Under the pieces are notes generated by a model. That model did no database searches. It worked only from the letters and a program-made list of their open reading frames with translations, and had not been told where the DNA came from. Shown piece by piece: positions 1 through 64,000 of a DNA stretch of 64,000 bases. The DNA is from a virus (lineage: Duplodnaviria > Heunggongvirae > Uroviricota > Caudoviricetes). Made by a program: the position numbers and the translations under genes. Each line of letters begins with the position of its first letter. Position 1 is the stretch's first letter. The DNA lies in IMG/VR virus record IMGVR_UViG_2513237141_000003, positions 1-64,000 of that record. One strand, written 5' to 3'.

Positions 1-1173
1 CTAAACCGCTGCTTGCGTGCCTGTTTTTGTGCCTGCTTCGGAGCGGCCAAACATCACCCGATGCTTCTCCTCCGCGGTCAAAAACGCCAGATACATCTCG
101 GTCGTCTTGACGCTCGTGTGCCCGAGGCGTTGCTGTAAAACGTAGATAGAACGGCCACTTTTCAGCCAATTGACCGCATGCAGGTGCCGCAGATCGTGGA
201 AGCGGAAGGGGTGAAAGTCCTGTGCCTGTTTTTGTGCCTGCTTGGCCACGATCGCGACGATCCGGCGGAAGTTGCTCGAGACCTGGCTGTAAGGGCGCGC
301 GGCGGGCGCGCCTTCCTCTCGTAGACCCTTTGGCGGGCGGTACCAGAACAGGGCCTTGGTATCGAGGCTCGCCGGCAAGCTGGAGAATAGCCGGAAGCCA
401 AAATCCTCCTCACCATCGACCAGATCGACGACGCGCATCTTGTTCCGCTTGCCGACCACGGTGAGCTGCTTGCGCTCATTGTCGAAGTGGCGTCTGGCGC
501 CCTTGGCGAGCTCGTCAAGTCTAGCTCCGGTCATGACCGCCGCGCGGATCATATCGGCGAAAAGGCCTGGCGCCTTGGCGATCACCATCTCGACATGCCC
601 AGCCTCCGGCAGCACGATCGGGTCGCGCCGCTCCTGCAGGCGAGACTTCTTGCGGTGACCCGGCTTGAGCCAGTCCATCGCCGGGTTGGTCGAGATCCAT
701 TCCTCATCGACGCAGAAGTCGAAGACGGAGGAGAGCGCGGTGAGGTCGCGCTTGATGGTCGCTGGCTTGACCGTGATGGGGTGCTTCTTGCCCTTGGGGA
801 CGTAGGGCGTGTTCTGACGGCTCTCGACGATGGAGCCGATCAGTTTCTTGTCGATCTCGTCGAGATAGAGCCCCTCCAAATGTGGCTGCAGCACCGCCAG
901 CGAAGACAGGTATCGATTGAAGGTCTTGGGCCCGATCTTGTTGACGATGAACCGTCCCCATGCCTCCGTGGCCTCGCTGAGGGTCCTGCGGTGGTCCCCG
1001 TAGTACTGGGCGGCGACTACCCTATCCCTTTCGACTTCCCGACGTTTTGTCGCAGTTTTTGGATCGTCTGTGCGAAGTGACCATCGGTAGTCGCGGCCCC
1101 CGGCCTGAATCCGGCCCCAGAGGACGCCATCCCGCCAGTAACAACCCTTTGGGGCCTTCGGCTGTTTAGACAC
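1..1173 (-). CDS. int: tyrosine recombinase (phage integrase)
   Basis: 390 aa; C-terminal R..HxxR..Y catalytic motifs (HDLRH, LGHTSVKTTEMY); N-terminal arm-type domain. Confidence 0.9.
   Translation of the reverse strand: MSKQPKAPKGCYWRDGVLWGRIQAGGRDYRWSLRTDDPKTATKRREVERDRVVAAQYYGDHRRTLSEATEAWGRFIVNKIGPKTFNRYLSSLAVLQPHLEGLYLDEIDKKLIGSIVESRQNTPYVPKGKKHPITVKPATIKRDLTALSSVFDFCVDEEWISTNPAMDWLKPGHRKKSRLQERRDPIVLPEAGHVEMVIAKAPGLFADMIRAAVMTGARLDELAKGARRHFDNERKQLTVVGKRNKMRVVDLVDGEEDFGFRLFSSLPASLDTKALFWYRPPKGLREEGAPAARPYSQVSSNFRRIVAIVAKQAQKQAQDFHPFRFHDLRHLHAVNWLKSGRSIYVLQQRLGHTSVKTTEMYLAFLTAEEKHRVMFGRSEAGTKTGTQAAV
17..38. repeat. 22-bp direct repeat inside the int 3' end (copy 1)
   Basis: gtgcctgtttttgtgcctgctt; second copy at 222-243. 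Confidence 0.7.
222..243. repeat. 22-bp direct repeat inside int (copy 2)
   Basis: identical 22-mer, translated in a different frame (AKQAQKQAQ vs AGTKTGT). Confidence 0.7.
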
Positions 1174-1361
1174 GTCTCACGCTCCTTCTCGGAAACAAAG
1201 GCGTCCAGCATAGCCACGTCAAAGGTCCAGGTGTCGCCAAACTTCGCGGCACCGGGAATCTTGCCAGCAGCGGCCATATTGCGGATGGAGCGGGGCTCCA
1301 GACCTAAGCGTGCGACAGCGCCATCGATCTTGCAACGGTTTCGTGACCTGCGCTCGGTCAT
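1017..1361 (-). CDS. AlpA-like HTH excisionase/regulator; ORF overlaps int start by ~157 nt
   Basis: N-terminal ~60 aa match the AlpA/Xis HTH pattern (LGL..RSI....A.GKIP...K.G....F); the C-terminal half is probably out-of-frame read-through. Confidence 0.5.
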   Translation of the reverse strand: MTERRSRNRCKIDGAVARLGLEPRSIRNMAAAGKIPGAAKFGDTWTFDVAMLDAFVSEKERETCLNSRRPQRVVTGGMASSGAGFRPGAATTDGHFAQTIQKLRQNVGKSKGIG

Positions 1362-1364
1362 AGT

Positions 1365-2306
1365 CTATAGGGCCCCGGCCGGGCCCAGCGCCGCCTTCAG
1401 GCACTCCAGCACGGGCGCACTGGTCGAGTTGCGCTCGATGGCCTCGATGGCGCCGGTGACGGCATCGCGGAGGCGGGCGTTCTCGGCCTCCAGCTTCGCT
1501 GACTTCTCAGCCGGCGTCATCGCCCCATCCCCGCGTTTCTGGACGTAGAACAGGTAGGACTCGAATGGCTCCGTCTTGGCGTTGATGGTGATCTCGACGA
1601 AGTTCTTGGCGTCGCTATCGCGGAACCATTCGGTCATGATCGTGGCGAGCCGTTCGACGACATTGCCGGCCAAGGACATGTCGAGCTTGCCGTTCTCGAG
1701 CCGCATGCTCTTGAGGGTGGGGTCGGTGAGGTCGTTGATCTGCTTTTGCAGTACCGCAATCAAATCGTCTTTGGCGTCTGGCGCCTGCACGCGGTTGTTG
1801 GCGGCGTACCGAAGCGCCCACACGATGGTCTGATCATCGAACTCGCAGACGAACCACTCGGGGTCATCCTCGATCAGCTGCGCAAGCCCGAGCAGCTCCT
1901 CGCGCTCGGCTTGGCAGATCTCATCAATGGGTTTCTCCGGCAACGGCGAGTGCTTCGGCTTCGCCGCCTGCTTTGCACGGATCTTGTCGATGTTGCTCCA
2001 GACGCGGGCGAGCTCGGTCTCGCTGGCTTGTTCGATGCTGATGTTGTTGCAGTTGGCGAGCGCCGCCAGCGTCACCATGGTGCCGCCAAGCTCCTGGTTG
2101 ATCTCACCTTGCGGGCGTCCGTACACGTAGTCGACCAGCTGATGCGCCTCGCTCACGGTGCAGCCGAGCGACTGCACAAGCTCAAGCGCCTCCTCCAGGA
2201 AACGATGGTTGCGCTCGGTGACGTCGCGGGCGATATCCTCTCCGAAGCACGCCAGCATCCAGTCATAGACGCGCTCTTGGAAGGAGCGCACATAAATCTG
2301 ATTCAT
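1365..2306 (-). CDS. hypothetical protein, N-terminal MazG-like NTP pyrophosphohydrolase-like segment
   Basis: ORF starts at MNQIYVR; EExLELVQS...E.NQELGG resembles the MazG helix motif. Confidence 0.45.
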   Translation of the reverse strand: MNQIYVRSFQERVYDWMLACFGEDIARDVTERNHRFLEEALELVQSLGCTVSEAHQLVDYVYGRPQGEINQELGGTMVTLAALANCNNISIEQASETELARVWSNIDKIRAKQAAKPKHSPLPEKPIDEICQAEREELLGLAQLIEDDPEWFVCEFDDQTIVWALRYAANNRVQAPDAKDDLIAVLQKQINDLTDPTLKSMRLENGKLDMSLAGNVVERLATIMTEWFRDSDAKNFVEITINAKTEPFESYLFYVQKRGDGAMTPAEKSAKLEAENARLRDAVTGAIEAIERNSTSAPVLECLKAALGPAGAL

Positions 2307-2319
2307 GACGGCCCCCCCC

Positions 2320-3264
2320 TCACGCTGCGGTCGGCGCATGGACTTCGGGCAGACCGTGGCCGATGCTCGGCCGCGCGTGCTCGGGATGGTCCTTGAACCA
2401 CTCTTGGACCCTCCACAATTGGCCACATCCACCTCCTATGGTGTCCTGGCCGGCGGGATCGAACACACGGACATCGAAGCCGCGCGCGAGTAGGCGGTTG
2501 GCAAACGAGGTCGCCAGATCGCGCTGGTGCTGGTTGGTGGCTGGGATGCCCTCCGAGCGCTCGCACACGACGGAGACCGTGGCGCAGAAGATGGCAGGGT
2601 CGAACCACCCGAGGATGCGGTTGGCATCGGCGTCTGTCTCGTTGCCGTCGTGGGCGCAGTAGTTGAAGAACGGCTTGCGACCGGTGGCTACGTGCCAGTC
2701 CACACCGAACTCCATGATCTCGCGCAAAGTCATCTTCTGCTTGAACGGGATCAGCGCGTCACGTGCCTCGTCCGTGCTCTCGTGAACAGAGAACTGCAGG
2801 CCGATGGTCGGGATCTCGCGGCTGATGTCGAGGACCTCATTGAGGCCATGCCGGGTGAGTTTCGGCGCCGATGTCGAGATGAGCAACGCCGCCTTCGGAT
2901 AGCTGTAGTAGAGGTCCCGCAGTGCCGGCACGAGCGCTTTCAGATTGAGCAGCGGCTCGCCCATCGACATGAACATGATCTGCAGCCGACCGATCTCCTG
3001 CGGATCGGCGCCGACCAGGGAGAGTAGGTGGGCAGGCTGGGAGACGATCTCGCCGGCCGTGAGCGAGCGGGCGAAGTGATCGCCCGCGCCGCAGAACCTG
3101 CACCCAACGGGGCAACCCGACTGCGTGGAGCAACAGATCACGGTGCGGGTCTTGTAGTCTGGGTATTTGTAGAGCACGGCCTCAGCGACCGCGGTGTCCT
3201 TGGTGAACACGAATTTTGCGACGTTCTGGGCGGAATCGTCGATGCGACGGATATCGTTCCACAT
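2320..3264 (-). CDS. RlmN/Cfr-family radical SAM RNA methyltransferase-like protein
   Basis: CxxxCxxC (CPVGCRFCGAG), GMGEPLLN motif, C-terminal GGGCGQLW as in RlmN Cys355 region; hairpin-SD cassette upstream. Confidence 0.8.
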   Translation of the reverse strand: MWNDIRRIDDSAQNVAKFVFTKDTAVAEAVLYKYPDYKTRTVICCSTQSGCPVGCRFCGAGDHFARSLTAGEIVSQPAHLLSLVGADPQEIGRLQIMFMSMGEPLLNLKALVPALRDLYYSYPKAALLISTSAPKLTRHGLNEVLDISREIPTIGLQFSVHESTDEARDALIPFKQKMTLREIMEFGVDWHVATGRKPFFNYCAHDGNETDADANRILGWFDPAIFCATVSVVCERSEGIPATNQHQRDLATSFANRLLARGFDVRVFDPAGQDTIGGGCGQLWRVQEWFKDHPEHARPSIGHGLPEVHAPTAA

Positions 3265-3269
3265 TATTG

Positions 3270-3304
3270 GGTCTCCTTGTTGGCACCTCCTGCGAAGAGG
3301 CGCT
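3270..3304 (-). promoter_or_regulatory. 5'-UTR hairpin (UUCGCAG loop) + CAAGGAGACC SD cassette
   Basis: ggtctccttg + cctcCTGCGAAgagg; upstream of the RlmN-like gene. Confidence 0.6.
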
Positions 3305-3311
3305 GATGGAA

Positions 3312-3413
3312 TTAGTGCCAGATCAGAATAGCCGCAACGATCGCCACGCCGGTCACGATCAAGTAGCGGATCAGAATCTGCATGTTGCGATGGTTGATCT
3401 CTTGATAGTTCAT
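3312..3413 (-). CDS. 33-aa hydrophobic micro-peptide (MNYQEINHRNMQILIRYLIVTGVAIVAAILIWH)
   Basis: ATG 8 nt after the conserved SD 10-mer; own hairpin cassette; one TM helix; not in ORF track (<60 aa). Confidence 0.35.
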   Translation of the reverse strand: MNYQEINHRNMQILIRYLIVTGVAIVAAILIWH

Positions 3414-3418
3414 GGACG

Positions 3419-3455
3419 GGTCTCCTTGTGGGAAGACCCCGCTGCGAACGGGGTC
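3419..3455 (-). promoter_or_regulatory. hairpin-SD cassette
   Basis: ggtctccttg + gaccccgCTGCGAAcggggtc; micro-peptide gene. Confidence 0.6.
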
Positions 3456-3464
3456 GGGGATTGT

Positions 3465-4661
3465 TTACTTGCTAGGCGCCACTGCTTTGCTCAGCCAGTC
3501 GCTGATGCTGGATGGCAGCCACCACAGCGAGACGCTAGAGGGCAGGGCGCCATTCCACTTGTTGGCGATGGTGCGAGTACCCTCGGCGGTCGCAAGTGCT
3601 TGCAGCGTCGCGGTATAGGGCGCCATGGTCTTGGCCACCTCGATATCCTGGGAGGCGACATAGCGACGGTTGACGGCGTCCTGCACGTCCTTGTTGAACT
3701 CGAACGTGTCGGCCCAACCGATGAAGTCGAGCGTGATGCCGACCGACGCCATGTATTCGGTCACCGCTTTCTTGATGTCCTCCATGATCTTAGCCGCTTG
3801 CTTGTTGTTATCGTCAAGCGAGCGCGCGGAGACCTGATCACACACAAGCGCCTGCACGCGGGACCGCACCGGGCCGTCCATTACTTCGGACAGCGACTTG
3901 CCCCGGTAAACAGACGTGAACACGATTTCCGGGTTATTGCGATCTCCGGCGGGCGGATTAACGCCAAACCGAAAGAGGAACTTCGGCGCGTTCTCCTCAT
4001 AGACCGAGGCGCCGATCGCCACACCCACCGTGACGTCAAGGCCTTCGGAAGACTGGCACGGGAAGGATTGATCGCCGGCGGTGGAGCCGCGGTGAGGCGA
4101 CTTGACCCATTCGCGCGAGACCGGCGTACGGTCGACGACGATCAGGCGTCCCGCAGGAACATAGTAGTTCGACCATGCGCCCGAATTGGGCAGCTTGGTG
4201 TGCGGGATCTCGAAGCGCTTGGCAGCGATCTTGTGCTCGTTGAGATACTGTTCGGAGCCGAACGATGCCTGCGACGACTTGTTGTCGCCGACATCGGGTA
4301 TGAAGAACGCCGATTCGTTCGGGAGGATGAAGTAGTTCTCCGTATAGTCGGACTGGCTGTAATAGGCGGACGCGGGCTGCGGGACGCCCGCCAGCAAGAG
4401 CACGATCAGACTGGCGAACAGCGCGCGCAGCGGCTTCAGCCAGATCAGGAACAGCCCTGCCACGACGGCGATGCCGATCAGAAACATTGCGCCGTTGTAG
4501 GCGCGGAAGGCGCCTTGGGTCGCCAGATATGACAGGTCACTGGCCTCGAACTGTTTACCGGCGATCTGTCCGAGCGCGAGCGTCGCCGGAGTATTGAATA
4601 AGAATGATGCAAGCGCCGCGCCAGCCAAGAGGGCGAGCGTCAGGAAGATGCGGAACTTCAT
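3465..4661 (-). CDS. SPFH/band-7-like membrane protein
   Basis: 398 aa; two N-terminal TM helices; SPFH-like core; cassette upstream. Confidence 0.5.
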   Translation of the reverse strand: MKFRIFLTLALLAGAALASFLFNTPATLALGQIAGKQFEASDLSYLATQGAFRAYNGAMFLIGIAVVAGLFLIWLKPLRALFASLIVLLLAGVPQPASAYYSQSDYTENYFILPNESAFFIPDVGDNKSSQASFGSEQYLNEHKIAAKRFEIPHTKLPNSGAWSNYYVPAGRLIVVDRTPVSREWVKSPHRGSTAGDQSFPCQSSEGLDVTVGVAIGASVYEENAPKFLFRFGVNPPAGDRNNPEIVFTSVYRGKSLSEVMDGPVRSRVQALVCDQVSARSLDDNNKQAAKIMEDIKKAVTEYMASVGITLDFIGWADTFEFNKDVQDAVNRRYVASQDIEVAKTMAPYTATLQALATAEGTRTIANKWNGALPSSVSLWWLPSSISDWLSKAVAPSK

Positions 4662-4668
4662 GGGATGA

Positions 4669-4704
4669 GGTCTCCTTGTGGATAATGCCGCTGCGAACGG
4701 CGGT
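4669..4704 (-). promoter_or_regulatory. hairpin-SD cassette
   Basis: gccgCTGCGAAcggc; SPFH gene. Confidence 0.6.
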
Positions 4705-4880
4705 TAAGAAGCTTGTTGACGACCCTCGCGGCGGGCCTGCCAGATGATGGCTGCAATGATGCCAACGTTGAGAGCGTGCATGCTGAGGCTGGGCCATGAC
4801 GGGAACGCCGAGAAAGCCGTCATGACAACCGATCCGATCCCGAGCCAGGTCGAAGGCCTTGTATGGATATCAAAGTTCAT
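4704..4880 (-). CDS. 58-aa membrane protein
   Basis: MNFDIHTRPSTWLGIGSVVMTAF...; hydrophobic; intergenic position between SPFH and SBP genes. Confidence 0.35.
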   Translation of the reverse strand: MNFDIHTRPSTWLGIGSVVMTAFSAFPSWPSLSMHALNVGIIAAIIWQARREGRQQAS

Positions 4881-4982
4881 GGTCGCCCCTTGAATTTGTT
4901 GGGAGGCTTGCGGCGCCTCCCGTGCCGTTTACGCGACGGAACGCAGGTTGGTCGCCTCGCGCGAGAGGTGACGCATGGGGGA

Positions 4983-5864
4983 TTACTGAGGCTGAGCGAG
5001 CTTAGCGATCTCAGGCCTTGCCGCCTGGAAGGACCGAAGCAGGCCGTCGTAGGCGCTGTCGTTGGCATTGATCCAGTTGGTGTTGGCGACAAAGATCGCG
5101 TCCACCTGGATCGTGCCGATGGCCTTGGTGCCGTAGACGGTCCCCGAGGGCTGGATTCGCGGGTAGGTGCCAGCCGGGATCTCTCCATAGCTGTAGACGT
5201 ACTGGCCACGCGCATCCTTGGCGACCGTAGTCATGTCGCGGTCGTCGGTCCCGACCAGCACGACGTTGTCGCCGGCATTCGAGGCGTCGTTCTTCATGAA
5301 CGAGCTGTTGAGTGCCGCGATCACGAGGGCGCACTGGACCTGCGTCCCATCTGCAACGGCCTGTACGGCGCGGATGCCGGAACGGATGTCCGTGTTGATC
5401 TGGCCATAACGCTTCTTGTCGGCCAGGACGAACGCGTCCCATGTGGTGTGCGCGCCGGAGCCCTCGGGGCCGATCGCGACCGTCATGTCCTTGGTCAGGT
5501 TGACCATGCGGCCGAGATCAAGCTTGCGGTTGCAGATCATGTGCGCCTGCTCCTTGTAGAGCACTCCGGCGCGCTCGATCGCCGCGATCGCCTTGGCGTT
5601 GCGGTTCGAATAGACGAGCAGGGCGTCCGACTGCACAAAGGCTCCGTCACAGTCGCCGTTCGTCACCTTGTCGAGGTTGTCCAGCGAGCCCTTGGTCTCG
5701 ATCACATCGACCTGAACGCTGGTCGATTTTGACTTCAACATGTAGCCAGCCTTGTAATAGTTCAGCTGGCTGTTGCCGGTGCAGAGCTTGAAGCTGGCCG
5801 CTTCGGCAGAGCTTGCCGTTGCGATCAGCGCGAGCGCTGCGAGGATCAGGTAAGGCGTCTTCAT
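4983..5864 (-). CDS. secreted periplasmic substrate-binding-like protein (TAXI/PhnD-like fold suspected)
   Basis: 293 aa; signal peptide (ALALIATASSAEA); cassette upstream. Confidence 0.5.
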   Translation of the reverse strand: MKTPYLILAALALIATASSAEAASFKLCTGNSQLNYYKAGYMLKSKSTSVQVDVIETKGSLDNLDKVTNGDCDGAFVQSDALLVYSNRNAKAIAAIERAGVLYKEQAHMICNRKLDLGRMVNLTKDMTVAIGPEGSGAHTTWDAFVLADKKRYGQINTDIRSGIRAVQAVADGTQVQCALVIAALNSSFMKNDASNAGDNVVLVGTDDRDMTTVAKDARGQYVYSYGEIPAGTYPRIQPSGTVYGTKAIGTIQVDAIFVANTNWINANDSAYDGLLRSFQAARPEIAKLAQPQ

Positions 5865-5866
5865 GC

Positions 5867-5895
5867 GGTCTCCTTGTTGCCTCTCGCGAAGAGGG
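5867..5895 (-). promoter_or_regulatory. hairpin-SD cassette (loop TCGCGAA variant)
   Basis: SBP gene. Confidence 0.5.
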
Positions 5896-5909
5896 CGGTT
5901 GGTGGTGGT

Positions 5910-6152
5910 TTAAGAGCTGCTAGAGTTGTTCGCGCTGACGATCTTCGGGACGAACACATCCTTGAGGATGCTGACGACGACGAAGATCGCGACGCAGTCG
6001 AAGAAGCCGGGGTGGCGATAGACGTCCGGCAGCCAATAGGCGTAGGTCTCGCCGATGCCAAAGACCGTCCACAGCAGCCAGAACGGAACGGCAAGGCAGA
6101 AGGCGAAAAAGATGGCCAGCAGCCAGCCGACGAGCGGGATCTTGTTCAACAC
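5910..6152 (-). CDS. ~80-aa membrane protein
   Basis: GTG start after variant cassette; two predicted TM helices (WLLAIFFAFCLAVPFWLLWTVFGI; VAIFVVVSIL). Confidence 0.4.
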   Translation of the reverse strand: MLNKIPLVGWLLAIFFAFCLAVPFWLLWTVFGIGETYAYWLPDVYRHPGFFDCVAIFVVVSILKDVFVPKIVSANNSSSS

Positions 6153-6703
6153 GGCACGAGGTCTCCTTGTGATGCGTCGCGAGGCGCAGGCGACGGAGGT
6201 GGCGCGATCTGTTTCAAAAACTCTGGCCAGATCACCTGCCAGAACCCGACGCATTGCGGGCTAGGTCGGTTTCGGATGACTTCATCGAAATCGTGACGAT
6301 AGGCGTGGCAGATGGGGCGAGAGTCGTAGACGTCCTCAACAAACAATTCGACGCTCTGCCGATTTTCGATGCGCTCCACATCATCCCACGCGTCTCGCGC
6401 TTCGACCTTGTCGACCGCGCCGTCGCGTCGGCGCTCCTTTATGTAGTCCTTCATGCCCTTGATGGTGGCGTGGAAATCGAACTCCATGTAGTCGCGACGT
6501 CCGATGGTCTTGCCCATGAAGTAGCCGAACTCGATGTCGGACAAGAACTCCTTCAGCGTCGCCGTGCCGATGTGCGACCAGCAATACGCATAGGTGCCGA
6601 ACGAGGTGTAGGCCGAGAACACACCCGTCTCCTCGTCGAGATAGATGAAGGCCCATTCGAGCTTGTGCGGGCCTGCGCCGCGGACGATGTAGCGATCAAC
6701 CAT
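6146..6703 (-). CDS. hypothetical protein
   Basis: start MVDRYIV; TAATG stop/start overlap with the upstream HNH gene. Confidence 0.55.
   Translation of the reverse strand: MVDRYIVRGAGPHKLEWAFIYLDEETGVFSAYTSFGTYAYCWSHIGTATLKEFLSDIEFGYFMGKTIGRRDYMEFDFHATIKGMKDYIKERRRDGAVDKVEARDAWDDVERIENRQSVELFVEDVYDSRPICHAYRHDFDEVIRNRPSPQCVGFWQVIWPEFLKQIAPPPSPAPRDASQGDLVPC
6160..6188 (-). promoter_or_regulatory. SD 10-mer + variant hairpin
   Basis: cgtcgc-gaggcgcag-gcgacg. Confidence 0.4.
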
Positions 6704-7113
6704 TAGAAGCCTTTCCACTTTTCAACAGGCGTTGACGCTCGACGCTGACCCGGAGCCTTCTCAAACCCCTTGCTCTGGATCTTCTTGGTCTTGCGTTTGA
6801 GGCCGTAGCTCGCCTTGAGCACGTTGTCGGCCTTGGTCATGATCGCGTTGTCGACCTTATCCTTGGTCTTCTTGCAGTTGCGGCAGCGGACCTGGCAGTT
6901 CTCGGCCGTGGGATCGCCGCCAAGGCCGTCCGGGTCCATGTGCTCATAGAAGATGTTGCCGGGCCGCAGCTCGGTGCCGCAGCCCTCGCATTGAGGCACG
7001 CCGGGGATGTTCTCGACGCCTTTGACGCGACAGCCCAGGCAGCAGCGGCGGAACGCCGCCTTGCGGACGCTCTGCGGAAACTCGGTCCGCTCGTCGCCGC
7101 GGAGGCTGGTCAC
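6703..7113 (-). CDS. HNH endonuclease
   Basis: CxxC...CxxC zinc knuckles plus H-N-N motif (EHMDPDG...ENCQVRCRNCKK). Confidence 0.7.
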   Translation of the reverse strand: MTSLRGDERTEFPQSVRKAAFRRCCLGCRVKGVENIPGVPQCEGCGTELRPGNIFYEHMDPDGLGGDPTAENCQVRCRNCKKTKDKVDNAIMTKADNVLKASYGLKRKTKKIQSKGFEKAPGQRRASTPVEKWKGF

Positions 7114-7415
7114 TGCCGGACCTCCGCGACCTTGCAGCCACCCGCCACGAAGGCGATGAAGCCGCCCTGATAGCGATACATCCCCATGTCGCGCGCGCGT
7201 TTGAAGGCGGCGTACTTAGCTGCCGACGGCGTCGCCGCCTGCACCACGCAAGAGGTGCTCGCAGACTCGACCGTGTAGAGCCGAACCTGCAGCGAGAGCT
7301 GCTTCGATCGCTTGCGTGGGGCCTTTGGGCGAGGGGAGGGGGTGTCCGGCGTCTCGCTCACCGGAGCCGAGACCTCGGGCAGCTGCATGAGCTCCATCTG
7401 CTTGGCGTCAACCAT
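7110..7415 (-). CDS. hypothetical protein
   Basis: ORF; ATGGTTGA overlap coupling with the upstream gene. Confidence 0.5.
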   Translation of the reverse strand: MVDAKQMELMQLPEVSAPVSETPDTPSPRPKAPRKRSKQLSLQVRLYTVESASTSCVVQAATPSAAKYAAFKRARDMGMYRYQGGFIAFVAGGCKVAEVRQ

Positions 7416-7809
7416 TGTCGACTTCCTTGAAGACGACGCCGTTTTGCGTGCCCCAGGCCTCGATAAAGGCCAGAAGTTCATTCATGTCGGAGGTTTCCAT
7501 CCGCGACGAACGTCCCTCGTACGGCAGGAAGGTCGAGCCATCGAGTGATGGCATCATGTCAACCTCTTGCCCGCAAGCGTGCATGCAGAGAAGCTTCCAC
7601 TGCTCGGGCGCGTAGAAGCGCTCGTTGCCGTTCATGTCGATGTGCGGTTTCTGTTTGGCGATCTCGCCCAGCATGGCCCACATCTTGCGCCGTTGTTTCT
7701 CCGAGGCGAGGTCGACGCGCATCTCGACCAGCGTGCCTGGTGCCGCCCGGTCGATCATGGTGTGTACGAAGGCGCGGTCATCGTCGTTGGTGATGAGGAT
7801 GCCGGTCAT
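7408..7809 (-). CDS. ninB: NinB-family recombination mediator
   Basis: alignable with lambda NinB (..QRRKMWAMLGEIAKQ...W..EQWKLLCMHA....SRM...E..ELLAFIEAWGTQNGV). Confidence 0.75.
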   Translation of the reverse strand: MTGILITNDDDRAFVHTMIDRAAPGTLVEMRVDLASEKQRRKMWAMLGEIAKQKPHIDMNGNERFYAPEQWKLLCMHACGQEVDMMPSLDGSTFLPYEGRSSRMETSDMNELLAFIEAWGTQNGVVFKEVDNG

Positions 7810-7811
7810 GA

Positions 7812-8114
7812 CTACCCCTTCATCTCGGCGTAGGTCGCTGCGCGCCACAGGTGCACAGACATGCCTGACGGATTGCGGCCACGCCCATCGTTTACAATCA
7901 TGCCGGTCTTGCGCAGCTCAGAGACGCGCGGACGGATCGCCCAAGGACTCTCGCCAAGAGCCTCCGCGATCGTATCGGCGGATCGACCGGGGTGGGCGAC
8001 GATGTAGACGTAGACCCTGTCGCGCAGCGCGCTGGCGCGCAATGCGACCGCCTGCGCCGCCTCGCGAGAGGTCTCGCTCTCTTTGAAGCCAGGGCCGTTT
8101 GGATATCCGGTCAC
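7812..8114 (-). CDS. winged-helix DNA-binding protein
   Basis: 100 aa; MarR/wHTH-like segment. Confidence 0.5.
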   Translation of the reverse strand: MTGYPNGPGFKESETSREAAQAVALRASALRDRVYVYIVAHPGRSADTIAEALGESPWAIRPRVSELRKTGMIVNDGRGRNPSGMSVHLWRAATYAEMKG

Positions 8115-8320
8115 AGCGACACCTCAGTTTCGTCGATCATTTGCAGCATGCCGTCCACGTTCTGGAGTAGGCCGGCGGTCAGGATGTCCTTCGGGGCGAC
8201 CTGCAGGTCGCGCCGCGCAAATTGCAGGGCCACACGCAAGGCCCCCGACTGCGTCTGCGAGAGTTTCCTGCCGTTGATGGTGATATCGGCCTCAATGATC
8301 CCGCGCGGTAACCGAGCCAT
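8111..8320 (-). CDS. hypothetical protein
   Basis: ORF; overlapping stop/start. Confidence 0.45.
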   Translation of the reverse strand: MARLPRGIIEADITINGRKLSQTQSGALRVALQFARRDLQVAPKDILTAGLLQNVDGMLQMIDETEVSL

Positions 8321-8490
8321 CAGGCCGCCACCTTCTCTTTGAGCGCGCGCTCGATCACCTCAAGGCTGCGCTCGATGACGTCGAACGGATCGAACTCCTC
8401 GCCGTCGTCGCCGCCCTTGAGGTTGGCGCGGACAGTGAGGAGGGCGGCCTCAAGCTTCTCGATCCGCTCGTGCGCGTCCTGCCTTGGCAT
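8320..8490 (-). CDS. hypothetical protein (56 aa)
   Basis: start MPRQDAHE after GGAGGG; acidic coiled-coil-like. Confidence 0.4.
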   Translation of the reverse strand: MPRQDAHERIEKLEAALLTVRANLKGGDDGEEFDPFDVIERSLEVIERALKEKVAA

Positions 8491-8615
8491 CAGACCCTCC
8501 AGAGCCAGAAGAAGGCGTCGGCGTAGAGCTGCACCCACGCCTTGAGCCAGGCCTCGCCGCGGCGCTTGTCGCGCTCGGTTTCGAGAATGATGATCTTGGC
8601 GCTCTGCATGGTCAT
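8490..8615 (-). CDS. 41-aa ORF (MTMQSAKIIILETERDKRRGEAWLKAWVQLYADAFFWLWRV)
   Basis: ATGA overlap with the upstream Zn-ribbon gene; TGATG overlap with the downstream gene. Confidence 0.3.
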   Translation of the reverse strand: MTMQSAKIIILETERDKRRGEAWLKAWVQLYADAFFWLWRV

Positions 8616-8809
8616 GCCGTGATCTCTTTCCGTTGATCGTTCTTTTCATCGAGCGCGCGCATACAGTTGGTGCAGAGGCGCTTCTCGAACTGGATGAGGG
8701 TGTAGGGGGAGTGAATACCGACCTCGCTGGCGAGGTGGACGTCTGCTCCGCACCCGCCGCATGCGAAGCGGCGGTCCCTTGGTGGCGCGATTGTGATTTC
8801 GCCGTACAT
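8612..8809 (-). CDS. zinc-ribbon protein
   Basis: CGGCG...CTNC four-Cys pattern, 65 aa. Confidence 0.5.
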   Translation of the reverse strand: MYGEITIAPPRDRRFACGGCGADVHLASEVGIHSPYTLIQFEKRLCTNCMRALDEKNDQRKEITA

Positions 8810-8823
8810 CAGACGTCGACTCC

Positions 8824-9309
8824 TCAGAACGGAATGTCGTCGTCCATGTCGTTGTGGCGAGAGCCGCCGCCGGACTGACGCGAGTTGCCACCGCCGCTGC
8901 GGCCACCGCCTCCGCCGCTATCCCCGCCACGGTCGCCGCCGCTGTTGCGGTTGTCACCACCGGTGTCGAGCATCGTCAGTGTCGAGTTGAAGCCTTGCAG
9001 TACCACCTCGGTGGTGTACTTCTCGGCGCCGCTCTGGTCGGTCCATTTGCGCGTCTGCAGCTGGCCCTCGACATAGACCTTGGCGCCTTTCTTCAGGTAC
9101 TGCTCGGCGATCTTGGCAAGGCCCTCATTGAAAATTACGACCCTGTGCCATTCGACTTTTTCGCGGCGCTCGCCGGAGTTTTTGTCGCGCCAGCTCTCGC
9201 TGGTGGCGATCGATAGATTGGCTATCGGGCGCCCATCCTGGGTCCGTCTAACTTCGGGGTCCTTGCCAAGATTGCCCACCAGAATCACTTTGTTCACGCT
9301 GCCAGCCAC
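8824..9309 (-). CDS. ssb: single-stranded DNA-binding protein
   Basis: OB-fold SSB sequence, Gly-rich tail, C-terminal DDDIPF; GTG start; cassette upstream. Confidence 0.9.
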
Positions 9310-9312
9310 GTC

Positions 9313-9345
9313 GGTCTCCTTGTCGTGCGGCCCTGCGAAGGCCGC
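9313..9345 (-). promoter_or_regulatory. hairpin-SD cassette
   Basis: gcggccCTGCGAAggccgc; ssb. Confidence 0.6.
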
Positions 9346-9418
9346 GAATTAGATGCGCGCGTTGACAGCCTTGTCCGGTACGATGTCCCCGCTCCATGGT
9401 TTTCCTTCATGGAGCGGA

Positions 9419-9497
9419 CGGTGTGAGCCTCCGGAGGCTGTCTTGCCGTTGTTCGAGCCGCGCGCCTTACCCGTCAGAAAGGTCTGGGCTCACACCG
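9419..9497. repeat. 11-bp inverted repeat cggtgtgagcc / ggctcacaccg flanking a 57-bp segment with a central cctccggagg palindrome
   Basis: SSAP-ssb intergenic; possible structured RNA or terminator. Confidence 0.4.
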
Positions 9498-9505
9498 CAA
9501 TCCTG

Positions 9506-10777
9506 CTACGACGCCTGCTTCAGCTCCTGCACACGCGCCTTCATCAGCGCGTCCAGCTCTGCTGTGATGGTTGCAGAGACGCCGCATGTCTTGCGCATGT
9601 CCTTCTCGCGCGACCAGCGGGCACGACATTCTTCCGCACTGGTCTGCTCGGCGATCCAGGCCATGGCGTAGTCCCGATATTCTTCGGCAGTCCTGGGAGT
9701 GGGTGACGACGAGGCGTTAGAAGCTTGGCCGCTGTTTCCCGCCTCGGCGCCACCCTTCGCGTCCCCGGCAACGGAGGGGGTGGGGCCCGCATCCGAGGTC
9801 TGCGAATTTTGATCTGGCTGCTCACCGGTATTGCCGGTGACCTTGTCTTGATATTCCTTGGATGCGCTATCGGTCTGGCCGAAGTCTGGGTTAACGCGCA
9901 TGCCATGGCCCTTGTCGGTGCCGTCTCCGGCCTTCTCTCCGCTGTTGGCGAACTGGTCGAGCTTGGCTCCAGCGTCGGACTTCTCCGCCTCACGCGCGGG
10001 GAAGGTCTCGTCGACCGTGGCCATACCATCAGCGATCCCCTTCATCAGGGCGATCACGCGCGCGACATCCGGCGCTGTCCAGTCCTTGGCGGGCTTGCCG
10101 ATGACAAGCTCGACGCGCACAAGCTCGATGTCCTGATTGGCGATGCCCTGGACGACACGGTCGCGGTAACCCTGCAGGTTCTTGCCGATCTTTTCGACCA
10201 GCGAGTTCCGGGCAGCATCGAAGGCGTAGTCCGCGAAGGTCTGCAACGCGTTCACCACGACGTTGCGGCAGGCCTTGGAGACGCCGATCTGCAGCGCGAT
10301 ATCAAGACGGCGCGCGTCGTCGTCGCCGCCGAGCTTGGCACCGCCCTTGGTCTGCTGGAATGGGCGCTCCAGCGCAAAGCCGGTCTCATAGTCGGAGAAG
10401 CGGGCGTAGATCAGCCAGCTTGCGCCGAGGTCGAGCACGCGCGTCTGCACCTCGCAGTTGCCGTAGATGCGGGCGAGGTCATTGGCGAGCTTGATCGAGG
10501 GCCCCTCAATGTAATCTGTGGTGCCCTTGCGACGGTTCTTCACTGGAAAGCGATAGAACCAGTCGTCGCCGGCCGCCGCGCCCAGCGCGGCGAGCTTCTG
10601 CAGCACAACCGTCTCATTGCGGTGAACGGCAACCGGCTGCGCGCCTACGATGCGCTCGGCCGAAATCGCCGCCACGGACGGCGCCGCCGGGAGGTTGTTA
10701 TTGTTCGTCGGCGCCACGTTGGCAAACTCGTCCAGTGAGCGCAGCCTGTCGTCCTTGTCGAGAACCTGAGTGTTCAT
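9506..10777 (-). CDS. putative single-strand annealing protein (ERF-like) with long disordered C-terminal tail
   Basis: sits between the YqaJ exonuclease and ssb; core loosely ERF-like (..SKACRNVVVNAL..). Confidence 0.5.
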   Translation of the reverse strand: MNTQVLDKDDRLRSLDEFANVAPTNNNNLPAAPSVAAISAERIVGAQPVAVHRNETVVLQKLAALGAAAGDDWFYRFPVKNRRKGTTDYIEGPSIKLANDLARIYGNCEVQTRVLDLGASWLIYARFSDYETGFALERPFQQTKGGAKLGGDDDARRLDIALQIGVSKACRNVVVNALQTFADYAFDAARNSLVEKIGKNLQGYRDRVVQGIANQDIELVRVELVIGKPAKDWTAPDVARVIALMKGIADGMATVDETFPAREAEKSDAGAKLDQFANSGEKAGDGTDKGHGMRVNPDFGQTDSASKEYQDKVTGNTGEQPDQNSQTSDAGPTPSVAGDAKGGAEAGNSGQASNASSSPTPRTAEEYRDYAMAWIAEQTSAEECRARWSREKDMRKTCGVSATITAELDALMKARVQELKQAS

Positions 10778-10810
10778 TCAATTCATCTCCGTTGAAAAAT
10801 CCGTTGGGTG

Positions 10811-11833
10811 TTACTTGACCTTCACTTCCCGCAATGAGCGGAAGCTGTAGGCAGCGCGCTGCTGTTCCTTGACGTTGGTGACCTTGAGCGAGAGCTTGCG
10901 GCCGCCAGCAATCAGCGCGAACGTGGCGGCGCCGATCTTGGCCATGATCTCGGTGGAGATCTCATCGCGGCGCTTCTCGCTTGAGCTGATCACCTCGCCG
11001 AGCTTCTTGCGCTCGTCGAACAGGTCGGGGAGCAGGTTATCGCTCGACAAGTCGATGATGCTGCCGTCGTCGACCGGATAGAGCTTGCGGACCAGGTCGT
11101 GGTCGCGGGTCGGGTCGATTGCAGGTACGCCGCCCGCATCCAACAGGTCCCAGAAGCCCTTGACGGTTTCGAGTATCTTCTGCTCGGCCACGGGGTGGCG
11201 CACGAGCGGGATCATCTTCAGGTCCTCGCTGAAGGTGTCGATCACCCATGCCGCGACGTAGGGGTGGATCACCTGCTTGAACGCAATCGAAGCAAGCATG
11301 GTCTCGGCCAGCGTCTGCAGCTGGTAGCCAAGGGGGACGATGGGGTTCGTCCCCTCGCGGTCGCCGCCGAGCCAGTCAGCCACGAACACCGGCTTCGCCA
11401 CGACCTTGCCCTGGATCAGGATCAGGCCCGGACGCTCCGGATCGATCGCCATGGCGTCGGGGGTCGCGCCAAAGCGCAAGGAAGGCGCGCGCAAGTAGAC
11501 CTTGCCGGCGCGGATTTCCCAGGAGGGGTTTTCTTCCTTGATCGTGGCCCACAACGAGGGCTCGAAGCGGCGACCGCGCCGCAGAACGGGGGTATCGGCC
11601 TTCTGGCCGATCTGGCCGGTTTTATCAGCCCAGACCTCGCGCGGAGACCGGTAACCGACGCCAGCAATCGAAGCGACGTCGGACGCCGTGACGTCCTTCT
11701 GGCGCAGCTTCAGCCAGCCCTCCCGGTCTCTTACGGGATCGACCTTGTGGATCTCGACGTCGCCGAGGGACAGCTCGCGGACGATGCCCATGGCGACATC
11801 GCCGATGGACCGGAACGAATCAACTTCGCTCAA
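10811..11833 (-). CDS. YqaJ-like (lambda Exo-type) recombination exonuclease
   Basis: YqaJ N-terminal motif (VTASDVASIAGVGYRSPREVWADKTG); TTG start 5 nt after the cassette SD. Confidence 0.8.
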   Translation of the reverse strand: MSEVDSFRSIGDVAMGIVRELSLGDVEIHKVDPVRDREGWLKLRQKDVTASDVASIAGVGYRSPREVWADKTGQIGQKADTPVLRRGRRFEPSLWATIKEENPSWEIRAGKVYLRAPSLRFGATPDAMAIDPERPGLILIQGKVVAKPVFVADWLGGDREGTNPIVPLGYQLQTLAETMLASIAFKQVIHPYVAAWVIDTFSEDLKMIPLVRHPVAEQKILETVKGFWDLLDAGGVPAIDPTRDHDLVRKLYPVDDGSIIDLSSDNLLPDLFDERKKLGEVISSSEKRRDEISTEIMAKIGAATFALIAGGRKLSLKVTNVKEQQRAAYSFRSLREVKVK

Positions 11834-11838
11834 GGTTT

Positions 11839-11886
11839 GGTCTCCTTGCCCGCCCGCCGGAGAGCTGCACCGTCTGCGAAACGGTG
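11839..11886 (-). promoter_or_regulatory. hairpin-SD cassette
   Basis: caccgtCTGCGAAacggtg; exonuclease gene. Confidence 0.6.
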
Positions 11887-11964
11887 GGGGATCAGCTTCG
11901 GGCGGGCGAGTGTTCGAGGTGGACGACTGGGGTTTGGTCTCCGTCAGCGACGCAACACTTGCAC

Positions 11965-12030
11965 CAACTCGGTGAAATGGTCAAGCGGCAATCGAACCAA
12001 ATTGGTGAAAAAATATATTCGTTGTGGGTG
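11965..12030. promoter_or_regulatory. candidate OL/pL region: TTGCACC-aactc-GGTGAAA palindrome + TTGGTGAAAAAA half-site
   Basis: same half-site family as the cI/cro intergenic sites; lies upstream of the leftward exo-int operon. Confidence 0.4.
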
Positions 12031-12039
12031 TCAACCATT

Positions 12040-12075
12040 CCTGACGGGGACATCGGGGGACGTCGGGGACATCGA
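12040..12075 (+). repeat. GGGGACRTCG iteron x3, direct
   Basis: ggggacatcgggggacgtcggggacatcg. Confidence 0.7.
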
Positions 12076-12116
12076 CTCGCGCGCATCCCTCAAAGCAAAG
12101 ATTCTATCGGGTATGA

Positions 12117-12146
12117 AAAAAGGCGGCCCTGAAGGCCGCCTATTTA
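12117..12146 (-). terminator. rho-independent terminator downstream of the cI-like gene (A/T tracts on both sides)
   Basis: aaaaaaggcggccctgaaggccgcctattt. Confidence 0.6.
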
Positions 12147-12236
12147 ATTCGATAAATCTCTTTCCAATTACTGAGATCTGTATGTGTCTTAGAGTCTACT
12201 ATCTATTGTTTGTCTAATAGCAAAAGTCGTGCCAGG

Positions 12237-12275
12237 GACGATGTCCCCGCAATGTCCACTTTCAATGTCCCCGTT
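12237..12275 (-). repeat. GGGGACAT-family iteron x3, inverted relative to the 12040 array
   Basis: cgatgtccccgcaatgtccactttcaatgtcccc. Confidence 0.7.
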
Positions 12276-12292
12276 TTATAAAACTTTTAAAA

Positions 12293-12910
12293 CTACTCCC
12301 AGGTGACGGGGGTCGCGAAGTAGGAGCCGATGATATCGCTGACCCAGACTATGCCGACATTTCGGATCGGCTCTATGCCGGCGGGGCCCGTTAGTCGGTA
12401 GCGATGGTCCTGCGTCTCCCTTGAGACCTCCCGCAGGAGGAGGGGGCGGTGGTTGGCACGCACGACCAGCATGTCGGTCCTGCCGTTGTGCTTGAAATCA
12501 GCGTGGACGAGCTCGCGCTGGTAGCTCTTGTCGTACAGGAGGTACTGGCCGAGCGAGGCGCCGGCATCGTCGGTCAGCTCGAGCGCCACGGTGTCGGCTG
12601 AGACCTCGACGCCGGTTGCAATCTTGCCTTTCGGTTCATCGAACATCTCGATCCGCAACCCCTTGCGGACGGCGCCGACTAGCGGCACCACGCCGGCCGT
12701 GAACCCGATCTCGGCGGGCGAGCAGCCGAAAGCCTTGGCAATGCGCTGCGCCCACGCCAGATCGATCGGACGCTGCCCCGTTTCCAGTTTTTGAATCTGT
12801 TGTTGCGAGGTGCCGGCCTTCCCGGCGACCGTTTCGCGTGACCAGCCGCGCTCATTTCGCATCTCAATGAGCCTCTCCGGCGGCGCTCGGTCCTTTCTAC
12901 GGTCCAGCAT
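12293..12910 (-). CDS. CI-like repressor (XRE HTH + C-terminal domain)
   Basis: HTH (LIEMRNERGWSRETVAGKAGTSQQQIQKLETGQR); divergent from the cro-like gene; operator repeats in the shared intergenic region. Confidence 0.7.
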   Translation of the reverse strand: MLDRRKDRAPPERLIEMRNERGWSRETVAGKAGTSQQQIQKLETGQRPIDLAWAQRIAKAFGCSPAEIGFTAGVVPLVGAVRKGLRIEMFDEPKGKIATGVEVSADTVALELTDDAGASLGQYLLYDKSYQRELVHADFKHNGRTDMLVVRANHRPLLLREVSRETQDHRYRLTGPAGIEPIRNVGIVWVSDIIGSYFATPVTWE

Positions 12911-12939
12911 TAATCCTCTCTGCTTTCCAATGCTGAAAA

Positions 12940-13025
12940 AAGTACCAGATTGGTGCAAGTCAGTCATCGAAACCGGATTGGTGAAAATGCCCGCTTGACA
13001 CTTCACCGACTTGGTGCAATTTTGC
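12940..13025. promoter_or_regulatory. cI/cro divergent control region with three TTGGTG(C/A)AA operator half-sites incl. TTCACC-gactt-GGTGCAA; TTGACA -35 for cro
   Basis: gattggtgcaag, gattggtgaaaa, cttgacacttcaccgacttggtgcaatttt. Confidence 0.45.
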
Positions 13026-13061
13026 GTGTCGCTGGCCGCACCCATCACGCAAGACGAATCC

Positions 13062-13313
13062 ATGTTCCTTCAAGACTATCTCTTGAAGACCTACCCCGGT
13101 CTTCGCTCTGGGCAGACCAGCTGGAACCAAGTCGAGATCGATTTCGCCGAAAAGGTTGGGACCAGTCGGCAGAACATCAACCGTTATCGCAAGTTTCAGC
13201 GCCACCCGCGACCGCCAATGGTCGCGCGAATCAGGAAGCTCACCAACGGACTGGTGGCCGCAGACGATCATCTGCCGCCTGAGCAACATCCGAGCAAGTC
13301 GAGATCGATCTGA
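13062..13313 (+). CDS. Cro-like HTH regulator
   Basis: 83 aa; HTH (FAEKVGTSRQNINRYRKF); divergent from the cI-like gene. Confidence 0.5.
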   Translation: MFLQDYLLKTYPGLRSGQTSWNQVEIDFAEKVGTSRQNINRYRKFQRHPRPPMVARIRKLTNGLVAADDHLPPEQHPSKSRSI

Positions 13314-13324
13314 TGAAGTCGAGT

Positions 13325-13549
13325 TCAGCCAGCTACGTCGCGAAGGACTTCCGCCAGGTGCTCGTTGATCAGCTGCTGCTTGCGGCTGACGGCGCGCATG
13401 TAAGCTTCGGTCCTGATCGTGTAGGCGGTCCGAGATCCATCGCTGAGAATCAGCGAGATGAGAAACTTGCCACCGACGTATCGGTAACTCACGCTCTTGA
13501 TCTCCAGCACAGGAGTTGTTTCTCCTGCGGTCTGCCCCACCGCACCCAT
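13325..13549 (-). CDS. hypothetical small protein (antisense to the rightward operon)
   Basis: protein-like composition, whereas the overlapping + ORF 13313-13801 is S/R-rich junk. Confidence 0.3.
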   Translation of the reverse strand: MGAVGQTAGETTPVLEIKSVSYRYVGGKFLISLILSDGSRTAYTIRTEAYMRAVSRKQQLINEHLAEVLRDVAG

Positions 13550-13791
13550 TGTCGCCACCACTTTGACCAATTGATCTTCTTGTCGTCGCCGAAGCGGCGG
13601 GAATATGGCAGCGACATGCCGCTGCACGCAAGAGGATTTTGTACGCCACGCAACGCATCGCTCATTACCTTAATTTTTACGCCTACTTTTTTGTCGTCAA
13701 ACGATTCAAAATCTAAACGCACAACTTTAGATCGACGCCGTAATTTCACGGGGGCCTTCCAGCGCGGGCCTCAATCAACAGAGGGTCGCGC

Positions 13792-14232
13792 ATGGCTTTA
13801 ATGACGCCCACCATACAATCCGTACATCTGAAAATCTCGGAATTTTCGTCTCCGGCCTTCGCCTCCAAGGCGGACGAAGCAAAAGCGCTCGTGCGTCGGT
13901 GCGCGGAGCCGTGCCCGGCCGGTGACTCCGTCAAGGAAGCCATCAACCGCGCGACAGACCGGCTCGGCTTCTCGACTTCGCGAACACAGGACTTTTGGTA
14001 TGGGGAGGCCAGACGAATTGACGACAACGAAATCGACAGGCTGCGCTACGTGGCGGACGCGACTGAGATGTTGGTCGCTCAGGAAGCGCTCAAGACGCTT
14101 CGTAAGCGCATGGCGGTATCGGATTCTCCGCTGTCTCGTGAGGTCGTGCACCGCCTTGATGCTTGCTTCAGCCTTCTCCGCGGCGTTCCTTTCGGAATGC
14201 ATGTCGGACGGCAGCGGGGCTGCCGATCGTGA
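13792..14232 (+). CDS. hypothetical protein
   Basis: AGAGGG SD; AT-rich promoter-like region upstream. Confidence 0.45.
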   Translation: MALMTPTIQSVHLKISEFSSPAFASKADEAKALVRRCAEPCPAGDSVKEAINRATDRLGFSTSRTQDFWYGEARRIDDNEIDRLRYVADATEMLVAQEALKTLRKRMAVSDSPLSREVVHRLDACFSLLRGVPFGMHVGRQRGCRS

Positions 14233-14768
14233 ATAGGGTGCAGCACATATGGAGCGACGACAACATCGCCATGGTCCGCAATCTTGCGGACAAGGGTGAC
14301 AGTTCGGCCGAGATCGCCGCCAAGTTGAGCGCGGCCACAGCCCGGCGCGTCACGAAGAATGCGGTGGTCGGCATCTGCACGCGGAGGGGCATCCAGCTCA
14401 AGAACAAGAGTTTTGCGCCCGCAAAGCCGAAGCGGGAGCCGCAGCCAAGGTCTTATCTCGCGCCAAAGAATACTACCCCCGCACCCAAGGGGTTCGTGAG
14501 GGTGCCTACTCCGGTGATGTCGCCGGAGGCGACGCTGCCCATCACGAAATTTACTCCGGCTAAACCGTCGGAGACTAGCGTTTCGATTTACGAGCTTAAC
14601 TCTGATCTATGCCACTGGCCGTTGGGAGATTTCGCAGATCGCCCTCCGTACCGGTACTGCGGCGCGAGGGTCTTCGCAGGACCCTGGTGCCTCTGCCACT
14701 TCAGGCAGGCGACTGAAAACAAGGAGACCAGCCATGCCCAAGGGACATTCAAGGCCGAAGCAGCGTAG
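14229..14768 (+). CDS. gcrA: GcrA-like cell-cycle transcriptional regulator
   Basis: N-terminal W.DD...L..L...G.SA.EIAA.L....R.AV.GK..R.GL; C-terminal C.WP.GD.......CG......YC..H motif. Confidence 0.75.
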   Translation: MNRVQHIWSDDNIAMVRNLADKGDSSAEIAAKLSAATARRVTKNAVVGICTRRGIQLKNKSFAPAKPKREPQPRSYLAPKNTTPAPKGFVRVPTPVMSPEATLPITKFTPAKPSETSVSIYELNSDLCHWPLGDFADRPPYRYCGARVFAGPWCLCHFRQATENKETSHAQGTFKAEAA

Positions 14769-14799
14769 CTGGTATTCCGCGTGGCGGTCATGACCCGCC

Positions 14800-15303
14800 A
14801 TGCCCAGCAAACCCGTTGTGATCGGGCTCGATCCGAGCCGTAAGCTCGGCTGCGCCGTCGGACCTATCGGCGGCAGGCCAAGCCTTTCGACCATCATCAT
14901 CGGCAAGGACTCAACGCCGCACGAGGACGTGTTCGGCGGCGGCGCGCAGCTGCTCGATGGACTGATCCGCAAGAGCGGGGCTGTCGCCGTCGGCATCGAG
15001 CGCCCCTTCTACAAGAAGGGCGAGAGCAACTACGACACCACGGTTCTGATGCACGGCCTCTACGGCGCGCTCGTTGGCGTCGCGCAACTGCATGGACTGA
15101 AGGTCATGCCGTGCGCGGTCGCAACGTGGCGCAAGGTGGCGCTCGGTACCGCGAAGCTCGGGTCTCGCCAAGCCGGCAAGAAAGCAATGATGGATCTGTG
15201 CGCCCAGCTCGGCTGGGACGCAGACGACGATAATGCAGCCGACGCCGGCGGCGTCTGGATGTGGACCGGCGCAGAGTACGCGCCATACGGCATCGTTGGG
15301 TAG
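14800..15303 (+). CDS. RuvC-family Holliday junction resolvase
   Basis: VIGLDPS...GCAV...VAVGIERPF...and acidic C-terminal segment typical of RuvC-like resolvases. Confidence 0.75.
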   Translation: MPSKPVVIGLDPSRKLGCAVGPIGGRPSLSTIIIGKDSTPHEDVFGGGAQLLDGLIRKSGAVAVGIERPFYKKGESNYDTTVLMHGLYGALVGVAQLHGLKVMPCAVATWRKVALGTAKLGSRQAGKKAMMDLCAQLGWDADDDNAADAGGVWMWTGAEYAPYGIVG

Positions 15304-15313
15304 GGGAGACAGC

Positions 15314-15826
15314 ATGCAGCTCTACAGCGTCAAATTTCGTCACCACAAGGAACGCACGATCGATTTCGGAGAGGTCATCGTGATGGCGTCATCGAACGAG
15401 ACGGCCTCCGACCAGGTCCTGATGCGGCTGGACTTGCCGCGGTCCTCGACCACCACCGAGGTGATGCGGCTCAAGCCGAATATGTTTCAGGTCATGCGCG
15501 GCGAGATGCCGAAGGAGCGGCCAATCAACGGCACATTCCCTCGTTCGCAGGCCGAGCTCGACCGTCTTCTGGAGCCGGAGCGTGAGCGCTTCTCCGTACA
15601 GATCTCTGGATTTGCATGGGCGCACTCCGAGGACAACGCCGTCAAGAAGATCGCCAAGGCTGCACTTGCGGAAGCCGAGGGGCGCGATCCTTCAGGCAAG
15701 GCCGTGAGCGATCTTCAGATATTTGCCGACAAGCAGGAGGCTGCACCACGCTCTCCCGCGATCGAGCAAAACTCCATCTTCACGCACATGAAGATGTTTC
15801 AGGGTGGGGCGGTTCGTCCGCGCTAA
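15314..15826 (+). CDS. hypothetical protein
   Basis: GGGAGA SD then ATG. Confidence 0.5.
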   Translation: MQLYSVKFRHHKERTIDFGEVIVMASSNETASDQVLMRLDLPRSSTTTEVMRLKPNMFQVMRGEMPKERPINGTFPRSQAELDRLLEPERERFSVQISGFAWAHSEDNAVKKIAKAALAEAEGRDPSGKAVSDLQIFADKQEAAPRSPAIEQNSIFTHMKMFQGGAVRPR

Positions 15827-15836
15827 GGGGGTTGAG

Positions 15837-16106
15837 ATGCGACAGGTCAACACCGAGCGGCTTCCGGCCGACAAGATGCCCGTCACCAACCAGCACATCT
15901 GGGACATGGCGCTCAAGGATTACGACGACGCGGTCCTGATGCGCGATGCCATCAAGGCGCAGCCTGATGCGACGCCCGATGACATCGCCCGGCGCGAACG
16001 CGTGGTGCGTCAGCGGCTGGCCTTCTGCAACATCGTGGATTTTCTGATCACCAACAAGGAGGACATCAGCAAGGTGATGGCGGCCAGGAAGGGCAAGCCA
16101 TCGTGA
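15837..16106 (+). CDS. hypothetical protein
   Basis: AAGGGGG SD. Confidence 0.45.
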   Translation: MRQVNTERLPADKMPVTNQHIWDMALKDYDDAVLMRDAIKAQPDATPDDIARRERVVRQRLAFCNIVDFLITNKEDISKVMAARKGKPS

Positions 16107-16157
16107 GATTTCATGCAGCCGTTTTGAAATTGGTCTTGGGGAAGGTGGGGGATTGCA

Positions 16158-16343
16158 ATGCCGAAGGGGATCGAGGCGCGCGAGGCGCGCAGGTCGTTCG
16201 TACGTGTTCCGGTAGCGTCGCGCGTTTCTGAGGATCTTCGGGCGGAAGCAAAGCGCCGCGGTGTCGAATACGACGATCTCGCCGCCGAGATCATCGACAC
16301 CGTTGTCAATCATGGGCTCTACGCCGCTGTGTTGGATCACTGA
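16158..16343 (+). CDS. hypothetical small protein
   Basis: 61 aa; ATGA coupling to the primase gene. Confidence 0.45.
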   Translation: MPKGIEAREARRSFVRVPVASRVSEDLRAEAKRRGVEYDDLAAEIIDTVVNHGLYAAVLDH

Positions 16344-18700
16344 TGCCGGACGATTTGGGCCGCTACATCGAGCCGGTTGCCGAGGCTCTCTTTGGGAAAC
16401 CGACGTCGCGCAAGTCTGACGAGCTGCGCTACGGAAAGAACGGTTCACTCAAGATCAACCTGAAAACCGGCTTCTGGGATGACTGGGAGGCCGGGCAGAG
16501 CGGCGGCGTGCTCGCACTGATCGAGCGCGAGAAGGGGTTAAAGAACGGCGAGGCCATCGACTGGATGCGCTCGACGCTTGGCCTGGACATCGAGGACCGG
16601 CGCCCGCAGCAGCGACAGTCGGCGCCCTCGCGCGCTCCCGATCGCAACCCGCCGCCGCAGGACCCGCCAAGGGACGAACCAAGAGAGCAGCCGAAGGCGC
16701 GCCCCCAGCTCGTCAAGGCCTACGACTATACGAACGAGGCCGGCGATCTCGTCTTTCAGGTCTGCCGCATGGAGCCCAAGAACTTCCTGCAGCGCAGGAA
16801 GCCGCGGCCCGACGATCCCAAGGAGGACATCAAGGGCGGCTGGGTGTGGAAGCGCGACGGCATCACCCAGGTGCCGTACCGCCTGCCGGAGCTGGTCGAG
16901 GCGCTCGCCGATGAGCGGATGATCTTTCTTCCAGAGGGGGAGAAGGATGTCGACAACGTCTGCGCCCTCGGCGTCCCGGCGTCGACCAATGCCGGAGGTG
17001 CCGGCAAATGGCCTGACGAACTCACGCCATACTTCAAGGATGCTGACGTCGTCGTCCTGGCCGACAACGATCCGCAGACGAGAAACTCCAAGACCGGCGA
17101 GCTGCAATGGCATCCTGACGGGCGCCCGAAGTTGCCCGGGCAGGATCATGCCAAGCTGGTCGCCTCCAAGCTCGCAGGTGTTGCCAAGCGGGTTCGCATC
17201 CTCTCGCTGCCGAACCTTCCGGTTAAGGGCGACGCCACCGACTGGATCGAGGCCGGCGGCACCTCGGCTGAACTCTATCGGCTGGCGGAATCGCAGGCGA
17301 TGACGCTTGCGGAATATCAGGTCTATCTCGACCTCACATTCAAACCGAAGGCGTTCATCTCCAAATTCGGCGCGGTGATGTGGGGAGACCCGCGCGGGAA
17401 TCGCAAGCGGTACGAGTACATCATCAAGGGCATGATCCCGCGTCGCGAGACCGTACTGATCTACGGCGCGAGCCAGTCGGGCAAGAGCTTCTTCACCCAT
17501 GACATGGCGATGGCTGTTGCGCGCGGTGGAGACTATCTCGGGCGCAAGGTTAGGCGCGGCATCATCGTCTATTGCGCAGCAGAGGCCGGCGACGGCTTCG
17601 TCGACACTCGTTTCGCAGGCTACGCCACCGGCAAGGGCATCTCCGAAAACGAGGTGCTGCCGTTCTTCTGTCTGACCAAGAAGTTTGATCTGTTCGGCAA
17701 CGAGCAGCAGGCGATCGACCTGATCGCTGAGATCAAGGCGTTGGTTGCCATGTGGAACCAGCGCTTCCCGGACGATCAGCTCGAGCTCGAAGCGGTCGTC
17801 ATCGATACCTTCAACAAGACCACGCCTGGCATGGACGAGATCAACGGCAAGGAAGTTGGTCTCGTGATGTCGCGCCTCGACCGCATCCGCGAGGAGTGCA
17901 ACTGCGGGCTCTGGCTGGTGCACCACATGAACGCCTCCGGCACGGGGCCCCGCGGTCACACCTCGCTGTTCGCCGCATTCGAGACCGCCTTCCGGGTCGG
18001 GAAATACGACTACACGCTGAAGGACGCCCCGCCAAAGATCCGCGACGGGGACAGGATGAGGGAGCGCCGTTTCATCCAGAACACCAAGCAGCGCGAGGGC
18101 GAGGACGGCGAGGTCACCGACTTCTACCTGCGCGGCGTCATATCGAGCTACGACGAGGACAATCAGCCGGTCCCAGGGGCGGTGGTCGAATGGATCGACA
18201 CGCCGGCTTCGCGCGCCGCTGACAAGGCCGTCGAGGAGATCGGCATCGCGCTCACCGACCAGCGCGCCAACGTCTATCGGGCCATCCAGCGGGCCCTGGA
18301 GGAGAACGGCGTGCCGACGCCCCCAAGCCTCGGCCTGCCCAAGTCGATCCAACGCGTGGTCAACAGCCGGTTCATCAGGCCCGCATACCTTAAATATTTC
18401 GCAGCGGAGGACGACTCGGAGGACGCGATCAAGAAGGCGCTGTCACGCTCCAACGATTTCCTCGTCCGCAACGGCATCATTGCGCGCAACAACCCATGGA
18501 TCTGGATCACAGGTAAGCGGATCAAGGGCGAGCAGCGGCGGCCAGAGCCGCCGCCGGAGGAGCCGGCGCCGGGAGATGTCGTCGAGGCGCCAGACGAAAG
18601 CGGCGACGAGATGGATTGGTCGGAGATCGGTGACGATGTCGGCGAGATGCCGCCGCCATCTCCGGCCGTGGAGCCGGAATTTGCGGGAGCGATGGAATGA
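16343..18700 (+). CDS. DNA primase/helicase (TOPRIM + RecA-like AAA_25/D5-type NTPase)
   Basis: TOPRIM EGEKD...DxD region; Walker A GASQSGKS, Walker B VVIDTF; acidic C-terminal tail. Confidence 0.85.
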   Translation: MPDDLGRYIEPVAEALFGKPTSRKSDELRYGKNGSLKINLKTGFWDDWEAGQSGGVLALIEREKGLKNGEAIDWMRSTLGLDIEDRRPQQRQSAPSRAPDRNPPPQDPPRDEPREQPKARPQLVKAYDYTNEAGDLVFQVCRMEPKNFLQRRKPRPDDPKEDIKGGWVWKRDGITQVPYRLPELVEALADERMIFLPEGEKDVDNVCALGVPASTNAGGAGKWPDELTPYFKDADVVVLADNDPQTRNSKTGELQWHPDGRPKLPGQDHAKLVASKLAGVAKRVRILSLPNLPVKGDATDWIEAGGTSAELYRLAESQAMTLAEYQVYLDLTFKPKAFISKFGAVMWGDPRGNRKRYEYIIKGMIPRRETVLIYGASQSGKSFFTHDMAMAVARGGDYLGRKVRRGIIVYCAAEAGDGFVDTRFAGYATGKGISENEVLPFFCLTKKFDLFGNEQQAIDLIAEIKALVAMWNQRFPDDQLELEAVVIDTFNKTTPGMDEINGKEVGLVMSRLDRIREECNCGLWLVHHMNASGTGPRGHTSLFAAFETAFRVGKYDYTLKDAPPKIRDGDRMRERRFIQNTKQREGEDGEVTDFYLRGVISSYDEDNQPVPGAVVEWIDTPASRAADKAVEEIGIALTDQRANVYRAIQRALEENGVPTPPSLGLPKSIQRVVNSRFIRPAYLKYFAAEDDSEDAIKKALSRSNDFLVRNGIIARNNPWIWITGKRIKGEQRRPEPPPEEPAPGDVVEAPDESGDEMDWSEIGDDVGEMPPPSPAVEPEFAGAME

Positions 18701-19149
18701 GCGAGACTATCGAAGTCGCCTGGCACCATGAGATGGTGGGCGTGCGCCTGATTGAGGCGGCCTCTACCATCCGCCGCATGCCGATGCGGGTTTGGCCGAA
18801 GGAATACGGCACGATCTGGCCGACGTACAACCCGATGACGCCGTCCGAGTTGCATGCGCTCAAGAACGAGATCATGCAGGTCGGCGGCGAGGCTGCGCTG
18901 CGCGAATGGGAGCGCGAGCAGAACCGCGTCGTCATCCAGCCATCAAGCGTCGAGATCGAGCGCGCCACCGAGGCTCTCGCCTGGCCGATGCGGTATTTGC
19001 TCAACGATCGCGAGACCGCGCAGGCCGTCGGATTCTGGGCGAGCACGACCTTCGATATTGAGGAGGCAGAGATCCCCTCCTTCGTGCGTGAGGGGCTGAA
19101 GGTCATCTCGCGCGGTTTGAAGCAGGACCGCGTACCGGTGAGGGCATGA
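18697..19149 (+). CDS. hypothetical protein (coupled to the primase gene)
   Basis: ATGA overlap. Confidence 0.55.
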   Translation: MSETIEVAWHHEMVGVRLIEAASTIRRMPMRVWPKEYGTIWPTYNPMTPSELHALKNEIMQVGGEAALREWEREQNRVVIQPSSVEIERATEALAWPMRYLLNDRETAQAVGFWASTTFDIEEAEIPSFVREGLKVISRGLKQDRVPVRA

Positions 19150-19152
19150 ACC

Positions 19153-19368
19153 GTGCGCAACTCAAGGCACCTTTACACCGACCTCAACAATAACATTGAC
19201 CCCGCGGTTCTGGCTGAGGGCGAGTCCTGCTTTGTGCTGACGAACCTTGCGCGGGTTGCCGCCATCAAGTTGCTCGGCAGCCATTCGCGCGACGCCTACG
19301 CCAAGCTTGGCCTCAGCGAAAAGGAGGTGGACGCACTCAACGGCCTTTACCACACACTGCAATGCTGA
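19153..19368 (+). CDS. hypothetical protein
   Basis: GTG start after GAGGG. Confidence 0.4.
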   Translation: MRNSRHLYTDLNNNIDPAVLAEGESCFVLTNLARVAAIKLLGSHSRDAYAKLGLSEKEVDALNGLYHTLQC

Positions 19369-19379
19369 CTTTCGACCAT

Positions 19380-19410
19380 CCCGTTCGCAGCGGGATCAAC
19401 CAAGGAGACC
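19380..19410 (+). promoter_or_regulatory. hairpin-SD cassette (plus-strand copy)
   Basis: cccgTTCGCAGcggg + caaggagacc; CHAP-like gene. Confidence 0.6.
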
Positions 19411-19416
19411 AGACTA

Positions 19417-19836
19417 GTGAAGCTTCGTTATATCGTGCTCGTCGCCGCGCTCGCGCTCGGCGTCGGATCAAGCGCCAGCGCGCGCTCGCACCATCACCAT
19501 CGTCACCATCATCGTGCATATCATCATGAGGTGAGCCACACCCAAGAGGTGGAAGGTAGTCGTCCAGCGGGATGCCCGAGCGCGTGGTGCGGGTGTTTCC
19601 TCGCCAGATATCTCCACATGGCGAACGAGCGGGTCCTATGGCTTGCCGCGTCATGGTTCCGCGTAGGCAGCGCGCTGAGCGCGCCCGAGGCCGGCGCAAT
19701 CGCGGTGCGCAACCATCACGTCGGCCTCGTGCGCGATGTGCGCCCCGGCCAGATCCTTTTGTTGTCGGGCAATGACGGTCACCGGGTGCGCGAGCGCTGG
19801 GTGTCGTCGGGATCGTATCGTTACCGTCGTATCTGA
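19417..19836 (+). CDS. secreted His-rich CHAP/NlpC-P60-like domain protein (possible peptidoglycan hydrolase)
   Basis: signal peptide, HHHHRHHH run, Cys (AWCGCF) and His (NHHVGLV) in CHAP-like spacing; cassette upstream. Confidence 0.5.
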   Translation: MKLRYIVLVAALALGVGSSASARSHHHHRHHHRAYHHEVSHTQEVEGSRPAGCPSAWCGCFLARYLHMANERVLWLAASWFRVGSALSAPEAGAIAVRNHHVGLVRDVRPGQILLLSGNDGHRVRERWVSSGSYRYRRI

Positions 19837-19875
19837 AAACCACCCGTTCGCAGCGGGTTCAACCAAGGAGACCAG
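19831..19875 (+). repeat. 45-bp direct repeat copy A (atctgaaaaccacccgttcgcagcgggttcaaccaaggagaccag)
   Basis: near-identical to 20781-20825. Confidence 0.75.
19843..19873 (+). promoter_or_regulatory. hairpin-SD cassette (plus-strand copy)
   Basis: part of a 45-bp direct repeat; DHH gene. Confidence 0.6.
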
Positions 19876-19878
19876 CAT

Positions 19879-20781
19879 ATGAAAACACTTTGCATCTACC
19901 ACGGCGGCTGTCCCGATGGATATGCGGCCGCATGGTGCGTCCGCAAGGCGCTTGGCGATGCCGTCGAGTTCTATCCCGGCGTCTACCAGAAGGACCCGCC
20001 GCCGTGCGACGGGCGCGACGTCATCCTCGTCGACTTTAGTTACAAGGCGCACGTCCTGCATGAGATGGCGTCGAAGGCCGCCACGATCCTGATCTTGGAT
20101 CACCACAAGACGGCGCAGGAGGACCTTGCCTCGCTGCCGCCGCCACTCGATGGACCGTACAACCCGGCCGCCATGCTGGCGTGGCAACGCGAATGCAATT
20201 CGCCGAACGCGATGCACGCCCTGTTCGACATGGACCGTTCAGGCGCGGCGATTGCCTGGGACTATTTCGTCGCCGGCGAGCGCCCGGACTTCATCGAATA
20301 TGTCCAGGACCGCGACCTCTGGCGCAAGCAAAAGGCTTTCGGCGACCAGTTCTCGATCGCGCTGGCGTCCTACCCGCAGGACTTCATGGTCTGGGATATG
20401 TTGATCGAGAGGGGCGTGAGCTCATTGATTGAGGAGGGGTACTCGATCAATCGCTACTACCGCCAGCGCGTCGAGGAGCTGAAGAGCCACGCCTACATGG
20501 CCAAGCTCGGCAACCATCTCGTCTGCATCGCGAACGCGCCGTATTTCGCCGCAAGCGAGGTGGCGGGCGAGCTGTCCCACCGGGAAGGGGCGGCCTTCGG
20601 CGCCTGCTACTTCGAGGTCGAGCCGGGCAAATTCCAGTATTCGCTGCGCTCGCGCGGCGACTTCGATGTCAGCGCGGTGGCAAAACAGTTCGGCGGTGGC
20701 GGCCACAAGGCCGCGGCCGGCTTTGCCTTGCGTGGTGTTGCCCATCGGCCTGTCGACAGTCTCGGTAACGAGACCAAGTGA
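19879..20781 (+). CDS. DHH-family phosphoesterase (NrnA/RecJ-like)
   Basis: motifs HGGCPDG, D(x)D, ILDHHK, GGGGHKAAAGF; cassette upstream. Confidence 0.8.
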   Translation: MKTLCIYHGGCPDGYAAAWCVRKALGDAVEFYPGVYQKDPPPCDGRDVILVDFSYKAHVLHEMASKAATILILDHHKTAQEDLASLPPPLDGPYNPAAMLAWQRECNSPNAMHALFDMDRSGAAIAWDYFVAGERPDFIEYVQDRDLWRKQKAFGDQFSIALASYPQDFMVWDMLIERGVSSLIEEGYSINRYYRQRVEELKSHAYMAKLGNHLVCIANAPYFAASEVAGELSHREGAAFGACYFEVEPGKFQYSLRSRGDFDVSAVAKQFGGGGHKAAAGFALRGVAHRPVDSLGNETK

Positions 20782-20825
20782 TCTGAAAACCACCCGTTCG
20801 CAGCGGGTTAAACCAAGGAGACCAA
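20781..20825 (+). repeat. 45-bp direct repeat copy B
   Basis: two mismatches vs copy A. Confidence 0.75.
20793..20823 (+). promoter_or_regulatory. hairpin-SD cassette (plus-strand copy)
   Basis: part of a 45-bp direct repeat; DUF3310 gene. Confidence 0.6.
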
Positions 20826-20826
20826 C

Positions 20827-21225
20827 GTGACAGACAACGTAAACAATCCCGCCCACTATGGCGGCAAGGACAATCCGTTCGAAACGATCAAGGTTCTGGA
20901 GGCGTGGCTGACGCCGCAGGAAGTCGTCGGCTTCCTCAAGGGCAACGTCATCAAGTACCAGTCGCGTGCCAACGCCAAGAACGGCGCGGAAGATTACGCG
21001 AAATCATCCTGGTACGCGAACCGGCTCGCCGAGTTCATCAAGACCGTCAATCTGCCGACCGCGCCAGTCGTGAACCCCAAGCAGGCCGAGGCTGACGGCA
21101 AGATCATCTTTGCGCAGGCCGCCAAGATTCAGATCCTGCGAGATGGCATCCGCGGCGCCATGTTCAAAATGGCTTCGCGCAACCCGCTCCGCTCGACTCT
21201 GAAGAAGCTACTGGAGATTGCCTGA
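20827..21225 (+). CDS. DUF3310-family phage protein
   Basis: N-terminal NNPAHYGG...E.I.VLEAW signature; GTG after cassette. Confidence 0.6.
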   Translation: MTDNVNNPAHYGGKDNPFETIKVLEAWLTPQEVVGFLKGNVIKYQSRANAKNGAEDYAKSSWYANRLAEFIKTVNLPTAPVVNPKQAEADGKIIFAQAAKIQILRDGIRGAMFKMASRNPLRSTLKKLLEIA

Positions 21226-21935
21226 TGGACAAGATCAGCATTCTCCCGGAGACCAAGATCGACGTGCTCGACCATGGGTTCGTGCGCCTCGTTGACCACC
21301 TTGGTAACGATCTTTCCGTTGTTCGCGCGGCGAGGGTTTCTTACGACGCCGCATGGCGGGCTGGCGAGGACACGGGGTCGGATCACCGCCTTATCCACTA
21401 CCTGATGCGTAACCGGCACACGACGCCATTCGAGAGCGTGGAGTTTCAGTTCGAGGTGATGGCGCCGATCTCGGTGTTCCGTCAGTGGCACCGGCACCGG
21501 ACGGCCACGATCAACGAGCTGTCCGCTCGCTACCGTGAACTGCCGGAGGTGTTCTATGTGCCGCTGCAGCGTCACGTCGGGGTGCAGTCGCTGTCGTCGA
21601 AGCAGGCGCGTATCTTCATCAAGGAAGGCGACCCCTTGCCGGAGGATCTGTGCGGGCAGATCGGCGCCTATGTGGAGTCGTGCCAAAACTCGTTCCGGAC
21701 CTATCGGGCGCTGCTCGCGGCCGGTTGGCCGCGCGAACTCGCCAGGAACGTTCTTCCGCTGGCGACCTATTCGCACATGTTCTGGAAGTGCGACCTGCAC
21801 AATCTGCTTCACTTCCTGAACCTGCGGACGCACGAGCACGCGCAATACGAAATACGCGTGTTTGCCGAGGCGATCCTCAAGCTAATCCGCCCGATGGTGC
21901 CGGTCTGTGTGGCGGCGTGGGAGGAACAGATCTGA
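21225..21935 (+). CDS. thyX: FAD-dependent thymidylate synthase
   Basis: ThyX motif RHRTATINELSARY; length 236 aa. Confidence 0.9.
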   Translation: MDKISILPETKIDVLDHGFVRLVDHLGNDLSVVRAARVSYDAAWRAGEDTGSDHRLIHYLMRNRHTTPFESVEFQFEVMAPISVFRQWHRHRTATINELSARYRELPEVFYVPLQRHVGVQSLSSKQARIFIKEGDPLPEDLCGQIGAYVESCQNSFRTYRALLAAGWPRELARNVLPLATYSHMFWKCDLHNLLHFLNLRTHEHAQYEIRVFAEAILKLIRPMVPVCVAAWEEQI

Positions 21936-22333
21936 TGGGGCGGCTTCCTCAAACCCACTGCAAACAAGGTCACGCGTTCACGCCGGAAAACACCGGACGC
22001 AGCGGCAAGAGCCGCGCCTGCCTCACCTGCCAGCGGGTGCGTGACAAGCTGCGGTATCGCAACGACCCCAATCGGCGCGAGAAGGTGCTCACGCGTGCCC
22101 GCAGCCAACGAAGGGAGACCACCAAGGCCTCTCCCGGCAAATCCCACTGCAGGAACGGCCATCTCATGAGCGAGAAAAACACGAGCTGGGAGGTCGCCGC
22201 TAGCGGCGCCAAGGTCAGGCGCTGCCGCACCTGCAAGAGCGCGAGAAACCGCCGGCGCCGCCGCCTGCACGACAAGCTCTGGAACCTGCCGCACGTCTCG
22301 CGATGGCTGCCAAGCATGGGGGCGATCCTATGA
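21935..22333 (+). CDS. tandem HNH-like zinc-finger protein
   Basis: two repeats HCxxGH...N...R.CxxC; ATGA overlap with thyX. Confidence 0.5.
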   Translation: MGRLPQTHCKQGHAFTPENTGRSGKSRACLTCQRVRDKLRYRNDPNRREKVLTRARSQRRETTKASPGKSHCRNGHLMSEKNTSWEVAASGAKVRRCRTCKSARNRRRRRLHDKLWNLPHVSRWLPSMGAIL

Positions 22334-22527
22334 GGGATATGGGGTTTCTGGTTTGGCTGCGCGGCAACAAGGGGCCGACGGCACAGCTGCGTCTCATGGA
22401 CCCGCGCTCTTCGATCGACTGGAAGGTGATGCAGGAGAACGTCATCCAGATCGTGACGTTGGCCGAGCACGAGCGGGGCTACTCGCTCGACCAGGCCGTC
22501 GCCGCGCATCCGTGTCCGGCGACCTGA
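22330..22527 (+). CDS. hypothetical protein
   Basis: coupled start. Confidence 0.4.
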   Translation: MRDMGFLVWLRGNKGPTAQLRLMDPRSSIDWKVMQENVIQIVTLAEHERGYSLDQAVAAHPCPAT

Positions 22528-22654
22528 TTTCCGAATCCTGCCGGGGAGTTCAACGCCCGTCGGCGGGTCACTAGCGCGCTGCCAGCGTGCAGCCACGGGA
22601 GACGAGAAACGGGCCGTGGGCGTCGGGTAGCCAACCCGCTTTGCCGACCTCGCC

Positions 22655-22690
22655 GACATTCCGCGTATCGCTCCCGGTTTTTTTTTCTTT
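22655..22690 (+). terminator. T9 tract after a weak hairpin (possible terminator/UP region before 22702 gene)
   Basis: cgcgtatcgctcccggtttttttttc; a T9 run is rare in this GC-rich DNA. Confidence 0.3.
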
Positions 22691-22701
22691 TGGAGGGCCT
22701 G

Positions 22702-23100
22702 ATGGCTGATGTGACCGGACCAATATCGACGCTCGCCGGCGCCATGCACGGTGTGCCTGACGGGCAGATGTGCGACCGACATCCCGACCGCCCTGCGATC
22801 GCGCGGGTGCAGGGCGAAACCGACTCGTTCGGCTGCGAGATGCACGACATGTGCAAGGAGTGCCTCGACGATCACCGCGCCTACAAGAACTCGCCCGAAG
22901 CCGCTGAACGCCGCAAAGGCAAATGCGAGTGGTGCAAGAATGATGCGACTGATCTCCGCGATGCCCGCGATTTCGAGGAGGGGTTGAGCGGCCGCGTCTA
23001 CCGCGTCTGCGGTGCCTGCATCAATCGGCAGCAAGACGAGCTGCGCGCCGAGCTCGATGACATGGACGAGGGGTGCGACGATGACTGCTACCTCGACTGA
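22702..23100 (+). CDS. Cys-rich hypothetical protein
   Basis: GGAGGG SD; multiple CxxC. Confidence 0.5.
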   Translation: MADVTGPISTLAGAMHGVPDGQMCDRHPDRPAIARVQGETDSFGCEMHDMCKECLDDHRAYKNSPEAAERRKGKCEWCKNDATDLRDARDFEEGLSGRVYRVCGACINRQQDELRAELDDMDEGCDDDCYLD

Positions 23101-23338
23101 TCGCGCCCGCTGCGTGGTGCCTTTCTGTCGCCGCACCACCAAGAGGTTCAAGGCGGAATGGATTTGCGGAAATCATTGGCCGCTGATCCCGAAGGCGCAG
23201 CGCCGCGTCTGGGGTCGCCTACGCAAACGATGGCGTCGCTACGGCCCCGAGGCTGGCGTGCATTTCGATGCCCGCTGGTGGCGGATCTGGGACCGGCTGA
23301 AGCGCGAGGCGATCGAACGTGCCGCGGGGATCAGCTGA
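23081..23338 (+). CDS. hypothetical protein
   Basis: overlapping start; basic. Confidence 0.4.
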   Translation: MTATSTDRARCVVPFCRRTTKRFKAEWICGNHWPLIPKAQRRVWGRLRKRWRRYGPEAGVHFDARWWRIWDRLKREAIERAAGIS

Positions 23339-23581
23339 ATGATCAAGCTAACGCACAGCGAACGCCACTTCCTGGGCCTGCTCATGGAGGAGGGCGCTAC
23401 TATCAGCGTCGGCACGAACGTCGGCAAGTCGCTGCACCGGCGCGGCCTTGTCACCATCGCGAGGTGGAAGCGATACGGCATCACGCAAGAGGGCAAGGAC
23501 GCTTTCACCGGCGGCGCCGCGAAAGCCAAAACGCAAGAGCGCAAGCAAGCCTTGGCGGACGCGCAACTAGCCTTGTTGTGA
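23339..23581 (+). CDS. hypothetical protein
   Basis: TGAATG junction. Confidence 0.45.
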   Translation: MIKLTHSERHFLGLLMEEGATISVGTNVGKSLHRRGLVTIARWKRYGITQEGKDAFTGGAAKAKTQERKQALADAQLALL

Positions 23582-23815
23582 GGGGCCCTGCCAAGGGGCC
23601 ATGGGACCTAGCCAAGGGCCCGGAACCGCCCCTTTTGCAGTGCACAAACCGGGCCCGGATGAGGGGCCCGAAAGCAGGGGAAACCCTGCCATATGGCAGG
23701 GCCCGCAGGCTTGGCAGGGCAGGCAGGGAACCGCTTAGGCGAGGGGCCCGCTACCCGTGACCGGACAAGGGGAACCGGGCCCCGAGGGGCCCGCTTTTAG
23801 GGGCCCGAACTGCCG
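23581..23815. repeat. GGGCCC-rich cluster (about 9 copies of RGGGGCCCG-like motif in about 235 bp) at the convergent block junction
   Basis: counted by eye; expected <0.5 copies by composition. Confidence 0.7.
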
Positions 23816-23881
23816 GGAAATGGGCTATTTTACCCGGATATAAATAGAATACCTAAATACCGCCAAATGGGCAAATAAAAG

Positions 23882-23922
23882 GCCGTTGGCACTGGGTCGA
23901 AACCCATCGCCAACGGCCCCCC
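23882..23922 (-). terminator. rho-independent terminator ending the leftward late block
   Basis: 10-bp stem ggccgttggc/gccaacggcc followed on the minus strand by UUUUAUUU. Confidence 0.55.
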
Positions 23923-23926
23923 ATCC

Positions 23927-24313
23927 TCACTTGAACAGAAGCAGGCTTACGCGCTCCCACGGAAAATGTTCTCGCGCAATCTTGGCCTCGGTCTGAGCGC
24001 GACCGTTGCCTTTCTTGTTCATGTCGTTGATGGCCATCCGGATCTGCACCGGACTCACACCCAAGGCTTCCACAAGCCAAAGAATCATGGGCCCACAATT
24101 GAGTCTCTGGTACAGCGTGCGGGCGTCAGTGACGGTCGTGTCCGACCTGCCGTAATACCCGCCATCTTCCGAGTTGTAATCTCCCGCCCAGCCAAGCCAG
24201 TGATCCTGGTGGGTCGGGTATCCGCTCTTATACAAACGGTCCGTCTCCGGCATGGTGGCCGGCAGGCGCCGGACCGCTGCCAAGAGCTCCTTGATCGAAT
24301 GTGCTTTCATCAT
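23927..24313 (-). CDS. hypothetical protein
   Basis: last gene of the leftward block; variant cassette upstream; terminator downstream. Confidence 0.5.
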   Translation of the reverse strand: MMKAHSIKELLAAVRRLPATMPETDRLYKSGYPTHQDHWLGWAGDYNSEDGGYYGRSDTTVTDARTLYQRLNCGPMILWLVEALGVSPVQIRMAINDMNKKGNGRAQTEAKIAREHFPWERVSLLLFK

Positions 24314-24332
24314 CGTTGCAATCGCATCCCTT

Positions 24333-24375
24333 GGTCTCCTTGTTTGGTTTCAGGTGAACCCCGCCTGAAGGGCAA
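24333..24375 (-). promoter_or_regulatory. SD 10-mer + variant hairpin
   Basis: ttcagg-tgaaccccgc-cctgaa. Confidence 0.4.
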
Positions 24376-24424
24376 TACCAAGACCGGGCGGGGGACGGTT
24401 TTGGTGGATCGGTGTTGCTGGCGC

Positions 24425-24441
24425 TTGCACCAACGTGGTGC
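24425..24441. promoter_or_regulatory. operator-like palindrome TTGCACC-aacgt-GGTGCTC
   Basis: same family as cI/cro operators; in the non-coding stretch next to the orphan cassette. Confidence 0.35.
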
Positions 24442-24476
24442 TCGGCTTAAGAAGTGAGTGTCTCTGGTGGAGAGCT

Positions 24477-24536
24477 GGGATGGTCTCCTTGCGGCTCCTT
24501 GAGACACCGGCCCCGGAGCTGCGAACTCCGGGGCCA
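24477..24536 (-). promoter_or_regulatory. orphan hairpin-SD cassette with no ORF
   Basis: ggccccggagCTGCGAActccggggcc (10-bp stem) + caaggagacc; no start codon follows. Confidence 0.5.
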
Positions 24537-24547
24537 ACTTTTTTTAT
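24510..24547 (+). terminator. hairpin + T7 tract (plus-strand intrinsic-terminator form); same hairpin as the orphan cassette
   Basis: ggccccggagctgcgaactccggggcc aacttttttt. Confidence 0.45.
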
Positions 24548-24795
24548 GGCCGCAGCTTGCCGCTCAGCCATCGGTCCAGCGCTATGCCGCCGGCGTGAAG
24601 CCGGCAATATGGTTTACCGTCGATCTCAACGGTGCTTTCACGCTGGCACCTGTCCGGGTCCATGTGTGGCCTTAACCGCAAATAGCGATCTCGGCGCCAC
24701 ATGGTGGCGTGTGTCGGAGGGTCCACTGGCGAGCTGCACTGCGCCGTATGCACAGGCTCCGGCTTGATGGCCTTTGGCTTGATCTCGGCGATCAT
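24544..24795 (-). CDS. hypothetical Cys/His small protein
   Basis: ATGA coupling to the upstream gene. Confidence 0.35.
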   Translation of the reverse strand: MIAEIKPKAIKPEPVHTAQCSSPVDPPTHATMWRRDRYLRLRPHMDPDRCQRESTVEIDGKPYCRLHAGGIALDRWLSGKLRP

Positions 24796-25757
24796 GTCCG
24801 CGTCCCATCAGTCGATGAGATCTGCGCTCTAATCTTTTCGAGCGTGTCCAGCCGCGCGTCCTCGTGGCTCATTCCCTCCGGGGTGTCGCCAAGAATGCAG
24901 CACTGCGCCTGTTCGAGCGTGCGTGTCAGTTGCTCGACCAGATCGCGCATGAGCCTCACGCGCTTCAAGGCGCGCTCTTGGGGTTCGCAGGGCAATCCGT
25001 CGCCTTGGCAACGACCATTGAAGTCCGCACAGTCACGGCAGCGCGGTTCGGGACCGCCGGCAATTGCCTCCCATAGCTTGAGCTTGTCTTGATGTGCAGC
25101 GCGAAGCTTGCCGGCTAGGTCGTCCGTCTCAGGCTGCGACTGAGAGGGAGCGGCATAGAGGGGCCGAACTTCGTAAGTGCCATTGTCGAGATTGAAGGCG
25201 AAGAGTTGGCGGAATTTCTCGATCGGATCATTCAGGTATAGCCATGATCCCCACTGCCCGCTGATGCAGGCGCGCCATTGCCACGCCACCGCCTCCTGCG
25301 CCGCACTGGCTGCGGGTTCGTGGGCATAGGGGCACATGCCGTCATGTCCGCTCAGTTCGCCGCCGCCGCATGAACAGTCGTCTTCGGGCTCAGGAGCACT
25401 GGCTGCGGGGTGGGGCTCGCCGCTTGGCAGGGCGTTGCGCGCGGCCAGCCAGTCCACGACCTCGTTTAGCGTCTGCTGGAACGTGTTGCCGGCGTCTTCC
25501 TCGTTGAAATAGAGGTTTGCCCAGACGCGCTGCATCAATTCGACTGATACAGCATCCGTCCCTGCCGGGGAGCGGTGCGCAAGCGCATCTTCCAATTCGA
25601 TCAGGTATGCGAGCGTTTTGCGTGTCGCCGCAGTGTGCTTGGCAAAGTCGTCATCGGTCCAGTTTTCGAGATGAAACCGGCCATAAATGCTATCTGGCCG
25701 CTTCAGCCGCGATTGTTGGGCATGAGCGCCCGCGGGCGCCTGTTCTCTATCGCTCAT
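24792..25757 (-). CDS. hypothetical Cys-rich protein
   Basis: 321 aa; cassette upstream. Confidence 0.55.
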   Translation of the reverse strand: MSDREQAPAGAHAQQSRLKRPDSIYGRFHLENWTDDDFAKHTAATRKTLAYLIELEDALAHRSPAGTDAVSVELMQRVWANLYFNEEDAGNTFQQTLNEVVDWLAARNALPSGEPHPAASAPEPEDDCSCGGGELSGHDGMCPYAHEPAASAAQEAVAWQWRACISGQWGSWLYLNDPIEKFRQLFAFNLDNGTYEVRPLYAAPSQSQPETDDLAGKLRAAHQDKLKLWEAIAGGPEPRCRDCADFNGRCQGDGLPCEPQERALKRVRLMRDLVEQLTRTLEQAQCCILGDTPEGMSHEDARLDTLEKIRAQISSTDGTRT

Positions 25758-25929
25758 GTTTGGTCTCCTTGTCTGCCGCCTGCGAGCGGCGCTCGAGTTG
25801 CTGCTCTGCCCACGCGAGGGCTCCTTCGTAGAACTCGCGTGGGATATTGGTGTCGTCGAGGTGGCCGGCGAGGCGCGCGTGCAGCGCCTCCTCGATGGCT
25901 TCGAGGCGGCGCTTACTGAGCTTGGTCAT
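25747..25929 (-). CDS. hypothetical protein (60 aa)
   Basis: TAATGA coupling. Confidence 0.4.
   Translation of the reverse strand: MTKLSKRRLEAIEEALHARLAGHLDDTNIPREFYEGALAWAEQQLERRSQAADKETKHER
25761..25790 (-). promoter_or_regulatory. hairpin-SD cassette (loop CTGCGAG)
   Basis: ccgcCTGCGAGcggcg. Confidence 0.55.
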
Positions 25930-26141
25930 TACGGCAGGCTCGTGCAATCGCGAAGCATCTCGCGGGAGCTCTCGATCGTGGAGTCGAAGTCGACGCGATG
26001 AGCGTCGCACCACTCGATGAGGTCGCCCAGGAGATGGATCAGGATGATCTCGTCGTCGCCTTCCAGGCCCGCCTCCTGACGGTGTCGGTGGAGCAGGAGC
26101 GAGGCCCGCGATCGGCCTTCGGTATATTCAATGATGCTCAT
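25929..26141 (-). CDS. hypothetical protein
   Basis: cassette upstream. Confidence 0.5.
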   Translation of the reverse strand: MSIIEYTEGRSRASLLLHRHRQEAGLEGDDEIILIHLLGDLIEWCDAHRVDFDSTIESSREMLRDCTSLP

Positions 26142-26145
26142 GTTG

Positions 26146-26174
26146 GTCTCCTTGATGCCGGCTGCGACCGGCGG
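26146..26174 (-). promoter_or_regulatory. hairpin-SD cassette (loop CTGCGAC)
   Basis: gccggCTGCGACcggc. Confidence 0.55.
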
Positions 26175-26180
26175 TTGGAA

Positions 26181-26600
26181 TTATTTGCGGACGCGGAGTG
26201 CAAACGACGGCTGCGATCCGATCCGATATTGCTTGCCGTCGTACTTCTCGACCTCCTCGGGTGTGAGATCGCGCGTGGTGGCCTTGGGGAAGCGCACGTT
26301 GATGAAGCCGAATCCCGTCACCCAGGCCCCAATATAGTCGTCGCCTTCTTCCCGCTCGATGTGGCAGATGTCCGGCGTATCGCTTGAGATATCACCAAGA
26401 AGGTGAATGGCCGTAGTGGCCATCATATATTTCGGGTAGTCGTCCCGACGCGTATCGTATTCGAAAACCGCGTCGGCGAGCTCGATCGTGTAGACCGGCT
26501 TGCGCTCGATGATGGTCCCCGACTGGCCTTCGGCGACCAGGACCTTACGAATGGCGTCGTAGAGTTCCTTGCTGACGTCGATCTTTCGTTTCTCGCTCAT
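26181..26600 (-). CDS. hypothetical protein
   Basis: cassette upstream. Confidence 0.55.
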   Translation of the reverse strand: MSEKRKIDVSKELYDAIRKVLVAEGQSGTIIERKPVYTIELADAVFEYDTRRDDYPKYMMATTAIHLLGDISSDTPDICHIEREEGDDYIGAWVTGFGFINVRFPKATTRDLTPEEVEKYDGKQYRIGSQPSFALRVRK

Positions 26601-26603
26601 GGT

Positions 26604-26632
26604 GGTCTCCTTGATTGCCGGCTGCGAGCGGC
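26604..26632 (-). promoter_or_regulatory. hairpin-SD cassette (loop CTGCGAG)
   Basis: gccggCTGCGAGcggc. Confidence 0.55.
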
Positions 26633-26642
26633 GTTGGTTGAA

Positions 26643-27050
26643 CTATCGTTCCCAGACGGTGTCGCCGTCCTTATCGAGCACGGCGTAGACGCCGCCGTAC
26701 CCCATGTTTCCTTCATCGAGAATGTCGTCGCCGGCTTCCCAAGAGGTTATTGCTTCAGGGCGATCCTTCATCAGTCGACTCGCGATGGAGGCAGCGTGAC
26801 TGGGACTAACGGCCTCGACCTCGAGCGTGGCCGTCTCCTCGACGTAGCGCTGCACGCGCACTTTGAATTTTCTCAGCGCGTGCGGCTTCGGAGGAGGCCC
26901 CTTGAATTTGTTAATGACGCCCCAGAGGATTTCATCCTCTTCCTCCGTCAGGTCCTTCTCGAGTTCGGCGCCGATGCCGAACTCAATGTGCTTAGAGAGC
27001 AACAGTTTTTTGATCACGCTCCACTCTGGTTCGGTCAGTTCAACAGGCAT
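26643..27050 (-). CDS. hypothetical protein
   Basis: cassette upstream. Confidence 0.55.
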   Translation of the reverse strand: MPVELTEPEWSVIKKLLLSKHIEFGIGAELEKDLTEEEDEILWGVINKFKGPPPKPHALRKFKVRVQRYVEETATLEVEAVSPSHAASIASRLMKDRPEAITSWEAGDDILDEGNMGYGGVYAVLDKDGDTVWER

Positions 27051-27053
27051 TGT

Positions 27054-27083
27054 GGTCTCCTTGATTGCCCTCTGCGAAGGGCG
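27054..27083 (-). promoter_or_regulatory. hairpin-SD cassette
   Basis: gccctCTGCGAAgggc. Confidence 0.6.
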
Positions 27084-27085
27084 GG

Positions 27086-27289
27086 TTACGGGTTGTATTC
27101 GTCGAGCAGGTAGAACGATCCATCGTCGCGTCTGACGATGGTCCTTCGTTGACGGGCGTTGTCGTGCATGAAGTAGCTGCCGTCGGACCGCTGATAGACA
27201 GATCTATCCTGAGTCATGGCGAGGACTGGTCGGCCACGGAAGTAGTGGTCGACCAGAATGGTCTGACGACCTAATGCCCTTTGTGCCAC
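27086..27289 (-). CDS. hypothetical protein
   Basis: GTG start; overlaps the upstream gene end. Confidence 0.4.
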   Translation of the reverse strand: MAQRALGRQTILVDHYFRGRPVLAMTQDRSVYQRSDGSYFMHDNARQRRTIVRRDDGSFYLLDEYNP

Positions 27290-27624
27290 GACACGTTCCC
27301 ATTGCTGTCGAAGTGGCCGTGGGTGCCGCCGGCCACCACCTTCTGATCGACGCGCCGGCCTGCCAGCTGTTCGGCGCGCGCGATCTGCTGCCGTGCCATG
27401 GCGGAGCCGGTCGCGAGCAGCCTGCGATATACGCAGGAATCGGTTACGCCGTTTCGCTCGGAGTTCGGAACCCCAGTGAAGGCAATTGCCCCCTGGGGTC
27501 CGACAACCGCCTTGACGGTGCCGTCAGCGAGACCGCGAGCGAACTTCTCAACCGTCCGCCGCACCTCCTCCTTGCGTTCCGCCAATGTCTGCTGCGGTCT
27601 GAAGGGCTTGCTGTCGCATGGCAT
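27271..27624 (-). CDS. hypothetical protein
   Basis: AGGAGA SD 7 nt before ATG (MPCDSK). Confidence 0.5.
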
Positions 27625-28177
27625 TGTTCTTTCTCCTTGTGATCCACGGGTTTTGTCTGTTGAGGTTCTGCTCTCGCTTGGTCGCCCACCGACAGTTGTC
27701 CGGCTCATAGTTCCCGTCATTATCAGGGTAACGATCCAGCGAGTGAGTGGGGCTTGGTCGCGGGCCTACGTCCGCGAGGAAGTCTTCGAATGAGTTGCGC
27801 CAGCGCTCGCACACCTTGATCCCGCGACCTCCATATCGATGGAAGCCGCGGTAACTCGGTCGTTCGCAACGATGGATCATGGCAGACCACGCCGCGTACT
27901 CTGGCGTAGCTTTCTTCTTGATGGTCTCAGATTGACCGTGGCGCGTGTTGATGCGTGAAAGCGCTTGGTTTCTGCACGCCTTGCACTGCTTGGACTGTCC
28001 GGCGGTGAGGAACCTGCGCTGCACTGGGCTCTCCGTCCCGCAATCGCATCGGCACAGCCAAAAGACCTGACTCTTTCCCTTGGCGTATGACTTGCTGTGC
28101 GAGTAGGAGAGGACGAGCCAGCGCCCAAAGCGCTGGCCCGTGAGGTCGGTTCTGATCGAACCGAATGACGCAACCAT
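27548..28177 (-). CDS. HNH-type homing-endonuclease-like protein with AP2 DNA-binding domain
   Basis: N-terminal zinc knuckles (WLCRCDCG...CKAC); AP2-like [18 protein letters not shown]. Confidence 0.6.
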
Positions 28178-28187
28178 TTCCGCTCAC

Positions 28188-29039
28188 TCAGAACTCGAGC
28201 GCTGGCACTGGGGCTTCCGGCACGCTGGTGTCGGCCTGTAGATCGACGGTCTCAATCTCGACGACGGGCACGGCCGCCTCTGCCGGCTGCTCGATCTCGA
28301 CCGGTGCCAGGTCGATCGCGCGACCCTCGTGGGTGGGGGCCTCGACTTCCTTGTGCTCGGCGTCGAGGTCGAGGAACGCTCCCCGGCCTTCAGTCAGCTT
28401 GCGGATCGAGGCCAGGTCGATCTCTGCCGCTCCTTGCTCACCGGCCTTGTTGATGGCGGTCGCGGCCTTGCGGGCAACCGCAACGACCTCGGACAAGCGC
28501 TCCTGCTGCGCGGGCGAGAGCATGGCGCCGAGTGATCGGGCCTTGTCGGCGGCATCGCGCACCTTCTTGACATCGAGGTTCTGCAAGCCGGCCTCCATGA
28601 GCCCGATCAAATCACGGACCTCGCTGTTGATGGCGCGCGCGGCCTGAGCATCGTCCGCGGCCACGCGACCCGGGATGACGTAGATACCGATGCGCGTGGT
28701 CTTGGCGCGAGCGTTAAACTCCTCAGCCAAGGACTGGGCCTCGGTCACTCTCTCCCCAAGCTGATCGGCTCGCTCTTCAGGACAGAGCAGGCCGAAAGCC
28801 GTCTGCACGCACAGGTTCGAGATGACCTGTCGCGCGCGGTTGCGGATCTTCGTGGCCTCCTCGTGCTCGGCCGGATCGGCAACCGTGCGCTCGGTCTCCC
28901 ATTTCGCTCGCAGCTTGCCTTCCTCGTCGAGCGTGTCGGCCTCGATCGTGTTCTTGATGTACGAGACGTTGCCAGTGAGGGAGGTCTTGAGAACGACGAG
29001 CAGGCCGGGGCGGATGGTGGAAGCTTTGATCTCAGTCAT
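28188..29039 (-). CDS. hypothetical protein
   Basis: 283 aa; cassette upstream. Confidence 0.55.
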   Translation of the reverse strand: MTEIKASTIRPGLLVVLKTSLTGNVSYIKNTIEADTLDEEGKLRAKWETERTVADPAEHEEATKIRNRARQVISNLCVQTAFGLLCPEERADQLGERVTEAQSLAEEFNARAKTTRIGIYVIPGRVAADDAQAARAINSEVRDLIGLMEAGLQNLDVKKVRDAADKARSLGAMLSPAQQERLSEVVAVARKAATAINKAGEQGAAEIDLASIRKLTEGRGAFLDLDAEHKEVEAPTHEGRAIDLAPVEIEQPAEAAVPVVEIETVDLQADTSVPEAPVPALEF

Positions 29040-29043
29040 GGAT

Positions 29044-29075
29044 GGTCTCCTTGTGATGCGGTCTGCGAAACCGCG
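29044..29075 (-). promoter_or_regulatory. hairpin-SD cassette
   Basis: gcggtCTGCGAAaccgc. Confidence 0.6.
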
Positions 29076-29090
29076 TTGGTGGTGGGTGGT

Positions 29091-29267
29091 TCAGTTCCAG
29101 ATGGTCAGGCGTTGCCGCCTGCAGTTTGCGACGGAGCGAGCAAGCTCCGCCGTATCGCATGCGATCGGCAGCCCGCGGGCATCGCGGGCGATGCGCCATA
29201 CACCAAGCCGATCGGTATACATGGCGATCCAGCCGCCATGCGTGTTGCTGTAGATCGTGTCGGCCAT
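29091..29267 (-). CDS. 58-aa hypothetical protein (MADTIYSNTHGGWIAMYTDRLGVWRIARD...)
   Basis: fills the gap between the AAA gene stop and the next cassette; not in ORF track. Confidence 0.3.
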   Translation of the reverse strand: MADTIYSNTHGGWIAMYTDRLGVWRIARDARGLPIACDTAELARSVANCRRQRLTIWN

Positions 29268-29276
29268 GCTGTGACC

Positions 29277-30959
29277 TTAGAGGTCCAGCGCGCGGCCGCC
29301 GGAGACGGCCGCCAACTCGACGACGTTCTCAGGCGCGGAGGCAAAGCGGGCCCGCTTCTCGGCCCACTCCTTCAGCTTTTTGATCTTGGCCTCGGCGGTC
29401 TGGGCTAGCGGCGTCGTGGCCTTGGCGCACTTGACGAGGTCGGCGACCTTGATCGGCCGCTCGCCGTCGGCGAAGGCGGCGAACATGGCGCTGGGGACGA
29501 GCTCGGCGATCTCCGATCCGGTGAATTTATCGGTCGCCGCCACGATCAGTGGCAAATCGTCCTGATCGAGGTCGTCGAGCTTCCGCCCCTTGGCCTTGAG
29601 CGCCGCCCGCAACACCTCCAGGCGCTCCCGCTTGTTCGGCAGGTCGACGAAGAACAATTCGTCAAACCGGCCCTTGCGCAGGAACTCGGGCGCATTGGTC
29701 GTTATGCTGTCGAGATCGTTGGCGGTGGCGATGACAAAGGCCTCGTGCGGCTCGTTCATCCACTGCAGCAGCGCGCCGAGTTGGTCGCTCGACACGCCGC
29801 CATCGGCTGCGCCGCCGGTGGCGCCAGCGAGCGCCTTCTCGACCTCGTCGATCAGGAGCACGCAACGCCCAATCGCTTCGATGGTGCGAAGCGCCTTGCG
29901 TAGGTTGGCCTCACTCTCACCAACGAACTTGCCCTTGAGGGCGCCGAGGTCGAGCTTGATCAACGGACAGCCGAATGCCGAGGCGAGTGCCTTGGCGGTC
30001 AGCGTCTTGCCGCAGCCGGGGATGCCGCCGAGGAAGCAGCCCTTGGGCGGCGGCAGGCCATAGGCGCGGGCCTTCGCGCTGTACGCCAGCTTGCGCTCCA
30101 ACGCCCACGCCTTGAGGACTTCGAGACCGCCGACGCCGTCGATGCCGTCGGGCAGGGGGTCCATCCACTCCAACACGCCCGACTTGGAGATGACGCGCTT
30201 TTTCTCCTTGGTCACGGCGATCGGGTCGATCTTGCGCAGCTGCACCAGGCTCTTGGCGTAGCAGGCCTGAGCCTCCTCACCGGAGAGGCCGGTCGCAGCA
30301 TCAATCGCCGCATCCCGAACGCCGTTGGGTGCGGCGAGCGCGCGCATCGGCTTGGTGGGATCAGGGATAGGCATCCGCGTTGCCGCATCGAGGATCGGCT
30401 TGCCGGTGTCCGGATCGACCTTGTTCTCGAACTCAGGCAACGAGTTGATCTGGGCATCGAGCAGGGCCGCAACCTCGTTGCGGTCCGGCATCGGCCATTC
30501 GATCACGGTGGCATGGTTGCCGAGCTCGGCCGGCACGTCGCCCGAGGGCGAGATCACGATCAGGGCCTGTGCTGCATCGCGCGGCATGCCGGGCAGGTCG
30601 AGGGCCAGGTTGCGCACCTGACGGCAGGTCACCATGCCGCCAGGGCCGACGATCCACGGCGGCAGGTCGCGCATGATCCATGCGCCGCGATCGCTCTTGG
30701 CCTCCGCGCGGCTCCGGATCACCTTCAAGGTCTCGCCGATGTCCATCGTCTCGGGGCCGAACTCATTCTGCTCGCCCTTGACATCGACGACGCCGCGGCC
30801 GCAGTCCCACGATCTCGGGATATAGCCGGCGGCGATCGCCGCCTCCTTGAGGTACTTCTCGACCCGGGGCTCCTCTTTCGTCACGATCCAGATCAACGGA
30901 TTGCGCGCGCGAAGCAGGAAGGCGACGTCGGCCGCCACTTCTTCAGACTTGGTTTTCAC
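29277..30959 (-). CDS. AAA+ ATPase (classical clade) with ~300-aa N-terminal domain
   Basis: Walker A GIPGCGKT; Walker B LLIDEVE; second region of homology RKGRFDELFFVDLP; GTG start after cassette. Confidence 0.8.
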   Translation of the reverse strand: MKTKSEEVAADVAFLLRARNPLIWIVTKEEPRVEKYLKEAAIAAGYIPRSWDCGRGVVDVKGEQNEFGPETMDIGETLKVIRSRAEAKSDRGAWIMRDLPPWIVGPGGMVTCRQVRNLALDLPGMPRDAAQALIVISPSGDVPAELGNHATVIEWPMPDRNEVAALLDAQINSLPEFENKVDPDTGKPILDAATRMPIPDPTKPMRALAAPNGVRDAAIDAATGLSGEEAQACYAKSLVQLRKIDPIAVTKEKKRVISKSGVLEWMDPLPDGIDGVGGLEVLKAWALERKLAYSAKARAYGLPPPKGCFLGGIPGCGKTLTAKALASAFGCPLIKLDLGALKGKFVGESEANLRKALRTIEAIGRCVLLIDEVEKALAGATGGAADGGVSSDQLGALLQWMNEPHEAFVIATANDLDSITTNAPEFLRKGRFDELFFVDLPNKRERLEVLRAALKAKGRKLDDLDQDDLPLIVAATDKFTGSEIAELVPSAMFAAFADGERPIKVADLVKCAKATTPLAQTAEAKIKKLKEWAEKRARFASAPENVVELAAVSGGRALDL

Positions 30960-30963
30960 GATT

Positions 30964-31006
30964 GGTCTCCTTGGAGGGAAATGCCGGGCGCTGCGAACGC
31001 CCGGCG
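30964..31006 (-). promoter_or_regulatory. hairpin-SD cassette
   Basis: gccgggcgCTGCGAAcgcccggc; AAA+ gene. Confidence 0.6.
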
Positions 31007-31014
31007 GGTTGAAG

Positions 31015-32109
31015 TCAGATGTGGCAGTCGACGACGGCGAGCCAGGTCTCCGGGGGCAGGTCGTCAAGCAGCTTGGCGAACTCCTCGTCCCAGACGTCGC
31101 CGTCCTTCTCGTTGGATACGCAGGCGAACCAGCCCATCTCGCCTCGTTCGTACCATTGGCCGTCTTTCACGACGGCGAAGGTCTGCACGGCGCGGCGTCG
31201 GGCGCGGGTGGCCACCTGAGCCCGTGTCATCCAGAACTTCTTGATGACATCGTCATCATCGAAGAAGCCGATTATCTCGGCTTTCTTGAGGTCCTCGATC
31301 GGGGGCTGGCTCCAGTATGATTCGCGGGTCTGCTCGATGTCGCCGCCGCACTCCTCCTTGACTGTATCCCACGACTTGTAGGAGCGGCCGGCGATGACCT
31401 CCTGCGCTTTATCGAACTGCTTCAGTGCAGCGACCTCCGCCTCGTTGCGGAGCGCTTCGAGCGGGATGTCCTTGAGCTGGGCGACGTTGCCGACGTTCTT
31501 CCACCTCGACGGCCACTTCGTCTTTACGCCTTTGCCGTTGCAGTGAGGGCAGGGCCTCGGGCCGTCATCGCGCAATTGCTTCCCCTTGTGACAGAAGTCG
31601 CAAATCTCCTCATTGTCAGGGTCAGTCTCCGGCTGATAGTTCGGGGCGAACATGCCAGCCCAGCGGCCGCCGATCGTCCAGCCATCCCATTTCGCATTGG
31701 GGTTGGTGTGGCGATAGAAGCGGCCGTCGCGCTCGAAGGCGCCGAAATAGTCGGTAGCGCATTCGGCCGGCGTCGCATAGCCGAGGCCGTGCTGGCGGGC
31801 CTCCACGGCCGGCAACTCCAGCTCGACGGCGCCATCCGGTAGCTTGAACTCCTTGTCACCCCAGCTCTGATCTGGAACTTCGACATAGAAACATGGGTCG
31901 TATCGATCCAGGAACGTGCCGCACACGAGCTTCACCACGGACACCGGCTTGTTGAACTGCTCCATGACCTCGTCGGTCTTGTCCACGTCGATGACGTATT
32001 GGTCGTCAATTCCCGTGCACTCGAACTCGTGGAACGGCTGTAGGATCGGGCGGAGGCTCTCCTCGTCGAGCTTGGTGGGAGAGATGACGAGAACGGTAAA
32101 GTGACTCAT
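31015..32109 (-). CDS. hypothetical protein with CxxC...CxxC zinc ribbon
   Basis: 364 aa; WDGWTIGGRW segment; cassette upstream. Confidence 0.55.
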   Translation of the reverse strand: MSHFTVLVISPTKLDEESLRPILQPFHEFECTGIDDQYVIDVDKTDEVMEQFNKPVSVVKLVCGTFLDRYDPCFYVEVPDQSWGDKEFKLPDGAVELELPAVEARQHGLGYATPAECATDYFGAFERDGRFYRHTNPNAKWDGWTIGGRWAGMFAPNYQPETDPDNEEICDFCHKGKQLRDDGPRPCPHCNGKGVKTKWPSRWKNVGNVAQLKDIPLEALRNEAEVAALKQFDKAQEVIAGRSYKSWDTVKEECGGDIEQTRESYWSQPPIEDLKKAEIIGFFDDDDVIKKFWMTRAQVATRARRRAVQTFAVVKDGQWYERGEMGWFACVSNEKDGDVWDEEFAKLLDDLPPETWLAVVDCHI

Positions 32110-32114
32110 AGTCT

Positions 32115-32146
32115 GGTCTCCTTGAATTGGCGTCTGCGAAACGCCA
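32115..32146 (-). promoter_or_regulatory. hairpin-SD cassette
   Basis: ggcgtCTGCGAAacgcc. Confidence 0.6.
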
Positions 32147-32157
32147 AGCGGTTGGGG

Positions 32158-32700
32158 TTAGTGGAAGTCGACGGCGCCATTATCGGAGGCCATCTCGAAG
32201 GCTTTGCGCCAGTCACGGTACTTGGCGATGAACCAGTCACCGTCCAGCAACGACTGAGCCCATTGTTCGGCCTTCTCTTGGTGTTCCGCAAAGTCCTTGG
32301 CGAGCTTGGCCGAGACGACGGGTCCGATTGTCCCTTCGTTGTCGGCGAAGTTGATCAGCTCGGCGAACGGACCGGTCTGCCCGTTCCAGCAGGCGACGCA
32401 ATGGCTCTCGCGTTGCCCGACTTGTCCATCGTAATGGCCGAGCGGATAACCGGCCATCTTGGCCAGCTGCTCGCGCCATGCGTTGTAGCCGCTGTAAGAG
32501 CCGGCGCGGAAGCCGAAGCTATCGGCGCAGTCATAAACCGCGCCAGTTTCGATCCCGGCCGTGCGACCGGGCCAGTTCTGTTCGGTCCATTCGATGACCG
32601 AGGCAGTCGCCTGAAATCCGTCATCGTAAAAACCATCCTCATCGAGGGTTGGGTTTTCGATCTTGGTCAGGCGCGTGTAGGCAGTGATATCGAGTCCCAT
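32158..32700 (-). CDS. hypothetical protein
   Basis: start MGLDITAY; cassette upstream. Confidence 0.55.
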   Translation of the reverse strand: MGLDITAYTRLTKIENPTLDEDGFYDDGFQATASVIEWTEQNWPGRTAGIETGAVYDCADSFGFRAGSYSGYNAWREQLAKMAGYPLGHYDGQVGQRESHCVACWNGQTGPFAELINFADNEGTIGPVVSAKLAKDFAEHQEKAEQWAQSLLDGDWFIAKYRDWRKAFEMASDNGAVDFH

Positions 32701-32705
32701 TTGGT

Positions 32706-32735
32706 GGTCTCCTTGTTGGCGTCTGCGAAACGCCG
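32706..32735 (-). promoter_or_regulatory. hairpin-SD cassette (hairpin identical to 32129-32146)
   Basis: ggcgtCTGCGAAacgcc. Confidence 0.6.
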
Positions 32736-32747
32736 TTGGTGGTGGGT

Positions 32748-32840
32748 TTAGAGCAGGCCGAGGGCTACAGCGAAACCGATCGCGATACCGATCAGAAGAA
32801 ACACGGCATCGCGCTCGATGGAGGCGGGTTTCAGGTGCAT
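32748..32840 (-). CDS. 30-aa hydrophobic micro-peptide (MHLKPASIERDAVFLLIGIAIGFAVALGLL)
   Basis: GGAG SD 6 nt upstream; single TM helix. Confidence 0.35.
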   Translation of the reverse strand: MHLKPASIERDAVFLLIGIAIGFAVALGLL

Positions 32841-33217
32841 GGCTGCTCCATGCAGTCTGCAATGAACGCCACCGCCGGCTGGTCGATCGAGTGCTTCTTG
32901 AGCAGGCGCACGATGTCTGGCCTCGTGTAGAATCCGGGTTTGACACCGTGGTGGTTGGCGGGGACCATGATCGGAGGGACGGTCAGGTCGCCGGTGAGTT
33001 CGGCCTCATCGAGAACGTGCCATTCATCGCCGCGTTGCGATTGACGCTCCCAATAGACGCGAGCTAGATCATCGTCGGCTGGCCGGTCCTCCGAGAACTC
33101 CTGAGACCAATTTTGATCGCAATAGGCGAAATTGGCGGCCTCTGCCGAGGCCTGTGAGGTGTGCACCGAGAAGTCGGTGCCGTGCCGGTGGTCAATGATC
33201 AGAACCCAGACTTTCAT
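32831..33217 (-). CDS. hypothetical protein (MKVWVL.. paralog)
   Basis: GGAGG SD; TAATG coupling; N-terminus similar to the neighbouring gene. Confidence 0.5.
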   Translation of the reverse strand: MKVWVLIIDHRHGTDFSVHTSQASAEAANFAYCDQNWSQEFSEDRPADDDLARVYWERQSQRGDEWHVLDEAELTGDLTVPPIMVPANHHGVKPGFYTRPDIVRLLKKHSIDQPAVAFIADCMEQPCT

Positions 33218-33522
33218 TATTTCCTCCAAAATGTCAGCATGACGATCAGCGTTGCCAGCAGCGGCACCTTGACCTCGTGCTCGGTGATTTCCCACTGGCC
33301 CCACGAAGATCCGAGGATGTCTTTCAGCTCCTCGTGGGCGTCGAACGGGTCGTCGGGGAAATCGCGCTTGTTGCCATCCTCGTCGTTGGGCTCGGCGCGC
33401 TCCCACTCGCCGCGCATCACCTGCTCGAATGCGTTGTCGGCTTCCTCGACCGAAGTGAACACGCGCGGCCAACAGGGCTCGGGATCGTCGGGAACGCAGG
33501 TTGAGAGGACCCAGATTTTCAT
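33217..33522 (-). CDS. hypothetical protein (MKIWVL.. paralog)
   Basis: tandem paralog of 32831-33217. Confidence 0.5.
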   Translation of the reverse strand: MKIWVLSTCVPDDPEPCWPRVFTSVEEADNAFEQVMRGEWERAEPNDEDGNKRDFPDDPFDAHEELKDILGSSWGQWEITEHEVKVPLLATLIVMLTFWRK

Positions 33523-33743
33523 GACTGGGCCTCTTTGATCAGCTGTTCGCCCACATAGGCGCTATCACCGGCCCAAGCGCCGGTGACGCGCTCGGGGCCG
33601 GTGGTCTCCCAGTCGGCCTTCTGCCCCTCCCAGTCGTCGTTCTCGGCGTCCATCTTGAGCGCCGCTTCGAGGTCTGGTGCTTCGTACGTCTCATGCCGAT
33701 AGTGCGGAACGTCATACGTCCGCTCGATGGTGAACTTAGGCAT
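33519..33743 (-). CDS. hypothetical acidic protein
   Basis: cassette upstream. Confidence 0.5.
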   Translation of the reverse strand: MPKFTIERTYDVPHYRHETYEAPDLEAALKMDAENDDWEGQKADWETTGPERVTGAWAGDSAYVGEQLIKEAQS

Positions 33744-33747
33744 TGTT

Positions 33748-33779
33748 GGTCTCCTTGCCTTGTGGCGCCTGCGAGCGCC
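33748..33779 (-). promoter_or_regulatory. hairpin-SD cassette (loop CTGCGAG)
   Basis: ggcgcCTGCGAGcgcc. Confidence 0.55.
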
Positions 33780-33787
33780 GTTGGTGA

Positions 33788-34594
33788 TTACTCGATAACA
33801 GCCTTGATCTCATCGATCACGGCGTCCCACAGCTCGTTGTAGGTGCCGCCGGTTGGCACTTCGTCTTGCTCGTCGGGGCCGAGGTCACGGTAGTGGCTTT
33901 TAGTGACGCTCCGGCTTTCGATCTCCGCCATCCGCTTCAGTATATTTATGAGGGCTATTGCATATGCGCTTGTCGGCCGATCGACATCTATCAATGCGTC
34001 ACGGTAACGCTGCAACGGTCCAAGACTTGGGACCACTGCGAAGAACTGCGATGGAGGCCCGTCGGTCTCGTCGAAGACGTTGACGATGGTTATCGGATCG
34101 CCGTCCTTGTCGCGCTTGCCGGTATCGATCACGACGGTGATGGTGATGCCTTGGTCACCGGCGTAGCGTTCGATCGAGTCGATCGTTCCCTTCGCGCCTG
34201 GCTCGACCTCTTGGTAGGCGCCCTCGTGGTCTTCGCCCGAGCAGTCACAGAGCATGCGGACGGCCTGTCCGACGCTGAAGCCGAAGGCTTCCTTGAGTGT
34301 GCCGGTCTCTGGCTCCTCCTTGCTGTCGAGCTTCTGCAGGGTCTCGATCAGGTCCCGGGACGCCTTCGCGTCCTCCTCCCGGCCGTTCTCGTCGTCGATG
34401 CCATGCATAAGGCTCAGGGCTGCGATGATGTGGTCGCCGTGATCCAGAAAGATCTTCTCGATCGCCTGTAGTCGGTCGATCTCGGCGAGAGCGAGGTCCG
34501 CCTGCTTATCGGGCTGATCATATGCATCCTCCGGCACCACAATGTTGAGTGCGGAGAGAATGCTATCGGTGAAGTCGGTGCAGCTGTAGGTCAC
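33788..34594 (-). CDS. hypothetical protein
   Basis: 268 aa; GGAGGAAC SD. Confidence 0.55.
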   Translation of the reverse strand: MTYSCTDFTDSILSALNIVVPEDAYDQPDKQADLALAEIDRLQAIEKIFLDHGDHIIAALSLMHGIDDENGREEDAKASRDLIETLQKLDSKEEPETGTLKEAFGFSVGQAVRMLCDCSGEDHEGAYQEVEPGAKGTIDSIERYAGDQGITITVVIDTGKRDKDGDPITIVNVFDETDGPPSQFFAVVPSLGPLQRYRDALIDVDRPTSAYAIALINILKRMAEIESRSVTKSHYRDLGPDEQDEVPTGGTYNELWDAVIDEIKAVIE

Positions 34595-34607
34595 GACTGT
34601 TCCTCCT

Positions 34608-34709
34608 TCAAAACAAGAGCCAGAACAGCAGCGCGACGAGGACGCCGATGACGCCGATGATAATCAGCAGCGCGTAAAGCGGCGCGCTATCCGACATGCG
34701 ATAGTTCAT
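34608..34709 (-). CDS. 33-aa hydrophobic micro-peptide (MNYRMSDSAPLYALLIIIGVIGVLVALLFWLLF)
   Basis: own cassette; same MNY start as the 3312-3413 peptide. Confidence 0.4.
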   Translation of the reverse strand: MNYRMSDSAPLYALLIIIGVIGVLVALLFWLLF

Positions 34710-34716
34710 GATGGTT

Positions 34717-34746
34717 GGTCTCCTTGTGATAGGGCCTGCGAAGCCC
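34717..34746 (-). promoter_or_regulatory. hairpin-SD cassette
   Basis: gggcCTGCGAAgccc; micro-peptide gene. Confidence 0.6.
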
Positions 34747-34750
34747 GTTG

Positions 34751-35149
34751 CTAGTGAGTCTTCTTTTCGATGGTGCCGCGATCAAGAAGAACGGGAGCGA
34801 ACTTGCGGCAGTAGGCCTCCCTGTTCCTGGACGCCGTGGCCATATAGTCGACAGTCTCGTTGACGAAGCGCGTCACCTCCGGAATGAGCATGGCGCGGTC
34901 GTAGTCAGTACCCATGCCAACCTTGAGGGCCTCGATAGCTGCGGTGCCGATTCTGTCGTCGACACCCATCTGGTCGCCGAGCTTGCTGAGCGACCCTCGG
35001 ACGACAGAGTATCCGCAGATATTCGCGACTGAGAGCGAACCGAGCTCGATCGTGATGTAGGATTTCTCCTCATCCGTCAGCGGCGCTGCGCTTGCCGGTG
35101 AGATGATGATTGACGCAATAAGTGCCGTGACAGCTATAAGCTTGTTCAT
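34751..35149 (-). CDS. secreted hypothetical protein
   Basis: signal peptide MNKLIAVTALIASIIISPASA; cassette upstream. Confidence 0.5.
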   Translation of the reverse strand: MNKLIAVTALIASIIISPASAAPLTDEEKSYITIELGSLSVANICGYSVVRGSLSKLGDQMGVDDRIGTAAIEALKVGMGTDYDRAMLIPEVTRFVNETVDYMATASRNREAYCRKFAPVLLDRGTIEKKTH

Positions 35150-35156
35150 TGGCTTT

Positions 35157-35183
35157 GGTCTCCTTGGTGGGCCTGCGAAGCCC
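35157..35183 (-). promoter_or_regulatory. hairpin-SD cassette (hairpin identical to 34732-34746)
   Basis: gggcCTGCGAAgccc. Confidence 0.6.
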
Positions 35184-35192
35184 GGCTGGTGA

Positions 35193-35432
35193 TTAGAGGT
35201 TCCTGACGATGACATCGTTGCGGTAGGCGGCCATCCGCTTGGAATTGCCGCCAGAGCGAACGACGCCGCGGCCAAGCGAACCGCCGGTCTTTTCCTCGAA
35301 CTTGTCGGCGATGTAGCGCCGCAGCTCGTGGCCGTCCCAGTCCTCCGGCATTCGAGGGATGTTCTCGATGATCTCCTCCACGATGGCGGTCGTCAGATCG
35401 TTGACGAACTGGATCTTGGTTGGCGCATCCAT
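35193..35432 (-). CDS. hypothetical protein
   Basis: cassette variant upstream. Confidence 0.5.
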   Translation of the reverse strand: MDAPTKIQFVNDLTTAIVEEIIENIPRMPEDWDGHELRRYIADKFEEKTGGSLGRGVVRSGGNSKRMAAYRNDVIVRNL

Positions 35433-35436
35433 TGCT

Positions 35437-35467
35437 GGTCTCCTTACGTATTGGGTCTGCGAACCCG
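35437..35467 (-). promoter_or_regulatory. hairpin-SD cassette (SD variant ggtctcctta)
   Basis: gggtCTGCGAAccc. Confidence 0.5.
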
Positions 35468-35950
35468 GTTGAAGTGGTCGAGCCACTCACGGAGTTGGTG
35501 GCGTTGCTCGCCGATGCCTCCGTGGGTGCGGGTGATGTCGGCATCGGCCGCGATCCAGCCTTCTTGCTGGAAATGGCCGATGTAGTGGTCGAGCACCCGG
35601 CGATATTCCGATCCCGCCGCCACCAGGATGCGCCGCCGAGCGGGGCGCATCTGTTGCTGGTGCGAGAGGGGCATGAATGTGTCGGATGCCTTGGTGAGGC
35701 CGCGCCGCTCCATGAAGGTGTCGGCGCGGCCCGGCGTCAGCCGCTGTTCGTACGGCTGTATCCACCGCTGGGCTTCAATGAAGCCGTACTCGGCTGAGAG
35801 GACGTAGACATCCGTCCAGTCGAACGCGCCGCGGTGCGTCTTGAGCGTGAGCCACATCGGCCCTTGGTAGAGCCGATGTGGTGGGCCTGGGTCTTTGCTC
35901 TTGGTGGCGCTACAGGCCATGAAGATGGCGGCGTCGCTATAGCGCCGCAT
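35444..35950 (-). CDS. hypothetical protein
   Basis: overlaps the upstream MTase stop. Confidence 0.5.
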   Translation of the reverse strand: MRRYSDAAIFMACSATKSKDPGPPHRLYQGPMWLTLKTHRGAFDWTDVYVLSAEYGFIEAQRWIQPYEQRLTPGRADTFMERRGLTKASDTFMPLSHQQQMRPARRRILVAAGSEYRRVLDHYIGHFQQEGWIAADADITRTHGGIGEQRHQLREWLDHFNRVRRPNT

Positions 35951-37742
35951 CGATCACGACCAGGGCGGTGTTGACCATCGTGCCGGACTCCTTGAACGTG
36001 CCGGCAGGAAGGTCACGCCACTCGACCGCGATCGGCTGAAGCTTGGCGCGCTGGCGCGGACCGTTGGCGCAGATCGCCACGATCCGGCCGCCCGGCCTTA
36101 ACAAGGTCCGCGCGTGCTCGATGTGGCGGATGTCTGCGCCGTTCTCGAATGGCGGGTTCATCACGATGCGGTCGAACTTCGCATCCTGCGTGCAGCCTGC
36201 CATGTCGAGAAAGTCCGCATTGACGACGGTCACGCCCGGGAAGCGTTGCGCCAGACCCTGCGCCAGCTGCGGATTGATCTCGACGGCGACCGCGCTCAGG
36301 CAGCCATCGACTGATCGGCGGGCGACATCAAGCAGCATGCCAGTGCCGGCGCTTGGCTCCAGCAAACGATGACCATCCTGCAAGTCGGCCAGCTCCGCCA
36401 CCTCTTCAGCCAGCGACGCTGGCGTCGGGAACAGTTGCGGAGCGGTAACGACCTGCACGCCGCCATTACGGAGAGTATCTGCCATGGCTTCGAACGACGA
36501 GGCTTCCGGCTTTTCCGTTTGCTCGGTGCGAGGCGGGCGGGCGACGAACTCCCGCACGAACTCGGCGGGCTCGGTCTTTTTCGGTTCCTGGTGTGCCTTG
36601 CTGTCGGTCAGGAACACGCTCACAAGGCTGTGCTTGATCATGGCCGTCCGGAAGCGGTGCAGCTTGTCCGACCCCAATCGCACGCCGCGATAGTCGTTAT
36701 TGATCTTGGCGTATTCCGCCTTTGTCATCTCGACCTGGGGGTAGGTGATCGTGCGGCCCCGGTCGTACTGGTTCTCCGTCGTGATGGCGCCGCCGGTTGC
36801 GCGGTAGTTGAGAAGCGGCATCAATTCCCGACGAGGCTTTGGCGCCAGCAGCTGGGTTGCGCCCTGTTCCTCAAGCATGGCGCGTTCGTAGGCCAAGCGG
36901 TTGTCGTAATGTTCGATCCAGCGGTCGCACTGCTCGATCGATCGCGGGTAAACCCGCTTTGCATGCTCGACGACCTCGGCCACGGTGCGCGGCGCGTAGA
37001 GGTTGGGGTAGCGGTTTGTCAGTCCGTCAGATGCTGTCGGACGCTGATCGAAATCCGGCTTGTCTCCTTCCTTGCGTGGCAGATGAAGCCAACAGCGATC
37101 TGCGATGGCGATCGCAATTTTCATTTGCTTGTCGGCATCCGCCTCACCCCCGCAAGCGGTCCAGAGCTTAAGCCACATTTCGGACTCAGCCTTGCTGCGC
37201 TCGCTCTTGCGCTTGTCGGCTTCAATGGTCTTGATGCGACGCGCGCGCACCTCCGGCAGTTCCTTGTACTTGGCATGCCGGACGGCGCCAGCGGCGCGCG
37301 CCGTCCAATATTGCGAGGTGCGCCACATCTTGACGGCCTTGCGCATGCCGTTCTCGATCCGCTCCGCATCCCTGCGTGCGTGCTTCTCGGAATGGTGACC
37401 CACGAGGATGGGTTGGCCAAGCGGGATATTGTCCGCGATCGCATCGACGGTGGCCTTTGCGCGATTGGCGTCGGCCATCCGCTTGTCGCTATAGTCCTCG
37501 AAGCGCTCTGCGCGCTCCTCGGCGCGGTCGATCAAGCTTGTGTCCTCGTCTCCGATCTCCTCGCAGAGTTCGGTCAACAGGTCCTCACGATCCGGCGTCC
37601 ACATGGGCGCAACGAATAGCTCTTGCTTCGGCGCCCACTTGAAGCCGGCGGCTTTCACGCGGGCATAGGTCTCGGCGTCGAGACGGGTCGAGGCATAGAG
37701 GCGGAGCTTGTTGTCGTCGGGGGAATAGGTGGCATTCATCAT
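35937..37742 (-). CDS. orphan N6-adenine DNA methyltransferase with ~450-aa N-terminal domain
   Basis: C-terminal motif I LEPSAGTG then motif IV NPPF (gamma-like order); no adjacent restriction-enzyme gene; cassette upstream. Confidence 0.8.
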   Translation of the reverse strand: MMNATYSPDDNKLRLYASTRLDAETYARVKAAGFKWAPKQELFVAPMWTPDREDLLTELCEEIGDEDTSLIDRAEERAERFEDYSDKRMADANRAKATVDAIADNIPLGQPILVGHHSEKHARRDAERIENGMRKAVKMWRTSQYWTARAAGAVRHAKYKELPEVRARRIKTIEADKRKSERSKAESEMWLKLWTACGGEADADKQMKIAIAIADRCWLHLPRKEGDKPDFDQRPTASDGLTNRYPNLYAPRTVAEVVEHAKRVYPRSIEQCDRWIEHYDNRLAYERAMLEEQGATQLLAPKPRRELMPLLNYRATGGAITTENQYDRGRTITYPQVEMTKAEYAKINNDYRGVRLGSDKLHRFRTAMIKHSLVSVFLTDSKAHQEPKKTEPAEFVREFVARPPRTEQTEKPEASSFEAMADTLRNGGVQVVTAPQLFPTPASLAEEVAELADLQDGHRLLEPSAGTGMLLDVARRSVDGCLSAVAVEINPQLAQGLAQRFPGVTVVNADFLDMAGCTQDAKFDRIVMNPPFENGADIRHIEHARTLLRPGGRIVAICANGPRQRAKLQPIAVEWRDLPAGTFKESGTMVNTALVVIDAAL

Positions 37743-37747
37743 TGATT

Positions 37748-37779
37748 GGTCTCCTTGAGTTATCCCGCTGCGAACGGGG
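37748..37779 (-). promoter_or_regulatory. hairpin-SD cassette
   Basis: cccgCTGCGAAcggg; MTase gene. Confidence 0.6.
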
Positions 37780-37783
37780 GTGG

Positions 37784-38161
37784 TTAGGCAGTGAGGAAGG
37801 TCAGGCCCTTGTCGAGCGCTCCAACGAAGTCGGTCAGCGTGTACTTGATCGTGGTCGCCTTCTGCCGATGGAATTGATTGATGGAGCCGACGACACAGAA
37901 CTCGTCGGGGTAGGTCGCATCGGACCTGCTGCTTGTGTGCCAGTGGCCGAGATAGGCGCCGATCTTCTCGGAACCGTCGAAGTGCATCATGCACTGGTAT
38001 GGTCCGCAGATCAGTTCGAGGCCGATCTCGCGAGGGCCGTTGAACTCATGCAGCTCGATGGTCGCGCCGTGCTTGTCGGCGATGGTGCGAACGGCGTCGA
38101 GACACTGCTGGCGTCCCTTCTTCGTGGCGCACAGGCGGTCGTACTCATTGTGTCGTGACAT
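37784..38161 (-). CDS. hypothetical protein
   Basis: cassette upstream. Confidence 0.5.
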   Translation of the reverse strand: MSRHNEYDRLCATKKGRQQCLDAVRTIADKHGATIELHEFNGPREIGLELICGPYQCMMHFDGSEKIGAYLGHWHTSSRSDATYPDEFCVVGSINQFHRQKATTIKYTLTDFVGALDKGLTFLTA

Positions 38162-38165
38162 TGGT

Positions 38166-38211
38166 GGTCTCCTTGCGATGGTGGGGCGCGGCCGCTGCGA
38201 ACGGCCGCGCG
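38166..38211 (-). promoter_or_regulatory. hairpin-SD cassette
   Basis: gcgcggccgCTGCGAAcggccgcgc (9-bp stem). Confidence 0.6.
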
Positions 38212-38219
38212 TTGAGGGA

Positions 38220-38831
38220 TCAGCAGGTTGCGAAGTACTCTTCCGGATTGGCGATGCTGTAGATTCTGGTCTCATCGTTATTCCACGCCACCGTGATTGT
38301 GGCGCTGGCTATCTCCTCGACCTTGCCGGTCTGACGATAATGGTTTGGTGAGATCCCCTTCCAGCGCCAGACCTTGCTGTCCTTGCTGATGAACTGCTTC
38401 CACCCGCTGCCGACGTACCTGCCATCGTAGAGGCGCTCCAGATAGGCGCAGACGAGAGGGGTGATGTCGGTGAAGGCTTTCGAGAGATCATCAGCCGACA
38501 GATCGCCGCTCGCGACATCCTCGGCATCAACGCAGAGGCCATAGATTTCGCTCGCCGGGACCGGGTAGTCCTTGATGTCGCTATCCTCGGCATAATCGCC
38601 GATGATAGCGACGCGATCGCCGCCCCAGCGACCGACGATGTCGTCGGGATCATTTTCACCGAAATCGCCGCCGCCGCGCCCGTTAGACACGGCAAGCAGG
38701 ATGGTGAGCGCATCCTGTATGCCGCCGGGGCCGCCGTTGAGTTGCTCCCAGAGCTTGAGCCCGTTGCCAAGATCGTGCGGCATGAGAAACTCGCGCTTCG
38801 TGAGGTTTACAGTCTTATGGTACTGACCCAT
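38220..38831 (-). CDS. hypothetical protein
   Basis: double-hairpin cassette upstream. Confidence 0.55.
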   Translation of the reverse strand: MGQYHKTVNLTKREFLMPHDLGNGLKLWEQLNGGPGGIQDALTILLAVSNGRGGGDFGENDPDDIVGRWGGDRVAIIGDYAEDSDIKDYPVPASEIYGLCVDAEDVASGDLSADDLSKAFTDITPLVCAYLERLYDGRYVGSGWKQFISKDSKVWRWKGISPNHYRQTGKVEEIASATITVAWNNDETRIYSIANPEEYFATC

Positions 38832-38834
38832 GGT

Positions 38835-38915
38835 TGGTCTCCTTGGTGTGATCCCGGCTGCGACCGGGGAGGGGGAGTGAAACCACGCGACGGCCTGCGA
38901 AACCGTCGCGCGGGT
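38835..38915 (-). promoter_or_regulatory. hairpin-SD cassette with two tandem hairpins
   Basis: cccggCTGCGACcggg and cgacggcCTGCGAAaccgtcg. Confidence 0.55.
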
Positions 38916-38917
38916 GA

Positions 38918-39187
38918 TCAGAAGTAGCAGTGACGGAAAACCAGGTTCCCGTCAGTTGAGGTGATGTAACCGCGCACACGGCGGCCACGGTGGTTGCAGT
39001 AGGCGGGGATCGAGAAGTAGGTGTCGGCCTCGCCGGTCACGAAAGCGGTGACACGCATGTCACCGGCAATCGACTCCCATTGGCAGTTCTCGATCTTGGC
39101 GAGGGAGGGACCGCCGATCCAGTCGGCGTACCAGACGGTGGCGCCGTCTGACTGGCTCTCGGAGCGATCACAGCGGACGCGGACCAT
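38918..39187 (-). CDS. hypothetical protein
   Basis: GGAGG SD. Confidence 0.5.
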   Translation of the reverse strand: MVRVRCDRSESQSDGATVWYADWIGGPSLAKIENCQWESIAGDMRVTAFVTGEADTYFSIPAYCNHRGRRVRGYITSTDGNLVFRHCYF

Positions 39188-39188
39188 G

Positions 39189-39440
39189 TCACGCCTCCTT
39201 CCGCATCGACTGCGTGATCATGTGCAGCATCTCGTCCTCGGTCACGCCGAGGCGCGAGTTCATGTGGCGGACGAAGGCCTCGACCGAGAGGCCGGACGAC
39301 GCGATGGTCGGCAGCGAGCCGTCGTCGAGATCGGTCGTGTAGTAGCCGGTCTCGCCGCGCTTGACGATGCCGATGCGCTCGCCGCGCTCGGCGGCGGGGA
39401 CGACGATGTAGCAGAGGGGCGGGTTCATTTTGACGGTCAT
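39189..39440 (-). CDS. hypothetical protein
   Basis: coupled. Confidence 0.5.
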   Translation of the reverse strand: MTVKMNPPLCYIVVPAAERGERIGIVKRGETGYYTTDLDDGSLPTIASSGLSVEAFVRHMNSRLGVTEDEMLHMITQSMRKEA

Positions 39441-39443
39441 GGG

Positions 39444-40037
39444 TCAGGCCTCCAGACGCCAGAAGGCGTCGCTGTTGATCGATGGGGCGGGATACATGTC
39501 GGGGCGCGAGGCCTCGACTTCGGCGGCGAATGCATCGTTGAGGCGAGCGTTGATCTCGTCCGCCAATTCGTCGGCGACCTCGACGTGATAGTCGTGGCAA
39601 TCGCTCTCGATGCCCCAGAGCGACTCCTGCTCGTCGCTCTTGACCTCCTCGATGATGATGCCGACGTAGGACCAGTCATCGTTGAGCCAGCCGGCGAGGT
39701 ATTGAAAGTCCTGCTCGACGGCCTCACGGACGATCTGCTTGCGTGAGGGCTTGCGACCGAGCTTGCGTTCCAGCTTGGCAAGGTCTTTCTCGCCAAGGCC
39801 CCAGCCGTCGCGCTTGGCGATGCGTGTCGCCTCCGCGAAATCGTAGAAGTAGGCGCCCCAGCGGGTGCGATGCAGGAGGCGCTCGCCCGGGGACTTGGCG
39901 TCGCCATAGTGATCCTCGCGCACCGGGCCATGGCAATCGTGCTCCTTCCATGGCGGCCCCATGCTATCATCGTGCACGGTCTTGAAGCGAAACTTGCGCC
40001 CGCCTCGTTCGAACACGTCTCCATCGAATAGGTTCAT
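39444..40037 (-). CDS. hypothetical protein
   Basis: cassette upstream. Confidence 0.55.
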   Translation of the reverse strand: MNLFDGDVFERGGRKFRFKTVHDDSMGPPWKEHDCHGPVREDHYGDAKSPGERLLHRTRWGAYFYDFAEATRIAKRDGWGLGEKDLAKLERKLGRKPSRKQIVREAVEQDFQYLAGWLNDDWSYVGIIIEEVKSDEQESLWGIESDCHDYHVEVADELADEINARLNDAFAAEVEASRPDMYPAPSINSDAFWRLEA

Positions 40038-40041
40038 GATT

Positions 40042-40091
40042 GGTCTCCTTGGTGGTGGGTGAAACCGCATCGCCGGCTCTGCGAAAGCCGG
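40042..40091 (-). promoter_or_regulatory. hairpin-SD cassette
   Basis: gccggctCTGCGAAagccggc. Confidence 0.6.
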
Positions 40092-40107
40092 CGCGCGGGG
40101 CGGTTCC

Positions 40108-40413
40108 TTATGCGACCTCCTTGACGTTCTCGGCGGTGCGGCCTGAGACGGTCACCTTGGTAACCGGCGTCTTGGTGGTGTTGGCCTTGATGAACTGGCG
40201 CGAGAGCTTGGCTCGCGCCGCCTTCATGTCCAGCTTGGACTGCTCGTACTCGCTCACGGTGGCGCGGTAGAAATCGCCCTCGTAACTGCCGGCGCCCATG
40301 GCCTTGATCTGCTCGTAGATCGGCTCGGCCTTGAGCTTGAGATCGGCGATCTGGGCCTGGATCAGGCCGTACTCGTCGATTAGGGGTCCGATGTTGGATT
40401 TGGGCATGGGCAT
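40108..40413 (-). CDS. hypothetical protein
   Basis: GGAGGTG SD; alternative ATG at 40407. Confidence 0.5.
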   Translation of the reverse strand: MPMPKSNIGPLIDEYGLIQAQIADLKLKAEPIYEQIKAMGAGSYEGDFYRATVSEYEQSKLDMKAARAKLSRQFIKANTTKTPVTKVTVSGRTAENVKEVA

Positions 40414-40616
40414 CACACCTCCGCCTCGAAGTGCATCTCGGACAGGCGGATCGCTGTTGCGAAGTCGCCCGCCGGAACGGCATGACGCAGGTCCGTCAGG
40501 AGATCGGTCAGGACCTGAGACAGCGGCGCGCCGTCATCTCGTGTCTCGACACCGGGGATGCGCTCATAGGCTGCGAGCACGGCATTGCCGTTCCGCATGC
40601 GGTCGTGGTTCGACAT
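40413..40616 (-). CDS. hypothetical protein
   Basis: cassette upstream. Confidence 0.45.
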   Translation of the reverse strand: MSNHDRMRNGNAVLAAYERIPGVETRDDGAPLSQVLTDLLTDLRHAVPAGDFATAIRLSEMHFEAEV

Positions 40617-40623
40617 GATGGTT

Positions 40624-40666
40624 GGTCTCCTTGGATCGGGGAATAGCCCGCGCTGCGAACGCGGGC
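40624..40666 (-). promoter_or_regulatory. hairpin-SD cassette
   Basis: cccgcgCTGCGAAcgcggg. Confidence 0.6.
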
Positions 40667-40680
40667 CGGTTGAGGAATTG

Positions 40681-41382
40681 CTACTCCGCCGCCTGGGCGA
40701 TCGGCTCACGCCGCACGAACCAGCTCGGCAGGTGTGGCGTCTCCTTCTGCTTGAAGTCGACGGGCATCAGGATGCCGAAGGCGAAGTCGCAAGCCGGGAA
40801 CAGGATCAGCGCAGGCGATGTCTCCGGCTTGTGCTCGGCGGAGCAGAGGATGCGCAATGCGTCCTTGCGGTCGCGGTTGTAATCAACCCGCGGCGGCTTC
40901 CAGCCGGTGTGCAGAGCAAGCTCGCGCGCCATCTGGGTGAAGGAAGCGAGGTGCTCGGCCTGGAACGCCGGGGCCCCGACATCTTTGAAAGCCAGCGGCA
41001 CCACGCGCCGGTAGTCGGGATAGGTGCCATCGACCCGCACGCCGTCCACGACGGCTACCCGCTTGAAGCTGGTCTCGGCCGCAGGGTCGTCGCCCTCATA
41101 CAGCGTGGCCGAGTTCTCGCCGGTGCCGATCTGGACCACGCGATAGAAGCCGGGCTTGCTCTTGCACTGCTTGAGCATATCGCCGAGGTTGACGATGGCC
41201 TTCTCGTCGGCCTTGCCGTGCTCGTCGTGGATCGAGACGAGGCGGGTGCCGTCGGTGGCGGTCAGGGTGACGCCGCGCCACGGGTGCGGCTCGACGAACA
41301 CGCCTTGCAGGTAGTAGCGGGTCTCCTCACCGGAGGCGCAGGCGAAGGCGATACGAAACAGGTTCGCATTGAAGCGTAGCAT
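40681..41382 (-). CDS. DnaN (beta sliding clamp)-like domain protein
   Basis: N-terminal LRFNANLFRIAFACASGEETRYYLQGVFVEP...LTATDGTRL resembles the clamp domain I signature; shorter than full DnaN. Confidence 0.5.
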   Translation of the reverse strand: MLRFNANLFRIAFACASGEETRYYLQGVFVEPHPWRGVTLTATDGTRLVSIHDEHGKADEKAIVNLGDMLKQCKSKPGFYRVVQIGTGENSATLYEGDDPAAETSFKRVAVVDGVRVDGTYPDYRRVVPLAFKDVGAPAFQAEHLASFTQMARELALHTGWKPPRVDYNRDRKDALRILCSAEHKPETSPALILFPACDFAFGILMPVDFKQKETPHLPSWFVRREPIAQAAE

Positions 41383-41385
41383 GGT

Positions 41386-41417
41386 GGTCTCCTTGTGATC
41401 CGCTCTGCGAAAGCGGT
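41386..41417 (-). promoter_or_regulatory. hairpin-SD cassette
   Basis: ccgctCTGCGAAagcgg; clamp-like gene. Confidence 0.6.
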
Positions 41418-41424
41418 GGTTTGG

Positions 41425-41745
41425 TCAGGCTGGGATGCAGATGAAGGAAGCCTCGCGGGCGACCTGCTGTCGCCTCGCGGTCTCCATGATGGACTGGCAG
41501 ATGCGACACGTTCTGGTGCCGCGTGATGAGACGTAGGTGTTCTTGGTGGTGCGCCTGTGGCCTCGCTTGCAGTGAGTATCGAGGCGAGGACGGCCACCGG
41601 GTCGCCCAGTCTTGGGTCGCTTCTCCCGCTTTGCCGCAAGCCGGCAGGGGCGGGAGCAATAGATCATGTGGCCGCGATGCCCGTCGTTCGCGAACGAGAA
41701 TGGCTTCTGGCATATGCGGCAAGTGCGAGTGACGACGACAGGCAT
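41425..41745 (-). CDS. HNH-like zinc-finger endonuclease
   Basis: CRICQ...HCKRGH...N...R.CRICQ; same family as 21935-22333. Confidence 0.55.
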   Translation of the reverse strand: MPVVVTRTCRICQKPFSFANDGHRGHMIYCSRPCRLAAKREKRPKTGRPGGRPRLDTHCKRGHRRTTKNTYVSSRGTRTCRICQSIMETARRQQVAREASFICIPA

Positions 41746-41748
41746 GGT

Positions 41749-42012
41749 CTATCCGGTGATCCAGTTGAAGAAAGCGGTTCCGACGATGATGCCGAGGGCG
41801 ACGTGCCCGACGGCAAAGCAGATTGCCTCGATCGGAGAGGTGGAGATGGTCTGGTCAAGCCAGAGGCGAATGCCGATCGGCTCGGGATCGCGCGCCAGCG
41901 ATTGCGGGGGCAGGGGATAGAGCCGGTGATCCTCGGCGGGGCGCGCGGGGAAGGGGTACTTGCTGGTCAGGACGATGTCACCGTCGATGACGGTATAGGC
42001 GTGATGCTTCAT
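41749..42012 (-). CDS. hypothetical protein
   Basis: cassette upstream. Confidence 0.45.
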   Translation of the reverse strand: MKHHAYTVIDGDIVLTSKYPFPARPAEDHRLYPLPPQSLARDPEPIGIRLWLDQTISTSPIEAICFAVGHVALGIIVGTAFFNWITG

Positions 42013-42016
42013 TGGT

Positions 42017-42053
42017 GGTCTCCTTGGAATGGGGCCCGCACTGCGAATGCGGT
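42017..42053 (-). promoter_or_regulatory. hairpin-SD cassette
   Basis: ccgcaCTGCGAAtgcgg. Confidence 0.6.
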
Positions 42054-42059
42054 GTTGGA

Positions 42060-42356
42060 TCAGAGCTTGATGGCTGGCGGCTTGCCGGAGCCGAGGGCGA
42101 TGCCGGCCATCGCCGCCCGGAACACGTCGCCGCACGCCTGTTCGGATGCACGGACAGCCGAGTTGAGCGCCTCGTTGCGGCCCTCTTCGACCATCTTGCG
42201 GGCGGCATCGAGCTGGTTTGCGTAGTTGAACAACTGCTCCGCCACGCGCTCGTTGCCGGTGATGTCGAAGGCGCGGGCGAGGATGTTGAGCTCGCCCGCG
42301 ATCCAGTTGAGCATCTTCGGGCCGTCAGTGAGCTTGTCGAGCGATTGAGTATCCAT
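42060..42356 (-). CDS. hypothetical protein
   Basis: AGGAGA SD. Confidence 0.5.
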   Translation of the reverse strand: MDTQSLDKLTDGPKMLNWIAGELNILARAFDITGNERVAEQLFNYANQLDAARKMVEEGRNEALNSAVRASEQACGDVFRAAMAGIALGSGKPPAIKL

Positions 42357-42366
42357 GGGGTTTCTC

Positions 42367-42654
42367 CTAGTCGTCTTCGTAGGTTGGAAGATCCGCGACC
42401 GCGTCGGCGGCGCCATCGAACAGGATGTAGGCGGCGCCGTTCTCTCGTGCGTAGGTGAAACAGGCGAACAGGTCGTCGGGGAAGGAGTTGTCGCCGTTCT
42501 CCTCGTCGCAGTACAGGAACCACCCGTACGGCGTCTGAGCGACCCAGTGAGAGAGGTTGTCCTGGCCGTCGAGACTGTCGAGCCACTCGCGTGTCGATGG
42601 CTTGAGGTGCGCCGTCGACAAATCCATGAAGGACTGGAGGTTCGGATGTGACAT
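42367..42654 (-). CDS. hypothetical acidic protein
   Basis: ORF. Confidence 0.5.
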   Translation of the reverse strand: MSHPNLQSFMDLSTAHLKPSTREWLDSLDGQDNLSHWVAQTPYGWFLYCDEENGDNSFPDDLFACFTYARENGAAYILFDGAADAVADLPTYEDD

Positions 42655-42666
42655 CGATACCTCCCC

Positions 42667-43143
42667 TCAGTACCCACTGGCCATCTGGAACGCTTCGTCC
42701 TTGGTCTTGCCGGCGGCGATGTGCTCGTCGTATGAGCGCTGCCATTTGATCCAGTGGCGAAGCTCGTCGGCACGCTCGGCCTTGAGGCCGGACTTTGCTA
42801 TATGGTCCTCGTCGCTGCCCGCCCGATTCCACGCGTTCTGCGCGACGCTGTAGCGAGCCTCGGCAATTGCCTGCGCCAAGGTGCCGTTCATGACGCATGT
42901 GGGGTACAGGTGCTTGCCGTGCTCGCCATTGATGAGGTCGGGCCCGATGGTGCGGTAGGCGACATCGCCGCTCGGCATCTGGAATGCGATCAGGACGTAA
43001 CCGAACCTGATCTCCATGTGCGGATCGCCCGCGCCGCACCAGTAATCGATACGGTGCTTGAGGTCGGCTTTCGCCTCGGTCGTGTTCGGTCCGTATCCGG
43101 GGACGCGGCCTTGGGACACGGCGACGGTCTTGGGTTTGGGCAT
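42667..43143 (-). CDS. hypothetical protein
   Basis: variant SD ggttccttg. Confidence 0.5.
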   Translation of the reverse strand: MPKPKTVAVSQGRVPGYGPNTTEAKADLKHRIDYWCGAGDPHMEIRFGYVLIAFQMPSGDVAYRTIGPDLINGEHGKHLYPTCVMNGTLAQAIAEARYSVAQNAWNRAGSDEDHIAKSGLKAERADELRHWIKWQRSYDEHIAAGKTKDEAFQMASGY

Positions 43144-43177
43144 TGGATGGTTCCTTGAGTTGAAATGGGGAAATGGA

Positions 43178-43339
43178 TCAGTCGACTTCGAGAATGATCG
43201 GCTCTCGCGAGGCGGCGACGCTGAGCTTGAACAGCTCGGCATCGCTGTAGCGGATGAAGCGTCGGCTGGTGGCCAGGACGTAGTGCGTGCCGCTCTTGGC
43301 GCGGCACAGCACCATGTAGACAGCGCTGGTCTTAGCCAT
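43178..43339 (-). CDS. hypothetical protein (53 aa)
   Basis: coupled. Confidence 0.35.
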   Translation of the reverse strand: MAKTSAVYMVLCRAKSGTHYVLATSRRFIRYSDAELFKLSVAASREPIILEVD

Positions 43340-43556
43340 GGTAGTCGTCGTGGCAGGACTTGGAGCAGAACAGGCCGAGGTGATCGTCGCGGCGCCCGGC
43401 ATCGTTCTCGATGTAGTAGCCGTTCAGGTAACGTCGGCCGGTCTTGGTCGCGCGGGTGCTGCCGCACCATTTGCAGGAGCCGATCGCATTCACATAGACG
43501 CGGAAGCTGTGCAGCTCCTGGCGCGCGAATGGGTCGCGGGAGATGAGGCGTGACAT
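43332..43556 (-). CDS. zinc-binding hypothetical protein
   Basis: CKWCG...CSKSC. Confidence 0.45.
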   Translation of the reverse strand: MSRLISRDPFARQELHSFRVYVNAIGSCKWCGSTRATKTGRRYLNGYYIENDAGRRDDHLGLFCSKSCHDDYHG

Positions 43557-43795
43557 CAGAGCACCTCGTACTCTGAGATGTCATAGTAGCAGTGCGCCTC
43601 GCCGTATTCGTCGGCCAGCAACTCCACTGCCGCGGCCATCTCCTGCTCGGTTGAGACGAGTGGCCTCCCTTTGTCTTGTTGCATGATGTTGACGCACACC
43701 ATGGCCTCGGCGACCGCCTTCTCGCGTGTGGCGCACACCTTGATGATGATTCCGGGCACCTCGTAGTGCTCGGCCTGCATGAGGTAAACTTTCAT
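43556..43795 (-). CDS. hypothetical protein
   Basis: cassette upstream. Confidence 0.5.
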   Translation of the reverse strand: MKVYLMQAEHYEVPGIIIKVCATREKAVAEAMVCVNIMQQDKGRPLVSTEQEMAAAVELLADEYGEAHCYYDISEYEVL

Positions 43796-43799
43796 TGAT

Positions 43800-43832
43800 G
43801 GTCTCCTTGGTGGTGCCGTCTGCGAAACGGCG
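43800..43832 (-). promoter_or_regulatory. hairpin-SD cassette
   Basis: gccgtCTGCGAAacggc. Confidence 0.6.
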
Positions 43833-43839
43833 GGGGTGG

Positions 43840-44190
43840 TTACTCGTAATGCGGACGCGTCTCGGGGTAGTGCTTCGGCGAGTGGCCGTTGTGGACCTCG
43901 GCATAGTATTTGCCGGTCGAGAGCACGCTGCCGATATCGCGGCGGCCGACATTGACGGTTTCGTCGAGCAGCGCCTGCAGGCTGGCGCACCATGCGTCGG
44001 AGGATTTCTCGTCCGGCTTGACGGTGAGCAGGTATTCCGGCTCGATGCCGTCGAGCGCGTGGTCGACGCGATCGCCGCAGTTGTAGTACCAGCCACCTTC
44101 CTCGGGGCCGCCGTAGGCGCGATCGACCAGATAGATGGCGACGGTCCAGAACGGGGCCGGCGTCGGTGGGCTTTCGATTTCTTCGGTCAT
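43840..44190 (-). CDS. hypothetical protein
   Basis: GGGAGA SD inside the upstream micro-ORF. Confidence 0.5.
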   Translation of the reverse strand: MTEEIESPPTPAPFWTVAIYLVDRAYGGPEEGGWYYNCGDRVDHALDGIEPEYLLTVKPDEKSSDAWCASLQALLDETVNVGRRDIGSVLSTGKYYAEVHNGHSPKHYPETRPHYE

Positions 44191-44270
44191 TGCTGTCTCC
44201 CATAGTGCAGCGCGCAGAGCGCTGCGATCGAGATGAATGTCATGGTGAGGATGAAGGCGCCGGCGATCAT
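44187..44270 (-). CDS. 27-aa hydrophobic micro-peptide (MIAGAFILTMTFISIAALCALHYGRQQ)
   Basis: ATGA overlaps at both ends. Confidence 0.35.
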   Translation of the reverse strand: MIAGAFILTMTFISIAALCALHYGRQQ

Positions 44271-44461
44271 GTCGCGCCTTCATTGGCTTCACGTCGCTCG
44301 GCAATCTTGAGTCGGGTCTCAAGCTCGAAGCGGCGGGCGTTGTATTGATAGGTATCCCGGTCCAGCCCGCCGTTGAACGGCGAGATCTTGCGGATGCCGA
44401 GCACGCGCATCGCGCTGCGCAGCTCACGGAGCTGGCGGCGCAGATCCTTGGTTTCACTCAT
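44267..44461 (-). CDS. hypothetical protein (64 aa)
   Basis: CAAGGAGG SD. Confidence 0.45.
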   Translation of the reverse strand: MSETKDLRRQLRELRSAMRVLGIRKISPFNGGLDRDTYQYNARRFELETRLKIAERREANEGAT

Positions 44462-44604
44462 CCGCGCCTCCTTGCGACACGGTCGGCCAGGGCGAGCGCG
44501 CAGACGCCGCCAAGGCGGCAGGATGCGTTGAGGCAATCGGCGATGGCGTGCTTGCGGTCGTCGCAAAAGTCGGCGGGGTTGGGTTTCTGTGTGGTGGGCT
44601 GCAT
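44458..44604 (-). CDS. 48-aa Cys-containing protein
   Basis: GGAGG SD; ATGA overlap; not in ORF track. Confidence 0.4.
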   Translation of the reverse strand: MQPTTQKPNPADFCDDRKHAIADCLNASCRLGGVCALALADRVARRRG

Positions 44605-44607
44605 CGG

Positions 44608-44955
44608 TCAGGCCTCCACGCAGTCGGCGATGGCGCGGTCTAGGACCTTAAGGACGTTCGCGTGCCGATCTGCTAGCGGCCGCATGCTGGCGTATTCGTC
44701 GTTAACCCGCATCGGGCTCAAGCCGAAAAGCGCTTCGGATGCCGCCCCGATCGCATGTTCGGCGCCCCAGCTCGAGCCGCCTCCGTCAAGTCGATTGATA
44801 CGGTCCACGGCGCCCAGCAGGCACCACGCGCACGCTCTCTCGCTCTCCGGTGCGACATGCTCGCCATCGTCGTCGATGGCGTAGGTGCCCTGGGTCCAGT
44901 GTGCGATATCAGCGAGCAGCGTGCGGGTTTCGATCAGAATTTGTTTGATATTCAT
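44608..44955 (-). CDS. hypothetical protein
   Basis: cassette upstream. Confidence 0.5.
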   Translation of the reverse strand: MNIKQILIETRTLLADIAHWTQGTYAIDDDGEHVAPESERACAWCLLGAVDRINRLDGGGSSWGAEHAIGAASEALFGLSPMRVNDEYASMRPLADRHANVLKVLDRAIADCVEA

Positions 44956-44961
44956 GGCTTT

Positions 44962-44997
44962 GGTCTCCTTGGGAAGGGGCCGCCTGCGAAGCGGCCT
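44962..44997 (-). promoter_or_regulatory. hairpin-SD cassette
   Basis: ggccgcCTGCGAAgcggcc. Confidence 0.6.
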
Positions 44998-45009
44998 TGG
45001 TGGTGGGGA

Positions 45010-45366
45010 TCACACCGGATCGAAGGCATCCGGGTTGCGGGAGATGAAGTTGCGAAGTTCCGGCGTTGGGAATCCGAGCGCATCCTGCTCGCGGACGAAA
45101 CGCCGCTCTTGACGGCGGTCACGTCCGCGGTCGGTCTTGGCGAAGGGTGCCGGGTGATGCGTGAAGCGGTGGTCGGTCGCCACCTCGCAGGCAACGACCG
45201 TGAACACGGCCCAGCGCCGTCGGCGCGGCGGCAGCATGGAGCGGCGCGCCTGATCGGTGGCGCGATCCTTGGCCATGTCCTCGTTGTAGGCGAGGACGCG
45301 GAGCTTGAGGTCGCCGCCGCCATAACCGAGGCGGCGCACGGTGACGTCATAGGCGGTGATGGTCAT
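45010..45366 (-). CDS. hypothetical protein
   Basis: ORF. Confidence 0.5.
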   Translation of the reverse strand: MTITAYDVTVRRLGYGGGDLKLRVLAYNEDMAKDRATDQARRSMLPPRRRRWAVFTVVACEVATDHRFTHHPAPFAKTDRGRDRRQERRFVREQDALGFPTPELRNFISRNPDAFDPV

Positions 45367-45369
45367 GGC

Positions 45370-45735
45370 TCAGTACCCCGCCCAATCACGCAGCGCACCG
45401 AACGAGCCGCCCCAGATCACCCGGTTGGTGTAGGACCGTCCGCGGTAGGTGAAGCGGTCGTAGACGAACAACACGCCATCGGCCGTGGCGTCATCGAACC
45501 AGTCGTGCGAGCGGGCCCAGGCGATCTGGTCGCGGGTGAGCTTTGTGCCGTGCTCGATCGAGGAGGCGGCCTTGACGAGCTCGTCCATCGGCAAGAGCTT
45601 GACCATCTCCTGCTCAAGGCGGGCGATCTCGGCCCATTGCTGGCCGGTCTCGGCGGTGCGCTTGAGGAACTCGATCCGCTCCTCGAAGGCTGAAATCTGG
45701 TCCTCGATCGAGAGGACCGGTGCGTCGAATGTCAT
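45370..45735 (-). CDS. hypothetical protein
   Basis: cassette upstream. Confidence 0.5.
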   Translation of the reverse strand: MTFDAPVLSIEDQISAFEERIEFLKRTAETGQQWAEIARLEQEMVKLLPMDELVKAASSIEHGTKLTRDQIAWARSHDWFDDATADGVLFVYDRFTYRGRSYTNRVIWGGSFGALRDWAGY

Positions 45736-45739
45736 TGCT

Positions 45740-45780
45740 GGTCTCCTTGGGTGTGGGGTTGAGCCTGACTGCGATCAGGT
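45740..45780 (-). promoter_or_regulatory. hairpin-SD cassette (loop CTGCGAT)
   Basis: cctgaCTGCGATcagg. Confidence 0.5.
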
Positions 45781-45969
45781 GCGAGGCGGCAGGACGTCGA
45801 GCCAGCCGGCGAAGCGGCTGTAGCGCTCGGGCCGTAGCTTGATGAGCGCGGCCAGGTCGTCGCGGGTCATGGGATTGGTCTTGTGGGTGACCATCTCCAT
45901 GAAGGCGAGGTTGCTATCCGCCAGACGGCGGCGGGCGGCTTCGTACTGCTGAAGCTGGGTGAGGGACAT
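45775..45969 (-). CDS. hypothetical protein
   Basis: coupled. Confidence 0.45.
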   Translation of the reverse strand: MSLTQLQQYEAARRRLADSNLAFMEMVTHKTNPMTRDDLAALIKLRPERYSRFAGWLDVLPPRT

Positions 45970-45970
45970 G

Positions 45971-46141
45971 TCAGCTTCTCACCCCAAGGACTTGGAGGCT
46001 CGCGCAGCGAACGGTGGTGTCATACAGAGCCAAGAAGGCGTCGCGGAGTTCGCGGGCCTTTTCTTCGGTGTGGCACGGGAAACGAAACCGTGAGCCGTGC
46101 TGCATCAGAATGACGGTCGTTCCCTCAATCTTGACGTACAT
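45971..46141 (-). CDS. hypothetical protein (56 aa)
   Basis: GGGAGG SD. Confidence 0.45.
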   Translation of the reverse strand: MYVKIEGTTVILMQHGSRFRFPCHTEEKARELRDAFLALYDTTVRCASLQVLGVRS

Positions 46142-46152
46142 GCTCGCCTCCC

Positions 46153-46221
46153 TCACTTCTTGCCGTTGCGGTAGGAAGCGAGTTCGAGCTTGCGGAGGAG
46201 GATGATGACTTTCTTGGACAT
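46153..46221 (-). CDS. 22-aa basic micro-peptide (MSKKVIILLRKLELASYRNGKK)
   Basis: dedicated cassette; its stop lies in the next gene's SD. Confidence 0.35.
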   Translation of the reverse strand: MSKKVIILLRKLELASYRNGKK

Positions 46222-46223
46222 GG

Positions 46224-46258
46224 TGGTCTCCTTGGGGTTGAACCGTCTGCGAAACGGT
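46224..46258 (-). promoter_or_regulatory. hairpin-SD cassette
   Basis: accgtCTGCGAAacggt; 22-aa peptide gene. Confidence 0.6.
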
Positions 46259-46328
46259 CGTGCATAAGCGCACGCTGGAGCGCCGCCATCAGGCGACGCT
46301 CGGACTTGCGCTCTTGGGTGTGGGGTAA

Positions 46329-46634
46329 TCAGTCGCGAACCGGCCAGCCGCGCTCGGCGGCGGCGTGCTTGGCGAGGGCGATGTGATAGGGCGTGACCCC
46401 CTTGCGCTGCTCGAAGCATTCGAGCAGCGTCACGCCCTCGGCCGGCGTGTGCAGGTGTCCGCGCTCTTTCGTCACGGCGACGGGCCAAGTATCGGCGATG
46501 CCGACAACCTTCTCGCTCTCGATCACGAGGATGTCGCCGGTCTCGACTGGGTACTCGCCGTCGAAGGCGTAGTGCACTCCGGTCTGGCAGGCATCGTATG
46601 CGTCGCCGGTCGTGCGGAAGGTGTGGGTGCTCAT
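46329..46634 (-). CDS. hypothetical protein
   Basis: cassette upstream. Confidence 0.5.
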   Translation of the reverse strand: MSTHTFRTTGDAYDACQTGVHYAFDGEYPVETGDILVIESEKVVGIADTWPVAVTKERGHLHTPAEGVTLLECFEQRKGVTPYHIALAKHAAAERGWPVRD

Positions 46635-46640
46635 GGTCGT

Positions 46641-46673
46641 GGTCTCCTTGGGGTTGGCCTGACTGCGATCAGG
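46641..46673 (-). promoter_or_regulatory. hairpin-SD cassette (loop CTGCGAT)
   Basis: gcctgaCTGCGATcaggc. Confidence 0.5.
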
Positions 46674-46878
46674 CGTTGAGCTTGGCGACTTCGGCGTCGA
46701 TGTGCGCCTGCGTTCCGCCGGTGGTGATGATCTTGGTGTTACCCTTGGCGTATTGTTCGCCATCGACGATGTCGTCGCGCTCCTGCTTGACGGTCTCAAG
46801 CTCCCAGTCGCCGAAGTGGATGCACCAGGGTTCGGTCTTGCTCTCGCGGACGAGGAGCGAGTGATACTTGCGGGACAT
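46669..46878 (-). CDS. hypothetical protein
   Basis: GGGAGG SD. Confidence 0.5.
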   Translation of the reverse strand: MSRKYHSLLVRESKTEPWCIHFGDWELETVKQERDDIVDGEQYAKGNTKIITTGGTQAHIDAEVAKLNA

Positions 46879-46889
46879 GATCGCCTCCC

Positions 46890-47243
46890 TCAGCCGCGAC
46901 CGTAGGCGCCGCGGCCGCCGCCCTTGCCCTTACGGCCCTTGCTGTTCGGGTACTTGGCCGCGTACTCGCGCTCCTCGCGCTCCCAGAGCTTGTCCTCGAC
47001 CTTCTCGTTTTGCTTGAGGATCGCGTCGTAGAGCTGATTCAGCTTGGTCCCCCAGGCGAAGTGGTAGCTGCAAACGCGGCGGGCGAGTTCCTCGCGCACG
47101 TCCAGGTCCTTGTAGGTCTTGCACGGCATCGCCTTGATCTTGAGCATCGTCTTGATCGCGGCCTGCTCTGCCGCCTTGGTCACGGCGTCGATGGAGGCGT
47201 CGGCTTTCTTCATGGCGGCGGTAACGGTCTTGAGGTTCAACAT
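46890..47243 (-). CDS. hypothetical protein
   Basis: SD 10-mer upstream. Confidence 0.5.
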   Translation of the reverse strand: MLNLKTVTAAMKKADASIDAVTKAAEQAAIKTMLKIKAMPCKTYKDLDVREELARRVCSYHFAWGTKLNQLYDAILKQNEKVEDKLWEREEREYAAKYPNSKGRKGKGGGRGAYGRG

Positions 47244-47271
47244 TGTTGGTCTCCTTGGGTGTGGGGTGAAA

Positions 47272-47577
47272 TCAGGCGGCGACGGGGATCAAGCCGAGGG
47301 TGATCGCCCGGAGGATGGCGCGCTCGTTCTCGCGGTTCTGGAAGTTGATGTAGGTCCGGGCGGAGCGGCGGTCGGCGAAGCGCTCGCCGTTGACCCAGAA
47401 GCCGACGGCTGATCCGTCAGTGCGCTCGATCATCCAGATGCCATCGTAGTTGATCGAGGCGGTGACGGCGTTGCGGATCGCGTCGGCTTGGTAAGCCCAG
47501 AGCGTCTGACGAACCTGCGTCTCGTTCTTGGCGGCGACGTTGCGGAGCGAATAGCGGGCATCGGTGTGGCGTTTCAT
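47272..47577 (-). CDS. hypothetical protein
   Basis: cassette upstream. Confidence 0.5.
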   Translation of the reverse strand: MKRHTDARYSLRNVAAKNETQVRQTLWAYQADAIRNAVTASINYDGIWMIERTDGSAVGFWVNGERFADRRSARTYINFQNRENERAILRAITLGLIPVAA

Positions 47578-47580
47578 GGT

Positions 47581-47631
47581 CGGTCTCCTTGGTTGCAGGC
47601 ATGAAAAAGGCCCCGCTGCGAACGGGGCCTA
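47581..47631 (-). promoter_or_regulatory. hairpin-SD cassette
   Basis: aggccccgCTGCGAAcggggcct. Confidence 0.6.
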
Positions 47632-47654
47632 GTTGGAAGGGCGGTGGCAGCAGA

Positions 47655-47843
47655 TCAGGCGCCGGTTTTGATCTCGGTGCCGTTGGCGAAGATCGAGACG
47701 ATCTTATCGCCGGAATGAACGAGAAACACGCCGTTATACCGGCGTGAGTGTTTGGCGGCATCCTCTTTGGCCTGCCGGATCGAGCGGCGCGGATGGGTTT
47801 CGAGTTCGCCATCGCCAGCGAGATGGCTGATTTTGATTTGCAT
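47655..47843 (-). CDS. hypothetical protein (first gene of the leftward block)
   Basis: cassette upstream; adjacent to the 1-kb control region. Confidence 0.5.
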   Translation of the reverse strand: MQIKISHLAGDGELETHPRRSIRQAKEDAAKHSRRYNGVFLVHSGDKIVSIFANGTEIKTGA

Positions 47844-47847
47844 GATC

Positions 47848-47906
47848 GGTCTCCTTGGTTTGAGGCGTAGAACGGTGCGGCGAAACATGCGCCGCACTGC
47901 GCTACG
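47848..47906 (-). promoter_or_regulatory. SD 10-mer + long nested palindrome
   Basis: ggcgtag..gtgcggcgaaacatgcgccgcac..ctacgcc. Confidence 0.45.
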
Positions 47907-48308
47907 CCTAGGGCCCGGTATATGACGGGGCCCTAGGGCATAGTGCGCAAAGCCCGGTTGCCCATTTGCGAAGCGGGGCCGGTTGCTACGAACAGCGCGG
48001 GAAACCACTGCAACGATGCGGAGGCCGATGCTTAATGAAGCGGGGCCAAAATGCGGGTGCAGTACCCGACAAGCCTAGACGGTGCTGTAAGCCTTGGCCC
48101 CATGCTGCGAGCGCAGACGGAGAGGCAAGCCACTATGCTTTGGACACCGGTGCATTGCCTTTTGTTTGAGGAGGCATTGCGCACCCGACCCGAGGCGGGA
48201 CTCTGCAAGGCTAACAGCGACTAGCTTGCTGTTAGGGCCATTCCGAGTAGGGGCGCAGTAGCGCAGGCCGGGCACTGCCAAGAGGCAAGCCCTTGGCAAG
48301 GGAGAGAA

Positions 48309-48360
48309 TGCACCAAGATGGTGAAAAACGGAAGCGAAAGTTTGCACCGCTTTGGTGCAA
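48309..48360. promoter_or_regulatory. two operator-like sites: TGCACCA-aga-TGGTGAAAAA and perfect TTGCACC-gcttt-GGTGCAA
   Basis: within the 1-kb control region between the divergent gene blocks. Confidence 0.45.
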
Positions 48361-48439
48361 TATATAGAGAGTGCCCTATTTTGGCCTAAGCCTTTGAAAT
48401 TGCTAGGTTTTACCCCAAAAACAGGCCCAAAACCGCCCA

Positions 48440-48735
48440 AAGGGGCCCCAAATTGGCCCCACACCCAAGGAATGGGCCCGGCCGGGCCCCGATAGAGCAG
48501 GGGACCCGCTACAGGGGCGGAAAGACCGGCGGCGCTAGGCAAGGCAGGGCCCGGGAAACGGCCCTATTGGGCCCGCGCTAGGGCCCCAGAGCTACCCCAA
48601 AATGGGCCCAAAAACGGGCCCCAAAAGATGAGCTGGCGAGGGGCCCCTGCGCCCAGGTACGCAGGGGTAAACAGGGAACGGCCCGAAACGGGGCCCATAG
48701 GCGGGAAGGCTGATTCGGGGCCCCAAAAGGGCCCG
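48440..48735. repeat. GGGCCC-rich cluster (about 12 copies, often GGGCCCCAAAA units) in the divergent control region
   Basis: e.g. tgggcccaaaaacgggccccaaaag; ttcggggccccaaaagggcccgcaa. Confidence 0.7.
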
Positions 48736-48744
48736 CAACCCCAT

Positions 48745-48985
48745 AGGGGACATTTGGCCCCGTAAGGGGACAACGAGACAGAGCGCGGAACGCCAAGGGG
48801 ACATTCGGGGGACATCGGCCTTTCGGCACCATGTCCCCTTCAACGGCGCCATTAGAGAAATCAATCACTTAAGCCCGTTATCGGAATCCCGACATCGGTC
48901 CCCGGCACCAGCCGTCCCGATGTCCACGTTCCCAGTCGAATGTCCCCATGTCCCCAAAGTGTCCCCTTTCGATGTCCCTTTAATG
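48745..48985. repeat. GGGGACAT iteron field: about 4 forward copies then about 6 inverted copies
   Basis: ggggacattt, ggggacaacg, ggggacattcgggggacatcg | atgtcccc x3, atgtccac, gtgtcccc, atgtccc. Confidence 0.7.
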
Positions 48986-49585
48986 TTCTGGCTGAGGACT
49001 CGCGACGCAGCTAACATCCTGATCCGCATGGCGGATATCGCGCAGACATTGGCGGCGGACGTTCTGGAGGCATCGGGGCTGTCGTGCCTGTATGCCGAGC
49101 CAGGCGCAGGAAGTGTGCGGATCACCATCGGCGGCATCGCTGCGCGCAAGAAACCCGGCACAAGGCTCTGGCTTCGCTCGCAAAAGCAGGCCGAACGGGT
49201 ATTGGCCGAGTTGATGGCCAGTCACCGCGAGGCGCGCAAGAACGCTCGTGGCGGCCTCTTCGTGGCCGCCGAGCCCGAGATGGTCGAGAAGATGCTGCGG
49301 GTGTGCGCCGGCCGCCTCGGGTATGCGATCTCGCCCGATGAGCACCTGGACGTCACGCTGTCCTCGCTTCAGAAGCGGATCGGCAAAGCCATCGACGCCC
49401 TGCAGTCCACCGGTCAGATGAAGAAGCTCAATCGAGAATATGCCGCGCTCCGAAAGGGGACATTGCTCGGGGACATCAAGGGGACATCGGGGACATCGTT
49501 ACCATCGTACTCCGAATGGCTGGTCGATCGGCTCAAGAAGCAGCTTCCGGCCTACACCAATCTGGCGAACTTCACGATTTTGTGA
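48983..49585 (+). CDS. hypothetical protein; its gene is embedded in GGGGACAT iteron arrays
   Basis: start uncertain (48920/48983/49028); four iterons lie inside its 3' coding region. Confidence 0.45.
   Translation: MFWLRTRDAANILIRMADIAQTLAADVLEASGLSCLYAEPGAGSVRITIGGIAARKKPGTRLWLRSQKQAERVLAELMASHREARKNARGGLFVAAEPEMVEKMLRVCAGRLGYAISPDEHLDVTLSSLQKRIGKAIDALQSTGQMKKLNREYAALRKGTLLGDIKGTSGTSLPSYSEWLVDRLKKQLPAYTNLANFTIL
49447..49497 (+). repeat. GGGGACAT x4 direct, inside the coding sequence
   Basis: ggggacattgctcggggacatcaaggggacatcggggacatcg. Confidence 0.7.
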
Positions 49586-49842
49586 TCAAATCTGAAACAC
49601 AAGCAATATCATCAAGTTGATATCGATTTTCGTCGTCGGTCCAAATTCATTGCGGAAAATCAGCATTGATCTCGGGCGGAAAATCGGCTCTACACGCGCC
49701 TGCGCCACGTCGACAAGTGTGTCTTGAAGGGTGAGGCGAGCTCAAGCGAGCCTCAACCCAACTCTCAGACATCTGACAAGACTGGGTGGAGAAGGTCTCT
49801 TAGAGATTCTCCATAGCGGCGCCTTCCTCACAAGCCAAGCGA

Positions 49843-49895
49843 TGTCCCCGACCCGGCAATGTCCCGGGGGCCGGAAGAGGACATGTCCCCCTTGG
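49843..49895 (-). repeat. GGGGACAT-family x3 inverted (incl. GGACATGTCC palindrome)
   Basis: gatgtccccgacccggcaatgtcccggg...gaggacatgtccccc. Confidence 0.6.
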
Positions 49896-50148
49896 CAGTG
49901 GGTGAAACTCTTCAACCGATCAGGGCCTCGCGCGGTGACGCTTGTGTTGGTCTCGCGTCCTGCGACCGCTCGACTAGTCCTGTTCGATAGGGAGGCCCTG
50001 AGCTTTTGCCTCCAAGCTGCGCTCGGGGTCTCCTTTGAAATCTGAACCGGGAATTAATTCCGGGTCAAAACCTTATGGCCGATTCTCAATCGGCAAAAAT
50101 TCCCCAACCCCACATCGTTGATCCCCCAACGTAGTCGGAGCCCCACCG

Positions 50149-50577
50149 ATGACTGACGTCGATTACTCGCGAGGCGGCGACGGCCCGAACCTCGGGCCCG
50201 CGACCGATCCGTTCAATGGCGACCAACCCACGGTGGCCTCGCCGCGCGTCGGCCGCATCGTCTACGAGCCGAGTCACGGCCCCGCGCATGCCGCTCGCGC
50301 CGTTGGCAGCGAGACGCCCAACTTCATCTCGACGGTCGGCGGCCGGCAGCAGGCCGAGCCGGCGCCCGATCCGATGCAGTCGCGCCAGGCCGAGGTCGCC
50401 AAGCTGATCGAGGAGCGACGCTTGCGCGATCAGTTCGCGGTGGCGGCGCTGCCGACAGTGCTTGAGTTCGCGATCGGGGCGGACGTGGCGGCTGAGCGCA
50501 AGCCAGCGATCATTGCGACGACCGCCTACGACATCGCCGACGCCATGCTCGCCGAACGCGCCAAGAGGTCGACGTGA
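50149..50577 (+). CDS. hypothetical protein
   Basis: ORF. Confidence 0.5.
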   Translation: MTDVDYSRGGDGPNLGPATDPFNGDQPTVASPRVGRIVYEPSHGPAHAARAVGSETPNFISTVGGRQQAEPAPDPMQSRQAEVAKLIEERRLRDQFAVAALPTVLEFAIGADVAAERKPAIIATTAYDIADAMLAERAKRST

Positions 50578-50843
50578 GCGATCAGCTCGCGATCTCCCGC
50601 GCGGAGGTGAAAGCGCTGTTCAGTCGCTTCGTCGCCGAGCTTGAGGCCATCCCCTCGTTGATCGCGCCGCTTGTCGTGCGCGAGGGCGACACGCCCAACA
50701 GCATCATCGTCGAGAACTTCCCGCAGCCGATCCAGCGCGAATACACCGTTCGACTGAGGGGGTTGACCCAGGACCAGGTCGCCTCGCTGATGGACATCGC
50801 CAAGGACTTCCGCGACGTCACGGTGACGGAGATCAAGCCGTGA
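50574..50843 (+). CDS. hypothetical protein
   Basis: GTGA overlap. Confidence 0.45.
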   Translation: MSDQLAISRAEVKALFSRFVAELEAIPSLIAPLVVREGDTPNSIIVENFPQPIQREYTVRLRGLTQDQVASLMDIAKDFRDVTVTEIKP

Positions 50844-51121
50844 CCGACATCGCCCCCGAGTTCGAAGTCGTGAACGAGGACGTCCCGGTCTCGAAGGTCG
50901 TGACCATGCCGCACCAGTACATGGCGATCTACGCCAACCCGGTGTCGAACTGGTGGGCGGCGGCTGATACGCGCGAGAAAGCGCGCGCTGCTTTCGATCG
51001 CTTCATGGCCCATGGCGCGCAGAAGCCACTCTACCGGGTCTATACGTTCTGGGATGCGGAGAAGCTTGCCAAGATCGCTGCGTTTCTGGAGATGCCGTCA
51101 CCAAGCGGGATGATCCACTGA
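50840..51121 (+). CDS. hypothetical protein
   Basis: GTGA overlap. Confidence 0.45.
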   Translation: MTDIAPEFEVVNEDVPVSKVVTMPHQYMAIYANPVSNWWAAADTREKARAAFDRFMAHGAQKPLYRVYTFWDAEKLAKIAAFLEMPSPSGMIH

Positions 51122-51531
51122 TGGGCTCCTGGCCGCTTGACGAGCTGTCCCGGCTACGGATTGAAGTCGAGGCCTTACGCGATCGTGTCGCGCAGCTTGA
51201 GGGCATCATCGGCATCGGCGTCGACGAGCTTGGCCTGCTCAAGCGGGTGATCCCTGACATCACCGTCATGGAGAGCAAGATCCTCAACATGGTTCGCGCC
51301 CGCGGCGCGGTCCCGCGCGGGGTGCTCTATGACGCGCTGTATGCCGCGCGCCCTGACTGTGATCAGCCCGGTGGCAAGGGCATCGAGGTGGCCATGATGC
51401 GGGTCCGGCGCAAGATTGCGCCGCTCGGGCTCACCATCACGACCTACTGCGGCAGCGGCTACGTCATGGCCGAGGCCGACCGCAAGCGCCTTACCTCGAT
51501 GATGCAGGTTCCCCAAGAGGTCGCGGCATGA
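51121..51531 (+). CDS. winged-helix (OmpR/PhoB-type trans_reg_C-like) DNA-binding regulator with N-terminal coiled coil
   Basis: C-terminal ..ESKILNMVRARGAVPRGVLYDALY....VAMMRVRRKI pattern. Confidence 0.6.
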   Translation: MGSWPLDELSRLRIEVEALRDRVAQLEGIIGIGVDELGLLKRVIPDITVMESKILNMVRARGAVPRGVLYDALYAARPDCDQPGGKGIEVAMMRVRRKIAPLGLTITTYCGSGYVMAEADRKRLTSMMQVPQEVAA

Positions 51532-51626
51532 GCACCGACCACATCATCGCCTATCTCGGCTTTGCGGCATTCATGACCGTGTGGGTCTGCGTCTCGCTGC
51601 CGCGGAAGTTTCGGCGGCGGCGCTGA
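51528..51626 (+). CDS. 32-aa TM micro-peptide (holin-like?)
   Basis: ATGA overlap; MSTDHIIAYLGFAAFMTVWVCVSLPRKFRRRR. Confidence 0.35.
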   Translation: MSTDHIIAYLGFAAFMTVWVCVSLPRKFRRRR

Positions 51627-51630
51627 CGTG

Positions 51631-51726
51631 ATGATCCCCGAGATGAACCAGTGGCGTCGCTACGACAACGTGCTGCTGCTGGCGATCCTTGTGGTCGAGA
51701 TTATCGACCTGTTCCACCGATGGTAA
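51631..51726 (+). CDS. 31-aa TM micro-peptide
   Basis: MIPEMNQWRRYDNVLLLAILVVEIIDLFHRW. Confidence 0.35.
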   Translation: MIPEMNQWRRYDNVLLLAILVVEIIDLFHRW

Positions 51727-51908
51727 GCAACGTCGTCAGCCTCGAAGCGGCCCGCAACAAGCGGGCGGCCAACGCGCTGGAGCGGCACTTCGGTGTGCCG
51801 GCCGAGGCCAACGGCGTCGGCGGCGACATGTGGTCCGAGCGCCACGGGCACGACCTCTACGCCTTTGCCAAGACGGGCGCGCCGCCCGAGCAGCCATTCT
51901 CGGATTGA
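51720..51908 (+). CDS. hypothetical protein
   Basis: ATGGTAA overlap. Confidence 0.35.
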   Translation: MVSNVVSLEAARNKRAANALERHFGVPAEANGVGGDMWSERHGHDLYAFAKTGAPPEQPFSD

Positions 51909-51913
51909 GCGCC

Positions 51914-52441
51914 ATGACCCATCACCACCCGAAGCATCCAGAGCACCGCCGAGAAGAGGACAAGGTCCTTTCCGACAGCGCCGCGGCCTGGATATTCTGG
52001 GTGTGGGTGCTGCTGGCAATTGCCGTGATCTGCGCCGCCGTCGCCTTGCGAAGCGTGCAGCACGCGCACCGGCCGCAGGTCGATGTCGCGGTTCATGAGA
52101 CTGCTCCTGCACCCAAGACCCACGAGATCGAGCTGCCATCCGCGCCAGAGCCAGCGACCGTTGATCTGTCGGATCTGAAGCCCGCGATTGATATGCCCGT
52201 CACGTTGCCTGCGCCGCGCGTGGATGAGCGCGCTGCGATCAAGCCGCACGTTGATGCCCATGCTTCGATCGCGCATCACGCGGCTCCGCAAAGCCACCGG
52301 CGGCACGCGCGCCATCGGCATTCCCGACATCATCATCCCGCGTCCCGCGTCTGCCTCTCCCCAGGCTACTTCGGCCGCGAGCGCGACTTCGTGGCCTGCT
52401 TCACGTTCGATGCGGCCGACGTCGGCGGCATGGTTCGCTAA
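51914..52441 (+). CDS. membrane protein with His-rich C-terminus
   Basis: TM helix WIFWVWVLLAIAVICAAVAL. Confidence 0.5.
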   Translation: MTHHHPKHPEHRREEDKVLSDSAAAWIFWVWVLLAIAVICAAVALRSVQHAHRPQVDVAVHETAPAPKTHEIELPSAPEPATVDLSDLKPAIDMPVTLPAPRVDERAAIKPHVDAHASIAHHAAPQSHRRHARHRHSRHHHPASRVCLSPGYFGRERDFVACFTFDAADVGGMVR

Positions 52442-52677
52442 CGAGTTCTGTTTCACCAATCGGCCTTGGGGAGAGCAGCGCGCCGATCGAGGTTGAGCCA
52501 CGCTCCCTCGTGCCCTCGTCGACAGGGTTGGGGAACCTGGTCTTCGTAAACAGCGCAACCTTTTCGCGGTGGTGATTTCCATCGCGCTCCTTTCAGCCCG
52601 CAAGCCGCTGTCATTGCTCGGCTTTGGGTTGATTTCCTCCCCACCATCTCCATCCACCACCAAGAGGCATCTCCCCA

Positions 52678-53013
52678 ATGCTTCCGACCGATACAGTTAT
52701 CATCGTCAACGACTCCTACGCCCGCCCCGAGCGGGCGCGCGCCTATCAGATCGACCGCTTCAAGGCGAAGCTCACCGGCGCCGAAGAACGCAAGGCCAAG
52801 GCCCAGGCCAAGCGCGATCGCAAGAACGAGAAGCGTGTTCGGGACGCCTATCGCTCCGAGATCGGCCAGCGCCTCGCCCGCGAACAGCTCGACGGCTCAT
52901 ACGTCCTGAGCACGAGCATCAGCTCCGTGGCGGTCGAGGCTTTCTTCCCGGAGACGCCGTTCAACAAGCTGCTGGCCGGCGTCGATTATGGCGCGGGCGA
53001 GGTGCTGGCATGA
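52678..53013 (+). CDS. hypothetical basic protein
   Basis: ORF after a 240-bp intergenic region. Confidence 0.5.
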   Translation: MLPTDTVIIVNDSYARPERARAYQIDRFKAKLTGAEERKAKAQAKRDRKNEKRVRDAYRSEIGQRLAREQLDGSYVLSTSISSVAVEAFFPETPFNKLLAGVDYGAGEVLA

Positions 53014-53117
53014 GCAGCGACAATGCGCTCGCCTGGCTCGGCATCGCCATGATTGCCGCCGGCTCCGCCATGCTGAGCTGGGCCCTCCACGATGTCCTCG
53101 TGAGGGCCTGCTCATGA
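53010..53117 (+). CDS. 35-aa TM micro-peptide
   Basis: ATGA overlap; MSSDNALAWLGIAMIAAGSAMLSWALHDVLVRACS. Confidence 0.35.
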   Translation: MSSDNALAWLGIAMIAAGSAMLSWALHDVLVRACS

Positions 53118-53416
53118 CCACGTTCTATCTGAAGAGCGACTGCGTCGAGGCCCGCCGGTTCGAGACCAACAACGAGCCCGACGACAAGAACATGAACGAC
53201 ATCTGCATCTGGGCCAACCAGGGCAGGTACGATCCCGAGTGGCACTGCTGGCACAACGGCACCGACATCTGTGTGATGAAGAAAGGCGGCTCCGAACGCG
53301 CCGTCGTCGGCGACTGGATCGTGCGCGACGGTGACGGCAAGATCTGGGTGGTGAAGGACGGGATCTTTCGCAAGCGCTACGGCGTGCTTCCCTTGGTGAA
53401 AGGGGAGGGCGCATGA
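53114..53416 (+). CDS. hypothetical protein
   Basis: ATGA overlap. Confidence 0.45.
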   Translation: MTTFYLKSDCVEARRFETNNEPDDKNMNDICIWANQGRYDPEWHCWHNGTDICVMKKGGSERAVVGDWIVRDGDGKIWVVKDGIFRKRYGVLPLVKGEGA

Positions 53417-53649
53417 ACATCACCCTCATCGTCACCCTCTGCCACACGCTGGCAGTGGCTTCCCCCACCTCGACCTGCCGCCAAGAGGTTATCGCCCAGA
53501 GCGATACCATCGGGCTCCTGGGCTGCGGCGTCGCTGCCCAGCCCATCGTTGCCGAGTGGAAGGCGCAGACGATCTATCGCGATCCCGAGTGGAAGGTCGC
53601 CTCGATCAAATGCGCGATCGGCAACGTCGCACCCAAGGGGGCGATATGA
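53413..53649 (+). CDS. small secreted protein
   Basis: signal-like N-terminus. Confidence 0.45.
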   Translation: MNITLIVTLCHTLAVASPTSTCRQEVIAQSDTIGLLGCGVAAQPIVAEWKAQTIYRDPEWKVASIKCAIGNVAPKGAI

Positions 53650-53945
53650 AGACGCCGGTCTTCTTCACCGACTGGGATCGTGAGCAGCACGAGAAGCTCG
53701 TCGCGATCGAGGCTCTCGCCGCCGGTCCCAATGACGTCGCCCGCGTCCATGAGGAAGTCTGGGATATCAACAAACTCCGCGAGACCGACGGCAAGCGTCG
53801 GCTCTCGCCGGTCAAGTCCTATCGGATTGGCGTCGCCAAGATCCCCCATATGACCTATCGCCAGACGCATTGGTCGCTCCCGGCGCACGACCTTCCCCAC
53901 AATCGCAAGCGCAAGCCCGTCCGCAAGGGGAGGGCGCGCCCATGA
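53646..53945 (+). CDS. hypothetical protein
   Basis: ATGA overlap. Confidence 0.45.
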   Translation: MKTPVFFTDWDREQHEKLVAIEALAAGPNDVARVHEEVWDINKLRETDGKRRLSPVKSYRIGVAKIPHMTYRQTHWSLPAHDLPHNRKRKPVRKGRARP

Positions 53946-54151
53946 GCATCAAGACCATCCCGGCCCAGCACTGGATCATGTGCGACCGCTGCGATCTCGA
54001 GACGCCGATCGGTAGCCCGATGATCGTCCCGAGCGATTGGATGACGATCGACGCTTACTGCGAGCGGCGCGGCATGTCGCGCAAATACGCGCTCTGTTCT
54101 GCCTGCATGCAGATCTTCGATGCCTTCTTCGAGAGGCTGCGCAAGTCATGA
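53942..54151 (+). CDS. zinc-ribbon-like protein
   Basis: CDRCD...CSAC. Confidence 0.45.
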   Translation: MSIKTIPAQHWIMCDRCDLETPIGSPMIVPSDWMTIDAYCERRGMSRKYALCSACMQIFDAFFERLRKS

Positions 54152-54345
54152 TCACCGCAGCCCAGTCCGCCAACCTCCACGTCGGCCAGACGGTGATCAC
54201 CCATCACCTGAGCCGCCCCGGCACCATCACCAAGATCTTCACGCCGGCCGATGGCCAGCGTGTCATCGAGCTCGATGTCCCCGCGAGCGAGGGCCGCACC
54301 TTCAAGGTCTGGGTCGGGCCTACGCAGATCGACGAGGTACTGTGA
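54148..54345 (+). CDS. hypothetical protein
   Basis: ATGA overlap. Confidence 0.45.
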   Translation: MITAAQSANLHVGQTVITHHLSRPGTITKIFTPADGQRVIELDVPASEGRTFKVWVGPTQIDEVL

Positions 54346-54479
54346 TGAACCTCGGTCCCGTCAACAGGCATTGGATCTCTGTCGCGCTGGCGCTCGCCGC
54401 CGGCGCCATCGCCTGCTCCGGCCATGAAGGCTGGGGCTGGTGCCTGCTCATGATCGTTGTGATCGAGGAGGCCTGGTGA
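54345..54479 (+). CDS. 44-aa TM micro-peptide
   Basis: overlapping start. Confidence 0.35.
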   Translation: MNLGPVNRHWISVALALAAGAIACSGHEGWGWCLLMIVVIEEAW

Positions 54480-54766
54480 GCATCCATCGCCCCACGAAGC
54501 CACAGCGGGAGCGGGCTGAGTTCATTCCCGCCTGCCGCGAGCACCACACCGTCGGCCGCCGCGTGCAGGTCTTAGGGAAGGGCTCCAACAACGTCATCGG
54601 CACGGTGTTCTCCTTCGTCGAGGCCTCGGAGGACAAGCCGGTCCCGCGGCGCATCAAGCGCTCCCGTTACGAGGAGGCTGAGCTTTCGCCGCTCACCAAG
54701 AGCTTCTACTGCGTAGTCGACGACCAGGGCCGCAGTCACTACGCGGAAGAGGTGTTCTTCCTGTGA
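54476..54766 (+). CDS. hypothetical protein
   Basis: GTGA overlap. Confidence 0.45.
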   Translation: MSIHRPTKPQRERAEFIPACREHHTVGRRVQVLGKGSNNVIGTVFSFVEASEDKPVPRRIKRSRYEEAELSPLTKSFYCVVDDQGRSHYAEEVFFL

Positions 54767-55080
54767 TCGATTACCGGGTCGGCGATCGCGTCCGTTACGA
54801 CGGTGACCGCATCGGCACGGTGACCCGCGTCGACCACTGGACTCACACCGTCCGCATCGACGACCAGTTCTGGCTCTTCTACGGCCAGGTCGAGAAGCTG
54901 ACATACCCATTCGATCTCGGCCAGCGCGTCCGCTTCCAGACTGTTCAGGCGGCCGCCACCGGCAAGATCACCCACCTGTTCACCACGAACGGGAGCCGGC
55001 AGTACGCGATCGTCGAGGACGATCACGTCTCGCTGCCGCATCTCTGTCCCCTCAGCGATGTCGAGGCATTGCCTGCATGA
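54763..55080 (+). CDS. hypothetical protein
   Basis: GTGA overlap. Confidence 0.45.
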   Translation: MIDYRVGDRVRYDGDRIGTVTRVDHWTHTVRIDDQFWLFYGQVEKLTYPFDLGQRVRFQTVQAAATGKITHLFTTNGSRQYAIVEDDHVSLPHLCPLSDVEALPA

Positions 55081-55337
55081 GTTCTTGGTCCGAGCCCAGC
55101 GACTGGCGCTTTGCCAGATCGTACGAACCGCGTTCCTATGGCGAGAGCGATCACACACGGCGCCCGGCGCCAGAGATGATCGAGGATGCGCGGCGGCGCA
55201 ACGCCGCGCCACGCCCGCTCACCTCTTGGCTGATGGGAGATCCTCCTCCCGGCCAGAGCGCACTCGACAAGCGCAACCACTCCCCAGCTCTATCCCCACG
55301 AGGCATCACGTTATGCGAAACCTTGCCGTCGCCCTGA
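55077..55337 (+). CDS. hypothetical protein
   Basis: ATGA overlap; overlaps the next gene. Confidence 0.35.
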   Translation: MSSWSEPSDWRFARSYEPRSYGESDHTRRPAPEMIEDARRRNAAPRPLTSWLMGDPPPGQSALDKRNHSPALSPRGITLCETLPSP

Positions 55338-55888
55338 CCGCGCTCACGCTCTTGCTGCCGGGCTCCGCCCTCGCGCAAGGCAAGAAGATTGCGGCCGCTC
55401 CTGCTGCCGACACCTCGACCCCGACCACCCCCACCAAGGCCTGTCCTTTCCCGTGGGACCCGATGAAGCTCTGCGGGCTACTGACCGGCGACCCCAAGAC
55501 CGACTTCGACCGCGTGCTCGCCCGCATCAAGGCCGTTTCCAAGGACGACCTCACTTACGCCCTTGCCAAGGCCAACAACGTCGGCTCCAACGGCAGCAAG
55601 ATCCGCGCCCAGTGCATCCAGGCCATCATCGACGCCAAGACGGCGTTCGACGGCGACGACATCAAGGATGCCACCGGCGCCGTGATGAAGCGGCCAGATC
55701 CTGCCCTGGTCACGGCGATCGAGGACACGGCCGAGCTGGTCGATGGTCTTTCGCCGCAGGGCGCACTCATGACCAACTGCGCGGGCGCGGCGCAACTGAT
55801 GCAGACCAACACGCTGCAGGCCGTCAACGGCATCGTCACCGGCGCCACCGCGCTCGTTGCCAAGACAGCGATCACGGGCGTGCCGTAG
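55313..55888 (+). CDS. secreted hypothetical protein
   Basis: signal peptide LTALTLLLPGSALAQG. Confidence 0.55.
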   Translation: MRNLAVALTALTLLLPGSALAQGKKIAAAPAADTSTPTTPTKACPFPWDPMKLCGLLTGDPKTDFDRVLARIKAVSKDDLTYALAKANNVGSNGSKIRAQCIQAIIDAKTAFDGDDIKDATGAVMKRPDPALVTAIEDTAELVDGLSPQGALMTNCAGAAQLMQTNTLQAVNGIVTGATALVAKTAITGVP

Positions 55889-56109
55889 TGTTCAACCTCG
55901 GGGCGCATCTAGAGCGCATTGCGGTCCAATTTCTCAAGCGTCGTGGGCGATTCATCCTGCCGCGGGTATTCGTCGGCATTGCGGTCGGCTATGCCACGGT
56001 GCTGCGCGAGAAGGTCGGTGACGGCGCCGTCTATTACATCTACATGCCGCCCGGTCACGAGCTGATGGCGCTCAATCACACGACGGTCATCGATAAGGAC
56101 CCGTCGTAA
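55888..56109 (+). CDS. hypothetical protein
   Basis: GTG in TAGTG overlap. Confidence 0.3.
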   Translation: MFNLGAHLERIAVQFLKRRGRFILPRVFVGIAVGYATVLREKVGDGAVYYIYMPPGHELMALNHTTVIDKDPS

Positions 56110-56306
56110 TGCGTTGGATCAACGGCACCATCGCCAATCAAGAGCGCAGCCCGCGCGGCTTCGGCGGCGAGGGCGTTGTCCGCTCCTACGTCGAGAGCCG
56201 ATCCGCGCGTGATGCGCGCACCGGCGTCGAGAAGGATCTCGATGCGACGCTCGGCGGTGAGCTTGACGACTTCATGCTTGCGGCGCTATCGAAGAGGTTA
56301 TGGTAA
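56109..56306 (+). CDS. hypothetical protein
   Basis: TAATG overlap. Confidence 0.45.
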   Translation: MRWINGTIANQERSPRGFGGEGVVRSYVESRSARDARTGVEKDLDATLGGELDDFMLAALSKRLW

Positions 56307-56545
56307 GACCTCCCGACGGATACGAGTGGATGCACGAGAGCGATCCTCCCGCGGCCAAGCGCGACGTTTGGTTCGTCGATCCCTTGCTTGTCACCGGCGT
56401 AGAACTCGATCTGATGATCAAAGCCTTCGGCCTCGCGCCGCGCACCATCGGCAACGATGGCCAGCCGACAGCGGCTCCGCTGTCGGATCATGAACTACGT
56501 CAGCGTTTTATAGACTTTGCGCTCAAGCGCCCATCGAAGGACTAA
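56300..56545 (+). CDS. hypothetical protein
   Basis: overlapping start. Confidence 0.45.
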   Translation: MVRPPDGYEWMHESDPPAAKRDVWFVDPLLVTGVELDLMIKAFGLAPRTIGNDGQPTAAPLSDHELRQRFIDFALKRPSKD

Positions 56546-56606
56546 ACCGTGACCTTCAACCAACAGAGCTATCCATACCCGCGACCCTATTGAGGGTCGT
56601 CGTGTG

Positions 56607-56682
56607 TCTGGACGTAGCGCAGTTGGTAGCGTACCGCACTTGGAATGCGGGGGTCGTCGGTTCGAGCCCGACCGTCCAGACC
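56607..56682 (+). tRNA. tRNA-Pro (TGG)
   Basis: cloverleaf; acceptor ctggacg/cgtccag; anticodon loop cuUGGaa; CCA encoded. Confidence 0.8.
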
Positions 56683-56684
56683 AA

Positions 56685-56772
56685 TCCGTGAGTGCCGGAG
56701 TGGTCAATCGGGGCGGGCTGTAAACCCGCCGGCTTTCGGGCCTTCGCTAGTTCAAATCTAGCCTCACGGACC
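56685..56772 (+). tRNA. tRNA-Tyr (GTA), long variable arm
   Basis: acceptor ccgtgag/ctcacgg; loop cuGUAaa; CCA. Confidence 0.8.
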
Positions 56773-56775
56773 AAT

Positions 56776-56851
56776 TACCCGCTTGGTCCAGTGGTCTAAG
56801 ACGTCGGACTTTGACTCCGAAGACAGTCGTTCAAATCGACTAGCGGGTGCC
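56776..56851 (+). tRNA. tRNA-Gln (TTG)
   Basis: acceptor acccgct/agcgggt; loop cuUUGac; CCA. Confidence 0.75.
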
Positions 56852-56894
56852 AAGAGATTGACCAGCCGCAGGTTGATCGGCTATCAGGCTGGGC

Positions 56895-57401
56895 ATGACC
56901 CTTGCCAAGGCTTCCCTCGTTGTAGCAGTCCTCATCGCCGCCGCGTCCAGCGCAGCCGGCGAGGGGCAGCCTATTACGGAGGCCATGAAGCCGGTCATGG
57001 CCGCAGCCCGCATCTTTGCGCTCGAAAACCACCTCCACGGCGACATCGCTGTTGCCGATGAGGACGAGGGCCACATCGGCCGCAGTTTCGAGGTCAACCA
57101 CGCCCCGGGCGAAGCCTGCACCTTCACGATGCGGCGCCGCGGCGGGCCAGTGATCGAGACGATCAGCTTCGATCGTCTGTCCGGTGAATATCACGCCTGG
57201 CCGCAGCACGGTTATGCGCGGCTCGCCATTTCAGGCCAGCCTGGCGCTCAGTGCGAGGTCAGCGGCGGCGTCAAGCGCTGCTCGCCCAACCTGGATATGC
57301 TGCTGATGGTCGAAGGCTCGCCGAGCGAGCTCGACCTGGCGCGGCGCGCGCTGGATTACATCTTCGAGAACGTGTGCCGTCCGGCACAACTGCCATTCTG
57401 A
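56895..57401 (+). CDS. secreted hypothetical protein inside the tRNA island
   Basis: signal peptide; 168 aa. Confidence 0.5.
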   Translation: MTLAKASLVVAVLIAAASSAAGEGQPITEAMKPVMAAARIFALENHLHGDIAVADEDEGHIGRSFEVNHAPGEACTFTMRRRGGPVIETISFDRLSGEYHAWPQHGYARLAISGQPGAQCEVSGGVKRCSPNLDMLLMVEGSPSELDLARRALDYIFENVCRPAQLPF

Positions 57402-57493
57402 AAGCTCAAGGTCACACCATGTCGTCGTTTAGTCACTCATCACATATCGCCGGAAGGGTGACGCGGTAACACGACCGCCGCCCTTCCTGTTTG

Positions 57494-57579
57494 CGGAGGG
57501 TGGCGCCCATGGTGGGCAAACAGTCTCGAAAACTGCGCCCCGGTCTCCCGGTGATGGTTCGAATCCTTCACCCTCCGCC
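57494..57579 (+). tRNA. tRNA-Ser (CGA), long variable arm
   Basis: acceptor ggagggt/accctcc, G73, CCA; loop cuCGAaa; coordinates +/-2. Confidence 0.7.
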
Positions 57580-57580
57580 A

Positions 57581-57656
57581 CGCCGAGGTAGCTCAGCTGG
57601 TAGAGCGGCGCGTTGAAAGCGCGCGCGTCGGAGGTTCGAACCCTTCCCTCGGCACC
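57581..57656 (+). tRNA. tRNA-Phe (GAA)
   Basis: acceptor gccgagg/cctcggc; loop uuGAAag; CCA. Confidence 0.8.
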
Positions 57657-57670
57657 AACTCTTCCCAAGG

Positions 57671-57746
57671 TGCCGGCTTAGTTCAATTGGTTAGAACGCT
57701 CGATTGTGGCTCGGGAAATCGCGGTTCGAGCCCGCGGGCTGGTACC
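57671..57746 (+). tRNA. tRNA-His (GTG), alpha-proteobacterial type (no G-1, A73)
   Basis: D/anticodon/T arms canonical; loop uuGUGgc; acceptor has three G-U pairs. Confidence 0.6.
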
Positions 57747-57785
57747 AACTTTCGCGGACTCGAACGGTGTGCTAAGGCGCACGCC

Positions 57786-57977
57786 ATGACCTTCGAGGAT
57801 GAGCTCACCGCACTGCTCATGAAGTATCTCGGTCCAGACGCGCGCCCGCGAGACTGGTACCGGATCGGCGGGGAACTGGAAACCGCGTTGCACTGGGTGG
57901 ACTCGCGGTCGTCGGCTAGGTTTACTCCAGAGGAGTTTGACGCCGATCTTGAAGCCGACGAGGCGGAGAGGGAGTGA
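57786..57977 (+). CDS. hypothetical acidic protein (64 aa) between tRNAs
   Basis: ORF MTFEDELTALL... Confidence 0.4.
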   Translation: MTFEDELTALLMKYLGPDARPRDWYRIGGELETALHWVDSRSSARFTPEEFDADLEADEAERE

Positions 57978-57982
57978 ATTTC

Positions 57983-58056
57983 GACGATGTGGCCGAGTGA
58001 TGAGGCAGACGGCTGCAACCCGTCTCACGTTGGTTCGATTCCATCCATCGTCTCCA
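57983..58056 (+). tRNA. tRNA-Cys (GCA)
   Basis: acceptor gacgatg/catcgtc; loop cuGCAac; CCA. Confidence 0.75.
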
Positions 58057-58254
58057 ATTCCGAGACCTCGGTAACTCCATCCCGCCAGATGATCACTGGC
58101 GCGGCCTGGCTCGAGGTGCGGATGCTCGCAAGGTAGACGGCGTCGCGGCTTGCGGCCTGCGGCGCCCGTGTCCATGGCTTGTCCCGTCCCGCCTTGCGTT
58201 TAGGTCTCTGCGTCGTCCGCTAGCGGCGCTCCGGCTAACGGGAAAAAGTTTCGT

Positions 58255-58330
58255 TGGGTTGTAGCTCAGTCGGTAGAGCAGGCGGCTGTTAACCGCCGCG
58301 TCGCTGGTTCGAATCCAGCCTTCCCAGCCA
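58255..58330 (+). tRNA. tRNA-Asn (GTT) with two U-U mismatches in the acceptor stem
   Basis: D, anticodon (cuGUUaa) and T arms canonical; CCA present; pairs 5-68 and 6-67 mismatched. Confidence 0.55.
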
Positions 58331-58331
58331 A

Positions 58332-58406
58332 GCCGGGGTAGCTCAGCGGTAGAGCAGCGACTTTGTAAGTCGACGGTCGTCGGTTCAAATCCCTCTCTCG
58401 GCACCA
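58332..58406 (+). tRNA. tRNA-Thr (TGT)-like, non-canonical T-stem (possible pseudo-tRNA)
   Basis: acceptor gccgggg/tctcggc (2 G-U); loop uuUGUaa; T-stem has two central mismatches. Confidence 0.45.
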
Positions 58407-58444
58407 ATTTCCTTCCCCATCTTCCCCAACAGACGAGTCCCCAC

Positions 58445-59749
58445 ATGCCTGATATCGGCGAGCGCAAGCTCGCGACGATCCGTCGCGTCTCGAAGATCGA
58501 CCCCATCGAGGGTGCTGACCGCATCGTCAAGGCCACCATCGACGGCTGGGAGCTGGTCACCCAGAAGACCAACTACCAGGTCGGCGATCTCTGCCTCTAC
58601 TTCGAGATCGACAGTTTCTTGCCGGTGCGGCCAGAGTTCGAGTTCCTGCGCGACAAGTGCTTCAAGTCGGTTGCAGGCCTTGGTGACGGCTTCCGCATCA
58701 AGACCATGAAGATGAAGGGCGTGGTGTCGCAGGGGCTTAGCCTGCCGCTGTCGGACTTCTTCGATAAGGAAGATGACGGCCGCTACTTCTACATCGCCCC
58801 GGAGACCAAATGGGAGCGTGAACGCCTCGAACGTCGTGAATGGGTCGAGCCGACCCGGGTCTTCCTTGAGGAGGGCATGGACGTCACCGACTACCTCGGC
58901 GTCAAGAAGTATGAAAAGCCGGCCGCCGGTAATGGCGGCGGGTCGAAGCTTGGCCCGACGCATGCCCGCGGCGGCTTCCCCGACTTCCTGCAAAAGACCG
59001 ATCAGGAGCGCATCCAGAACTGTCTGAGCGGTGTGCTGAAATGGATCTATTACGGAGCACCCGTCGTCACCGAGGTGTTTAATCCCGTAGTCATCGAAAA
59101 CCTGAACCTGGGTCGGGTCGAGAACAGCGCGGAGTCTTACTACTTCAAGTCCGGCGACCAGTGGTTCCACAAGGCTGCGGTCCGCAACGATGATGAGACC
59201 ATCGCCAAGCGCCAGCAGTTCGAAGTGACGCTGAAGCTCGATGGATCGTCGATGACGGTCTATCACAACGACTACAGCTACGGCGTCTGCTCGCGAAACT
59301 TCGACCTCAAGCGGGACGAGGCGTCGCTATTCTGGCAGCAGGCCGCCGATGGGATCATCGCGGCGTTGGTTGTCGTCGGCAAGAACGTGGCGCTCCAAGG
59401 CGAGCTGATGGGCCCCGGCATTCAGGGTAACCGCGAAGGATTCGCCACTAACCAGTTCTTCGCCTTCGACGTCTATGACATCGATCAGTCGAGGTACATG
59501 ACGCCGGATGAGCGGTTCGGCTTCCTGCGCAATCTGCAGGGCATTGGCTGCGGCATCCAGCACGCGCCGGCACTCGCTCATGACTACGTGCTCACCGAGA
59601 CGACAACGGTGAATGATCTGCTCAAGATCGCGGATCGGGCCAGCTTCAACAACCCGATCGCTGAAGGTGTCGTGTTCAAGTCCCTCGTCGCCGGCGGACC
59701 GACCTTCAAGGTGATCAACAACAAGTTCCTGTTGGCTGAGAAGGACTGA
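58445..59749 (+). CDS. ATP-dependent RNA ligase (Rnl-like nucleotidyltransferase) with N-terminal OB-like domain
   Basis: KxDG motif I (VTLKLDGSS); covalent nucleotidyltransferase layout; embedded in the tRNA island. Confidence 0.75.
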   Translation: MPDIGERKLATIRRVSKIDPIEGADRIVKATIDGWELVTQKTNYQVGDLCLYFEIDSFLPVRPEFEFLRDKCFKSVAGLGDGFRIKTMKMKGVVSQGLSLPLSDFFDKEDDGRYFYIAPETKWERERLERREWVEPTRVFLEEGMDVTDYLGVKKYEKPAAGNGGGSKLGPTHARGGFPDFLQKTDQERIQNCLSGVLKWIYYGAPVVTEVFNPVVIENLNLGRVENSAESYYFKSGDQWFHKAAVRNDDETIAKRQQFEVTLKLDGSSMTVYHNDYSYGVCSRNFDLKRDEASLFWQQAADGIIAALVVVGKNVALQGELMGPGIQGNREGFATNQFFAFDVYDIDQSRYMTPDERFGFLRNLQGIGCGIQHAPALAHDYVLTETTTVNDLLKIADRASFNNPIAEGVVFKSLVAGGPTFKVINNKFLLAEKD

Positions 59750-59761
59750 ATACACTTTCAT

Positions 59762-59836
59762 TGCAGGGTGGAGCAGCGGTAGCTCGGCGCGCTCATAACG
59801 CGTAGGTCGCCGGTTCGATCCCGGCCTCTGCAACCA
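59762..59836 (+). tRNA. tRNA-Met/Ile2 (CAT), elongator-type
   Basis: acceptor tgcaggg/ctctgca, with 1-72 paired; loop cuCAUaa; CCA. Confidence 0.75.
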
Positions 59837-59852
59837 ACTTCCAAGAGGTCAC

Positions 59853-60326
59853 ATGGCCGGCAACTACACCGCCCTCCAGACGATCTGGGCGACGCTGCCG
59901 GCGACCATGCTGACCGGCGACAAGCTCGCCTTCGTCAATCAGCAGATGACGGCCGGCCCCGCGGTCGACGTGCCCCGCAGCGAGGTCAGGAAGGTGCTGC
60001 AGGCCTCTGGCGCGCTGGACATCCTGCAGGCCTACGCGGCCAACCCTCCGGCTGGCGCAACCGATGCCGTCAAGGCCTCGGTCAACTACATTCTCGCCGT
60101 CGTCGGCTACGAGGCGACCTACAGCGACACGCTCGAGACCTCGAACTCGACCTATTCGAGCGCCATCCAGAGCATGGTGCCGAACCTCATCACCGCGGGC
60201 ATCTCGCAGGACACGATCTCCGCCATGATGGCCCTGATCGAGCCTCTGATCCCCTGGTGGCAGGCGAATGGCTTCGCCGCGCGCGTCAATATCTGGGATC
60301 TGATCAGCGCAGGCAATCTCTACTAG
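59853..60326 (+). CDS. hypothetical protein
   Basis: 157 aa. Confidence 0.5.
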   Translation: MAGNYTALQTIWATLPATMLTGDKLAFVNQQMTAGPAVDVPRSEVRKVLQASGALDILQAYAANPPAGATDAVKASVNYILAVVGYEATYSDTLETSNSTYSSAIQSMVPNLITAGISQDTISAMMALIEPLIPWWQANGFAARVNIWDLISAGNLY

Positions 60327-60549
60327 TTTTCAAAAGTAAATCCCGAGGCCCATCGGTGCGTTTGCCGTGCACGGCGCGCATCGGTCTTGCGGAGCGGTGA
60401 GTAGCGAGAGGCCTTCGGGCATCACGCAACTCCGGATCTCATGCACACCCGCGAACAAAACCGACACCCGCCGGGGTCCTAGGCCGGCGAAGACGGGACA
60501 ATGGCGTGGGCATCATTCCCTAAACCTGCACCCAAGGAGGTCATTCCCC

Positions 60550-60756
60550 ATGACCGCTGCTAAGCACTCTGTAGCCATGGCCGAAGGCGCTCTCGTGCCC
60601 GGCGACGTCGTTCGCCTCAAGGGTCAGCTGGTCAAGATGACCATTGACTATCTGTGCCAGGGCGACAACGCGCGATGCTCATGCGTATGGTTTGTCGACA
60701 ACCATCTGCAACGCGAAACCTTCTCGCTCCAGTCTCTTGCGAGGGTGCGGGAATGA
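60550..60756 (+). CDS. hypothetical protein
   Basis: AAGGAGG SD. Confidence 0.45.
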   Translation: MTAAKHSVAMAEGALVPGDVVRLKGQLVKMTIDYLCQGDNARCSCVWFVDNHLQRETFSLQSLARVRE

Positions 60757-60932
60757 CCATCCCCGCCGACAGCGTCGTCTTCTATCGCGACGAAAAGAAC
60801 CGGATGATCCTGTTCGAGATCAACGGCCGCGTCGTCGCGCGCATGCCCATCACCGAATGGTCGTTTGCGATTGCAAACCCAGTCACGGTGAATGCGCCTG
60901 CCTACGATTTCAGCCGCGGCGAACCGGCATGA
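60753..60932 (+). CDS. hypothetical protein
   Basis: ATGA overlap. Confidence 0.4.
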   Translation: MTIPADSVVFYRDEKNRMILFEINGRVVARMPITEWSFAIANPVTVNAPAYDFSRGEPA

Positions 60933-61144
60933 AGGTTTCGATCTTCTGCGGCTCCAGCCTGGTCGCGTTAGCTGTAGTGGCGGCATTTCTCTCGTTCGGT
61001 GCCGGCAAGTATCGCGCCCACCAACTTGCCGTCAGCGAGTGGTGCCGGTCCCAAGGCTACTACATGGCGGTCGTAGGCGAAGAGGGCGGTGACTATTGCA
61101 TCGTTCACGACCGGCTGATGGTGCCGAAGGACATCGGCCCATGA
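60929..61144 (+). CDS. small membrane/secreted protein
   Basis: N-terminal hydrophobic segment. Confidence 0.45.
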   Translation: MKVSIFCGSSLVALAVVAAFLSFGAGKYRAHQLAVSEWCRSQGYYMAVVGEEGGDYCIVHDRLMVPKDIGP

Positions 61145-61728
61145 AGTGGAACGACATCAAGATCGACGGCAATCCGGCCTCCTTCCTCAACTACGAGAAC
61201 GCGCGCCTCTACGTCTGCGAGCGCTCAGGCCGGGTCGAGGCCTGGGTCGACGGTGACAAGGTCGGCAACTTCGAGACCATCGACGAGGCGAAGGCGCGGG
61301 CCTGCCTCAAGGTCGGCATTCCGGTGGAGATCCCAAGGTCGGTCGCCAAGCCCAAGAAGCAGCTCGCGCCGCCGCCCAAGGTCAAGTGCAAGGCGAAGGT
61401 CGAGACCGTCAGGGATACCCCCAAGGGGCGCCGCTTCGGCGACCCGATCGTGAAGCGCTTCGAGCACGAGAAGAAGCTCAAGCGCTTTCCCATAGCCAAC
61501 ATGAGCGAGCCGCCGGCGCTGGTCGTGGCAGTCGCGCCCGAGCCGATGCCAGCTCCTGAGCCCATCTATCGCATGGCTGGTTACTGCGCTTGCGGCGTGC
61601 GGCTCGGTCGCATGGGCAAGTGCCCTGCGCTCTGCACGCCGGTGGCCGAGGAGCCTCCGCAATATCGCGGGCCCATGGTGGTTGGCCGCTCTCATATCGG
61701 CCGCATAGGAGCGCCGGTGTCATGGTGA
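61141..61728 (+). CDS. hypothetical protein
   Basis: ATGA overlap. Confidence 0.5.
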   Translation: MKWNDIKIDGNPASFLNYENARLYVCERSGRVEAWVDGDKVGNFETIDEAKARACLKVGIPVEIPRSVAKPKKQLAPPPKVKCKAKVETVRDTPKGRRFGDPIVKRFEHEKKLKRFPIANMSEPPALVVAVAPEPMPAPEPIYRMAGYCACGVRLGRMGKCPALCTPVAEEPPQYRGPMVVGRSHIGRIGAPVSW

Positions 61729-62081
61729 AGCTGTTGGGAGCGAGCGCGCCTGAGACCTCCGCCGTGCAGCGCCACTCGCCCAGCGAGATCGACGCCGCCA
61801 AGCAACTCTTGCAGCGCCACGGCTACGTCGTGGTCGAGCGCGACCGCGTCAAGGTCGTCGAGGCCGACGTGATCGTCGGCGAGTTAGATCTGAAATATGC
61901 CAGTAATCCTTGGCAGCTCATCGAATACGTTCGGCGCTGCCTCCTCGACAAGCTCTTCGACGGCATCGCCGATATGGGCGGCTGCCTGAAAGAGACGGAG
62001 AGTAATGTCACTCACCCGCACCGAGGTCGTCGCCTGGTGTCTGAAGTGACCCTGATCGTGCCGGAGCAGGCCAAGAGCTGA
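61722..62081 (+). CDS. hypothetical protein
   Basis: overlapping start. Confidence 0.45.
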   Translation: MVKLLGASAPETSAVQRHSPSEIDAAKQLLQRHGYVVVERDRVKVVEADVIVGELDLKYASNPWQLIEYVRRCLLDKLFDGIADMGGCLKETESNVTHPHRGRRLVSEVTLIVPEQAKS

Positions 62082-62290
62082 TGACCGAGGCGCTCACTGC
62101 CGACGAGGCTCTGATCGCCGACATCATGCGCGCCGAGCTGCACGATCGCTTCCACGGCAAGAGGGTCACTCGGCAAGAGGTCGCCGAGGTGGTGGCAGGT
62201 CTCCTCGCAATGGACCCCGAAGACATCGACGTCGCCTACGTGGCCCAGACTGGCCAGTTCTTCATCGACATCAGGACGCATTCCCCATGA
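62081..62290 (+). CDS. hypothetical protein
   Basis: ATGA overlap. Confidence 0.45.
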   Translation: MTEALTADEALIADIMRAELHDRFHGKRVTRQEVAEVVAGLLAMDPEDIDVAYVAQTGQFFIDIRTHSP

Positions 62291-62487
62291 GCACCCCCTC
62301 CGTCACCGATGCGCGCACTGCGCTCGCATCGGCTATTGCCACGACTGTTGCCTGTCGCATCGACAACGGCTCCGCAGCCACACTGACGCCCGACCAGGTC
62401 GCAGAGCTGACCGGCGCGATCGAGGGCATGATCGATGCAGTGGTCTCGGCCAAGCTGCTGGCCATCAGCGCGGCGGCCGCGTCATGA
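62287..62487 (+). CDS. hypothetical protein
   Basis: ATGA overlap. Confidence 0.45.
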   Translation: MSTPSVTDARTALASAIATTVACRIDNGSAATLTPDQVAELTGAIEGMIDAVVSAKLLAISAAAAS

Positions 62488-62630
62488 TGTATGTCGTCTA
62501 CGGCCTGGCCCTTTGGAAGGGCATCGACATCCTTTTCGGCACCTACCGCCTCATCAAGGACATGTTCTTCACCGACCGCGGCCCCAGCATCTTTGACGGC
62601 CCGCCGATCGGCGGCTCCGGCATCGGCTAG
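62484..62630 (+). CDS. 48-aa membrane micro-protein
   Basis: ATGATG start; MMYVVYGLALWKGIDILFG... Confidence 0.35.
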   Translation: MMYVVYGLALWKGIDILFGTYRLIKDMFFTDRGPSIFDGPPIGGSGIG

Positions 62631-63362
62631 ATGTCCGGCCTCGACGCGATCAAGCATCCGCGCGGCGACGACCTGATCGCCTCCTACAAGGAGCGGTTCG
62701 GCGACAAGACGCTGATCGCCTTCTCCCGCGGCAAGGACTCGGTCGCAGTCGCGCTTGCGCTGCGCGACAAGATCGAGGTGATCCCATTCTACTACGACTA
62801 TCCGATGAAGCTCAGCTTCGTCGAGGAGAGCCTCGCCTATTACGAGAAGCATCTGTTCGGCAGGCGCATCCTGCGCATGCCGGACGTGGCCTTCAACAAG
62901 CATCTGCGCGACGGCTTCCTGCAGCCCGTGCGCCGCGCTGAAATTCTCACCAACGCCTCGCTGCCGCGCCTCGACCACCCCGACATCCTGCGCATGGTCA
63001 AGAAGCAGGAGGGGATTGAAGGCACTAGCATCCTGACCGCCACCGGTGTCCGCGCCCTCGACAACGCGATCCGCTTCCTCTCAATCAAGAAGCACGGCCC
63101 GATCCGCTCTACCGCCGGCAACTGGGCGCCGATCTGGCACTGGTCGAAGCAGGATCTGCTGGATGCGATCGAGAGCAGCGGCATCTCGCTGCCGCCCGAT
63201 TACACCTTCCTGCCGCGATCGCTCGACGGCTTCTCATACCTTTTCCTGATCCCGCTCAAGGAACGCTTCCCCGAGGACTACCAGCGCATCATCGAATGGC
63301 TCCCCTTAGCGCCAGTCGAGGAGAAGCGCTGGGAGCTCTATCAAAGGTACTTCGCACAGTGA
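62631..63362 (+). CDS. PAPS-reductase-family PP-loop ATPase (DndC/QueC-like superfamily)
   Basis: PP-loop SRGKDS with LIAFSRGKDSVAVALAL context. Confidence 0.75.
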   Translation: MSGLDAIKHPRGDDLIASYKERFGDKTLIAFSRGKDSVAVALALRDKIEVIPFYYDYPMKLSFVEESLAYYEKHLFGRRILRMPDVAFNKHLRDGFLQPVRRAEILTNASLPRLDHPDILRMVKKQEGIEGTSILTATGVRALDNAIRFLSIKKHGPIRSTAGNWAPIWHWSKQDLLDAIESSGISLPPDYTFLPRSLDGFSYLFLIPLKERFPEDYQRIIEWLPLAPVEEKRWELYQRYFAQ

Positions 63363-63919
63363 GTGAGCAGTCGACCTTTTTCAACGCCGTTGGATGGATC
63401 GGCACGGCGACTGGCGGCGCGTTCAACGTTCTGGACCCAAAGGTCGAGGACGTCCGCCTCAACGACATTGCGCACGCATTATCGCGCCAGTGCCGCTACG
63501 GCGGCCATTGTCGTCGCTTCTATTCGGTTGCCGAGCACTCCGTTCACGTCGCCCACAACGTGGCCGGTCCCAATCGCGTCAAACTCGCAAGCCTCCTGCA
63601 CGATGCGAGCGAGGCATTCCTCGTCGACATCCCGCGACCGATCAAGAATGCGATGCCAGAGTATCGCGCGATCGAGGATCACCTGATGCGCGTGATCTAC
63701 ACGCGGTTCGGGCTCGATGGTTTGTGGCCGCTTCCACCCGAGATCGTAGATATCGACGTACGTATTCTGCACGACGAGTGCGAGCAGAACGTCGCCAAAC
63801 CGGCTGTGCCGTGGGGTTTCCCCGGTGATCCGGTCGGGGTGACCCTCCGCTACTGGAGCCCCGAGGTAGCGGCCTCGTGGTTCCTTTCCGAGTTCTACCG
63901 CTATGGTGGCAATGACTGA
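63358..63919 (+). CDS. HD-domain phosphohydrolase (YfbR-like 5'-nucleotidase type)
   Basis: H..H (AEHSVHV), HD (LLHDASEA), downstream D; GTGA overlap. Confidence 0.7.
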
Positions 63920-64000
63920 ATGAACCAGATCGACGAGATCCTTCTCCTCCGCCGTCGCGGACTCTCCCTCCAGGAAATCGCCGACAAGGTCGGTCTCACC
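63920..64000 (+). CDS. HTH protein, 5' fragment (continues beyond window)
   Basis: RGLSLQEIADKVGL HTH-like. Confidence 0.4.
   Translation, partial: MNQIDEILLLRRRGLSLQEIADKVGLT

What the first reader, a model, noticed from the sequence alone, without database searches (positions are those of the whole stretch)
12040..12275. Inverted GGGGACAT iteron triplets flanking an AT-rich core and terminator just downstream of cI
Three direct GGGGACRTCG repeats with 10-bp periodicity lie at 12040-12075. Three inverted ATGTCCMC copies lie at 12237-12275. Between them is a ~160-bp segment containing a strong terminator hairpin and an unusually AT-rich stretch, 12150-12236, at about 30% GC in a 64% GC genome. 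Symmetric iteron arrays around an AT-rich core resemble phage or plasmid origins, lambda-type attP arm sites, or centromere/partition sites. The locus sits between the cI terminator and the presumed pL/OL.
Basis: seen in the sequence. Interest (0 to 1): 0.6.

Follow-up and report, generated by a model that had tools for sequence, protein, structure and literature searches.

The report
Phage replication-origin iterons beside repressor gene
The repeats are real and are most likely the landing sites where this Bradyrhizobium prophage's own primase-helicase starts DNA replication; this is a known type of origin, here placed away from the helicase gene and present in three copies.

Summary
Three direct GGGGACRT copies (12046-12074) face three inverted copies (12241-12272) across a GC-rich hairpin and a 95-bp stretch of 34% GC. 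The 8-mer occurs 20 times in the window against 4.2 expected, and 17 copies lie in three convergent cassettes (12.0-12.3, 48.7-49.0 and 49.4-49.9 kb).

Comparison with other phages identifies the likely binder as the primase-helicase at 16343-18700 (RSF1010 RepA-like core). Viral contigs found by the motif alone often carry a homologue of this protein with the arrays directly 3' of its gene. Among loci chosen by helicase homology alone, 72% have a short repeat array in that 3' flank, against 7% of control windows. The repeat sequence tracks the helicase C-terminal domain, not its core. In one near-identical phage pair, a switch from GGGACA to GGGTACA coincides with divergence confined to residues 641-720.

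The architecture (opposed short iterons around an AT-rich centre) matches origins of self-loading initiator-helicases such as SaPI Rep and P4 alpha. Here the helicase belongs to a different superfamily, the arrays lie away from its gene, and there are three cassettes, two of them bracketing an orphan gene. The attP, centromere and cI-operator readings are not supported. No binding or origin activity has been tested.

The parts
12046..12074 (+). Left iteron array of cassette A: three direct copies of GGGGACRTCG starting at 12046, 12056 and 12065
12121..12141 (.). GC-rich palindrome AGGCGGCC-CTGA-AGGCCGCCT. On the minus strand it is followed by a T-run, giving an intrinsic terminator for the cI-like transcript. 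It occupies the position of the central palindrome seen in related origins.
   Evidence: -18 kcal/mol, z = -3.7; central palindromes in relatives
12142..12236 (.). AT-rich spacer, 34% GC in a 62% GC window; candidate DNA-unwinding element
12241..12272 (-). Right iteron array of cassette A: three inverted copies at 12241, 12252 (GTGGACAT, one mismatch) and 12265
16343..18700 (+). Primase-helicase of 785 aa with an AAA_25 / RSF1010 RepA-like core. Its C-terminal domain (about residues 626-730) is the inferred iteron-recognition domain.
   Evidence: covariation
48746..48979 (.). Cassette B: four direct copies (48746, 48766, 48797, 48808) facing six inverted copies (48831, 48920, 48940, 48948, 48959, 48972). 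The innermost pair flanks 'cggcctttcggcacc', which resembles the CCTTTAGG-type centre of related origins.
   Evidence: relatives
49456..49496 (+). Cassette C: four direct copies inside the 3' end of the orphan gene, read as the codons G-D-I-K-G-T-S-G-T-S
49842..49890 (-). Cassette D: three inverted copies at 49842, 49859 and 49883, facing cassette C across 343 bp
49028..49585 (+). Orphan gene bracketed by cassettes B and C/D. It encodes 185 aa with no Pfam, PHROG or NCBIfam hit. It is a possible accessory or regulatory partner.
   Evidence: the homologue in L012 co-occurs with a GGGGACA array
12293..13063 (-). Context: cI-like HTH_3 repressor gene. Its transcript would run through the right array and the AT-rich spacer to the terminator.

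Best explanation
The two opposed GGGGACAT triplets are iterons recognised by the prophage's own primase-helicase (16343-18700), most likely through its C-terminal domain. With the hairpin and the AT-rich 95 bp between them, they form a replication-origin cassette. It is of the kind used by self-loading initiator-helicases such as SaPI Rep and P4 alpha.

Inferred mechanism: helicase hexamers dock on each array in opposite orientation, melt the AT-rich centre, load themselves and prime synthesis. Replication then proceeds without a separate initiator or loader.

The phage carries three such cassettes (A at 12.0-12.3 kb, B at 48.7-49.0 kb, C/D at 49.4-49.9 kb). Which one fires, and whether the others act as auxiliary sites (as crr does in P4) or as regulatory sites, is open.

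Shown here: the repeat anatomy, the clustering, the family-wide link between this helicase and 3'-flanking arrays, and the covariation of iteron sequence with the C-terminal domain. Inferred: binding, melting and origin activity.
For: 1. Anatomy. Three plus three convergent 8-mers at a 9-13 bp period flank a 34% GC stretch. The motif occurs 20 times against 4.2 expected, and 17 copies lie in three cassettes.

2. Motif-only search. Of 32 viral loci retrieved purely by a triple GGGGACAT pattern, six (L006/L024, L009/L011/L027, L017) encode a homologue of the window primase-helicase, with the arrays directly 3' of that gene. L031 shares the L009-type array context but is too short to include the helicase gene.

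3. Helicase-only search. In loci chosen by helicase homology alone, 57 of 79 have a 6-mer repeated at least 6 times in the 430 bp 3' of the gene. Only 6.7% of 480 control windows do. The repeat differs between lineages: CGTTGCA, (C/G)GGGACA, GTACCA, GGGTAC, GTGACG and others.

4. Covariation. GGGACA-class loci are more similar to the window's C-terminal domain (median 26.2 against 16.2 bits, p = 1.4e-4) but not to its helicase core (p = 0.89).

5. Natural specificity swap. The L239 and L235 helicases are 90-97% identical except at residues 641-720, where identity is 62-68%. Both of their iteron clusters differ in step, GGGACA against GGGTACA. L239 and L238 share the iteron and are 95-100% identical in that region.

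6. Shared proteins. The helicase is the only protein family shared by all ten GGGACA-iteron loci and the window.

7. Shared architecture. Relatives show 4-6 direct repeats, then a central palindrome or AT-rich element, then 2-4 inverted repeats.

8. Match to a published description. SaPI origins are described as short iterons downstream of rep, with an AT-rich centre, at least two iterons on each side pointing in opposite directions, and recognition by the Rep C-terminal winged helix (PMC9371898).
Against: In the window the arrays are not 3' of the helicase gene, whose stop overlaps the next ORF. They lie 4 kb upstream of it and 30 kb downstream.

With three cassettes, the origin cannot be assigned to the flagged one.

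The fold of the C-terminal domain could not be established. The single-sequence AF2 model had pLDDT 42, and there was no PDB sequence match.

Only about five independent lineages use the GGGACA core. Three helicases with GGGACA iterons (L059, L006, L009, i.e. two of the five lineages) have C-terminal domains with no detectable similarity to the window's.

An orphan protein also co-occurs with the motif (window; L012) and is bracketed by cassettes, so a second binder is possible.

The same 8-mer arrays sit beside non-homologous primases in L022 and L020/L030. They also occur as background minisatellites in 120 bacterial loci with no helicase homologue.

GC skew gives no origin signal at 12 kb.

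The left array abuts a TTGACA hexamer and the right array lies in the cI 3' UTR, so a transcriptional role is not excluded.
Confidence: 0.62

Rival explanations
1. The arrays are operator or regulatory sites for another phage DNA-binding protein, most plausibly the orphan product of 49028-49585. That protein would autoregulate through cassettes B to D and control leftward early transcription (pL) or cI read-through at cassette A.
For: The orphan gene is bracketed by cassettes upstream, inside its 3' end and downstream. A 31%-identical homologue sits 2.2 kb from a six-copy GGGGACA array in L012, a locus found by the motif alone. The P0002 homologue keeps G-T-S / G-D-M / G-T-S codons where the in-gene iterons lie. 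The left array of cassette A ends 11 bp from a TTGACA hexamer on the transcribed strand.
Against: No orphan homologue is detectable in the ten other GGGACA-iteron loci. Iteron identity tracks the helicase C-terminal domain. The orphan has no recognisable DNA-binding domain, and its model is of low confidence. The consensus scan did not call a promoter at this site.
Confidence: 0.15
2. The arrays are packaging-recognition (pac or cos) sites bound by a terminase small subunit or an accessory protein.
For: In L017 the arrays lie between the helicase gene and three small ORFs followed by TerL and portal. In L012 the orphan homologue sits in the order HNH, orphan, unknown ORF, TerL, portal.
Against: No terminase gene was found among the window proteins scanned. 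The cassette A neighbourhood is an immunity and recombination region. The arrays co-vary with the helicase, not with terminase. In small phages the replication and packaging modules are simply adjacent.
Confidence: 0.06
3. The locus is a partition (centromere) site or a lambda-type attP with integrase arm sites.
For: There are repeated asymmetric sites in opposed arrays around an AT-rich core. A tyrosine integrase is present in the element.
Against: No ParA-type Walker A motif is encoded in the 64 kb. The integrase is 11 kb away, and the locus is intact inside an element on a 380-kb contig. No tRNA fragment or tRNA gene lies at the locus.
Confidence: 0.03
4. The repeats are a chance repeat or minisatellite with no function.
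For: Triple arrays of this 8-mer occur in many unrelated genomes, including giant-virus and cyanobacterial contigs.
Against: No shuffle out of 100 reaches the observed count. The same convergent architecture appears three times. The motif is linked to one protein family across independent lineages.
Confidence: 0.02

Closest known systems
SaPI (Staphylococcus aureus pathogenicity island) replication origins with Rep / PriRep self-loading helicases
   Same: Both have short iterons in two sets pointing in opposite directions around an AT-rich centre. In SaPIs the iterons are recognised by the C-terminal domain of an initiator-helicase that may be fused to a primase. The origin lies directly 3' of the helicase ORF in SaPIs and in most relatives found here, and the iteron sequence is lineage-specific (PMC9371898).
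   Different: The helicase core here is RecA-fold and RSF1010 RepA-like (AAA_25; PDB 1g8y match at E = 1e-11), and it shows no match to the P4 alpha / SaPI Rep type. That SaPI Rep is an AAA+/SF3-like enzyme is my own reading of PMC9371898. The iterons are 8 bp rather than 5-6 bp. In this phage the arrays are detached from the helicase gene and present as three cassettes. The winged-helix fold of the C-terminal domain is unproven.
Satellite phage P4: alpha protein (primase, SF3 helicase and C-terminal winged helix, PDB 1ka8) with ori and crr
   Same: One polypeptide combines primase, helicase and origin recognition. P4 uses octameric iterons (TGTTCACC, from my own knowledge of Ziegelin et al. 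1993) in two distant loci, ori and crr, in direct and inverted orientation. This parallels the dispersed cassettes here. The domain order of P4 alpha is confirmed in PMC2777425.
   Different: The helicase superfamily differs, and there is no sequence similarity. L022, which carries a P4-type primase, shows no homology to the window protein. Whether two loci are jointly required here, as in P4, is unknown.
RSF1010 / IncQ replication (RepA helicase, RepB' primase, RepC iteron-binding initiator)
   Same: The helicase core is the closest solved relative. Both systems have an iteron-containing origin with an AT-rich region.
   Different: In IncQ plasmids a separate protein, RepC, binds the iterons (my own knowledge). 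Here no separate initiator is evident, and iteron specificity tracks the helicase's own C-terminal domain.

Membership tests
Iteron origin of a self-loading initiator-helicase (SaPI Rep / P4 alpha type) | At least two short iterons on each side, pointing in opposite directions | tested here: met
   Three direct copies (12046-12074) face three inverted copies (12241-12272). The same convergent layout is seen in cassettes B and C/D.
Iteron origin of a self-loading initiator-helicase (SaPI Rep / P4 alpha type) | AT-rich region between the two iteron sets | tested here: met
   12142-12236 is 34% GC against 62% for the window.
Iteron origin of a self-loading initiator-helicase (SaPI Rep / P4 alpha type) | Origin located immediately downstream of the helicase / rep ORF | tested here: not met
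   In the window, the helicase gene (16343-18700) overlaps the next ORF and no array follows it. The feature is met in relatives: 57 of 79 loci have an array in the 3' flank.
Iteron origin of a self-loading initiator-helicase (SaPI Rep / P4 alpha type) | Iteron specificity resides in the helicase's C-terminal domain | tested here: met
   This was tested by covariation only. GGGACA-class loci score higher on C-terminal-domain similarity (p = 1.4e-4) but not on core similarity. The L239/L235 iteron swap coincides with divergence confined to residues 641-720.
Iteron origin of a self-loading initiator-helicase (SaPI Rep / P4 alpha type) | The C-terminal domain is a winged helix | tested here: inconclusive
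   The single-sequence AF2 model has pLDDT 42. It shows helices followed by a terminal beta-hairpin but is unreliable. The profile search finds no PDB match.
Iteron origin of a self-loading initiator-helicase (SaPI Rep / P4 alpha type) | Helicase of the SF3 / AAA+ type, as in P4 alpha and SaPI Rep | tested here: not met
   Pfam gives AAA_25, and the best solved relative is RSF1010 RepA (1g8y), followed by Twinkle.
Iteron origin of a self-loading initiator-helicase (SaPI Rep / P4 alpha type) | Sequence-specific binding, melting and origin activity | not testable with these tools
   This needs EMSA or footprinting and a replication assay.
Lambda-type attP with integrase arm-type sites | Adjacent to int, and split into attL/attR in the integrated state | tested here: not met
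   The integrase is at 1-1173, 11 kb away. The locus is intact inside an element on a 380-kb contig. No tRNA-derived core is present.
Partition site (parS / centromere) | Cognate ParA/ParB-type genes in the element | tested here: not met
   No KGGxxK[ST] Walker A motif occurs in any frame of the window. This covers the 64 kb only.
DnaA-dependent plasmid-type iteron origin (P1 oriR, RK2 oriV) | DnaA boxes flanking the iterons | tested here: not met
   The only TTATCCACA-like sites (at most 1 mismatch) are at 4677 and 21391.
cI operators (OL/OR) | The same sites also occur in the cI-cro divergent promoter region | tested here: not met
   No GGGGACRT occurs between 12273 and 48745, so the 13064-13300 region has none.

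The most novel reading that the evidence does not exclude
The helicase-binding iterons may have been dispersed and co-opted. On this reading, a temperate phage carries three origin-like cassettes that also wire replication into its regulatory circuits. One cassette sits in the cI 3' UTR and abuts the leftward early promoter, so that binding of the initiator-helicase gates immunity or early transcription. Two cassettes bracket, and one invades, an orphan gene. Its product would be a new kind of origin-associated regulator, functionally comparable to P4 Cnr. This would also be an SF4 RepA-like primase-helicase that recognises its own origin without a separate initiator.
Probability: 0.2. Interest if true: 0.6.

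Novelty: new variant of a known kind. Interest (0 to 1): 0.42.

Why it matters
It gives a concrete, testable origin assignment for an otherwise unannotated Bradyrhizobium prophage that has almost no sequenced relatives.

More generally, the comparisons suggest a rule for a widespread phage family of RepA-like primase-helicases. The origin is a short-iteron array next to the helicase gene, and the iteron code is set by the helicase's last ~100 residues. That rule would allow origins to be predicted in hundreds of uncultured phages. It would also extend the self-loading initiator-helicase principle, known from P4 and SaPIs, to a different helicase superfamily.

The dispersed, triplicated layout raises the question of whether origin sites double as regulatory sites.

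Tried and rejected
- DNA similarity searches against 50,697 phage records found nothing for either locus.
- The cI-like protein and the orphan protein have essentially no relatives. The only other contig with DNA (L034) is identical over the intergenic region compared.
- The DNA of the one orphan homologue (P0002, JGI 3300047160) could not be fetched.
- Scans for the orphan in viral and genome collections found nothing.
- Exact GGGGACAT triplets are absent from the 80 closest helicase loci. This looked like a refutation until the 3' flanks were examined for any repeat.
- The 120 bacterial loci with the triplet hold no helicase or orphan homologue, so they are background minisatellites.
- Rfam gave only tRNAs.
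- Structure prediction failed to reach usable confidence for the orphan (pLDDT 62) and for the helicase C-terminal domain (pLDDT 42). No fold search was therefore run.
- The last homologue search, using the C-terminal domain, returned nothing.
- A full-text search for the motif string returned only primer noise.
- I considered a DnaA-box variant. The motif resembles high-GC DnaA boxes and Caulobacter W-boxes from memory, but there are no canonical boxes nearby, and the lineage-specific iteron switching argues for a phage-encoded reader.
- I considered Mu-like transposon ends and rejected them. The cassettes are internal, and the gene order is lambdoid with an integrase.
- GC skew was uninformative.

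Full report
**Setting.** The window is 62% GC and belongs to a prophage-like element of Bradyrhizobium sp. Tv2a-2; two of its proteins are 100% identical to proteins on a 380-kb contig of that strain. A tyrosine integrase lies at the left edge (1-1173). A leftward operon follows, with NinB, SSB, a phrog_3657 protein and a RecE/YqaJ-type exonuclease (10811-11833). Next come a leftward HTH_3 cI-like gene (12293-13063), a rightward cro-like gene, GcrA, and a 785-aa primase-helicase (16343-18700; AAA_25, phrog_239). The flagged locus fills the 459-bp gap between the cI stop and the exonuclease start.

**Check of the observation.** The sequence shows GGGGACATCG, GGGGACGTCG and GGGGACATCG at 12046, 12056 and 12065. 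It shows ATGTCCCC, ATGTCCAC and ATGTCCCC at 12241, 12252 and 12265. Between the arrays lies a 9-bp GC-rich hairpin (12121-12141). On the minus strand it is followed by a T-run, so it terminates the cI transcript (-18 kcal/mol, z = -3.7). A 95-bp stretch of 34% GC follows. GGGGACRT occurs 20 times against 4.2 expected, and no shuffle out of 100 reaches that count. The 6-mer core is not enriched overall (36 copies against about 43 expected), but it is extremely clustered. One has four direct plus six inverted copies at 48746-48979. The other has four direct copies at 49456-49496 facing three inverted copies at 49842-49890. Together these two bracket, and partly lie inside, an orphan gene (49028-49585).

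**Finding the reader of the motif.** The phage has no close relatives: DNA searches against phage records, and protein searches with cI and the orphan, gave almost nothing. I therefore scanned viral contigs for three tandem GGGGACAT copies. Most of the 32 hits are unrelated repeats, including some in giant-virus bins. An all-against-all protein comparison changed the picture. Six loci from three lineages (L006/L024, L009/L011/L027, L017) encode a homologue of the window's primase-helicase, with the arrays immediately 3' of that gene; L031 shares the L009-type array context but is too short to include the helicase gene. One further locus, L012, encodes a homologue of the orphan.

**The reciprocal, motif-blind test.** I fetched the 80 best loci by helicase homology alone. 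None has the exact triplet, which at first looked like a refutation. However, 57 of 79 loci have some 6-mer repeated at least six times within 430 bp of the helicase stop codon. Only 6.7% of 480 control windows from the same loci do. The repeated word is lineage-specific: CGTTGCA, (C/G)GGGACA, GTACCA, GGGTAC, GTGACG and others. The layout recurs: 4-6 direct copies at a 9-12 bp period, a central palindrome or AT-rich element, then 2-4 inverted copies. This is the same layout as cassettes A and B in the window. The centre of cassette B (GGGGACAT-cggcctttcggcacc-ATGTCCCC) even resembles the CCTTTAGG-type centres of L009, L017 and L110.

**Which part of the helicase reads the iterons.** Loci with at least four GGGACA copies in the 3' flank are more similar to the window's C-terminal domain (residues 626-730) than other loci are (median 26.2 against 16.2 bits, Mann-Whitney p = 1.4e-4). 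They are not more similar to its helicase core (p = 0.89). The helicase is the only protein family common to all ten GGGACA-iteron loci and the window. The clearest case is a natural swap among the window's nearest relatives. The L239 and L235 helicases are 90-97% identical along most of their length but only 62-68% identical at residues 641-720. Both of their iteron clusters differ in step: the one 3' of the gene and a second one 2-3 kb further on both read GGGACA in L239 and GGGTACA in L235. L239 and L238 share the iteron and are 95-100% identical in that same segment. There are caveats. Only about five independent lineages use the GGGACA core, and three helicases from two of those lineages (L059, L006, L009) have C-terminal domains with no detectable similarity to the window's. 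The fold of the domain remains unproven, because the AF2 model had pLDDT 42 and there was no PDB sequence hit.

**Mechanism proposed.** The anatomy matches the published description of SaPI origins almost point for point. Those origins have short iterons downstream of rep and an AT-rich centre. At least two iterons on each side point in opposite directions, and they are recognised by the winged helix in the Rep C-terminal domain. Rep acts as a self-loading helicase (PMC9371898). P4 alpha is the other precedent: a primase, a helicase and a C-terminal winged helix in one chain (PMC2777425). From my own knowledge, P4 alpha binds octamer iterons in two distant loci, ori and crr. I infer that the window's primase-helicase docks on the opposed arrays, melts the AT-rich spacer and loads itself. 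The steps shown here are the repeats, the family-wide association and the covariation. Binding, melting and origin firing are inferred.

**Differences from the known systems.** The helicase core is RSF1010 RepA-like (1g8y, E = 1e-11) and so belongs to a different superfamily from P4 alpha. In the IncQ system a separate protein, RepC, reads the iterons (my own knowledge). In this phage the arrays are not beside the helicase gene, and there are three cassettes. I cannot say whether cassette A or cassette B is the firing origin. Cassette B has the family-typical centre, whereas cassette A has the clearest AT-rich spacer.

**Rival readings.** A regulatory role for the orphan protein is the main alternative. 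It rests on the bracketing of the orphan gene by cassettes and on the L012 co-occurrence. Against it, the orphan is absent from the other iteron-bearing loci. A packaging role is suggested only by module adjacency in L012 and L017. The attP reading fails because the integrase is distant and the locus is intact inside the element. The centromere reading fails because no ParA-type Walker A motif is encoded in the window. A DnaA-dependent plasmid-type origin fails because there are no DnaA boxes nearby. The cI-operator reading fails because the motif is absent from the cI-cro region.

**Verdict.** This is a known kind of element in a new guise, and it is of moderate interest.

Noticed in passing
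window 48400-48740: A second repeat family, GGGCCC(C)AAA and related GGCCC words, fills the non-coding stretch just upstream of cassette B (9 matches with up to 1 mismatch against 3.7 expected, six of them here). Its function is unknown. It may be part of the same origin or regulatory region.
   Followed up: partly
window 49456-49496; protein P0002: Four iterons lie inside the orphan ORF and are read as G-D-I-K-G-T-S-G-T-S. The 41%-identical homologue P0002 keeps G-T-S / G-D-M / G-T-S at the same place despite a 57-residue insertion upstream. This hints at selection at the DNA level. The DNA of that contig could not be fetched.
   Followed up: partly
L012 6205-6981 and 9183-9240: The only other orphan homologue with DNA available sits in the order HNH endonuclease, orphan, unknown ORF, TerL, portal. 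A six-copy one-directional GGGGACA array lies 2.2 kb away, upstream of a serine resolvase gene. No helicase homologue is present in the 13.6 kb held.
   Followed up: partly
L022 6751-6978; L020 7370-7427; L030 5103-5160: The same GGGGACAT arrays lie directly 3' of a P4-type primase that is not homologous to the window protein (L022). They also lie directly upstream of a ResIII helicase plus Toprim primase pair (L020/L030). This could be convergence, a shared small DNA-binding domain, or a host factor.
   Followed up: no
L239 12280-12365 and 15503-15571; L235 12283-12439 and 14844-14943: The nearest relatives also have two iteron clusters of opposite orientation, here 2-3 kb apart with genes between them. 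Dispersed arrays are therefore a trait of this clade, not an oddity of the window.
   Followed up: partly
L238 12270-12620: In one relative an extra ORF is inserted between the helicase stop codon and the iteron array. This shows that the arrays can be separated from the gene by insertions.
   Followed up: no
window 56608-59836: ARAGORN calls a cluster of ten tRNA genes (Pro, Tyr, Gln, Ser, Phe, His, Cys, Asn, Thr, Met), nine of which Rfam confirms. The cluster is interleaved with an RNA ligase gene (58445-59749, phrog_968). This is unusual cargo for a temperate alpha-proteobacterial phage.
   Followed up: no
window 51121-51531: A small stand-alone protein shows a weak OmpR/PhoB-type Trans_reg_C match (E = 0.006), and its counterpart on the P0002 contig carries a precomputed Trans_reg_C (PF00486) hit. 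Proteins of this type bind direct repeats at a 10-11 bp period, so it is an untested alternative iteron binder.
   Followed up: partly
window 14163-14768: The early rightward operon carries a phage-encoded homologue of the GcrA cell-cycle regulator (PF07750, E = 5e-17).
   Followed up: no
window 47572-47600 and 47838-47866: A 29-nt direct repeat (86% identical) overlaps the start of the minus-strand ORF 47272-47577, and a second copy lies 266 bp away.
   Followed up: no

What the first reader, a model, noticed from the sequence alone, without database searches (positions are those of the whole stretch)
47850..48920. 1-kb noncoding control region between divergent gene blocks, packed with GGGCCC units, palindromes and operator sites
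No credible ORF exists in this stretch; the track ORFs here have no RBS and low-complexity translations. Its contents:
- a nested palindrome at 47862-47906;
- a CTAGGGCCCGG-tatatga-CGGGGCCCTAG inverted repeat (47907-47940);
- gaagcggggcc twice;
- a ctaacagc-gactagct-gctgttag hairpin (48214-48238);
- two cI-type operator palindromes (48309-48360);
- about 12 GGGCCC or GGGGCCCC units, often spaced by A-tracts (GGGCCCCAAAA), between 48440 and 48735;
- then the iteron field.
A similar GGGCCC cluster of about 9 copies lies at 23581-23815, where the rightward and leftward blocks converge. GGGCCC is self-complementary, so transcripts could fold into many alternative G-C hairpins. The A-tract phasing suggests intrinsic DNA curvature. 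Candidate roles: structured ncRNA(s), nucleoid-protein or phage-regulator docking, or insulation between convergent and divergent transcription units.
Basis: seen in the sequence. Interest (0 to 1): 0.6.

Follow-up and report, generated by a model that had tools for sequence, protein, structure and literature searches.

The report
Conserved GGCC-repeat arrays in prophage control region
This 1.2-kb gene-free stretch is an early control region of a large Bradyrhizobium prophage, and its GGGCCC units belong to a real, conserved, strongly bendable DNA repeat array whose binding partner and role, most likely in replication, are still unknown.

Summary
The window holds 41 GGGCCC: 12 lie in 48443-48729 and 9 in 23583-23801. 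Markov simulations never give more than 3 per 300 bp.

The window is the left part of an integrated Bradyrhizobium sp. Tv2a-2 prophage. The gene-free stretch (47844-49027) is composite:
- two hairpins kept by compensatory changes, then a partly conserved leader;
- two TGCACC-N5-GGTGCA operators, the same sites that flank the cI-like repressor gene;
- an AT-rich island;
- a ~330-bp array of GGCC words with A-rich spacers;
- GGGGACAT iterons, then a 185-aa gene that carries more iterons.

This layout recurs in five related elements. The second array also recurs at its own position in relatives. The exact hexamer is not conserved (GGGCCC, GGGCCT, GGGGCCG or CGGCCC), but the two arrays of one genome use the same words.

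The arrays are strand-asymmetric (A far exceeds T). The phased start of the array has the highest predicted curvature in the window. Their RNA folds are no more stable than shuffled controls.

Best reading: DNA-level, iteron-like architectural arrays, probably origin-associated. No binding protein was identified.

The parts
47655..47843 (-). First ORF (62 aa) of the leftward early block, with RBS AAGGAGA at 47849-47857 on the - strand. An intrinsic terminator follows at 47630-47608 on the - strand.
   Evidence: L127 and L128 have no equivalent ORF; there the terminator directly follows the two hairpins.
47863..47909 (-).
   Evidence: I4. It is kept in four relatives with compensatory changes, e.g. 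AU:2/UA:2 and CG:2/UA:2 pairs.
47907..47937 (-). Hairpin 2. Its stem is GGGCCC-containing in this genome and its loop GGTATATGAC is conserved.
   Evidence: I16. The stem sequence differs in L127, L055 and L128 but pairing is kept.
47940..48300 (-). Partly conserved non-coding leader. Blocks include GCGCGGGAAACCAGTGC, TACCCGAC, CCTTGGCCCCATG and GGGACTCTGCAA, plus the hairpin at 48213-48238.
   Evidence: alignment with L127, L128 and L055
48309..48359 (.). Two operators, TGCACC-N5-GGTG(C/A)A, at 48309-48325 and 48343-48359.
   Evidence: The same sites lie at 11960, 12941 and 13002 around the cI-like gene and at 24426. They are present in L055, L127, L128, L129 and L130.
48360..48420 (+). AT-rich island (62% AT, 99.7th percentile of the window). 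Its ATATAT -10-like element directly follows the second operator. A rightward promoter is inferred.
   Evidence: The same operator-TATA(G/T)T arrangement occurs at 11994-12010 and in L055 and L127. The consensus scan does not flag it.
48411..48466 (+). Phased sub-array of five (G)GCCC(C)-AAA(A) units at 10-12-bp period. It has the highest predicted curvature in the window.
   Evidence: (D1, D2). Equivalent segments in relatives.
48411..48740 (+). Array B: 17 GGCC words, 12 of them GGGCCC, plus GGCAGGGAAC-type words. Composition is 67% GC, with A far exceeding T on the + strand (AT skew +0.54).
48746..48985 (.). GGGGACAT iteron field: four forward copies (48746-48815) and about seven reverse copies (48831-48985).
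   Evidence: (I2, I3, I14)
49028..49585 (+). 185-aa gene of unknown fold. Four in-gene GGGGACAT iterons (49456-49496) encode its disordered linker.
23583..23806 (+). Array A: 9 GGGCCC plus GGCAGGGAACC words, starting immediately after the stop codon of the 80-aa gene (23339-23581).
   Evidence: Equivalents in L001, L002, L003, L123 and L124.
23826..23890 (.). AT-rich island (63-70% AT) beside array A. It holds the conserved GGTATTTAGGTATT dyad (CCTAAATACC at 23852-23861) and is followed by a terminator hairpin.
12046..12272 (.). Second GGGGACAT iteron set. Three forward copies (two exact GGGGACAT at 12046 and 12065, one GGGGACGT at about 12056) and three reverse copies (exact at 12241 and 12265, one ATGTCCAC variant between them) flank the most AT-rich 60-mer of the window, next to the repressor gene.

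Best explanation
The stretch is the second early control region of an integrated prophage.

**Shown.** Two operators of the prophage's own cI-type repressor lie next to an AT-rich island. To the left runs a leader with two structure-conserved hairpins into the leftward early operon. To the right lie a ~330-bp array of G/C words (GGGCCC and relatives) with A-rich spacers, then GGGGACAT iterons, then a 185-aa gene that contains further iterons. A sister array (A, 23583-23806) lies beside another AT-rich island at the end of the operon that encodes the primase-helicase.

**Inferred mechanism.** The GGGCCC units act as DNA, not as RNA. They would form an iteron-like, intrinsically curved and easily wrapped architectural array that docks a phage-encoded protein. 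The prime candidate is the AAA_25 primase-helicase, by analogy with P4 alpha and SaPI Rep. Arrays A and B would act as a two-site, ori/crr-like pair next to easily melted AT-rich DNA. After induction the repressor leaves the operators. Transcription from the adjacent promoter then runs rightward through array B and helps activate the complex. The lack of T on the + strand would let the G/C hairpins be transcribed without forming terminators.
For: - The clusters are real.
- The window is prophage early DNA. It holds an integrase at 1-1173, a cI-like HTH protein, a RecE-like exonuclease, a primase-helicase, SSB, NinB, ThyX and 10 tRNAs.
- The operators are the same sites as at the repressor gene.
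- The whole layout (hairpins, operators, AT-rich DNA, array, iterons, gene with in-gene iterons) recurs in L055/L131, L130, L129, L127 and L128. Their homologues of the 185-aa protein are only 35-42% identical to it. The gene-poor gap in a sixth relative also recurs.
- Array A recurs after the 80-aa gene in L001, L002, L003, L123 and L124.
- Word usage of arrays A and B matches within a genome (cosine 0.87-0.98) but not between genomes (mean 0.45). One genome has no GGGCCC in either array.
- GGCC-word density is 2.2-6.7 per 100 bp in the arrays against 0.85 in the background.
- Neighbour spacing peaks at 10-13 bp and its multiples.
- Predicted curvature is the window maximum at 48405-48470, and ranks high in relatives. 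Periodic GGGCCC/TA-rich DNA is reported as the most cyclizable sequence type (PMC13238741).
- Both arrays abut AT-rich islands in the top 0.3% of the window.
- Among GGGCCC arrays in unrelated viral contigs, three lie immediately 3' of primase/helicase genes (L013, L106, L109) and a fourth (L056) about 0.7 kb 3' of one.
- RNA folding of the array is not better than shuffles, and there is no Rfam match.
Against: - No binding protein is identified.
- The hexamer is not strictly conserved, so recognition would have to be loose or co-evolving.
- Long-range helical phasing is significant only for array A.
- The array is 67-73% GC, which is unusual for origin iterons, and there are no DnaA boxes nearby.
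- Array A lies 4.9 kb from the helicase gene, not adjacent to it.
- Cumulative GC skew peaks rather than dips near 49-50 kb.
- Array B lies in a probable transcribed leader, and the strong A>T asymmetry could equally reflect an RNA-level or strand-specific role.
- GGGCCC arrays in other viruses sit in mixed contexts, for example upstream of terminase genes in L081. The motif alone therefore does not define a function.
Confidence: 0.4

Rival explanations
1. Transcription architecture only. The curved, bendable array next to the operators tunes the early promoters or helps repressor-mediated looping between operator sets (48.3 kb with 24.4 kb and 12-13 kb). It has no role in replication.
For: The strongest predicted bend lies 50-100 bp from the operators and the -10-like element. 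Operators occur near both arrays, at 24426 and at 48309/48343. Periodic GGGCCC/AT DNA is highly cyclizable.
Against: In L055 and L130 the phased segment lies at the far end of the array, about 450 bp from the operators. A pure bend needs about 60 bp, not the 250-500 bp of word-specific repeats seen here. A bend also does not explain why the words of A and B co-vary.
Confidence: 0.2
2. RNA-level element. The array is a long 5' leader (B) and a 3' trailer (A) whose repeated motifs bind an RNA-binding protein. Candidates are CAGGGAA/GGA words in short hairpins, as in a CsrB/RsmZ-type sponge, or the C-rich phased start acting as a Rho (rut-like) loading site.
For: Strand asymmetry is strong and conserved in all 9 arrays examined: GGAA 43:1, GGCAGG 29:2, CCCAAA 11:0, AT skew +0.20 to +0.54. 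Both arrays lie downstream of rightward transcription. CCC words recur every 10-12 nt at the leader start.
Against: Fold stability is no better than shuffles. There is no Rfam hit. No CsrA-family protein appeared among about 90 ORFs scanned. G equals C over the array, which is not rut-like beyond the first ~40 nt. Positions are not alignable, so no covariation can be shown.
Confidence: 0.15
3. Polar insulator or terminator. Read leftward, the arrays give G/C hairpins followed by U runs, while rightward RNA gets A runs. They would therefore stop leftward (possibly antiterminated) transcription but let rightward transcription pass.
For: T is depleted on the + strand. One terminator-like site is called on the - strand at 48439-48422, and hairpin+T4-5 combinations occur at 48595-48630. 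Array A lies just beyond the end of the 23-kb leftward operon. L055 and L127 carry small leftward ORFs facing array B.
Against: Only one site meets the terminator criteria in B and none in A. Most T runs fall in loops, not after stems. No strong leftward transcription unit faces array B in this window.
Confidence: 0.1
4. No specific function: a slippage-prone low-complexity G/C tract kept by mutational bias or gene conversion between the two arrays.
For: Units turn over rapidly and are not alignable between relatives. The hexamer varies. An IS-like element sits inside the array of L001 without obvious harm.
Against: Position, length, composition, strand bias and adjacency to AT-rich islands are all kept. 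Meanwhile the flanking proteins have diverged to 35-70% identity and the neighbouring non-coding DNA is largely unalignable. Density is 3-8 times the background.
Confidence: 0.1

Closest known systems
Phage P4 ori/crr with alpha primase-helicase, and SaPI/PICI origins (short iterons flanking AT-rich DNA, 3' of the pri-rep genes). Comparison from general knowledge.
   Same: Short repeated words (6-12 bp) occur in arrays beside AT-rich DNA. There are two separated cis sites in one genome. A large primase-helicase (AAA_25) is encoded in the operon that ends at array A. Among unrelated viral GGGCCC arrays, three lie directly 3' of primase/helicase genes and a fourth about 0.7 kb 3' of one.
   Different: No binding is shown. 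The arrays are G/C-rich and degenerate rather than exact iterons. Array A is 4.9 kb from the helicase gene. A second, unrelated iteron system (GGGGACAT) is interleaved.
Lambda-type immunity/early control region (operators, divergent early promoters, ori inside the O gene in its linker-coding segment). Comparison from general knowledge.
   Same: Palindromic 17-bp operators are shared with the repressor-gene region. The blocks on either side are divergent early blocks. Iterons lie inside a gene, where they encode a disordered linker (residues 147-155 have pLDDT below 50). The repressor-controlled promoter lies upstream of the iterons.
   Different: This is a second operator region, 35 kb from the repressor gene. 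The 185-aa protein has no detectable similarity to lambda O or to any known fold. Lambda has no equivalent of the GGCC-word array.
Plasmid P1 oriR / incC-repA-incA, and GATC clusters at oriC. Comparison from general knowledge.
   Same: The order is the same: a cluster of a short palindromic word, then iterons, then a gene, then more iterons. Both have a dense cluster of a self-complementary short site.
   Different: No methyltransferase specificity for GGGCCC is known here. There are no DnaA boxes. The palindrome is lost in some relatives, so palindromy or methylation is not essential.
Intrinsically curved or highly cyclizable DNA made of phased A-tracts alternating with GGGCCC-type segments (PMC13238741).
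   Same: Segment 48411-48466 alternates (G)GCCC(C) with A3-5 at 10-12 bp. It is the predicted curvature maximum of the window.
   Different: Only about 60 bp of the 330-bp array is phased this regularly. Long-range phasing of the rest is not significant.
R1 parC / ParR-type centromere arrays. Comparison from general knowledge.
   Same: Both have arrays of ~11-bp repeats next to a promoter.
   Different: No ParA, ParM or ParR-like genes were found in the window. The element is integrated, with an integrase at 1-1173.

Membership tests
cI-type operator/early promoter region | Palindromic operators identical to those flanking the element's own repressor gene | tested here: met
   TGCACC-N5-GGTGCA with at most 1 mismatch occurs at 48309 and 48343, and at 11960 and 13002 beside the HTH_3 repressor gene. 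A 2-mismatch copy lies at 12941.
cI-type operator/early promoter region | Operators overlap functional promoters and bind the repressor | not testable with these tools
   A -10-like ATATAT follows the second operator, and the arrangement recurs at 12.0 kb and in relatives. The consensus scan calls no sigma-70 promoter.
Iteron-type replication origin (P4 ori/crr, SaPI ori, P1 oriR, lambda ori) | Multiple short direct repeats at about one helical turn | tested here: met
   Neighbour spacing peaks at 10-13 bp (24 of 62 gaps) and at its multiples. Words are directional.
Iteron-type replication origin (P4 ori/crr, SaPI ori, P1 oriR, lambda ori) | Adjacent AT-rich unwinding element | tested here: inconclusive
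   AT-rich islands in the top 0.3% of the window abut both arrays. The one beside array B also holds the promoter-like element, and unwinding cannot be tested.
Iteron-type replication origin (P4 ori/crr, SaPI ori, P1 oriR, lambda ori) | Cognate initiator of a known family encoded nearby | tested here: inconclusive
   An AAA_25 primase-helicase lies at 16343-18700 in the operon that ends at array A. The adjacent 185-aa protein matches no Rep family or fold.
Iteron-type replication origin (P4 ori/crr, SaPI ori, P1 oriR, lambda ori) | Host DnaA boxes (in DnaA-dependent types) | tested here: not met
   No TTATCCACA-like site lies within 20 kb of either array.
Iteron-type replication origin (P4 ori/crr, SaPI ori, P1 oriR, lambda ori) | Supports initiation of replication | not testable with these tools
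   Needs marker-frequency, 2D-gel or ori-cloning experiments.
Structured non-coding RNA (any Rfam family) | Match to a covariance model, or a fold more stable than shuffled controls, or covariation | tested here: not met
   For the array there are no hits at the gathering score and only chance-level hits at E up to 5. Fold z-scores are -0.61 and -1.67. By contrast, the two hairpins at 47863-47937 do show compensatory changes.
CsrB/RsmZ-type protein-sponge RNA | Many GGA motifs in hairpin loops plus a CsrA/RsmA partner | tested here: inconclusive
   GGA-containing directional words are abundant, but no CsrA domain appeared among the scanned ORFs. The host genome was not examined.
Partition centromere (parC/parS arrays) | Adjacent partition ATPase and centromere-binding protein genes | tested here: not met
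   There are no ParA, ParM, ParB or ParR families in the window. The element carries an integrase and is integrated.
Intrinsically curved DNA | A-tracts phased at ~10.5 bp, with predicted curvature well above background | tested here: met
   Segment 48405-48470 has a mean of 20.6 degrees and a maximum of 39, against a window mean of 7.9. It ranks first of the 64 kb.
Host REP/BIME-like extragenic repeats | Many copies dispersed in host intergenic regions | not tested
   The host chromosome outside the window was not available. Within the window only the two arrays exist.

The most novel reading that the evidence does not exclude
GGCC-word arrays could be an undescribed class of phage cis-element. 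They would be paired, co-evolving, strand-polar repeat arrays recognised by an as yet unidentified phage protein of unknown fold. They would serve as a two-site replication or genome-organising centre in a family of >100-kb Bradyrhizobium prophages. Analogous GGGCCC arrays are reused widely in unrelated viruses.
Probability: 0.2. Interest if true: 0.75.

Novelty: new variant of a known kind. Interest (0 to 1): 0.5.

Why it matters
Large temperate phages of rhizobia are almost unstudied, and their origins and early control circuits are unknown.

This locus offers a compact, testable map of one. It shows repressor operators shared between two or three control regions. It shows a structure-conserved leader ahead of a terminator, which is a candidate antitermination element. 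It shows two interleaved repeat systems (GGCC words and GGGGACAT iterons), each present at several loci.

The GGCC arrays evolve in concert within a genome while the exact word drifts between genomes. That is the signature of a co-evolving protein-DNA recognition pair and could lead to a new DNA-binding specificity.

Similar GGGCCC arrays occur in more than 100 unrelated viral contigs, several of them next to primase-helicase genes. A function established here may therefore transfer to many uncultured phages and satellites.

Tried and rejected
- **DNA similarity.** Searches of 46500-50500 against the phage and plasmid collections found no match.
- **Relatives of the 185-aa protein.** Single-protein scans of viral, genome and metagenome contigs found nothing. 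Relatives appeared only after profile searches. A final genome scan found none.
- **Other anchors.** The neighbouring 136-aa, 101-aa and 305-aa proteins gave no viral relatives.
- **P0002 contig.** It shows the same 1.39-kb gap, but its DNA could not be fetched.
- **RNA.** Rfam at gathering and at permissive thresholds gave nothing credible. The RNA fold of the array is not better than shuffles.
- **80-aa protein.** The model is too poor to search.
- **Specific partners.** No partition genes or CsrA were seen among the scanned ORFs. No DnaA boxes were found.
- **Phasing.** Long-range helical phasing of the whole array is not significant except in array A.
- **Shared neighbour gene.** Unrelated GGGCCC arrays have no single shared neighbouring family. 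There is only an excess of primase/helicase genes, and some arrays are coding Gly-Pro repeats.
- **Literature.** A search for GGGCCC phage repeats found nothing relevant beyond the cyclizability paper.
- **Smaller items.** GAAGCGGGGCC x2 is not conserved in relatives and is treated as chance. A weak ClpQY_promoter Rfam hit at 47575-47627 is just the terminator hairpin and falls below the gathering score.
Full report
**What is there**

- Hairpin arms lie at 47863-47882/47890-47909 and at 47907-47919/47925-47937.
- GAAGCGGGGCC occurs at 47970 and 48037.
- A small hairpin lies at 48213-48238.
- Two 17-bp palindromes lie at 48309-48325 and 48343-48359.
- Twelve GGGCCC lie between 48443 and 48734, followed by GGGGACAT repeats from 48746.
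- The second cluster has nine GGGCCC between 23583 and 23806.

The window holds 41 GGGCCC in all, so only 20 lie in the other ~63.5 kb. In 200 third-order Markov simulations, no 300-bp window held more than 3. The enrichment is therefore real.

No ORF in the stretch passes a GC3 filter that recovers the neighbouring genes. The downstream gene most likely starts at 49028. The database protein P0001 covers only the last 185 of the ORF's 221 residues, and homologue P0002 aligns from residue M37. The gene-free stretch is therefore 47844-49027.

**Context**

The 185-aa protein is 100% identical to a hypothetical protein of Bradyrhizobium sp. Tv2a-2 on a 380-kb contig. The window contains:
- a tyrosine integrase at its left end (1-1173);
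- a cI-like HTH repressor (ORF 12293-13063);
- a RecE-like exonuclease;
- a GcrA-like regulator;
- an AAA_25 primase-helicase (16343-18700);
- SSB, NinB and ThyX;
- a DUF3560-methyltransferase;
- an AAA ATPase;
- ten tRNA genes and an RNA ligase.

No structural, terminase or partition genes were found. The window is therefore the early/replication half of a large integrated prophage. It has no nucleotide-level relative in the phage or plasmid collections.

**The palindromes are repressor operators**

TGCACC-N5-GGTGCA with at most one mismatch occurs five times in the window. The sites are 48309 and 48343, 11960 and 13002 on either side of the repressor gene, and 24426. A two-mismatch copy lies at 12941.

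At 13002 the site sits between a TTGACA box and the start of a rightward gene. At 11994-12010 and at 48343-48367 an operator is directly followed by (A)ATATAT. The same operators are found at the equivalent place in every relative. The promoter itself is inferred, because the consensus scan does not call it.

**Relatives and conserved layout**

Profile searches recovered five related elements that encode a homologue of the 185-aa protein at 35-42% identity:
- L055/L131 and L130, two closely related IMG/VR proviruses;
- L129, a third provirus;
- L127, from a Logan assembly;
- L128, from a JGI metagenome.

A sixth relative is known only from its gene map.

All have a 1.2-1.65-kb gene-poor gap with the same order of parts:
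1. the start of a leftward operon;
2. two adjacent hairpins;
3. a partly conserved leader;
4. operators;
5. an AT-rich segment;
6. a G/C-word array;
7. GGGACAT iterons;
8. the gene, with more iterons near its 3' end.

The two hairpins keep their pairing through changes on both sides. Examples are AU:2/UA:2 and CG:2/UA:2, and the stem of hairpin 2 reads GGGCCC.../GGGGGC.../GTCGGGCC... in different genomes. In L127 and L128 an intrinsic terminator on the minus strand follows them, immediately before the first ribosome-binding site. The window has the same terminator at 47630-47608, after a 62-aa ORF. This arrangement resembles a leader that controls read-through into the leftward operon. That is an inference, by analogy with nut/put-type antitermination.

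**The array itself**

GGGCCC is only its most visible word.
- The array (48411-48740) has 17 GGCC-centred hexamers, which is 5.0 per 100 bp against 0.85 in the rest of the window.
- It also has directional words such as GGCAGGGAAC, and A-rich spacers.
- All nine arrays examined, covering both positions and six lineages, are 67-73% GC with A far exceeding T on the plus strand (AT skew +0.20 to +0.54).
- They share one-sided words: GGAA 43:1, GGCAGG 29:2, GGAACC 15:0, CCCAAA 11:0.
- Neighbour spacing peaks at 10-13 bp, then 20-27 and 30-38 bp. Long-range phase coherence is significant only in array A.
- Units are not alignable between relatives, so what is conserved is position, length, composition, polarity and word type.

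**The second array**

Array A starts right after the stop codon of a conserved 80-aa gene, the last gene of the rightward operon that contains the primase-helicase. It is followed by an AT-rich island that holds a conserved GGTATTTAGGTATT dyad, and then by a terminator.

The same arrangement occurs in L001, L002, L003, L123 and L124. The word differs between them:
- GGGCCC in L001/L002;
- CGGCCCT in L003;
- GGGCCT/AGGCCC in L123;
- GGGGCCG in L124.

Within a genome the A and B arrays use the same words (cosine 0.98, 0.87, 0.94, 0.98). Across genomes the mean is 0.45. Contig 2695421015 has no GGGCCC in either array. Two of the four genomes are close relatives, so this amounts to about three independent observations. 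It still points to a shared trans-acting reader, or to gene conversion between the two arrays.

**DNA or RNA?**

As RNA, the array folds no better than dinucleotide shuffles (z = -0.61 plus strand, -1.67 minus strand), and nothing in Rfam matches.

As DNA, the start of the array (48411-48466) consists of five (G)GCCC(C)-A3-5 units at 10-12 bp. This is the predicted curvature maximum of the whole 64-kb window in a Trifonov-type wedge model. The equivalent phased segments rank first, second and third in L055, L128 and L127. A recent analysis found that the most cyclizable DNA alternates 5-6-bp TA-rich with 5-6-bp GC-rich segments such as GGGCCC (PMC13238741).

Both arrays abut AT-rich 60-mers in the top 0.3% of the window. 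The T depletion on the plus strand can be explained without an RNA function. G/C hairpins followed by U runs would terminate the rightward transcripts that must cross both arrays.

**GGGCCC arrays elsewhere**

A pattern scan of viral contigs hit more than 119 stretches. Many are non-coding, regular arrays. One example is L004, with two sets of four GGGCCCAATAAA flanking a 60-bp spacer. Others are coding Gly-Pro repeats.

The neighbours are heterogeneous. Even so, three of about 26 non-coding arrays lie immediately 3' of a primase/helicase gene:
- L013 (VapE/PriCT_2);
- L106 (D5_N/DUF5906);
- L109 (AAA_25).

A fourth, L056 (AAA_25), lies about 0.7 kb 3' of one. One further array (L081) lies upstream of lambda-type terminase genes. 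The motif is therefore a recurrent building block for protein-binding arrays, with an excess near replication genes. It is not a single homologous system.

**The iterons and the 185-aa protein**

GGGGACAT occurs 18 times, against 1.9 expected. The copies lie:
- in the field at 48746-48985;
- inside the gene (49456-49496);
- downstream of the gene (49842-49890);
- at 12046-12272, where forward and reverse copies flank the most AT-rich 60-mer of the window, next to the repressor gene.

The protein models well (pLDDT 80), and its disordered linker (residues 147-155) is exactly the iteron-coding segment. It has no fold or family match. Its role as the iteron binder is a guess. The parallel with lambda O, whose origin lies inside its own gene, is architectural only.

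**Verdict**

The finding is real and conserved. The most economical reading is a composite early control and origin-like module in which the GGGCCC units belong to a DNA-level, iteron-like, bendable array paired with a sister array. I put this at about 0.4. Within it, the replication role is the least secure step.

The rivals cannot be excluded without transcript, binding and replication-mapping data:
- promoter/looping architecture (0.2);
- RNA leader or sponge, or a rut-like site (0.15);
- polar insulator (0.1);
- non-functional low complexity (0.1).

Noticed in passing
window 11960-12290: This is a compact module next to the repressor gene. Two operators and an ATATAT element are followed by three forward iterons at 10-bp spacing (two exact GGGGACAT, one GGGGACGT), a terminator-like hairpin (12113-12145) and the most AT-rich 60-mer of the window (about 12150-12225). 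Three reverse iterons follow (two exact, one ATGTCCAC variant). It could be the real origin or a small regulated transcript.
   Followed up: partly
window 23845-23890; L001 21625-21660; L002 16390-16420; L003 15335-15365: A conserved block, TTTGCYC-N8-9-GGTATTTAGG(T/C)A(T/C), lies between array A and the terminator of the leftward gene. L124 has GGTATTAAAATACC instead. It reads as a leftward promoter (TTGCTC-N17-TATTCT) pointing into array A, or as a dimer binding site. It occurs once in the window.
   Followed up: partly
L001 16318-21568: A 5.2-kb insertion with inverted ends (GGGTAGTGGGTCAGTTT / AAACTGACCCACTACCC) splits array A of this relative. The otherwise near-identical L002 lacks it. 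It looks like an IS inserted into the array.
   Followed up: no
window 47863-47937 with 47630-47608; L127 4105-4240; L128 735-860: Two adjacent covarying hairpins lie directly upstream of an intrinsic terminator, ahead of the first gene of the 23-kb leftward operon. This is a candidate cis-acting antitermination or attenuation leader. In the window a 62-aa ORF sits between the hairpins and the terminator, but L127 and L128 have no such ORF.
   Followed up: partly
window 49586-50148: A second gene-free stretch (~560 bp) lies after the 185-aa gene. It holds three reverse GGGGACAT-type iterons (49842-49890) and AT-rich segments. L128, L129 and L130 also have a TGCACC-N5-GGTGCA operator near the end of the homologous gene.
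   Followed up: no
window 56608-59836: An array of ten tRNA genes (Pro, Tyr, Gln, Ser, Phe, His, Cys, Asn, Thr, Met) is interleaved with an RNA ligase gene (58445-59749).
   Followed up: no
L004 11160-11303; also L088, L106, L081, L046, L109: Unrelated viral contigs carry very regular GGGCCC arrays. One example is two sets of four GGGCCCAATAAA flanking a ~60-bp spacer, an origin- or centromere-like design. L081's array lies upstream of lambda-type terminase genes, where a cos site would be expected.
   Followed up: partly
L126 5111-6083: A homologue of the 80-aa protein lies in a small integrase-AlpA-AAA_25 helicase element, right after an Sf6-type small-terminase-like gene and without any GGCC array. 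The 80-aa protein is therefore not always tied to an array.
   Followed up: no
L055 1030-1330 (minus strand of the rc view); L127 5062-5244: Unrelated small leftward ORFs (60-64 aa) are inserted between array B and the iterons in two relatives. This suggests a tolerated insertion point for extra genes.
   Followed up: no
window 14163-14765 and 35937-37994: The prophage encodes a GcrA-like regulator and a DUF3560-methyltransferase fusion. Whether the methyltransferase targets any of the repeated words was not examined.
   Followed up: no
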